DNA of 53,401 nucleotides. Origin: Eledone cirrhosa. Taxonomy: Eukaryota. Position 1 is the first letter of the stretch; every line of letters begins with the position of its first letter. Shown piece by piece: positions 1 through 53,401 of the stretch. The DNA is taken from the NCBI GenBank assembly GCA_964016885.1, contig CAXHJY010000977.1, positions 1 through 53,401 of the forward strand, read 5' to 3'. A program made the translations under genes and the position numbers. A model generated the notes under the pieces. That model was not told the DNA's origin. It saw only the letters and a list, made by a program, of their open reading frames with translations, and did not search any database.

Positions 1-71
1 TATATATGTATATATTATATATATGTATGTATTTATATTATGTATGTATGTATATATATATATATTATATG

Positions 72-119
<48 letters not shown>

Positions 120-135
120 ATATATGTATATGTAT

Positions 136-170
<35 letters not shown>

Positions 171-225
171 GTATATATATATATGTATATATATATATGT
201 ATATATATATGTATATATATATATG

Positions 226-280
<55 letters not shown>

Positions 281-303
281 GTATGTATATATATATATGT
301 ATG

Positions 304-350
<47 letters not shown>

Positions 351-434
351 TATATATATATATATGTATATATATATATGTATATATATATATGTATATA
401 TATATGTATATATATATATGTATATATATATATG

Positions 435-493
<59 letters not shown>

Positions 494-508
494 GTATATA
501 TATATATG

Positions 509-553
<45 letters not shown>

Positions 554-593
554 GTATGTATATATATATATGTATATATATATTATATATATG

Positions 594-644
<51 letters not shown>

Positions 645-717
645 GTATATATGTATATATATGTATATTTGTATATATATGTATATATGTATATATATAT
701 ATGTATATATATATATG

Positions 718-750
<33 letters not shown>

Positions 751-813
751 GTATATATATGTATATATATATATGTATATATATATGTATATATATATGT
801 ATATATATATATG

Positions 814-874
<61 letters not shown>

Positions 875-1035
875 ATATATATATGTATGTATATATATAT
901 ATGTATTTATATATATATATGTATATATATATATTTATATATATATATATGTATATATATATATGTATATATATATATGTTAATATATATATGTATATAT
1001 ATATATGTATATATATATATGTATATATATATATG

Positions 1036-1080
<45 letters not shown>

Positions 1081-1177
1081 GTATATATATATATGTATAT
1101 ATATATATGTATATATGTATATATATGTATATATATATATGTATGTATATATATATATGTATGTATATATATATATG

Positions 1178-1226
<49 letters not shown>

Positions 1227-1299
1227 GTATATATGTATATATATGTATATTTGTATATATATGTATATATGTATATATATATATGTATATATATATATG

Positions 1300-1332
<33 letters not shown>

Positions 1333-1359
1333 GTATATATATATGTATATATATATATG

Positions 1360-1413
<54 letters not shown>

Positions 1414-1445
1414 TGTATATATATGTATATATATATATATGTATA
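1..1445. repeat. Interrupted (TA)n/(TATG) microsatellite
   Basis: Almost pure TA with G interruptions on the + strand; a block marked by 'tatttgta' recurs near 666 and 1248. Confidence 0.99.
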
Positions 1446-2328
1446 TGGCTCCCTACCTTTTTATCATCGTAGTGGACTATTGTATGCGCCTTGCACTGGA
1501 GTCTCTGGCTTTACTGTAGCACCAGCTCAGAGCAGGAGAGTTGGGGCGAAAAGGGTATCGGATGCTGAATTTGCCGACGACATAGTTTTGGTGACAAATA
1601 GTGAAGGAGGCAGAGGATTTCATGCAGGAGGTTGAGACTGTGTCGATGAGTGTGGGGCTGAGAATGAATGAGACTAAAACAAAATATCTGGTAGAGAATG
1701 TTGAGAAGCCAGAGGGGATCACTAATGTAGGCGGGAAGCCGCTGGAATTGGTTGAGGACTTCCTGTATTTGGGAGCAAAGATTGGGAATACGGAAGATGA
1801 TGTGGTTGAGAGGAAGAGCAACGCCTGGGCGGCGTGTCACAGCTTGAGATCGGTGTGGAAGTCGGACCTTCGTAGAGACCTGAAAATCCGCCTCTACATT
1901 GCTGTAGTGGAGTCTGTGCTGCTGTATGGGTCTGAGACTTGGACACTGACCAAGAGACTCACTCAGATGGTGGATGGGTGCTACACGAGAATGCTGAGGA
2001 TGGCTCTGAACATTAATCAGTATACACTGAGGATGAAAAACTCAGAGCTGTATGGGAGCATCCCAAAAGTCAGCTCAAAAGTGACACAGAGGAGATTGAG
2101 GTTGGCTGGACATGCTCACCGACATCCAGAGTGGACATTGCACTCAGTGCTCCTTTGGGAGCCCCTACATGGACACACTAGAAGAGGAAGACCAAGGTTA
2201 ACATATGATGATGCCCTAAGGACAGACACTGGTTTGTTGGAGATGCAGGATATGGCAGCGATAATGAGGGACAGAGACCGCTGGAGAGAACTCGTCCATG
2301 GATCTCGGGAATTATACCCGCCTTAGAT
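1446..2328 (+). mobile_element. RTE-clade LINE, 5'-truncated 3' fragment (RT C-terminal half, frameshifted)
   Basis: [57 protein letters not shown] spread over three frames (shifts near 1500 and 1600); ORF 1601-2326 stop runs straight into the microsatellite. Confidence 0.92.
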
Positions 2329-2465
2329 ATGTATATATATGTATATATATATGTATATATATGTATATATATATGTATATATATGTATGTATATATATGT
2401 ATATATATATGTATGTATATATATGTATATATATATATGTATATATATATATGTATATATATATG

Positions 2466-2498
<33 letters not shown>

Positions 2499-2602
2499 GT
2501 ATATATATGTATATATATATGTATATATATATATGTATATATATATATGTATATGTATATATATGTATATATATATATATGTATATATATATGTATATAT
2601 AT
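2329..2602. repeat. (TA)n/(TATG) microsatellite between the two RTE 3' ends
   Basis: Direct reading. Confidence 0.98.
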
Positions 2603-2745
2603 CTCTATCTATCTAAGGCGGGTAAAATTCCTGAGATCCATGGACGAGTTCTCTCCAGCGGTCTCTGTCCCTCATTATCGCTGCCATATCCTGCATCTCC
2701 AACAGACCAGTGTCTGTCCTTAGGGCATCAACATATGTTAACCTT
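2603..2745 (-). mobile_element. Second short RTE 3'-end copy, inverted relative to the first, with (TAGA)n tail
   Basis: Reverse complement of about 2194-2326 with about 4 substitutions ([43 protein letters not shown]). Confidence 0.93.
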
Positions 2746-2858
2746 ATATATGTATATATATGTATATGTATATATATGTATATGTATATATATGTATATG
2801 TATATATATACATATGTATATATATGTATATGTATATATATATATATGTATATATATG

Positions 2859-2927
<69 letters not shown>

Positions 2928-2929
2928 GA

Positions 2930-3017
<88 letters not shown>

Positions 3018-3225
3018 GTATATATATATATGTATATATATATATTGTTATACTTTGGGAGGGTCATGTTGCCAATAAGAAACACACGCACCAGTTGCTT
3101 TCACTTCAATTTATTATATATTTATAAATTTATAAATTTACAAATCTACAAACTTATAAATAAATAAACAAATAGAAAAATATAAATAGAAAAATAGAAA
3201 AATGAACACAAACACACACAGACAC

Positions 3226-3283
3226 CCGGATGTGGCGCATGCGCAAACTGAGCACACAACACACACACAGAAACAAAATGGCG
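3226..3283 (+). promoter_or_regulatory. Cluster of ETS-like, NRF1 and YY1 promoter motifs
   Basis: CCGGATGT (3226), GCGCATGCGC (3235), CAAAATGGCG (3274) within 60 bp, just upstream of the hammerhead. Confidence 0.45.
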
Positions 3284-3329
3284 TAGGATAGAAGAAAGGA
3301 AAGGCACAGAAACGAAGAAAGGAATCCCC

Positions 3330-3374
3330 AGTCACTGAAGAGGTCACAGAGTGTGTGACGAAAGGACTATGACT
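3330..3374 (+). ncRNA. Minimal type I hammerhead ribozyme
   Basis: AGTCA-CTGAAGA-G-GTCACA gagtg TGTGAC-GAAA-G GA CTA/TGACT; stem I AGTCA/TGACT; one extra nt between A9 and stem II. Confidence 0.8.
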
Positions 3375-3622
3375 ATATATATAAACAACTATCTGGTTGT
3401 GGAACCAACCAACCAACCAACCGGAAATTTATAAGTTTGTAGATTTGTAAATTTATAAATTTATAAATATATAATAAATTGAAGTGAAAGCAACTGGTGC
3501 GTGTGTTTCTTATTGGCAACATGACCCTCCCAAATATAACAATATCGGTTTCAACACACGATTTCAGATAAAGAATCTTGCTAAACAAATTCAGAAACGA
3601 AATATATATATATATATGTATG

Positions 3623-3655
<33 letters not shown>

Positions 3656-3738
3656 GTATATATATGTATGTATATATATGTATATATATGTATGTATATA
3701 TATGTATATGTATATATATATGTATATATATATATATG

Positions 3739-3826
<88 letters not shown>

Positions 3827-3918
3827 ACGAAGGAAATGTGGTAAGGAACCAGGTGGACCATAACGCACCAAAGTACTCAATACTTGAGGTAGTAGAGTGG
3901 GTAATAGGAACCAGTAAG

Positions 3919-4012
3919 ACCCCGACAGCTGAGCTCAAGCCGTTTCGACGGCTAATTCTGGACTAAATGAAAATTTATCCTGGTATTTAAATAGCCGATC
4001 TTCTCAAGGGGT
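3919..4012 (-). ncRNA. Type I hammerhead ribozyme (U3-A8 core variant), inverted copy
   Basis: Reverse complement of 5067-5160. Confidence 0.75.
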
Positions 4013-5066
4013 AATTCCATATATGGTCAAAGTGATTGTCAAAAATCAGTAGTAATTCTGTGGTTGCAAATTAGTAGGGGAGATGGTGGCTAAACCTGCC
4101 AGTAGGAGAAAGAGGGGAGGGGGTGGAGTAGACCCAATCAAGCGTTGGTAGTGCCAGCTACAGCTGGGCATGAGGTCAAAGAAGATACATGATAGATTTG
4201 GCGGACTCCGCCCTTTATAGCAGTTGGCTTAGACCCCGGATACTTGCCCCCTTTTTCCGACCGCTCCCACTATTCTCTGTGCCCTCTATATTTCTTAGTG
4301 GCACTTATGCCTTATTTTTTCGTTTCAGTATTTCTTGCTTCGCTTTTCTTCTGGGCGTGGTTGATTCTGAATTTATTTCTCCGTATTCTACCTTTATTTC
4401 GTACGAACTTTCATGTAGCTTGTTTTAGATCTTTTAGTGTTAGCATTAGTATATATTTTTCTCGGTACTCTGAATTATTATCTCGTACAAGTTCACTTTG
4501 CTGCACTGGGTCGTTGCTGGCCCGGGATGGAAACCTTTATTGTTTATTTCGTGGTAGTCTCTTTAGTATTTTGGCCCCTTTTGTTGACCCGTCACCGTAT
4601 CATTTACGTACTTATACCTCTTAAAAGGGTCCTTGCCTAATCCGTCCCACCTAGTTCTTTTACTTATTTCGTTATTTCCTTATTTATTTATTTCTTTACT
4701 TCTTTCTTTCTTTCTTTATTTATTTTATTCTGCCTAACAATAGCCTGAGACCTAGGTGGTAGTATTTAATTTACTTTACTTTTTTCTTTACACTTATTTG
4801 CTTTTCTTCACTCTCAGTATTTTTTTCTTTCCTATTTCTACCCCCATTGTTCTACCTACCGTTCCGACTTCCTCCCCCTCCCCCTCCCCTGTATCTTCTT
4901 TGACCTCATGCCCAGCTGTAGCTGGCACTACCAACGCTTGATTGGGTCTACTCCACCCCCTCCCCTCTTTCTCCTACTGGCAGGTTTAGCCACCATCTCC
5001 CCTACTAATTTGCAACCACAGAATTACTACTGATTTTTGACAATCACTTTGACCATATATGGAATT

Positions 5067-5160
5067 ACCCCTTGAGAAGATCGGCTATTTAAATACCAGG
5101 ATAAATTTTCATTTAGTCCAGAATTAGCCGTCGAAACGGCTTGAGCTCAGCTGTCGGGGT
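5067..5160 (+). ncRNA. Type I hammerhead ribozyme (U3-A8 core variant, long loop II)
   Basis: ACCCC-TTGAGAA-GATCGGCTA...TAGCCGTC-GAAA-CGGCTTGAGCTCAGCTGTC/GGGGT; stem I ACCCC/GGGGT; near-palindromic stem III. Confidence 0.75.
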
Positions 5161-5172
5161 CTTACTGGTTCC

Positions 5173-6094
<922 letters not shown>

Positions 6095-6149
6095 GAAAGG
6101 ATGAATGTAAAATGAAAGTGCTTTTGTTATTGTTAAAAAAGGAATTTAT

Positions 6150-6189
6150 TAGGTATTGACATATGTTTCTGTAACAGACCGAATACCTA
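6150..6189 (-). ncRNA. Core-degenerate hammerhead-like motif in 3' pLTR
   Basis: TAGGTATT-cggtctgttaca-GAAA-C ATAT GTC/AATACCTA followed by AATAAA; stems I and III intact, CUGANGA box absent. Confidence 0.4.
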
Positions 6190-6731
6190 TGTATCGCTGC
6201 TTGCGTAATCATATAATGTTAGCAAGTATTCGATAGCAAATGTATAATCAGTTGTCACTACTTCAGAGATTTTGGATAAATTGGATAAAATCAGAAAAAT
6301 TGAAGTATTTATATTAGTAAAAGAGGAAGGAACAGAGGGGATAGTATATGACAGATGGTAAATTAATTTACTGCTAAACAAGTATATAATGGGTTTCTAA
6401 TGAGAATACCATGAGTAAATCTAAATAAGAATTTTGGGAGTGCCAATTTTAATCTCTACTTGACCAACTGGACAGTGGACAGGGCTGGTCATTTGGTGCA
6501 GTAGTATTAATTATAAAGTGTCAATTGGGGAAGGGGGAGATTTCGATTGCTACTAAATAACATCAATGCTAGTAGCCAGCTGGTATATGCATTAGGGAAT
6601 TGAATCAAGAAATCAGAAATCTCATTTTATCTATAGCAGTTTGTATTAAAAGGTAAATAAATGATAGAATTAAGACTAATAAAGAATGTTAATATCTATT
6701 TTGACAATCAAACTGGGATAGAGACAGGCGT

Positions 6732-7129
6732 TCAATCCTGGTAGTATTTATAATATGAAAATGTAGATTTTAAGCGATGGTTACAGTATAACGATCGCTC
6801 TATTCTGTTATTTAATAAAATGTTTTTGGATTTCATAATACAAAATAATTCTACATTACATAATTTACAAAATTCCTGTCCATGGGAATATATGGGGGGG
6901 GGGGGGGGGGGGCAGCCGCTATTATATCCCATTTTAGGTGAAATTGTTGGTTATTTTCACGCAGCTGCCAAGCCTTGTCTGCGAGTGTTGTTACATAATG
7001 CTGGTTTTCATGTTTTATCGAGTAACGATGTCTATAAAGGCGTGATTTGAAGGAGGTGGCTGTAGATCCCACGTAGTACCACTTCTGTCTATCCGATTCG
7101 ATAGTAATTTTGCGTTGTTGTATTGCCAT
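6732..7129 (-). pseudogene. PLE GIY-YIG endonuclease remnant
   Basis: YYVGSTATSFKSRLYRH...LKWDII, then a frameshift at the G run near 6894-6912 into FCKLCNVE...LLNNRIE...CNHR; the Cys-rich linker and first strand seen in relatives are missing and it is out of frame with the RT. Confidence 0.85.
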
Positions 7130-8987
7130 GGATGGGTTGATGAGGTTGCTTATGTAGGACAGGATGTTGTTTGTTGTTTTGTGATGTTATAGCTAATGTT
7201 TTACGTGTATTGTTATGTGTTGGAAGGCGTTTATACAACCGTTTTGCGTTAAGCTTTTTTATATGTTGTTCAATATTAGGGGCGGTTGAATATGAAAGTC
7301 GAATAGTGTTAGGGTTTAAGATTTTATTATATTTATGTGATGTTGGAAAGTGTTTTTTAACTAATCGAAAGAATTTTGAGGGTAGATTGGTTTTAATAGA
7401 GTTGTTATCGACCGGGTTGTACCAAATATACTCCTTACATCGCCTTCTGTTTGGTGGTGTGCGACTATTATTGTGTCTATTGCGGTAGTGTATGTATGGT
7501 GGTGATTCTGTGCTATTTCTACTCCTATGTGATTTATTTTGGGTGTTTTGGTGATCTTTGACTATATACTCTATATTATCTAGGTGACCGGCTTTCCTAA
7601 GTGCATCATCATAATACTCGGCATGTTCTTTGAAGGTTTGTTGGTTGGACGACAGGCGGGAGATCCTAAGAGAAACATTTCTAGGGATGGATTTAATTAT
7701 AGAGAGTGGATGGTTAGAACTCGTATTTACATATTTAAGGTTCTCATTTAGTTTATGGAACGGTTTAATCGTATCTGTATTGAGATTGAAAGTAACATCA
7801 AGGAAATTGACCTCTTTGAGGTTATATTCAAATGTAATATCTAATCCTAGTTCCTTAAAAAGCTTTCTGATATTTTTACGCATCCTTTCTAAATTCTGGT
7901 TATTCATATGCTTAACTAATAGGAGCGCATCGTCACGGTAGATTCCACCGTGGAGATCCTTGAATTTTCCTTGTAATCTGTGGGTGATATAAATTCCCAC
8001 AAGATCTGTTACTTCCGCCGAATCATTAGAACCCATAGTGATATCAAAATTAGAGGGTCTATCTTTGCAAACCCAGTAGCTATCATCGAATTTAAGTATA
8101 GTTTTGCTCGCTTCAATAATAATTTTAATTTCAGCATCCGTAAGGTCAGAATTATCCTTAGCGAACGAAAAAGCTTCATGTAGAGTATCAAGTGAAATTG
8201 AGGAATAATATTCATCAATATCAAACTGAATAAATTTTGATTTTTTCTTATCAGTAATGTTATTAAACCATCTTATTGCTTCATGAGTGTTACCCCATAG
8301 TTTAATCTCTATTTTAACCTTAACTTGGGGGATAATTCTGTCTAGTATATATTTGCTAATTTTGCCTATATCAGATTTAGAGGGGCATATAAGTCTAATA
8401 TTAGGGTTAGTATCGAAGTTTACCTTGTGGTCCTTCAGGTTGAAGGATGGTATAGCTGGTGTTAAGGGTTGCGTTCTATCGTCAATACAAAGTTTTTTAA
8501 CAATATCACATGCCGAGTTGTTGATGTTTTTAAGTGTAGCTTCATTAGTTTTCCTGTATTTTTTATGCAATTCCTTACGGATGAAGTTATTGTAAGTGTC
8601 CACATCCATGGTATATACGTTTGATGTTTTGTCTGCTCTAACAATAATTCCATTGGCGTTTTTTAGATTATTGAGCAGTGCCGTGGTGTCATTCTGTAGT
8701 TTATTGTTCTTCCGTTTTGTAAATTTGATCTCCATGATCATATCCATTAGGTCTTGTTCAAATGCATCCAAAAGTGGGTTTGAGGGTGGGTTCTTGTAAG
8801 ATTTAAATCCAAATTTATCCTTGTTAAGATCCGATGTTTGGTTTATACGGCTTTTGTCAAAATGGAATGTTTTCCATCTGATTCGTCGAATAAAATCATT
8901 GGTCCTTCGTATCATACCTAGAATATATTCCCTTTTTGCCTGAATAGGTATGTTTTTTAACGACATATCCAATTGGTGCCTTTCCAT
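7089..8987 (-). CDS. Penelope-type reverse transcriptase (632 aa, endonuclease disconnected)
   Basis: IVRADKTSN, NLKDHK, IRLICP, FIQFDIDEYYSSI, FDITMGSNDSAE, GIYRDDAL, VNFLDVTF, SSNHP motifs. Confidence 0.92.
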   Translation of the reverse strand: MERHQLDMSLKNIPIQAKREYILGMIRRTNDFIRRIRWKTFHFDKSRINQTSDLNKDKFGFKSYKNPPSNPLLDAFEQDLMDMIMEIKFTKRKNNKLQNDTTALLNNLKNANGIIVRADKTSNVYTMDVDTYNNFIRKELHKKYRKTNEATLKNINNSACDIVKKLCIDDRTQPLTPAIPSFNLKDHKVNFDTNPNIRLICPSKSDIGKISKYILDRIIPQVKVKIEIKLWGNTHEAIRWFNNITDKKKSKFIQFDIDEYYSSISLDTLHEAFSFAKDNSDLTDAEIKIIIEASKTILKFDDSYWVCKDRPSNFDITMGSNDSAEVTDLVGIYITHRLQGKFKDLHGGIYRDDALLLVKHMNNQNLERMRKNIRKLFKELGLDITFEYNLKEVNFLDVTFNLNTDTIKPFHKLNENLKYVNTSSNHPLSIIKSIPRNVSLRISRLSSNQQTFKEHAEYYDDALRKAGHLDNIEYIVKDHQNTQNKSHRSRNSTESPPYIHYRNRHNNSRTPPNRRRCKEYIWYNPVDNNSIKTNLPSKFFRLVKKHFPTSHKYNKILNPNTIRLSYSTAPNIEQHIKKLNAKRLYKRLPTHNNTRKTLAITSQNNKQHPVLHKQPHQPIHGNTTTQNYYRIG

Positions 8988-9194
8988 TTTAGAGGCGTAT
9001 GCTGAATTAGTTGCTCAACTGTATAGGAGATTAATAAAATTTCAGGTTATCAATAATGTAGTGATAATATATCGTTACGTTAGAGATGAACAGCGTACGT
9101 GCAGGTTTGCTCAACGAGTATAAATTATATTCCGGAGAAAATGTAGAAAGGATGAATATAAAATGAAAGTGCTTTTGTTAAAAAAGGAATTTAT

Positions 9195-9234
9195 TAGGTA
9201 TTGACATATGTTTCTGTAACAGACCGAATACCTA
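9195..9234 (-). ncRNA. Core-degenerate hammerhead-like motif in 5' pLTR
   Basis: Identical to 6150-6189. Confidence 0.4.
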
Positions 9235-9619
9235 TGTATCGCTGCTTGCGTAATCATATAATGTTAGCAAGTATTCGATAGCAAATGTATAATCAGTTGT
9301 CACTTCTTCAGAGATTTTGGATAAATTGGATAAAATCAGAAAAATTGAAGTATTTATATTAGTAAAAGAGGAAGGAACAGAGGGGATAGTATATGACAGA
9401 TGGTAAATTAATTTACTGCTAAACAAGTATATAATGGGTTTCTAATGAGAATACCATGAGTAAATCTAAATAAGAATTTTGGGAGTGCCAATTTTAATCT
9501 CTACTTGACCAACTGGACAGTGGACAGGGCTGGTCATTTGGTGCAGTAGTATTAATTATAAAGTGTCAATTGGGGAAGGGGGAGATTTCGATTGCTACTA
9601 AATATATATATATATGTAT

Positions 9620-11091
9620 ACAATATTAAATAAATGGAAAACTATATTTATAAAACCATATTTATTTCATTATATATATTTCGGGGATATCATATTAACA
9701 ATATGCTATGCCTTCATCAGACAAAATACAATATAAACAGTTTTATAGATAAATAGATTCGACATACCGTAATAACACCGACTTCATTTGAAGAGGTTTA
9801 CGCTGGCAGTGAAAAAATTTTATACAGAGAGAAAGAAAGAGAGAAAAAAGAAAGAAAGACAAAACGAAGAAAAGGAAGAAAAAGAAGAAAAAGAAAAAGA
9901 AGAAATGGATGGAACAAAATAGAGAGATGGAAAGATAGATAAAGCGAAGAACTTCATGTAAAGAAACAGAAAGAGACATATATATATAGAGAGAGAGGAA
10001 ATAGAGATAGATACATATATATATAGAAAATTAGGTAGTGGGAGGTCATTTTGAGTAAATGTATCAATGATACATTTATTTATTTATTTATTTATTTAGC
10101 TCAGGTATTAATGTAAGGGAGATATATATAGAGAAAAAAATATAGAGAGAGGAAAAAATAGCGAGAGAAAAAAATTTAAAAATAGCCAGACATATTCGAG
10201 GCGCAAAAACCCTATGTTTTAATGTATTACTATTTATAAAACTTACACTATATTGTAAATATCAGTATTCCTGAATGAGACAAGTATCCATAATGTGTGA
10301 AAATTAATTATCTTATGTTTAGTTTTAAAAAATTCATATGTTTATGTGACAGCTACAAACATCCATGCGAATCCAACTGATTCACGGAAAACATTCTCAA
10401 TGTGGTATAAAAATTTGAGCGTATTATTATTCCTGTCATTACTCTACAAGATTATCTATCAAGCAGAAATAGAGAGCAGATTTCAATATACTAATAAAAA
10501 TACATATTATAAACAAAACTAAAAATAAAAAGATAATAATAATAATAATAAGTAAAAATATAGAATAGAAAACTAAAAAAATATTACGAAAGAATATTAC
10601 ATAATAAAAATATTACATATTAAAAATACTACGTATTAAAAAATATTACGTATTTGCTGATGCTCCAAAATTTTTTGAATTAACCTTACACTAGATAAAC
10701 TTCTATATTAAATATAAGAACATATGTAGACCTAATTGGACATCATAATCTTTTTGAAATGATCTTTGCTAGATGTGATTTGATAGATAATTTTTGGCTT
10801 TGCCTTGTAATGAACTTGGCAATATATTGTCAATTAACTTTGAAGGGTTGTTCTTTGTGGTTTATTTTTATTTTTATTTATTTTTATTTTTATTTTTATT
10901 TTTATTTTTATTTTTTATTATTGTAGTATTCTATAATATTTTTTATTTTTTATTTTTTATTTTATTTTTAATATCTTTAATATGTAAATTTTTAATACGT
11001 AATATTTTTTAATACGTAGTATTTTTAATATGTAATATTTTTATTATGTAATATTCTTTCGTAATATTTTTTTAGTTTTCTATTCTATATT
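9620..11091. mobile_element. PLE 3' UTR remnant (family D), inverted arrangement, right arm cut off at the LINE
   Basis: 10557-10654 is the reverse complement of 10994-11091; 10657-10870 resembles 52681-52900 downstream of a GIY-YIG ORF; 9620-9770 matches 51612-51770. Confidence 0.75.
9664..9727 (-). ncRNA. Minimal type I hammerhead ribozyme (family D)
   Basis: ATTTTGT-CTGATGA-aggcatagcatattgttaatatgatatcccc-GAAA-T ATAT ATA/ATGAAAT, overlapping AATAAA. Confidence 0.75.
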
Positions 11092-13880
11092 TGAATGGGA
11101 CGGATAGCACGGGGCCCAAGCCTTGGGTGTATCTTGAAGGCGATGCCAACATCATTTGGGCAGTGATGATGGAACATTTTCCACATCATGCAGATAATAT
11201 AACGCTCACGGCGACGTTGGAGTGAGTAAAGTTTCAGGTTTTCTAGTCGACCCCAGTAGTCAAGGTCTGACATGCCATCTATCTTTTTCGTGATTGCCCT
11301 TTGAGGAGCCTCAAGTTTCATGATACTTTGTTTCGTGTGGGGAGACCACAGTGGACAACAGTATTCAAGGTGTGGTCGGGCAAAAGTAGAGAAGAGAAGG
11401 ATAATGGTGTGGGAATCTCTCGACTGGAAGGTTCTGAGGATCCAGGAACACATTCTGCGGGCCATGTCAACTTTGCTGCTTATATGCGTGGCCCAGCTTA
11501 TGTTGCTGTCCACGGTTACTCCCAAGTCTCTGATGTTGTTAGATGCCACGAGAGTTTCCCCGGAGGGAAGGGAGTACGGGAGTTTCAGAGCATCCTCTTT
11601 TCCAAAGTGGATCAGTTCGAATTTGTCTTCGTTCAGTAACATGTTGTTCTTTTCCGCCCATTGGGTAACAGCCAGTAGGTCTGACTGAAGGCTTATCCGG
11701 TCATCCACGCCATTGATGACCTTTTGGAGCTTGGAATCATCAGCGAAAATTTTAATGTTGCTGTGTTTGATGATGTCAGTGATGTCATTAATATAGATGA
11801 TGAAGAGAAGTGGGCCCAACACAGTGCCTTGTGGGACCCCACTACAGACTTTGGCTGGGCTGGATTTGACTCCTTCAACTACAACATGTTGGGTTCTATT
11901 TGACAGGAAGCTCTTGATCCACTGCAGCAGCTTTCCAGTGACACCAATATTGGACAGCTTTCTCAGTAGAATGTTATGATCAACCCTGTCAAAGGCCTTG
12001 CTGAAATCAAGGTAGATAACATCAGTGTTGGAACCCTCTCCCAAGGCTCTCAAAATGTCATCAAAGTGATGCAGTAGCTGCGTCAGGCAATCCCTTCCAT
12101 TACGGAATCCATGCTGGTTGGAGTTCAGCATATTGTTACTCTCAAGGAAGTGGGTCATTCGCGATCTCACCACTCTCTCAAATACCTTAATGATATGAGA
12201 GGTGAGTGAGATTGGACGGTAATTCACGGCAAGGGATTTGTTTCCCTTTTTGAAAACTGGGACAACAGACTGGGATAGAAGGTTTTCTGGCACATATCCA
12301 GCATCCAGTGAGTTCCGCCACAGATTGGCAAGAGGAGATGCAAGTTGGTGTTGACACGCCTTCAAGACACAAGCAGGGAACCTATCGGGACCTACTGCTG
12401 AATTATGCTTGATTTCCTTTATTGCCGCTAAGACATCAGGGGCGCCAAACGTTATGTCCGATAAGGTGTAATGGGGAGTAACATCGCCGATACAGCCCAG
12501 ATCGGCCATATCAGGATTGCTGAAAACAGAGCAGTATTGTTTCTGCAGTATCTCACCCATGGTTTTAGCATTGTCTTGAAGAGTGCCATTTTCATCAATT
12601 AGAGGGCCAACAGTAGAGCCAGTGATTTTGTGTTTTTTTGCAAATGAAAAGAACACTTTGGGATTGAGTTTGATCTTCTCAATGGCCCAGGCCTCTTCAG
12701 CTCTTCTCTGATTGTTGATGAGGGACATTATGTTGTTTTGGAGGTTATGTTTTTTAATCTCTAGTGATGAAATGGCAGTCAAGTTGATGTGTTGCTGCTG
12801 ACAGTATTTCAGCTTGTTGATCTTTTTGTTCGTTCTCTTAATTTTTCTGATGAGCGTTTTTCTATTTCTAGGGATTCTGCTCTTAGATTTGTTTATAGTT
12901 CTTAATGGAGTGTGTTTTGCACATATGTTTTTAACAGTGTCCACAAATGTCTGCCAGGACTTTTTGATGTTAGTGGGTGTATGAGTGTGCGTGAAGGACC
13001 AGTCGACATGTGCAAGATCATGACTGATCGCTTCCCAGTTTGCATTGTGGAAATCCATAGCGTCAAACGGATGGACAGGAGAGATGACATTGGGTTTGTA
13101 TATTGGACGGTGGAATCTCAGATCACAGAGAACCATCTCATGATCAGAGAGTAGAGTTTTCTCCACTGCAATATTGTGGATATTGTCAGTGTGATTGCTG
13201 AAAATTAAGTCTAGGACGTTTTTGTGGCACCTCGTTGGTTCGAGCACCAGTTGGGATAGGAAGAAATCATCCATGAAGTCAAGAAGCGATTCCACTGCTT
13301 CCCTGTCAGAGGTTGAGGCAGAAGAACCTGGTGGCAGGCTGTTTGTGGACCAGTCAACTCCGGGGAGGTTGAAGTCCCCCATCATTAAGATGTTGTCAGG
13401 GTGACACTCTTGGATGAAACACTTTATGCTGTTGAGGCATTCTTTGAAGCATGGTACAGGCGTTTGGGGTGGCCTATAGAGCCCAACTACTATTAGGTTG
13501 TTGGTTTGACTGAATACAGTGACTGCTTCACAGTATCCATTAGTGAATATGTTCATAGCCTCTGTTGAGAAAGAATTATGGACATAAATGGCAGTCCCGC
13601 CCTTTCTTCTGCCAGCGCGATCAGCACGGATGGCTTTGAAATTTTTCACTTTCACCTCGGCTTCCAAGTGGAGGTTACTGAGATGGGTTTCAGTGAGGAC
13701 GAAGAAAGGGATGTGGTTTGGATGGACATCAATCCAGTCCTCCAGGAATTTGATCTTCCATTTTTGAGTATTGGTGGAAGGGCTGATGCTTTGGGCGTTA
13801 AGCAAAAATGTAGAGGCGAGAGTGGATGGTTTTAATTGTTTTGGTGTGTTGTTAATTTGTTTGTTTGTTAATGGCAGCAA
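11085..13880 (-). CDS. LINE ORF2: APE endonuclease plus reverse transcriptase (C-terminus truncated)
   Basis: [38 protein letters not shown]; [62 protein letters not shown]. Confidence 0.95.
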
Positions 13881-14108
13881 TGGGAGTTTGTGCAGTGGGG
13901 TGATAGTGGAGGGTGGTGCTGGGTGATAGCTCGAATGTTTTTTTCCAGTTCTTTTGCCAGATTAATTATGGCTAAAAAAGAGGAAGAAGTTTCCTGTTTA
14001 GAAGACTGTTGGTGACTGTGGTAGTGGTTATTTTTATGTAGGTTATGGTTTTTGTTTTTGCTTTTATTTTTAATTTTATTTTCATTTGTCCGACGGGTGC
14101 CCGGGAGA
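11092..14108 (-). mobile_element. CR1-group LINE: probable ORF1 C-terminus plus ORF2, truncated at both ends
   Basis: Open frame 14110-13868 (LPGTRRTNE...SSSFL...HCCH*) precedes ORF2; the 3' end is lost relative to the copy at 31041-33622. Confidence 0.9.
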
Positions 14109-14374
14109 TATATATATATATGTATATATATGTATGTATGTATATATATATATGTACATATATGTATATATATGTATATATATGTATATATATATATATG
14201 TATATATATATGTATATATATGTATATATATGTATATATATATATATGTATATATATATGTATATATTTGCTCTATGGTTCTTATATATTTGATATATAT
14301 TTTCCTTATCGAGCCCTCTTTGGATTATAGTCTTCAATTTTATTATTATTACTATATATATATGTATATATGTA

Positions 14375-14425
<51 letters not shown>

Positions 14426-14432
14426 GTATATA

Positions 14433-14479
<47 letters not shown>

Positions 14480-14486
14480 GTATATA

Positions 14487-14541
<55 letters not shown>

Positions 14542-14676
14542 GTATATATATATATGTATATATATATGTATATATATATATGTATGTATATATATGTATA
14601 TATATATATGTATGTATATATGTATATATATATGTGTATATATATATGTGTATATATATATGTGTATATATATATG

Positions 14677-14723
<47 letters not shown>

Positions 14724-14867
14724 GTATATATGTATATGTATATATATATGTGTAATATGTATGTATGTATGTATATATATGTATATATATGTATATATAT
14801 ATGTATATATATATGTATATATATATATATGTATATATATATGTATATATGTATATATATATGTATA
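14109..14867. repeat. (TA)n/(TATG) microsatellite with an 85-bp unique island at 14268-14352
   Basis: Direct reading. Confidence 0.95.
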
Positions 14868-15534
14868 TAGAGAAAATTGAGGTTGGTAATGGCACATGGA
14901 ATATATAAGAGACAGAATACTTTTTTGTGAAAAAACATAATTTTATAAGGTAAGGAAATAATAAAGGATATATGTACCATAGTATCAGATCCACCTAAAC
15001 GGGAGCAAAGACTAAAGGAACTAAAAGACACCCTTATCTTAAGAGCCTTTCCACTTGAAATAATCAACAATGGAATAGACAGGGCAAAACACCTAAATCC
15101 CCATCAACTTAACAATCCAAAACAGAAAACCACACTCAACACCCTGCCATATGTATCCACTTTCAACCCCAGAAATACCGAAATGTTTGATCACCTACAC
15201 AAAAACCTCCCCATCCTACTTAAAGATGTAAAAATGAAGTCTATTCTTGAAACACACAAGATCCTTAAAAGTAAAAGACAACCCAAATCACTTAAACGCA
15301 TTCTCACTGGACCAAATATACCCAAACCAATCCTCAACCCTACAGTTACCAAATGTGGTAGAACAAACTGTGGAACGTGCCTCTACCTCACTGAAGGACA
15401 AACATTTACATTCAAAGATGGCCAAACATTTACAGTAAAAAACAATTTCACCTGCAACTCGGAGAACTTGATTTACGCAATAACTTGCGGTGGGTGCAAA
15501 CACAACTACATAGGACAGACGGGCACCTCATTAC

Positions 15535-15623
15535 TGTTTCTACTTTTGGCACAAGGCCAGCAATTCACCAGTGTATTACTGGTACTTTATTTTATCGACC
15601 CCATAAGGATGAAAGGCAAAGTT
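15535..15623 (-). mobile_element. 5'-truncated SINE inserted in the GIY-YIG domain
   Basis: Matches 53135-53223; flanked by 11-bp TSD cacctcattac/cacttcattac; removing it restores YIGQTGTSLRKRMTIH. Confidence 0.88.
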
Positions 15624-16528
15624 CACTTCATTACGCAAAAGAATGACCATCCACCGCCAACAAATCCGGGACGCTAACACAAGAAAAATCCCCTTGAGCA
15701 GCCATATTGCGAACTGCGCAGGAATGACACTACCCAACTTTAAAATCTTCCCCTTCTACAAGTGCTCAGATTCGTTCACACAGCAACAAAGAATAAACAA
15801 AGAAAATCTATTCCTTAACAAATTTAAACCAAAACTAAACGGGTTATCACCCCAATAGAATTGTCATAATATATAAACACACATACGCACGGAATCACTA
15901 CTATTAAAGACCAGAGACCAATTCTGTAGAATCAGGTTTATTCATTGACAGACCATGCCTTTGTGTGACCAACACATACATGTTAAACCCTGCACGTGCA
16001 CACACATATATCTATATATATATATGCACACAGAATTCACCACTGTCGGTTGCGGGGCCCAATCTACATGAAGAACTCAATGTGATCAGAATGACTTGTA
16101 TTTTAATTTCACTGTCCCAACTTCTTATATTATGGAAAAAATATATGTGTCTGTATGTATATATATATATATATATATATTTGGAGGCCATTTCTCTCTG
16201 TGTGTGGGTGTATGTATGTGTATATGTGTGTGTGTGTGTATGTGTTTGGCATGTGGATGTATGTATTGCGTGTGCGTGTGTGTGTGTGTGTATGTATGTG
16301 TGTATCTGGATGTATGCGTATGTGTATATATATATATATATGCGTGTGTGTGTGTGTGTATATATATGTGTGTGTATGTGTGTATATATATGTGTGTGTG
16401 TGTGTATGTATGTGTGTGGGGGGGGGTGTGCGTGTGTGTGTATATATATATATATATGTGTATATATATATATATATGTGTGTGTGTGTATGTATGTGTG
16501 TATCTGGATGTATGTGTATGTATATATA

Positions 16529-16577
<49 letters not shown>

Positions 16578-16644
16578 ATGTGGATATATGTGTGTGTGTG
16601 TGTATGTGTGTATGTATATGTATGTGTGTGTGTATGTATGTGTG

Positions 16645-16681
<37 letters not shown>

Positions 16682-17032
16682 GTATGTATGTGTGGATGAA
16701 GGTATGTGTGTGTATATATAGGTGTAAGTGCACTAAATCCCTTTCTATCATGCTCCACTTTCCTACCCACCACAGGAAGATATGTGTATGTATATTGCTT
16801 CCACCCCTCACTGACCAGCAGCTGGCCAGTTGGTGATTGCTAAATCTGACCTTTATAAAATAACCCACACCACAAATAACTTCTCATTCACTACCAGAAA
16901 GGGACACAGCAGTCAACCTGTTGTTGCTACCTAGATGAAAACTGCTATGAAATCCCACAATGAACCTTATACTTGAATTTTCAAATCTCAAATTTTAACT
17001 CTTCGTATTATTAATTTTTCTTAATATTAATC

Positions 17033-17080
17033 AAAATTTGAAAAGATGGCTTATGCAGACCCATCGAAACCGGTCATTTT
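17033..17080 (+). ncRNA. Minimal type I hammerhead ribozyme (U3-A8 variant)
   Basis: AAAAT-TTGAAAA-GATGG..CCATC-GAAA-C CG GTC/ATTTT; palindromic ACCGGT stem III. Confidence 0.75.
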
Positions 17081-17220
17081 TATACCCTTTATTATTTCCT
17101 TACCTTATAAAATTATGTTTTTTTCACAAAAAAGTATTCTGTCTCTTATATATTCCATGTGCCATTACCAACCTCAATTTTCTCTATAACCTTCGTTTTG
17201 TGTAGAAAATTACACTTTTC

Positions 17221-19319
<2,099 letters not shown>

Positions 19320-19360
19320 TATGAAATATAAGAATCAAAGAACTGTTCAAAACATTATTG

Positions 19361-19407
19361 TGCTTACAGCTGTTTCCTCCAAACCGAGGTTTGGATTCTT
19401 CGGAGCA
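19361..19407 (-). ncRNA. Minimal type I hammerhead ribozyme (U4C variant)
   Basis: Mirror of 23343-23389. Confidence 0.75.
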
Positions 19408-20850
19408 ATTTATTAATGCATGGACAGTTATATGACCTCCTTTTCAGCCGAGAGACATACCAACACATATTCAAACATTGATACATATTCAAACATTGTG
19501 GGTCAACATTCATTACAAAATTTAGAGTGGCAGTACACACTTCGAGATTACATTTATATTAATAGGTACAATCAAAAATCAAAGATATAGGTTAAAGTAC
19601 AACATGAAGATAAGTGGTTATATAGTGCAAATGTTATATGTGTGGCACGCATGTGCGTCTTGTTTATATAGTGTGGCAGAGAGATATGTGTGGTAGAGGC
19701 ACTTAGGTAGGTAAATAAGAGTGTTAGGTTGGTAGATCTGGTGGCAAAGTCTTTATATGATTGATGTAGTCTGTGTGTGGAGAAATATTATAAGTATTAA
19801 AGATAGTGCAAGCATTAAAAGTGTTATAAGTATTGGAGATGCACAACGCAGGGATGTCAAGTAATTCATGTACTTCGGCATTTTCATGGTCAAGGGAGTG
19901 TATATTTCGATTATATGCCTTTCACATAATCCACGACAATCCAGTTAGAGATCGTAGTCTGGTGTTCTTTAGTTCGATACAGGAGGTTGTTACGTTTCGA
20001 GAGACGCCATTGAATACCGGAAGTGTGTGTGTGGCTAAGGGGAGTTAATGCATGCGGGGAGGTAACTCTGGGGTTTCTATATCTAGCCATTAAAATGTGT
20101 CCCAATATGGACCCTAAATTCTATGGTGAGGTGCACCTTCCAAGAGAGACTTTTAAAGCATAAAGTGCACTAACTATAGAGTAGTTTAACTAAATTATGC
20201 TGAAGGTGATCATATTATTATTAAGGTGGATTAACCCATCTTAAGGTGCTACAAATGGAAATTATAGATGATGAGCGAGGATTCTAAATTAATGATCTCT
20301 GTGGTTGTAGTCTGCTCATATGACCAGGCGCGGTGATTGCAGGATTGCTTCAGGACCCAATGATCTCTGGTAAGATCTGGGTCATCGCTTGCTACATTGG
20401 ATGTCGAAAGATAATCATCCCCAGGCAGGCCAAAGGTCAATCCGCAGTCCTCGCGACCCCTCTCTGACCGTCAGATCATCCATATACGTACAACCCGCAC
20501 GGCAGTTGCATTGCATTCACTCACTGCGCTCAGCAGCCCGGTCCTACTGGTCAACAGCGCTACTCGATTAAATCATTTTACATCTGTCTAAGGAAGGTGT
20601 TTCCTCTGCCCAACACCATCCAACCGATCAATTCATGCTCAAATTACCCTTAGAGCGGTGTAGTGCCGTCCAGGTGGGTGGATGTTGTCACACCTGCCGT
20701 AGAGGTATAAATGGGTATTTTCCCTGCGAAGGGTTCCAGAGGGATGTCGTTGTTTGTGTTATAATGGATCAGCTAGTGTTGGGTATGTAGTATAGGGTGT
20801 GTCTCTGGTGTTTGATGCTAGATGTGGTGTTAGGTTCCAGTCCGACATTG

Positions 20851-21654
20851 CTATATATAGGGCTTAAAGTTTTGGAAGGAATGTCTGAGGCGGTGTTGGC
20901 AAGTTGCAAACACCTCAGATTTTTTGTTAAGTAGGTTACGGTTGGAGAAGATAATATTGTGTGTCTCTAGTATACAGAGGTTACAGAATTTATTAGGTGG
21001 TTTGTACGAGGTCGCGCTGCCTATCACTTCCCATTTGAGTGTGTATGGTTTATTTTTAGATTTTAGATAGTGTATGTAGCTAGAAAGTGAGGTGGAGTTG
21101 GCTAGGCTGTGCTTTTTGAACGAGTGGATGTGCGAGTTATATCTAATTTTGAAGCAGTTAGAAGTGGAGCCTACATAGGTTTCTGAAGAGTTATTAGTCG
21201 TGACTGTGCATGAGTATATGACATCCTTGGTTAGGCATTTTTTATCTAAGGGGCAGGTTCTATTAGCTCTACAGTTACAATTATTCTGTGCGTTAGTCCG
21301 CTGGTTATAATGCAATGCGGAAGTCTGTGTGGTGGATATAGGATTTTGGGTGTTCAGGTTGACAACCCTGGTGTTATTACTTATACTAGTGTTATTTCTA
21401 TTGTTACTGCCGTTGCTATTGTTGCTTGCTACAGTGGTATTTAGAGGGTTTGCATCCCGTTGTGATTTTGTTTGTTGGAAGTAAGAACTAATTTTACTAT
21501 TATTGCTGCTAGCTATGTGGTATGCTAAGTTAGGCGTCGTAGAGTATGAGATTTTAATGGTGTTTTTGTTTAAGAGGTTGTGGTACTTGTGTCCTAGAGG
21601 GAAGTTTTTATCTAGTAGTGAGAAGAAAGCCCTAGGTATGTTGGTGGAGACATT
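20851..21654 (-). pseudogene. PLE linker plus GIY-YIG endonuclease, 5'-truncated
   Basis: [82 protein letters not shown]. Confidence 0.92.
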
Positions 21655-23342
21655 TAGCTACATACACTAGCTACATACACTATCTAAAATCTAAAAATAA
21701 ACCATACACACTCAAATGGGAAGTGATAGGCAGCGCGACCTCGTACAAACCACCTAATAAATTCTGTAACCTCTGTATACTAGAGACACACAATATTATC
21801 TTCTCCAACCGTAACCTACTTAACAAAAAATCTGAGGTGTTTGCAACTTGCCAACACCGCCTCAGACATTCCTTCCAAAACTTTAAGCCCTATATATAGC
21901 AATGTCGGACTGGAACCTAACACCACATCTAGCATCAAACACCAGAGACACACCCTATACTACATACCCAACACTAGCTGATCCATTATAACACAAACAA
22001 CGACATCCCTCTGGAACCCTTCGCAGGGAAAATACCCATTTATACCTCTACGGCAGGTGTAACAACATCCACCCACCTGGACGGCACTACACCGCTCTAA
22101 GGGTAATTTGAGCATGAATTGATCGGTTGGATGGTGTTGGGCAGAGGAAACACCTTCCTTAGACAGATGTAAAATGATTTAATCGAGTAGCGCTGTTGAC
22201 CAGTAGGACCGGGCTGCTGAGCGCAGTGAGTGAATGCAATGCAACTGCCGTGCGGGTTGTACGTATATGGATGATCTGACGGTCAGAGAGGGGTCGCGAG
22301 GACTGCGGATTGACCTTTGGCCTGCCTGGGGATGATTATCTTTCGACATCCAATGTAGCAAGCGATGACCCAGATCTTACCAGAGATCATTGGGTCCTGA
22401 AGCAATCCTGCAATCACCGCGCCTGGTCATATGAGCAGACTACAACCACAGAGATCATTAATTTAGAATCCTCGCTCATCATCTATAATTTCCATTTGTA
22501 GCACCTTAAGATGGGTTAATCCACCTTAATAATAATATGATCACCTTCAGCATAATTTAGTTAAACTACTCTATAGTTAGTGCACTTTATGCTTTAAAAG
22601 TCTCTCTTGGAAGGTGCACCTCACCATAGAATTTAGGGTCCATATTGGGACACATTTTAATGGCTAGATATAGAAACCCCAGAGTTACCTCCCCGCATGC
22701 ATTAACTCCCCTTAGCCACACACACACTTCCGGTATTCAATGGCGTCTCTCGAAACGTAACAACCTCCTGTATCGAACTAAAGAACACCAGACTACGATC
22801 TCTAACTGGATTGTCGTGGATTATGTGAAAGGCATATAATCGAAATATACACTCCCTTGACCATGAAAATGCCGAAGTACATGAATTACTTGACATCCCT
22901 GCGTTGTGCATCTCCAATACTTATAACACTTTTAATGCTTGCACTATCTTTAATACTTATAATATTTCTCCACACACAGACTACATCAATCATATAAAGA
23001 CTTTGCCACCAGATCTACCAACCTAACACTCTTATTTACCTACCTAAGTGCCTCTACCACACATATCTCTCTGCCACACTATATAAACAAGACGCACATG
23101 CGTGCCACACATATAACATTTGCACTATATAACCACTTATCTTCATGTTGTACTTTAACCTATATCTTTGATTTTTGATTGTACCTATTAATATAAATGT
23201 AATCTCGAAGTGTGTACTGCCACTCTAAATTTTGTAATGAATGTTGACCCACAATGTTTGAATATGTATCAATGTTTGAATATGTGTTGGTATGTCTCTC
23301 GGCTGAAAAGGAGGTCATATAACTGTCCATGCATTAATAAAT

Positions 23343-23389
23343 TGCTCCGAAGAATCCAAACCTCGGTTTGGAGGAAACAGCTGTAAGCA
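23343..23389 (+). ncRNA. Minimal type I hammerhead ribozyme (U4C variant)
   Basis: TGCT-CCGAAGA-a TCCAAAC ctcg GTTTGGA g-GAAA-C AGCT GTA/AGCA; palindromic ACAGCTGT. Confidence 0.75.
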
Positions 23390-23599
23390 CAATAATGTTT
23401 TGAACAGTTCTTTGATTCTTATATTTCATATAACTGCTCTGTAAATCATCTGATGTTTTTACATTGAGCTACTTAACTTACTGGTAATAAGGTAGTAATA
23501 CATTACTGCCTACCACTATTTAGGGTGTGTGTAAAATACTTACAACTGCTTAAGGTTTTGTGTTTACATAACCATAAATAGTATAACTAATACTATATG

Positions 23600-23636
<37 letters not shown>

Positions 23637-23655
23637 GTATATATATATATGTATC

Positions 23656-23677
<22 letters not shown>

Positions 23678-23709
<32 letters not shown>

Positions 23710-23784
23710 TATACATATATATACATATACATATATATATATACATATATATACATATATATACATATACATATATATATCTAC

Positions 23785-23833
<49 letters not shown>

Positions 23834-23934
23834 CATATATATACATATATATATATATACATATATACATATATATATATACATATATATACATATATAT
23901 ATATACATATATACATATATACATATATACATAT

Positions 23935-23965
<31 letters not shown>

Positions 23966-24000
23966 TAAACAAATAACGAAACGACATTAAATTTCGCTTC
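23678..24000 (-). repeat. Inverted duplicate of 18695-19017 (34 unique bp plus about 290 bp microsatellite)
   Basis: Identical translated patterns in ORFs 18708..18914+ and 23781..23987-; shared gaagcgaaatttaatgtcgtttcgttatttgttt. Confidence 0.9.
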
Positions 24001-26349
24001 CAACAGAGACAAAACCACCAAGAAGCTCCGGGACGCTATCCAACCTTAACTTCTACAAGGCTAACTGGAAAAAGATTAAGAGTGAAATCCGGAAGCAAAC
24101 ATGGAGTGAAAACATCGCCACACAAAACACTAACACACAATTTCAACAGTTCATGACAGCGATACACACCATATGCAAAAAGTGTGTCCCGGAGAAAGAG
24201 GCAAACAGACACAAAAATCTTATTCCCAGAGATAGGAAAATCCTTATGAGACGTAGAACTAAACTCTCAAACCAGTTGAATAGTCAACAAAACCAAAACA
24301 AGAAGGAATCCTATTTGAAACGTGCACTACTTGACACCGAGATTGCACTCAAACTTTCACATGAGAATGAGAGGGCAAAGAAAGAGAACAGGGCCATAGA
24401 AAACATTAAAACAAACCCTAAGGCCTTCTTTAAATTTGCAAAAGAAACTGCCTCAGTACACTGCAAGATTGGACCACTCTTCCACACGGACGGTTCATTA
24501 ACCGAAAACCCCCAAGAGATATGTGAAATACTGAACGAACAGTACAAAAGTGTCTTCACATGTCCACTGAGGCACATGCAAATAACGAAGCCAGAGGAGT
24601 TCTTTGATGCCACAACACTACATCAAGAAATGGCAACCATCAACCACATAGACATAATGGAAGAGGATGTAGTGTACGCCATTGATGAAATTAGAACAGA
24701 CTCGGCTGCTGGACCTGATGGATTCCCAGCAGTTCTCCTAAAAATATGTAAGCGGGCCTTAGCAACTCCACTGAAGATGCTCTTCAGAAGCTCCTTGGCT
24801 AGCGGTGTACTACCCAGGGAGCTGAAAGAAGGCACAATATGCCCTATCCATAAAGGAGGTAGTAGAGCGGAGGCCAAGAACTATAGGCCAGTCTCCCTGA
24901 CGTCGCATATCAGTAAGGTCATGGAGCGAGTCGTCAGAAAGAAACTAATCGCTTTCCTAGAAGAAAATGACCGCCTGACTAGCACGCAACATGGCTTCCG
25001 CCCAGGAAGAAGCTGCCTTAAACAGCTGCTACATCACTACGACTGGGTACTGAGACAGCTACTAGACAGCTCACATGTAGACGTGATATATCTTGACTTT
25101 GCGAAGGCCTTTGACAAGATCGACCACGGAATGATATGTCACAAACTACACGGACTCGGCATAACTGGAAAAGTAGGTGAGTGGCTGCATGGCTTCCTAA
25201 GGGACAGAAGCCAGGCAGTCGCAGCAAATGGGGCCCTCTCGAGGGAAACACCGATAACAAGTGGGGTGCCTCAGGGGACAGTCCTGGGACCACTACTGTT
25301 TTTGGTGGCTCTCTCGGACATGCCCTCTGTGGTGCATGCAACAACATCCCTCACTATCTATGCTGATGACACTAAGGTAGCACAGGCAATCAAAAACCCG
25401 GCTGACGCTGCCCTCTTACAGCAGGATCTGGATGCCATATACAGATGGGCGGAAGAAAACAACATGCAGTTTAATGCTGGCAAATTCCAAGCCCTACAAT
25501 ACAAACCTGCAAACACAAACACAAATATAGCGGAACACAGCTACACAGGACCAGGAGGGACCGATATCCCCGTGTCAAAATCGATACGAGACCTGGGCAT
25601 AGACATGAGCGATGATGCATCTTTTTCTTCACACATCATGAAGGTGGCGACAGCATGTAGACGATTCGCTGGCTGGATCTTGAGGACTTTCCTTACAAGA
25701 GATCGAGACACCATGTTGACACTGTGGAGGACTTTTGTCCTAAGCCGCCTGGACTACTGCTCCCAGCTGTGGTCACCCCATAGTGTCAAACTAACCACAG
25801 AGCTTGAGGCAATCCAGCGAAGCTACACCAAGAGGATTGCCAAGATGAGGGAGACAAGCTACTGGGAGAGGCTGAAGGAACTGAACCTCTACTCCTTGGA
25901 GCGAAGACGGGAGAGATACGCAGTGATCTACATGTGGAAAATCCTGGAGGGACTAGCACCAAACTTTGGCATTGGGAGCTGGACCAACCGTCGAACAGGA
26001 CGTCACTGTGTGGTGCCAAAGGTCCCGTCTTCCACATCTAGAATAAGGAGCAGGTATTGCAATAGCCTGGGATTCAAGGGCCCTCAACTCTTCAACAGGC
26101 TGCCGAGGCATCTGCGAGACTTGCATGCCGTGGAGGTGGATGTCTTTAAGAAACATCTCGACACCTTGTTATCCAAGATCCCGGATGAGCCCACAGCAAG
26201 ACACGAGGGAAACCTAAGGGCAGCAGCAACAAACTCCCTCCTACACCAGTGGCCAACCTATACAGGCTGGAGATAAAATGTGTAGCAACAAGGGCGGTGC
26301 CCCAGCATGGCCTCAGCCGGATGGCTGAAACAGATAAGAGTAAAAGAGA
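24001..26349 (+). mobile_element. CR1-group LINE (second family), 5'-truncated, intact 3' end
   Basis: Frame open from 24003 (..[12 protein letters not shown]..) to 26276; short 3' UTR with hairpin TCAGCC ggat GGCTGA, then TA tract. Confidence 0.93.
24153..26276 (+). CDS. LINE reverse transcriptase (ORF2 lacking APE domain)
   Basis: [79 protein letters not shown]. Confidence 0.93.
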   Translation: MTAIHTICKKCVPEKEANRHKNLIPRDRKILMRRRTKLSNQLNSQQNQNKKESYLKRALLDTEIALKLSHENERAKKENRAIENIKTNPKAFFKFAKETASVHCKIGPLFHTDGSLTENPQEICEILNEQYKSVFTCPLRHMQITKPEEFFDATTLHQEMATINHIDIMEEDVVYAIDEIRTDSAAGPDGFPAVLLKICKRALATPLKMLFRSSLASGVLPRELKEGTICPIHKGGSRAEAKNYRPVSLTSHISKVMERVVRKKLIAFLEENDRLTSTQHGFRPGRSCLKQLLHHYDWVLRQLLDSSHVDVIYLDFAKAFDKIDHGMICHKLHGLGITGKVGEWLHGFLRDRSQAVAANGALSRETPITSGVPQGTVLGPLLFLVALSDMPSVVHATTSLTIYADDTKVAQAIKNPADAALLQQDLDAIYRWAEENNMQFNAGKFQALQYKPANTNTNIAEHSYTGPGGTDIPVSKSIRDLGIDMSDDASFSSHIMKVATACRRFAGWILRTFLTRDRDTMLTLWRTFVLSRLDYCSQLWSPHSVKLTTELEAIQRSYTKRIAKMRETSYWERLKELNLYSLERRRERYAVIYMWKILEGLAPNFGIGSWTNRRTGRHCVVPKVPSSTSRIRSRYCNSLGFKGPQLFNRLPRHLRDLHAVEVDVFKKHLDTLLSKIPDEPTARHEGNLRAAATNSLLHQWPTYTGWR

Positions 26350-26370
26350 ATATATATATATATACATATA

Positions 26371-26571
26371 ACCCCTTAGCCTTTGTCAAGGCAGAATATA
26401 TATATATATATATACATATAGATATATATATATATATATATACATATGACCCCTTAGCCTTTGTCAAGGCAGAATTCTAGGAGAAGGAAAACTCTGATAT
26501 AACACCTGCATATACATATATATACATATATATACATATATATATACATATATATATATACATATATACAC

Positions 26572-26602
<31 letters not shown>

Positions 26603-26761
26603 CATATATATACATATATATATATACATATATATACATATATACATATATATATATACATATATATACATATATACATATATACATATATACACATATA
26701 TATATATATACATATATATATATACATATATATATATACATATATATATATATACATATAC

Positions 26762-26848
<87 letters not shown>

Positions 26849-26909
26849 CCCCTTAGCCTTTGTCAAGGCAGAATTCTAGGAGAAGGAAAACTCTGATATA
26901 ACACCTGCA
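26371..26909 (+). repeat. Three reiterated copies of one element end separated by TA tracts
   Basis: accccttagcctttgtcaaggcagaat at 26371 (27 bp), 26449 (62 bp) and 26848 (62 bp, continuing into unique sequence). Confidence 0.9.
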
Positions 26910-27032
26910 ACCCTGATGGTATCCAATGATGTTGACTTGTTCTTCTTTTTGGTAAATATCATCTTGGTTAAGAGAGTGGGACTGGCTTTGTGCAGTGCCT
27001 TTGCTCATTATAAAAGCTTCACGGCACAGGCA

Positions 27033-27464
27033 TATTCAGTTGTGGTTTTAAGTTTTAAAATTTTTACCGGTTGCGCATTTCTAAATGCTTTTCAAAAATA
27101 ATTTTGAGATAGAGTGTCCGTGCTGTTTGCTCTGATCTGATTAGTTTTGGGAATTCTACCTGTTTTTATGTTAAAAAAGTGGCTCCAATTTGCAAAAATT
27201 CTTGTGGTCAAAACAATTTTGATTGGTCGGTAGAGGTCATGTGAATGTAAGAAATTGATTTTGCGCCAAGACTCTTTTTATGTTAAAAAAGTGGCTCCAG
27301 CAAAAATTCTTGTGGTCAAAACAATTTTGATTGGTCGGTAGAGGTCATGTGAATAAAAAATTGGTTTTGCGCCAAGATTGATATATATCTTAATAGCCAT
27401 TTGACAGACATCGCTGCTAACCATTATCACAACATCGAACGCCTTACTACTACTACTACTACTA

Positions 27465-27521
<57 letters not shown>

Positions 27522-27896
27522 CACATATTTGTTGTGAAAGAGTCATTTCTCAATCTTGGCGCAAAACCAATTGTTTATTCACATGACCTCTACCGACCAA
27601 TCAAAATTGTTTTGACCACAAGAATTTTTGCTGGAGCCACTTTTTTAACATAAAAACAGTCTTGGCGCAAAATCAATTTTTTACATTCACATGACCTCTA
27701 CCGACCAATCAAAATTGTTTTGACCACAAGAATTTTTGCAAATTGGAGCCACTTTTTTAACATAAAAACAGGTAGAATTCCCAAAACTAATCAGATCAAA
27801 GAAAACAGCACGGACACTATCTCAAAATTATTTTTGAAAAGCATTTAGAAATGCGCAACCGGTAAAAACTTAAAAACATAAAACCACAACTGAATA
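27033..27896. repeat. Unclassified interspersed repeat in inverted arrangement with internal tandem unit of about 105 bp
   Basis: 27033-27381 is the reverse complement of 27550-27896 with scattered differences; (CTA)n(CA)n spacer; further copy at 45413-45890. Confidence 0.85.
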
Positions 27897-27932
27897 CTAA
27901 CCCATACAATCACTAATACTCTTTTATTCCTA

Positions 27933-29816
<1,884 letters not shown>

Positions 29817-29895
29817 GTACGTATACATGCATACTTACATTTAAGTGCCATACTAAGACTGAGAAATGAAATTTCGTTTTCATTTTATTTCAATT

Positions 29896-31040
<1,145 letters not shown>

Positions 31041-33622
31041 ACTTTGAATAACTTTGAAATGTTTTGGCCAGTATTGGCCCAGGCCATGTCTAACTTAATA
31101 GCACCACCTGGCGAAGTCTTTCAATTCAGGATTTGGGCACCATGGCCCATTCGAGAAGAGAATTACTGTTTGCGGAGACATATCCGGGTGTGGGTGGTTT
31201 GTCCGTGATTACTTGGAGGAATTTGTCCAAAGACTTCTTGAATTTTGTGTGGTCAGTTTCTGTTTTGACGTGTCCTGGTGTGATGTTGAAGAGAGCAGGG
31301 CCGACTGAGGTGAAATAATTGTGCCGTATTGTTGTTATGAGTTGCGATTTAGATTTTTGAATGGGACGGATAGCACGGGGCCCAACCCTTGGGTGTATCT
31401 TGAAGGCGATGCCAACATCATTTGGGCAGTGATGATGGAACATTTTCCACATCATGCAGATAATATAACGCTCACGGCGACGTTGGAGTGAGTAAAGTTT
31501 CAGGTTTTCTAATCGACCCCAGTAGTCAAGGTCTGACATGCCATCTATCTTTTTCGTGATTGCCCTTTGAGGAGCTTCAAGTTTCATGATACTTTGTTTC
31601 GTGTGGGGAGACCACAGTGGACAACAGTATTCAAGGTGTGGTCGGGCGAAAGTAGAGAAGAGAAGGATAATGGTGCGGGAATCTCTCGACTGGAAGGTTC
31701 TGAGGATCCAGGAACACATTCTGCGGGCCATGTCAACTTTGCTGCTTATATGCGTGGTCCAGCTTATGTTGCTGTCCACGGTTACTCCCAAGTCTCTGAT
31801 GTTGTTAGATGCCACGAGAGTTTCCCCGGAGGGAAGGGAGTACGGGAGTTTCAGAGCATCCTCTTTTCCAAAGTGGATCAGTTCGAATTTGTCTTCGTTC
31901 AGTAACATGTTGTTCTTTTCTGCCCATTGGGTAACAGCCAGTAGGTCTGACTGAAGGCTTATCCGGTCATCCACGCCATTGATGACCTTTTGGAGCTTGG
32001 AATCATCAGCGAAAATTTTAATGTTGCTGTGTTTGATGATGTCAGTGATGTCATTAATATAGATGATGAAGAGAAGTGGGCCCAACACAGTGCCTTGTGG
32101 GACCCCACTACTGACTTTGGCTGGGCTTGATTTGACTCCCTCAACTACAACATGTTGGGTTCTGTTTGACAGGAAGCTCTTGATCCACTGCAGCAGCTTT
32201 CCAGTGACACCAATATTGGACAGCTTTCGCAGTAGAATGTTATGATCAACCCTGTCAAAGGCCTTGCTGAAATCAAGGTAGATAACATCAGTGTTGGAAC
32301 CCTCTCCCAAGGCTCTCAAAATGTCATCAAAGTGATGCAGTAGCTGCGTCAGGCAATCCCTTCCATGACGGAATCCATGCTGGTTGGAGTTCAGCATATT
32401 GTTACTCTCAAGGAAGTGGGTCATTCGCGATCTCACCACTCGCTCAAATACGTTAATGATATGAGAGGTGAGTGAGATTGGACGGTAATTCACGGCAAGG
32501 GATTTGTTTCCCTTTTTGAAAACTGGGACAACAGACTGGGATAGAAGGTTTTCTGGCACATATCCAGCATCCAGTGAGTTCCGCCACAGATTGGCAAGAG
32601 GAGATGCAAGTTGGTGTTGACACGCCTTCAAGACACAAGCAGGGAACCTATCGGGACCTACTGCTGAATTATGCTTGATTTCCTTTATTGCCGCTAAGAC
32701 ATCAGGGGCGCCAAACGTTATGTCCGATAAGGTGTAATGGGGAGTAACATCGCCGATACAGCCCAGATCGGCCATATCAGGATTGCTGAAAACAGAGCAG
32801 TATTGTTTCTGCAGTATCTCACCCATGGTTTTAGCATTGTCTTGAAGAGTGCCATTTTCTTCAATTAGAGGGCCAACAGTAGAGCCAGTGATTTTGTGTT
32901 TTTTTGCGAATGAAAAGAACACTTTGGGATTGAGTTTGATCTTCTCAATGGCCCAGGCCTCTTCAGCTCTTCTCTGATTGTTGATGAGGGACATTATGTT
33001 GTTTTGGAGGTTATGTTTTTTAATCTCTAGTGATGAAATGGCAGTCAAGTTGATGTGTTGCTGCTGACAGTATTTCAGCTTGTTGATTTTTTTGTTCGTT
33101 CTCTTAATTTTTGTGATGAGCGTTTTTCTATTTCTAGGGATTCTGCTCTTAGATTTGTTTATAGTTCTTAATGGGGTGTGTTTAGCACATATGTTTGTAA
33201 CAGTGTCCACAAATGTCTGCCAGGACTTTTTGATGTTAGTGGGTGTATGAGTGTGCGTGAAGGACCAGTCGACATGTGCAAGATCATGACTGATCGCTTC
33301 CCAGTTTGCATTGTGGAAATCCATAGCGTCAAACGGATGGACAGGAGAGATGACATTGGGTTTGTATATTGGACGGTGGAATCTCAGATCACAGAGAACC
33401 ATGTCATGATCAGAGAGTAGAGTTTTCTCCACTGCAATATTGTGGATATTGTCAGTGTGATTGTTTAAAATTAAGTCTAGGACGTTTTTGTGGCACCTCG
33501 TTGGTTCGAGCACCAGTTGGGATAGGAAGAAATCATCCATGAAGTCAAGAAGCGATTCCACAGCTTCCCTGTCAGAGGTTGAGGCAGAAGAACCTGGTGG
33601 CAGGCTGTTTGTGGACCAGTCA
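31041..33622 (-). mobile_element. CR1-group LINE, 5'-truncated near-identical sibling of 11092-14108, intact 3' end
   Basis: Protein almost identical to 11085..13880; ends with hairpin GGCCA atac TGGCC and (TTCAAAGTTA)2 tail; both ends in TA tracts. Confidence 0.95.
31126..33561 (-). CDS. LINE ORF2 fragment (end of APE plus RT plus C-terminus), uninterrupted
   Basis: [29 protein letters not shown]. Confidence 0.9.
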
Positions 33623-33632
33623 ACATATATGT

Positions 33633-33680
<48 letters not shown>

Positions 33681-33709
33681 GTGTATATATATATGTATAT
33701 ATATATATG

Positions 33710-33778
<69 letters not shown>

Positions 33779-33903
33779 GTATGTATATATATATGTATAT
33801 ATATGTATGTATATATATATGTATATATATGTATGTATATGTATATATATGTATGTATATATATATATATGTATATATGTATGTATATATGTATGTATAT
33901 GTG

Positions 33904-33936
<33 letters not shown>

Positions 33937-34336
33937 GTATATATATATGTGTATATGGATATATATATATATGTATATATATGTATATATATATATATGT
34001 ATATATATATATGTGTATATGTATATATGTATATGTGTATATATATATATATATGTATATATGTATATATGTGTATATATATATATATATGTCTATATAT
34101 ATATATATGTATATATATATGTATATATATGTATATGTATATATATGTATATATACATATATATACATATATATACATATATATACATATATACATATAT
34201 ATATATATATACATATATACATATATACATATATACATATATATATATACATATATACATATATATATATAGATATATGCTGAAAGCAGCGATTCTTTGC
34301 TTAAACTTTAATCTGTCATTTTAATAAATATATATG

Positions 34337-34369
<33 letters not shown>

Positions 34370-34852
34370 GTATATATATATATGTATATATATATATATT
34401 TATATATATATGTATATATATATATGTATATATATATGTGTATATATATATGTATATATATATATGTATATATATATGTATATATATATGTATATATGTA
34501 AATATATATATGTATATATATATATGTATATGTATATATGTATATATATATATGTATATATGTATATATGTATATATATATATGTATATATGTATATATA
34601 TATATATGTATATATGTATATATATATATGTATATGTGTATATATATATATATATGTATATATATATGTATATATGTATATATATATATATGTATATATA
34701 TATGTATATATGTATATATATGTATATGTATATATATGTATATGTATATATGTATATATGTATATATGTATATATATATATGTATATGTATATATGTTTA
34801 TATATGTATATGTATATATGTATGTACATGTATATATGTATATATATATGTA

Positions 34853-34901
<49 letters not shown>
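33623..34901. repeat. (TA)n/(TATG) microsatellite with short unique island 34277-34329
   Basis: Direct reading; brief TACA polarity about 34155-34265. Confidence 0.97.
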
Positions 34902-34949
34902 TAAGAGAGTAAAACAAAGAAGCCTTCAATACATCAAAAGTCTTTATTA

Positions 34950-34987
34950 GCCGACAATGTTTCGTCCTATTAAGGACTTATCAGGGC
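34950..34987 (-). ncRNA. Minimal type I hammerhead ribozyme (C3-A8 mismatch, possibly impaired)
   Basis: GCC-CTGATAA-GTCCT taat AGGAC-GAAA-C ATT GTC/GGC then AATAAA. Confidence 0.7.
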
Positions 34988-36496
34988 AATTAAAACAACA
35001 AGAAGTAATATCGGCAGATACAAGCTGGAATCTCCGAAGAATATGGAGTGTACATAAACTGAAGTATTACAAAAATACATAATAAAAATATATGATAATA
35101 ATTACTAAGGATGTATATAACATTAACAACCATATTACAAATATAGTTCAAAGCAAAAACTAGAGCTAAACAAAGGTGGTTATATAGAGCAGGAATATTA
35201 TATAATTCAATATAACATACAATAATATACCTTTACCAACATTAGAATAAAAAATTACAATAAAAATCAAAAGATACAATATGCATATGTATATATGTGC
35301 GCACACGTACACACACATACACAGACAACAATACGCACATCCATCTTCCACTGCACAAATTAAACCTTATTAAGAATTTGAATATAAAAATAAGCATAGT
35401 AGGAATGAAAATAATAATAATAATAATACTAATACATCTACCCAATATACATGAGGTAATAATATGATATAATTATAAGTAACACATATAATAATAAATA
35501 ATACAATTATATACTATATAATACAATATAATAGAATAGATAATCTCCGGTTAATTTACACAAACAATATAGATGTCACAATAATAATATAATAATAATA
35601 TTTACAATATACAATATACTAACATTTATCAATGTACTCAAGTTAACAAATCGGTTCATATTGGGTTACAGAGTAGGTGAGGAAAAATAAATTGTACAAT
35701 ACCTCAAAAAACTTACAGAAGTAGAAACATCTTACATGATATATAAAGTTTAACATATCATAATGTTACATATAATTAACGGTAAGTAATAAGGATCAAT
35801 ATTACAATAAAAAATACAATATAATATATTATATAAAATAAATTAATACAATATAATATATAATTACTTATAATTACAAGGTTGGTAGACAGACATTTAT
35901 ATGGATGAGTGAGTGAGTGCCAGACAGTGAAAATAATGCACAGTAGTATTATAATATAGAATAAAATAAATAAATAGAATCAACCGGCAATTTAAAAAAA
36001 CAAAAACAAACGTATACATATAGGTCTCCCATGCAGTTAAGTAGTTAAGTAAAAGCTAAGGAAAACAACCCCTGTAAATGACTCGAAAACCCTATTTGAT
36101 AAATTAATATTAAAAATATTTAAACTATCTAATAAGGCAGTATAATATTGGCTATAGTTTAAGTCATTAAAGTTTATAAACGTTAATATTTCGTTCCAAA
36201 TGTTTACAAGAAGGAATGAAAATTTATTATCATATACATAACGATATCCAAAGAAGTGACTTAAGCAGAATTAAGGTAGGCTAATAGGGACAGAAAAGAA
36301 GAAATGTATGGAGGATGCAAAGGGGCATAAAATATAGTCGATATACTATATTACATAATAGAAAGGAGTGTAAAAGAGGGGGGGGTTAAATATAATATAA
36401 TCATAGTCAATTTGGAGGGGTTGACAATAAGTTTATGTGCGCATGGGGGGGGGGGGAGAAAGGGGGGGGGGTTCCAAAGAAGAATCCGAATAAAGA

Positions 36497-37070
36497 TAAA
36501 AATAAAAATAAAAATAAAAATAAAAATAAAAATAAAAATAAAAATAAAAATAAAAATAAAAATAAAAATAAAAATAAAAATAAAAATAAAAATAAAAATA
36601 AAAATAAAAATAAAAATAAAAATAAAAATAAAAATAAAAATAAAAATAAAAATAAAAATAAAAATAAAAATAAAAATAAAAATAAAAATAAAAATAAAAA
36701 TAAAAATAAAAATAAAAATAAAAATAAAAATAAAAATAAAAATAAAAATAAAAATAAAAATAAAAATAAAAATAAAAATAAAAATAAAAATAAAAATAAA
36801 AATAAAAATAAAAATAAAAATAAAAATAAAAATAAAAATAAAAATAAAAATAAAAATAAAAATAAAAATAAAAATAAAAATAAAAATAAAAATAAAAATA
36901 AAAATAAAAATAAAAATAAAAATAAAATTAAAAATAAAAATAAAAATAAAAATAAAAATAAAAATAAAAATAAAAATAAAAATAAAAATAAAAATAAAAA
37001 TAAAAATAAAAATAAAAATAAAAATAAAAATAAAAATAAAAATAAAAATAAAAATAAAAATAAAAATAAA

Positions 37071-37101
<31 letters not shown>

Positions 37102-37116
37102 TAAAAATAAAAATAA
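36497..37116. repeat. Near-perfect (TAAAAA)n hexamer array, about 100 units
   Basis: Direct reading; two visible imperfections. Confidence 0.99.
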
Positions 37117-37345
37117 GAGTAAAATAAAATAAATAGCGTAAAATATATGATCTTATATAGATTCATAAGGTGTAACAGTGAAAATTTAATGCGTAAGAAG
37201 ATAGATGTGGTACAGTAGCCAAAAGATTATGAGATCTAGAATGAAGAGTGAAGAGTCATCAAAAACCAATTATAACAATAATGATAATAATAATGCTGGC
37301 AAACAAAAGGACCTAAACTAAAAACTAAGTAATGGAATATATCAC

Positions 37346-38722
37346 CTAATGGGTACAATTTGTACTACTAGAACGTTTAGGTTTATAATAAAAGTATGAA
37401 TTAGAAATAGCATGGGGGCAAGAAGAGAATATCTCAGACTTTCTATTAAGTAAAGATGCGCTAGAGAAGAAGTGTGTCTCGAGGATACAGAGATTACAAA
37501 ACTTAGTATGTGTAGAAAGGTGGTTAGAGCGTGCTACTAAACGCCAGTTAAGGCTATATGGTATATTAGCTATCTTAAGATCCCAGACATAATGTGCTAA
37601 AGAAGTAGAATTCTTAAACTTAACATGCTTGAAATTAGAGATATAAGAGTTAAACCTAGTCTTAAAAGTGTTAGATGTAGAGCCGATATAAGTTCTATTA
37701 GAGGAATTAGTTATAACTTCACAAGCATAGACAATGTTCTTAGAAAGGCAGTTACCGTTTAAAGGGCAATTAGCACTCACTCTACAATTGCACTTCCGGG
37801 TGTTATTGGTTGACTCAAGTGGTGATGCACTACACGTAAGATTGCTATTAGATAAGGATTGTTCTGGTGGTAATGCATTGCCAGATCTGTTCAGACTAGT
37901 AGTATGTAGAGAGGAGAATCCATCCCTAATTTTCCTATTGTTAGTGCTAGCTAAATGAGAACTAATATTAGGGGTGGTAGAGAATGAAAGTTTAATAACA
38001 TTTTTATTAAAAATACTATGGTATTTATGAGAAGGGGGGAAATTTTTCTCTAAGATAGAGAAGAAAGACCTAGAGATATTAGTTGATACTTCCTGATTAT
38101 ATGGCGGGTTAAAATAAGTGTTTAATCGCCTTCTATTTTTATTTTTACCGACTCTACCATTATCGAGTATCCCACCATCGAGACTAGGGTTACTACAAGG
38201 ATAAGTTAAAGCTGCATTCATAGAACCAGCCAAAATTTCATTAAGTCTATTACAGTTTCTACCTCCAGTAGATCTGCTGCTGGCCGGAATCCCATCATAA
38301 GGATCAGGGCCAATGAAAGGATCAGTAGGAGCAACATTATCAGAATAAGATCCAGCTAAATTATCACCAATGTGTGAGCGCTCAGGGGGTTCAACTTGTT
38401 TCCTAGAGGTATTATATTCGCTATTACGGGTTCGGTGGGTTAACTTATGGGTGGGTTCAGAAACACCTATATAATTTCTACGGTTACTATGTTTGCTACT
38501 CACATTCATGGCCATGTTATGTGATATTATACTATTATTATTAAAGGTAGACGGAGACTTTCTAAGGTTACTATAATGTATTTTACTAGAGTAACCTGAA
38601 TTTGCTAGGGCATTATTATAGTACTCCGCATGTTCATTAAAAGTTCCTATGTCCTTAGAGAGTGTAGAAATCCTATTAGATACACCCTTAATTATAGAGC
38701 TTATCATAGACTTGGGGTGGTT
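37346..38722 (-). pseudogene. PLE RT thumb, long Asn/Ser-rich linker and GIY-YIG endonuclease
   Basis: [84 protein letters not shown]; the ORF N-terminus in the track is microsatellite. Confidence 0.92.
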
Positions 38723-40384
<1,662 letters not shown>

Positions 40385-40796
40385 ATTGTTATACTTGGGG
40401 AGGGTCATATTTGTGTAATATTGCCAGAATTAATAACAGAACACACTCACTGTTTGGTTGGTTTTCGCTTCTCGCTGTCTTTTATATCTGCGATCTAACA
40501 CCACTGACGATGTTGCAGATGTGCAACGAAAGATTTATGTAAATTATGTAAACTATATATATGTGTTTGTGTCTATATTGTATCTGTATTATTTTTGACC
40601 GTCGGTCAGTCAATGGCAACATTGAGGACCGAGTAAGTAAGATCGCAGATATAAAAGACATCGAGAAGCGAAAACCAACCAAACAGTGAGTGTGTTCTGT
40701 TATTAATTCTGGCAATATTACACAAATATGACCCTCCCCAAGTATAACAATATTTGTTTCGACACACGATTTCATATAAAAAACCTCGCTAAACTG
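40385..40796 (+). mobile_element. Non-coding hammerhead-bearing mini-element (family A relative)
   Basis: Arms 40385-40497 and 40640-40752 inverted; extension of about 44 nt (gtttcgacacacgatttca..gctaaac) similar to 3547-3587. Confidence 0.75.
40501..40540 (+). ncRNA. Minimal type I hammerhead motif (weak stem I)
   Basis: CA-CTGACGA-T-GTTGCA gatg TGCAAC-GAAA-G AT TTA/TG; same extra nt after A9 as 3330-3374. Confidence 0.65.
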
Positions 40797-40845
<49 letters not shown>

Positions 40846-40917
40846 GTACATGTATATATATGTATATATATGTATATATATGTGTATATATATGTGTATA
40901 TATATGTATATATATAT

Positions 40918-43035
40918 TCTGTGTCACATCACAAACTTCCCTTACCAACACTTGCACAGACAAAAACACAAGCCAAACCTCAACAATAAAGAATGGGAAG
41001 AATTAAATAGATTAAAAACCGACAGAACCATTACAATTAAAGAGGCTGATAAAGGGAGTACAGTAGTCCTAATGGATACAGAATTCTATATCAACTTAGC
41101 GCTCTCCACTTTGGAAAACGAAACATACTACGAAAAGGCTGAACACTACAATCAACAGAAAATTATGAGAAACCTAAAAACTCTAATCAACCAATACAAA
41201 GAAGGACTCACTAACAAGGAATTCAGCTTCATCACAGACTTCACAAGAAAATCCAGCCTCTTCTACGGTATCCCTAAAGTACATAAAAGCGAATCAATAA
41301 GTAAGGCATGCAAGGAAGCCACAGACATAGTCATCAATGTCCCCCCACCCAATGATCTCAAATTAAGACCTATAATAGCAGGCCCCGCTTGCGAAACCCA
41401 CCGCCTTAGCAACTTCATTGATACCCTTCTCAAACCCTTCCTCAAACACATCAAAAGCTATATAAGGGACGACCTAGATATGCTCAATCACCTCCCTAAT
41501 ATGCCACTTTCTGAACAAACCCTACTAGTGACGTTCGATGTAGTCAACCTATACTCCAACATCCCCCACAACCTAGGAATAGAAGCTATCCAATTCTGGC
41601 TGGATAATTTCCACAATGAACTCCCACAACGCATCAAAAAAGAATTCGTGATAGAGGGACTCAAATTTATCTTGGAGAACAATTACTTCGTTTTCAATAA
41701 CAAACCCTACAGGCAGAAATCTGGGACCGCTATGGGAACGAAAACAGCCCCCACTTATGCCAACCTAGTCATGGGATACCTGGAAATCACCATCTACACT
41801 AAAGTCCTAAACAAATTTGGAAACACCCTCCACTTACACATTGAAAGGAACTGGAAGCGATATCTAGATGACTGCTTCATCCTTTGGCACGAAAACATCG
41901 AAAAACTTAAAGAATTTCACACCCTTATAAATGGGCTCAACACGAATATTAATTTCACGATGGAATACAGCCATCAACAACTTCCCCGACATCCTCATTA
42001 AGATCCATAACAAAAAAATAGAAACAGACATATACTACAAGCCCACAGACTCCAAGCAATATCTCCCCTTCAACTCTTGCCACCCTAGACACGTTAAAAT
42101 TAATATTCCCTACAACTTAGCCAAGAGAATCTGTACTATAGTCTCCAATAAAAACATCTGCTACTTACGGCTACAAGAACTAAAGGACACACTCATAGGC
42201 AGGGACTACCCTGCATCACTAATTGACAATGGAATCCAACGTGCCCTAAAACTCAGTACCCAGGACCTTAGACACCCTAAAGTAAATCAACCGAAACTAA
42301 AAGCTCTTCCATACATCTCCACACACAACCCTCTCAACAATGAGGCCTTTGACACCATCCTCCAGAACATCCCTGTGTTGAAAAAGGACCATAGAATGAA
42401 ACAAATTCTACGAACACACGATATCATAAAGAGCAAAAGACAATCCAAGTCAATGAAACACATCCTAACACATGCCAAAGTACTGCCAACCACAATAACA
42501 AAACCCACAGTAAAAATATGCGATAGACCCAACTGTGGCATTTGCATCAACCTAATAGAGGGTTCGGAATTCTATTTCAAAGATGGACAACGTTTTATAG
42601 TAAAACACAATTTCACATGTGCATCGGAAAATCTAATATATGTATTAACTTGCTCAGGTTGTCGAGAACAATACATAGGCCAGACCAAAAACAGCCTCCG
42701 CCAACGCATGACGGTCCATAGATCCCAAATTAAAATACGGGAATACAGGAAAATACCACTGAGTGAACACATTGATACCTGTGCCGCCCAAAATGATCCC
42801 AACTTCAGAATCTTTCCCCTCTACAAATTTAAAGATAATGCCACCCACACCCAGCGCATCAGCAAGGAATCTTACTTCATTAACAAATACGGACCCCGTC
42901 TAAACACTTCTCCCTAAGACGAACCCACAACACACACACTTTAACATACATACCTACATCAGCACACATCTCCACCCACATATAAACACAATGACATACG
43001 TAAACACACATGCTCTATCGTGCAACACAAAAAAA
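40918..43035 (+). mobile_element. PLE (Neptune/Naiad-type) RT plus GIY-YIG, one frameshift, 3' UTR cut short by a TA tract
   Basis: IKEADKGSTVV, FYGIPKVHK, LRPIIAGP, VTFDVVNLYSNIP, QKSGTAMGT, WKRYLDD; small deletion at LP(FL)DI near 41987; ICDRPNCGIC, FTCASENLIYVLTCSGC, YIGQT..LRQRMTVH; stop 42917. Confidence 0.93.
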
Positions 43036-43142
<107 letters not shown>

Positions 43143-43272
43143 GTGAGGTTTTTTTTACAAAATGAAAAATAACCGAGGTGTCCTACACGAGTGGAAGTAT
43201 AAAGAAAAAGGGATGAAATCGAAAATGCAACTGAAGTCTTATTTTTTTAAAAATATATATATTTATTTGATT

Positions 43273-43310
43273 CCTTTACCGGTTTCGCAGTTCTTCTGCT
43301 TTTCAAAAGG
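43273..43310 (-). ncRNA. Minimal type I hammerhead ribozyme (U3-A8, family H)
   Basis: Mirror of 44823-44860. Confidence 0.78.
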
Positions 43311-43829
43311 TGAGTTGAGATGGAGGGTCTGTGGTTTTTCTCACATCTGGTTGGTCTCTAAATGTTACTTGTTTTATATGGAAAAACTGGCTCGAAAACC
43401 AAGTTTTTCGAGAAGTAATTTGATTGGTTTGTCAATAATTATAATAAATTTCGCGCCAGTTCGCGTTACAATAGTTCTTCAAATAAGAGAGGGGGGGGGG
43501 GGGGGGGTTTGTCACAGGTTGTTTTTTCATATATGAGTGTTTGAATTTCTTTTTACTTGAAAAAATGAGGCTCACGAAGGCTTTTTTTTGGTTGGTTATA
43601 AATGAAATTTGGCTGTCACGTGAACAAGTTTTCATTACATTTTTGCGCCCTTATTTGGAAAACTATTCTGTAGTCTATAGTGAATGTTATGACGATGGAG
43701 AGATAGTGGTCAAGGGAAAAGGGATTGGGAGAAATGTTCTGGTTCAGTGAATATGGCCAGCTGTCAGAGTTCAGGTGTCAGAGTTCAGATTTTCTATTGA
43801 GACTGAAGATATGTGTTTATTTGTGTGCT

Positions 43830-43868
<39 letters not shown>

Positions 43869-44118
43869 ATTGGAAGATGATTCTATTAGTAGAGATGGGG
43901 GAGGGAGTTGTGTGTGTGTGTATATGGGTGTTATGTGTGTGTGTGCGAGTATGTTAGATAGAGAGAATATATATTTTTTGTGTGTGTGTATATATATATG
44001 TGTGTAGGAAAGTGGTTCTATTAGTAGAAATGGGGAGGGTGTTGTAGGTGTGGGGGTTTTTATGTGTGTGTATGGGTGTTATGTGTGTGGGAGTATGGTT
44101 AGCATGTTAAGATGAAGA

Positions 44119-44161
<43 letters not shown>

Positions 44162-44674
44162 GTGTGTGTATGTGTGTGTGTAGGAAAATGATTCCTTTAG
44201 TAGGAATATTTTTGAATGAACATATTTTCCTGACTTTTTCGTGTTTGCTGTTGTATTGCCAGTGCAAACGTATGTTTAAGGTTTATTTAGTTCGGGTTTT
44301 TATTTTCTAAAGTAGGTGTTATGTGTGTGTGTGTATGTCATATTGTGGTGTTGACATAATGTATATTAAACCTTATTTAATGTTGGTCTATATTTTTGAA
44401 TAAACATATTTTCCTTATTTATTCGCATTTGTTCTGTTGTATTGTTAGCGCAAAGGTAAAATGGGAAGACTTGGAATTTGGGTGTCTTATTACTTGCGCA
44501 AATGTCTAGATGTGCACTTAGTGACAGCCAAATTTCATTTATAACCAACCAAAAAAAAGCCTTCGTGAGCCTCATTTTTTCAAGTAAAAAGAAATTCAAA
44601 CACTCATATATGAAAAAACAACCTGTGACAAACCCCCCCCCCTCTCTTATTTGAAGAACTATTGTAACGCGAAC

Positions 44675-44712
44675 TGGCGCGAAATTTATTATAATTATTG
44701 ACAAACCAATCA
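44675..44712 (+). promoter_or_regulatory. E2F-type and CCAAT/NF-Y motifs in the pLTR
   Basis: TGGCGCGAAA (44675) and AACCAATCA (44704); mirrored at 43421-43458; E-box GTCACGTGA at 43615. Confidence 0.4.
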
Positions 44713-44822
44713 AATTACTTCTCGAAAAACTTGGTTTTCGAGCCAGTTTTTCCATATAAAACAAGTAACATTTAGAGACCAACCAGATGTGAGAAAAACC
44801 ACAGACCCTCCATCTCAACTCA

Positions 44823-44860
44823 CCTTTTGAAAAGCAGAAGAACTGCGAAACCGGTAAAGG
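44823..44860 (+). ncRNA. Minimal type I hammerhead ribozyme (U3-A8, family H)
   Basis: CCTT-TTGAAAA-GCAG aagaa CTGC-GAAA-C CG GTA/AAGG. Confidence 0.78.
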
Positions 44861-44928
44861 AATCAAATAAATATATATATTTTTAAAAAAATAAGACTTC
44901 AGTTGCATTTTCGATTTCATCCCTTTTT

Positions 44929-44974
<46 letters not shown>

Positions 44975-45342
44975 GTATATATATGTAGTCAATATATGTA
45001 TGTGTATATATATGTAGTGAATATCATTTCACACCTTTTATTGTTAAGATTTTTGATGTTCTATTAAGAGAACCGATTTTACTGAAAAAATCGAATAATG
45101 TACACCATTTTACCAGGGGGAAAAAATACTGGTCCACCCCCCCCCCACACACACATATATATACACACACACATACACACGCGTACATTAACATACAAAG
45201 AGACTTATACACACACACACACACGCACTTCTCCGTATAAGACAAAAGCTGAAAAATATCTTTTGACATGCTAAAATACCCCCCCCCCCATTGCTTTCAG
45301 ACACATTCTTACTGACCATCCCTGCTACCACGAATTACTCTG

Positions 45343-45412
<70 letters not shown>

Positions 45413-45414
<2 letters not shown>

Positions 45415-45890
45415 TTATCTTAATAGCCATTTGACACACATCCCTGCTAACCATTATCACAACATCGAACACCTTACTACTACTACACACACACACACAC
45501 ATATTTGTTGTGAAAGAGTCATTTCTCAATCTTGGCGCAAAACCAATTTTTTATTCACATGACCTCTACCGACCAATCAAAATTGTTTTACCACAAGAAT
45601 TTTTGCAAACACCAAATAACGCTGGAGCCACTTTTTTAACATAAAAACAGTCTTGGCGCAAAATCAATTTTTTACATTCACATGACATCTACCGACCAAT
45701 CAAAATTGTTTTGACCACAAACATTTTTGCAACACCAAAGTAACGCTGGACCCACTTTTTTAACATAAAAACAGGTAGAATTCCCAAAACTAATCAGATC
45801 AGAGCAAACAACACGGACACTCTATCTCAAAATTATTTTTGAAAAGCATTTAGAAATGCGCAACCGCTAAAAACTTAAAAACTTACCACA
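45413..45890 (+). repeat. Further copy of the 27386-27896 repeat
   Basis: Colinear similarity from tatcttaatagccatttg to gcgcaaccg..taaaaacttaaaa. Confidence 0.85.
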
Positions 45891-46884
45891 GAATCAAAGG
45901 CCTTCAATGAAAACCATGACCGCAGGAAGGCACTTTGCTCTAGCTCCCTCTAATATCCTCCTCAGGGTGTCTCTCAGTAGTCTTCCATTTCGGTTGGTGT
46001 TGTTATGGAAGTACCAGCAATGATCTTCACTGCCCTCCTTACTCAGATGTGCATTGAAGTCCCCCAAAACAAGCAGGATATTGTGTGCCTGAGTGGTGTT
46101 GACAGCTCTACATACCTCCTCATGGAACTCCTCGGCATTCACATCACTGTCCCCCTCGGTTGGACTATAGGCTGAGATGACTGTCAGTCTTGGGTTTCCA
46201 TTGAAGGTCACCCTCAACACTCGCGGGGAGATAGGCATTATTTCCCTCACCAACAGATTGGTTTTTGCACTGAACACAAAACCCACTCCTCCTACTGCAG
46301 CATTGGTTGTGTTCTTCACTGCCGATGTAGTGATGAGCTGGCTCTTCCTCCCGATCATCACACTCCTCACGGGCTCATCGTGTAGAATCCTGTGTTCTTG
46401 GATCGCAAGTATCTGTATACCACTCTCCTCGAACAGATGTCCCAACTCCTCTCTCTTCTCCAGCGTTCGAATAGTCCTCACATTCAAAGTGCCCATTTTG
46501 ATGGCTCTTCTGCAGGACAAAACTGCATTCTTTATATTTGTCTCAGAGACAGCTGATCCATCATCCACTGGCCCTCTCTGTGGCTCTAAGCCAGCAGAGT
46601 CATAACGACCAGGCTGCTCCTTGACAGTGTAATTAGGGGCTCTAACCCTAGTGCTGTTAGATCGACTCTCCATATTTCTTTTCAATGGCTGACAATAACT
46701 TACCGGCGCCACTCGAATAAGGTAGTTATTTAACCCATAAATGGAGCCCTAACAGGTACTACCACCCCGGGCCAGGGCAGACCTGGGAGTCATGACAACT
46801 AAGGGGTAACTCCACATTCCCCACATCTCCTGAACTCCCGAACTGGAGCCTTGCCACTGGATGTAGTTTAATGTCATACCCAGG

Positions 46885-46888
<4 letters not shown>
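45891..46888 (-). mobile_element. RTE LINE 5' part: 5' UTR plus APE, internally deleted into the RT
   Basis: GTLNVRT, LAIQEHR, GGVGF, ISAYSPT, LGDFNAH, NRNGRLL fused to RRILEGARAK..MVFI..KAFDS; 5' end abuts a TA tract. Confidence 0.9.
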
Positions 46889-46936
<48 letters not shown>

Positions 46937-47141
46937 GTATATATATATATGTATATATATATATATGTATATGTATATATATATATATGTATATATATAT
47001 GTATATATATATATATGTATATATATATGTATATATATATATGTATATATATATATGTATATATATATGTATATATATATATGTATATGTATATAGGTAT
47101 ATATATATATGTATATATGTATATATATAGATGTATATATG

Positions 47142-47174
<33 letters not shown>

Positions 47175-47239
47175 GTATATATGTATATATATATATGTAT
47201 ATATGTATATATATACATATATATATGTATATATATTTA

Positions 47240-47284
<45 letters not shown>

Positions 47285-47293
47285 GTATATATG

Positions 47294-47326
<33 letters not shown>

Positions 47327-47429
47327 GTATATATGTATATATATGTATATGTATATATGTATATATATATATATGTATATGTATATATGTATATATATAT
47401 ATATGTATATGTATATATATATATGTATA
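46889..47429. repeat. (TA)n/(TATG) microsatellite
   Basis: Direct reading. Confidence 0.98.
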
Positions 47430-47579
47430 TAGATTTTGAGTTTATGTTGGTTGTATACCAACACCTCAGTATGCAGGCTGGAGCACTCGACGAAGTGCGC
47501 AGGTTGGTTTGGTTACTCCGGAGTAGTGTAAAATAAAGTTAAATAAAAGTCAAATGATTAAAATTTAGCTTCGTTTATT

Positions 47580-47634
47580 ACTGCTATATATATTTCAGTG
47601 ACAGCCATCTTTGACTGTGACCTCTTCAGGCAGT
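47580..47634 (-). ncRNA. Minimal type I hammerhead ribozyme
   Basis: Mirror of 47839-47893 with one stem II substitution. Confidence 0.83.
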
Positions 47635-47838
47635 TTGAATTAGTATGGTATAGACAAGTACATATGTTGTTTAGGTGTATGATATTGTCAATACTCTGAT
47701 ATGCCCAGTTCCTTGTTGGGTTGTTAATTCACGTTCCCCAGTGAATTAACAACCCAACAAGGAACTGGGCATATCAGAGTATTGACAATATCATACACCT
47801 AAACAACATATGTACTTGTCTATACCATACTAATTCAA

Positions 47839-47893
47839 ACTGCCTGAAGAGGTCACAGCCAAAGATGGCTGTCACTGAAATATATATAGCAGT
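47839..47893 (+). ncRNA. Minimal type I hammerhead ribozyme
   Basis: ACTGC-CTGAAGA-GGTCACAGCC aaagat GGCTGTCACT-GAAA-T ATAT ATA/GCAGT then AATAAA. Confidence 0.85.
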
Positions 47894-47964
47894 AATAAAC
47901 GAAGCTAAATTTTAATCATTTGACTTTTATTTAACTTTATTTTATATATGTATATATATATATG

Positions 47965-47995
<31 letters not shown>

Positions 47996-48058
47996 GTATA
48001 TGTATATATATGTATATATATGTATGTATATATATATGTATATATATGTATGTATATA

Positions 48059-48105
<47 letters not shown>

Positions 48106-48117
48106 TTAATATAGATG

Positions 48118-48168
48118 AGATTCTACAGGACTAGAACTGTTTCATTCTTTAGAAATCATCAGGAATCT
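48118..48168 (-). ncRNA. Type I hammerhead ribozyme, canonical core
   Basis: AGATTC-CTGATGA-tTTCT aa AGAAt-GAAA-CAG ttctagtc CTGTA/GAATCT. Confidence 0.82.
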
Positions 48169-49278
48169 GGGTATCAAAAAATAAATATGGTATTTATAGG
48201 TCTCTACAAGTGGTAGCAGAGGGTGGGGGGTGGGATGGGTGTAGGTCATTGGTTGATAGAAAAGGGAATTCATTAAAAGCTAATTCTACAAAGCTATAGT
48301 TTATTTTTATTATTATTAATTTTTGTTTTTAGAGTAACAAAGGCAGACAGAATTCTATAAACAGGTTCCGGATGGCATACCATTCCTTGTCATTAAGTTT
48401 CTCTTAAGCTAACAGATGTCTATAAGATCAGTGGGGGGTCAGTCATGAGAGAAATAAAAATAAAAATAAATAAAGAGAGGTAGAAAGAGATATATGTGGT
48501 GGGAGAAAAGATGTAGATCGAGGTAATATCTATCATACGAGGTGGGAGAGATAGGGGAGGGGTGAGATACAGTTAAAACAGCCGATACATAAGTCCCGTC
48601 AAGTGTAGAGGGAGGAGGAGAAGAGATATATTCAGAAATAAAGATGATAGTTTTAAAATATTATGTTTCATTAGTCTATCAATTCTTATGAATTATAATG
48701 TAAATATCAATATTCATGAATGAGACACATATCAATAATATGTGAAAAAATAATGACTATATGTTTAGTTTAAATTCTTAGGTTTATAATAAAAATCTGA
48801 GATAAAACTTCAAAAAAATACTGAAATACATAAGCATATATGTATTTTCATGAAAAAAGAAAAAGAAAAAATGAAGAAGGTTATCTCAAATCAAATTGAC
48901 ATTATAGACACATGTGAGTTTACGTGATCATCTCTGTAAATTTTTATTTAACATGAAAATCTTCATTGCGTTACAAAAGATTTTACCATACATATATGTA
49001 CAATACATATATATATACATAAAAATATACATCATTAATAATAATAATAATATTCTTGCCCTCTCTTACATGATTATCGTTCAAGCATAGAATAGAACAG
49101 ATATCAATATATTAAAAATATTAAAAACGCCAAGAATACCTCACTCCCCAGAGTATCTATCTCTCCCACCTCGTATGATAGATATTACTCGATCTACATC
49201 TTTTCTCCCACCATATATCTCTTTCTACCTCTCTTTATTTATTTTTATTTTTTATTTCTCTCCGTATCCTTAACACTA

Positions 49279-49317
<39 letters not shown>

Positions 49318-49568
49318 ATTTTCACCTCCTCAATATTTCTCTCTCCCATATCTCTCTCTATATCGCTCTGTGGTTTTTTCTTTACATACATTTCTTCATC
49401 CTCTTCACCTTCCTCTCTAACTTCCTTAGCACTATAAACTTTCTTTCTTTTTTTTCTCTCCGTCTCTAACTGTCCTTAACATTTTCACTGCCATAACAAC
49501 TTTTTAAATGGAAAGTTGTAAAATTTTAAGGTATGTCAAATTTATTTATAAAACTGTTTATATATTGT

Positions 49569-49632
49569 ATTTTGTCTGAAGAGGGCATACCGTATTTTTA
49601 ATATGATATCCCTGAAATATATATAATGAAAT
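49569..49632 (+). ncRNA. Minimal type I hammerhead ribozyme (family D)
   Basis: ATTTTGT-CTGAAGA-gggcata...atatccct-GAAA-T ATAT ATA/ATGAAAT. Confidence 0.75.
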
Positions 49633-49765
49633 AAATATGGTTTTATAAAATGTAGTTTCCATTTGTTTAATATCGTAAAATACTCCAAAACCTGTTGAGT
49701 GCTTTTAATATCAGTTATAAAATATTTACTCATTGTAACCCAACAATTTTAAATAAAACTTTTGC

Positions 49766-51005
<1,240 letters not shown>

Positions 51006-51081
51006 TATAAAGAAAAAGGGATGAAATCGAAAATGCAACTGAAGTCTTATTTTTTTAAAAAATATATATATTTATTTGGTT

Positions 51082-51119
51082 CCTTTACCGGTTTCGCAGT
51101 TCTTCTACTTTTCAAAAGG
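51082..51119 (-). ncRNA. Minimal type I hammerhead ribozyme (family H)
   Basis: As 44823-44860, with one C>U change giving a U-G wobble in stem II. Confidence 0.75.
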
Positions 51120-51214
51120 TGAGTTGAGATGGAGGGTCTGTGGTTTTTCTCACATCTGTGATGTGAGAAAAACCACAGATGTGGGAAAAACCACAGACCC
51201 TCCATCTCAACTCA

Positions 51215-51252
51215 CCTTTTGAAAAGCAGAAGAACTGCGAAACCGGTAAAGG
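51215..51252 (+). ncRNA. Minimal type I hammerhead ribozyme (family H)
   Basis: Identical to 44823-44860. Confidence 0.78.
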
Positions 51253-51447
51253 AACCAAATAAATATATATATTTAAAAAAAAAATAAGACTTCAGTTGCA
51301 TTTTCGATTTCATCCCTTTTTCTTTATACTTCCACTCGTGTAGGACACCTCGGTTATTTTTCATTTTGTAAAAAAAACCTCACTTTCTAATATGTATATA
51401 TATATATGTATATATAGATGTATATATATATATGTATATATATATAC

Positions 51448-51478
<31 letters not shown>

Positions 51479-51558
51479 CATATATATATATACATATATA
51501 TATATAAATATATACATATATATATATACATATATATATATATACATATATATATATG

Positions 51559-51612
<54 letters not shown>

Positions 51613-51654
51613 CGATATTAAATAAATGGAAACTATATTTATAAAACCATATTT

Positions 51655-51718
51655 ATTTCATTATATATATTTCAGGGATATCATATTAAAAATATGTTAT
51701 GCCTTCTTCAGACAAAAT
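51655..51718 (-). ncRNA. Minimal type I hammerhead ribozyme (family D)
   Basis: ATTTTGT-CTGAAGA-aggcataacatatt ttt aatatgatatccct-GAAA-T ATAT ATA/ATGAAAT. Confidence 0.75.
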
Positions 51719-51909
51719 ACAATATAAACAGTCTTATAAATAGATAGATTCAACATACCTTTCAGCTTCGACTTCTATTTGAAAAGTTGATATAGACAAA
51801 CTAACCAAAATAACAACAATTTTAATTACGGCAACAACTTTAACAACTATAATAGAAAGCATTACAATAATTCCAAAAGCCAAAAAAGAAATAGAACTAG
51901 GAATATAAT

Positions 51910-52578
51910 ATGGTTTGGCCCCCTTTCTCACTAAACATTAAAACCCACATCGCTAAACTATTTTTTAATGCTCTTGATAATCGCTTCCCTAGAACACATA
52001 GGTATCACTCAATTTTCAATAGACATACTATAAAATTAACCTACTCATCCACCAAAAATTTAGCACAAAATATTAATAGAATAAATAATAGGAATTTAAA
52101 ACCTAGCAAAAATACCGAGAATAGCATAAATAATATCCAAGTTAACAAATGTAACTGTAGAGATAGATCTAAATGTCCGTTAAATAACAATTGCTTAGTT
52201 AAAAATATAATATACAACTGTAATGTTAAAACGGACTTAAATTCTTTTAACTATGTTTGTTCCACCTCAACAGAATTTAAACTTCGCTATAATAACCACA
52301 AGAATTCTTTCACAGATCCAAGCAAAAAATCCTCAACATCACTATCAGGCCTACTCTGGCAACTTAGGCATGATAACGTTGGATATTCAACGGCTTGGAA
52401 TATAGTCTCAAGAGGGATTCCTTTTAATTCATCCTCTGAGACATGTGACCTCTGCGCGGAGGAGATATTCTTTATACTAAAATCTAAAAATTCCCTTAAT
52501 TTACGGACAAATTTATTCAGTTGCTGCAGACATAGATTGAACTCAACTTTTAAATATAAATATAAATTTAAAATGTAG
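51910..52578 (+). pseudogene. PLE GIY-YIG endonuclease fragment
   Basis: PPFSLNIKT, HRYHSIFNRHTIKLTYS, KCNCRDRSKCPLNNNCLVKNIIY, YVCSTSTEFKLRYNNHK, CDLCAEE, LNLRTNLFSCCRHR. Confidence 0.9.
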
Positions 52579-53130
52579 TATATTTAATTTGATTTATAAT
52601 TATTTATGAAACTCGCCGATAAATCTTTCGATTCCTTTTTATTTTAAACATTCTTCATGAATAATTAAACTACCCTAAAAGCTGATGCTCCAAATATATC
52701 GAATACATTTTACTCTAGATAAACTTCTATATTAAATATAAGACCATCTGTAGGTCAAATGGGTATCCTAAACTTTTGGAATGTTTTCTGCTAGACAGGA
52801 TTTGGTAAATAATTTTTGGTTTTGTTTGCTTGTGATTCTGATGCTTATAACGAACTTGGCAATATATTGTCAATTAACTTTGAAGGGTTGATCTCTGTGG
52901 TTGATTTGCGGGGCATACTATGTTTTATTTTTATTTTAATATTTTTAATATTTTTAATATTTTTATTTTTAATATTTTTTTGTATTTTTTTGTACTTTTT
53001 TGATTTTTTTGTTTTTTATTTACTTTTTGTTTCTGATATTTTTATTTTTATTGATATATTGATATCTGTTCTCTATTTATGCTTGAACGATAATCATGTA
53101 GAGTAAAGACATGAATAGTATTGTTAAAAT

Positions 53131-53308
53131 TAATTGTTTCTACTTTAGGCACAAGGCCAGCAATTACCCAGTGCATTACTGGTACTTTATTTTATCGACC
53201 CCGTAAGGATGAAAGGCAAAGTCAACCTCGGCGGGATTTGAACTCAGATCGTAAAGGGACGTAACTATGTTGAAAAGCATGGCTTCCGACCCTCTACTGA
53301 TACTGCCA
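53131..53308 (-). mobile_element. tRNA-derived SINE, near full length
   Basis: A-box-like TGGCAGTATCAGTAG, B-box GAGTTCAAATCC, conserved core GACTTTGCCTTTCATCCTTACGGGGTCGATAAAATAAAGTACCAG. Confidence 0.85.
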
Positions 53309-53401
53309 TAATGTAGACTCTATATATATTTGTGTGTATGTACACATATATGTATACTAGAATTTTTATAGCACAATGAGAATGTTTTCGTGTGAAATAG
53401 G

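Follow-up and report, generated by a model that had tools for sequence, protein, structure and literature searches.

Probable truncated pLTR relics of a PLE family in (TA)n-rich DNA of Eledone cirrhosa

Insertions of Penelope-like elements (PLEs) are frequently truncated at the 5' end and carry an inverted truncated copy beside that end. They have a tail at one end only and prefer (TA)n as a target, according to the available text of PMC8557442. In the minimal hammerheads (min-HHRs) of metazoan PLEs a base lies between positions 9 and 10.1, G10.1 pairs with C11.1, helix II is long, helix I is short, and the 15.2-16.2 region is palindromic. Most of these hammerheads occur singly or as opposite-strand pairs, which are described as 'probably related to truncated PLEs', and a single min-HHR motif showed no cleavage in vitro (PMC4209133, in its available part). 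In Pen2a_Av of Adineta vaga the pLTR encodes 12 amino acids of the ORF, and the pLTR together with the tail encodes 22 (PMC3846280, available text). In the Poseidon element PAc, reverse transcription begins at two sites within the start of the ORF, and the interval between them forms the tail; both target strands are cut and extended. Initiation proceeds in vitro without homology to the target, and cleavage by the PAc ribozyme is protein-dependent and dispensable for insertion (PMC11167929, as far as its available sections go).

The window analysed here is a stretch of 53,401 nucleotides from Eledone cirrhosa. It is animal-like repetitive DNA, in which about 15 kb of (TA)n-type microsatellite lies between retroelement islands. 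By Pfam, three islands contain RT, one contains GIY-YIG and two contain AP-endonuclease domains, and a translated comparison of the window with itself reveals PLE ORF pieces in seven islands. The motifs of the islands fit the Neptune (CX2-5CxxC linker, DKG) and Hydra (RWK, DKT, CxCX5C) definitions given in the available part of PMC8557442. Two hammerhead-bearing units in this window, copy 1 and copy 2, are probably 5'-truncated pLTR relics of an autonomous PLE whose full-length copy lies outside the window. The feature is real, and its kind, PLE pLTR relics, is already known. The family itself appears to be previously unlisted, judged by the supplement of PMC8557442.

Layout of the copies and their neighbours

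Table 1. Features of copy 1, copy 2 and the third family fragment, in window coordinates.
Feature	Position	Strand	Remarks
(TA)n microsatellite, left part	2745..3045		likely target
Inverted tail-less partial pLTR arm, copy 1	3046..3161	-	copy of 3427-3541
A-rich stretch, copy 1	3162..3225	+	likely remnant of 3' non-coding region; putative role
Predicted Pol II promoter	3226..3283	+	copy 1 only; predicted from motifs
Minimal type I hammerhead, copy 1	3330..3374	+	fits the PLE min-HHR description in the available part of PMC4209133
Non-coding pLTR segment, copy 1	3375..3520	+	likely 5' leader; barely alignable to copy 2
ATG-led frame, copy 1	3521..3601	+	likely PLE ORF start; 1-nt gap near codon 5 relative to own arm
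(TA)n microsatellite, right part	3602..3826		likely target
Third family fragment	39454..39574	+	mirror image of copy 2 arm across an 812-bp (TA)n run
Inverted tail-less arm, copy 2	40387..40499	-	copy of 40637-40749, 98.2%
Minimal hammerhead, copy 2	40500..40542	+	core at 40504; unpaired T after A9; 6-bp helix II
Intact ATG-led frame, copy 2	40728..40794	+	22 codons; through the 45-bp tail 40750-40794 to its end

Copy 1 occupies 3046-3601 (556 bp), both of its ends being uncertain by at most 4 nt against the flanking (TA)n. In a self-comparison of the window its arm matches the inverted segment at 99.1% identity over 116 bp. Codons 1-7 of the ATG-led frame form the end of the arm, which enters the (TA)n at an ATAT that is common to the body. 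The 5' truncation/inversion junction lies at 3161/3162, and the body (3162-3541) is followed by a 60-bp tail (3542-3601) that has no left-hand partner. An earlier sequence-only reading of this DNA had described a 560-bp unit with promoter-type motifs, a hammerhead and an inverted terminal duplication, and this description was borne out, with the extent now set as above. That reading also took the inverted duplication and the extension beyond it to be special, whereas both are published hallmarks of PLEs (PMC4209133, PMC8557442 and PMC3846280, in their available parts).

The diverged relative that had been placed at 40385-40796 is real, and it keeps the end motif, the extension and the hammerhead variant. 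It is not a full relative, however, as it is cut just upstream of the ribozyme core and a motif scan finds none of the promoter motifs in it. Copy 2, delimited here as 40387-40794, has the layout of copy 1; its arm is 113 bp long and its extension 45 bp, and the last 70 bp of the two copies are 85.7% identical. The arms are nearly equal in length (116 and 113 bp) but lie at non-homologous positions, and the repeats of both copies have only about 25 bp in common. While the two copies named earlier stand, the third family fragment had been missed. This fragment has the same breakpoint as the arm of copy 2, and the two have in common two diagnostic bases that are lacking in the body. The end motif occurs five times in the window and in none of 100 shuffles.

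Both copies consist of an inverted, 5'-truncated copy beside a pLTR with a one-sided tail, the minimal type I hammerhead lies within the pLTR in sense orientation to the tail, and all ends of copy 1, copy 2 and the third fragment abut (TA)n; these are the features by which PLE insertions and their target are recognised. Six other elements examined in the window share the arm-body-tail layout, and PLE endonuclease ORF ends are kept in two, 19324-23593 (Hydra type) and 43137-44931 (Neptune type). The 380-bp element at 51010-51389, which has no ORF, is a copy of the ORF-bearing 43137-44931 family, about 98% identical, and serves as an internal control that truncation produces such relics here. 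The distance from the stop codon to the hammerhead downstream of it is about 0.9, 1.0 and 2.4 kb in three neighbours with an ORF. Copy 1 keeps 173 nt upstream of its hammerhead and copy 2 keeps 4 nt; a missing endonuclease end is therefore expected. None of the seven PLE ORF-bearing islands in the window shares the ends of the copies, so no parent ORF was found among them. The second option of the sequence-only reading, pLTRs of an unseen autonomous PLE, gives the best fit to the arm-body-tail layout in (TA)n, the min-HHR and the ATG-led end.

A near-complete Hydra-clade PLE lies at 6095-9604 on the minus strand. It has direct pLTRs at 9146-9604 and 6095-6559 (98%) and a 641-codon frame at 7089-9014 with RWK and DKT, and its endonuclease end is in another frame. 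A scan finds no hammerhead in its pLTR, and the 5' pLTR continues into the leader at a TA boundary. The inverted arm of the Hydra-type element 19324-23593 is 1760 bp long and matches the body at 99.9% identity. The tail of this element, at 167 bp, is well above the usual 30-40 bp, and the insertion is very recent. A 5'-truncated Neptune ORF with RT and GIY-YIG and one frameshift near 41931-42001 is present at 40918-43034 on the plus strand, ending 117 bp past its stop with no pLTR and no hammerhead. This ORF was considered as that of copy 2 and rejected: 123 bp of (TA)n lies between them, the ORF is 5'-truncated and there are no common ends, and it is treated as independent.

AP-endonuclease/RT LINEs are found at 11085-13961, 31041-33622 and 23968-26395. 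Over 2270 bp, 11085-13961 and 31041-33622 are 98.8% identical, and the former has an open 958-codon frame. Mirror-image duplicates occur across or around (TA)n at 2195-2326/2613-2744, 39454-39574/40387-40499, 18695-18727/23968-24000, 27933-27988/29761-29816 and 14870-14972/17081-17184. Among the sequences duplicated in this way are the 3' end of an RTE-like LINE and 33 bp of flank outside the PLEs. The TA run, being self-complementary, possibly primed fold-back copying that gave rise to these duplicates.

Hammerhead and promoter-like motifs

The ribozymes of copies 1 and 2 are, as judged by their motifs, of the ordinary minimal PLE hammerhead type. In copy 1, helix I (3330-3334/3370-3374) has 5 bp, the core spans 3335-3341 with an unpaired G at 3342 after A9, helix II (3343-3348/3354-3359) has 6 bp, helix III (3363-3368) is a single pair, and the cut is predicted at 3369/3370. 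A hammerhead motif of this type appeared in 1 of 20,000 shuffles. The body of copy 2 starts 4 nt before the ribozyme core, and because of this 5' truncation its helix I is cut to two of the five pairs. The extra nucleotide after A9 that the sequence-only reading had pointed out is present, as G in copy 1 and T in copy 2, but there is nothing special about it, as it belongs to the standard PLE minimal hammerhead in the available description of PMC4209133. The covarying stem II fared similarly: two compensatory double changes are seen among the six pairs of helix II, but they are weak evidence when taken alone, as 125 of 500 shuffles reach this count and two sequences only are compared.

The helix III segments are self-complementary, with four of six pairs and a central GA/AG in copy 1 and six of six pairs, including wobbles, in copy 2. 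The predicted minimum-energy monomer fold of the copy 1 ribozyme is not the active fold, and the folding energies of the two ribozymes are ordinary (z -0.8 and -0.4). A relaxed scan of the window finds 13 hammerhead-like motifs, two of which belong to copies 1 and 2. Rfam gave no hammerhead family match for the copy 1 unit or for the motif alone, and for the whole window no hammerhead family was among the best 150 of 380 matches listed.

Other hammerheads in the window differ in detail. Those at 47432-47942, 49576, 51711 and 9720 have a helix III of ATATATAT and a G-U pair closing helix II, and the hammerhead at 47629/47844 has 15 core and helix II bases in common with the ribozyme of the copy 1 family. 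The Neptune-type pLTRs at 43137-44931, 51010-51389 and 17038 contain a U3-A8 variant of the hammerhead core with a palindromic ACCGGT helix III. An ORF-less arm-plus-tail element at 3827-5172 (minus strand) has a U3-A8 hammerhead at about 5066-5162 on its inverted arm, with a long helix II, a true 6-bp helix III and a predicted minimum-energy fold that matches. This hammerhead might be able to cleave as a monomer.

The promoter-like cluster of copy 1 comprises an ETS-like CCGGATGT (3226-3233), an NRF1-like palindrome GCGCATGCGC (3235-3244) and a YY1-like AAAATGGCG (3275-3283). The factor names and consensus patterns applied to 3226-3283 are those that we take to be appropriate, and are not database matches. 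All three motifs are present, as had been claimed, and they occur together in none of 20,000 dinucleotide shuffles of the copy 1 body, while two of the three occur in 2 of 20,000. In the Neptune pLTR an E2F-like TTTCGCGC, by what is presumably the E2F consensus, is found at 43449 and 44684, upstream of its hammerhead.

The ATG-led end of the copies

The motif common to the ends of the copies opens with ATG and has A at position -3 in both. Copy 1 has the same frame as copy 2, with a 1-nt gap in its body that is absent from its arm, and because of this gap codons 1-5 of copy 1 were taken from the arm and codons 6-22 from the body. Over the terminal 66 nt, 8 of 22 codons differ between copies 1 and 2, five by synonymous and three by replacement changes, and six of the eight changes are at third positions. 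The pN/pS of 0.15 (P 0.010, binomial; 0.019, substitution-type-matched null) comes from two copies and from a frame that was picked once it had been seen. In both copies a reverse frame is open as well, with two synonymous and six replacement changes; another gives four and three, but contains a stop. The ATG-led frame is intact in four of the five copies of the end motif. Between the ribozyme and the ATG, 16 of 300 shuffles score as high as the alignment of copy 1 with copy 2. No conserved RNA structure is predicted for the terminal segment of copies 1 and 2, the folding of which has a z of -2.1 in copy 2 and +0.9 in copy 1.

The conserved end is probably coding, and would be the start of an RT-endonuclease ORF. 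The sequence-only reading had reported no associated ORF; this remains correct in that no full ORF is attached, but the end motif with its extension is an ATG-led open frame, and the seven microsatellite-bounded islands carry PLE ORF pieces of other families. The tails of the six other elements have no comparable ATG-led frame, only one of 11 codons being found, in 3827-5172. In the near-complete Hydra element the pLTR boundary falls in the 5' leader.

Searches with the frame peptide gave no match at E<=10, none in viral or genome contigs, no Pfam family and no usable protein-atlas match, and the peptide is absent from the supplement of PMC8557442; because only 22-27 residues are informative these blanks carry little weight. 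The sole peptide match (P0002) was rejected, being a tandem-repeat protein with a score summed over six stretches. Motif scans found the end motif in no metagenome contig and no genome contig, and the tail motif in no viral contig. Two metagenome matches to the tail motif are attributed to chance, one (L001) lying inside a bacterial-looking coding region and the other (L002) being a degenerate repeat that is otherwise dissimilar.

Six sequencing runs with six other organism labels, from five studies, contain 0.21-0.49 of the sampled words of copy 1. In this count one study (the 4 best rows), possibly the source, was left out, and 10 rows below 0.2 were unused. The matches under other organism labels suggest a multi-species repeat and do not separate the readings considered below. 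No RNA run was among the matches listed, which says nothing on expression.

Competing readings, mechanism and relation to known systems

Copy 1 is compact, with a strong cluster of promoter motifs and an intact ribozyme motif, and the window holds no full ORF with the ends of the copies. These properties would suit the first option of the sequence-only reading, a non-autonomous family, in the form of a dedicated mini-PLE. Such a short unit would derive from a pLTR, have a promoter of its own, and be transcribed and then copied in trans by a PLE protein binding the retained ORF-start sequence. In Adineta, pLTR sequences are reported to be sufficient in cis for mobilisation (PMC3846280), and it is known that non-autonomous Chlamys elements exist (PMC8557442). 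A non-autonomous derivative would inherit identical ends, the arm lengths are similar though their positions are not homologous, and the sequencing-run matches may also be counted on this side. The 5' ends of copies 1 and 2 differ, however, and because the end is constrained at the level of codons while the non-coding middle is barely alignable, the divergence appears to have taken place between protein-coding parents. The same window also contains relics without an ORF from a family that has one. We consider a mini-PLE unlikely on balance. Its fullest form is more doubtful still: a self-transcribing, non-tandem, multi-species mini-PLE with a housekeeping promoter of ETS/NRF1/YY1 type, a dimer-type hammerhead, an ORF start serving only as an RT-binding signal, (TA)n homing and an AUAU-primed cDNA end. 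Chlamys such as MRC1 are, like the copies, short and pLTR-forming, are similar to the 3' end of autonomous PLEs and have microsatellites as their targets; they differ in having many copies of a fixed unit, often head-to-tail, against two copies with different 5' ends here, and the available part of PMC8557442 describes them as without canonical hammerheads.

The headline of the sequence-only reading, a compact non-coding retrozyme-like element, found no support. The copies share with animal non-LTR retrozymes the type I hammerhead, a size of a few hundred bases that is within the range of retrozyme units, and the link to PLE pLTRs (PMC7229834; bioRxiv 10.64898/2026.07.22.740005, available parts), and retrozymes are reported in the latter to be pLTR-derived and to leave monomers. 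A retrozyme monomer would be a 150-450 bp tandem unit that is transcribed, self-cleaved and circularised, but no direct repeat of the unit is found in the window, and each copy has one ribozyme. This ribozyme is minimal, with no extended helix I (5 pairs, and 2 in copy 2) and a helix III of one pair, and its predicted minimum-energy fold differs from the active one, while the available text of PMC7229834 gives retrozymes canonical type I motifs. The inverted arm and tail are a PLE integration product, the 5' ends of the copies differ and the end segment evolves like coding sequence. A retrozyme monomer is very improbable. Inverted repeats that are long (113-116 bp) and 98-99% identical, flanked by TA, could also be read as the termini of a MITE or foldback DNA transposon inserted at TA, a TA target-site duplication being indistinguishable inside (TA)n. 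The right repeat is not terminal, however, as 60 and 45 bp that are conserved between the copies lie beyond it, and it has already been seen how little of the repeats the two copies share. The ribozyme and the ATG-led frame are strand-oriented, and Pfam shows no transposase family in the 23 window ORFs scanned. A DNA transposon is the least credible of these readings, hardly to be entertained, and the earlier warning against filing the unit as a MITE was right.

For the preferred reading, truncated pLTR relics of an autonomous PLE, a mechanism can be proposed from the anatomy of the copies and the published in vitro PLE system. The RT/GIY-YIG protein would cut a (TA)n run, and both cut ends would prime reverse transcription at internal sites in the ORF start of the RNA, about 67-81 nt and about 21-25 nt downstream of the ATG, the nearer site being an AUAU able to pair with the target. 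The tail would be the 45-60 nt stretch between both priming sites. Synthesis of both cDNAs would stop far short of the endonuclease coding end, giving products of 440 and 116 nt for copy 1 and of 295 and 113 nt for copy 2, which would be joined head to head. In the parent element, transcription of the downstream ORF would depend on the promoter, and cleavage by the ribozyme would require a dimer or the help of protein; lone copies are predicted to be inert or nearly so.

The arm end shares 2-6 nt with (TA)n in seven of the eight elements examined (five families), in a comparison that was not blind, as the ends were set by a microsatellite mask; a match by chance is expected in 18% of cases for 2 nt, 6.7% for 3 nt and 2.5% for 4 nt. 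The eighth element, 26850-27988, has an arm without a TA flank. This match at the tail-less end suggests that, in PLEs that target TA, homology assists priming at one of the two RT start sites. Such priming of the arm differs from the homology-free initiation of PAc in vitro (PMC11167929), and the available text of PMC3846280 favours self-priming for head-to-head inversions, as against the joining proposed here.

If the copies are relics, as is most likely, their value is for annotation only. It is easy to misfile relics of this kind as MITEs or unknown repeats, and the ATG-led tail points to the place to look for the parent ORF. The TA match at the tail-less end and the ETS/NRF1/YY1-like cluster in a pLTR may be useful to PLE specialists; neither priming by TA match nor such a pLTR cluster was found among the titles listed by searches of the open-access literature. 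The self-transcribing, multi-species mini-PLE, if true, would act as the SINE-like partner of a PLE that targets TA and would provide a minimal natural substrate for insertion by PLEs.

The ribozymes of the copies resemble the metazoan PLE min-HHRs of Cercyon, Xena, Neptune and Poseidon (PMC4209133, available part) in the unpaired base between A9 and G10.1, the G10.1-C11.1 pair, the long helix II, the 5-bp helix I and the single-pair helix III, with a self-complementary loop suited to dimers. Helix II has 6 bp in the motif-predicted ribozymes here, compared with 7-8 in the min-HHRs. Solo or truncated pLTRs of C-terminal-endonuclease PLEs (Penelope/Poseidon, Neptune, Hydra) have the same inverted, tail-less partial pLTR beside a direct, tailed pLTR, with a hammerhead and promoter motifs in the pLTR and an AT-rich target. 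The pLTR and tail cover the first ORF codons in Pen2a_Av (22 amino acids; PMC3846280) and would do so here for the putative ORF start (22-27 codons). The copies differ from these PLEs in having no RT or endonuclease sequence attached, and in a tail of 45-60 bp instead of 30-40. The ATG is about 150 nt downstream of the cut site, whereas it is within the ribozyme in PAc of Anolis (PMC11167929, available sections). The promoter motifs are ETS/NRF1/YY1-like where these PLEs have TATA/Inr, and the arm end has an ATAT match to the target, unlike systems of the Pen2a_Av and PAc type.
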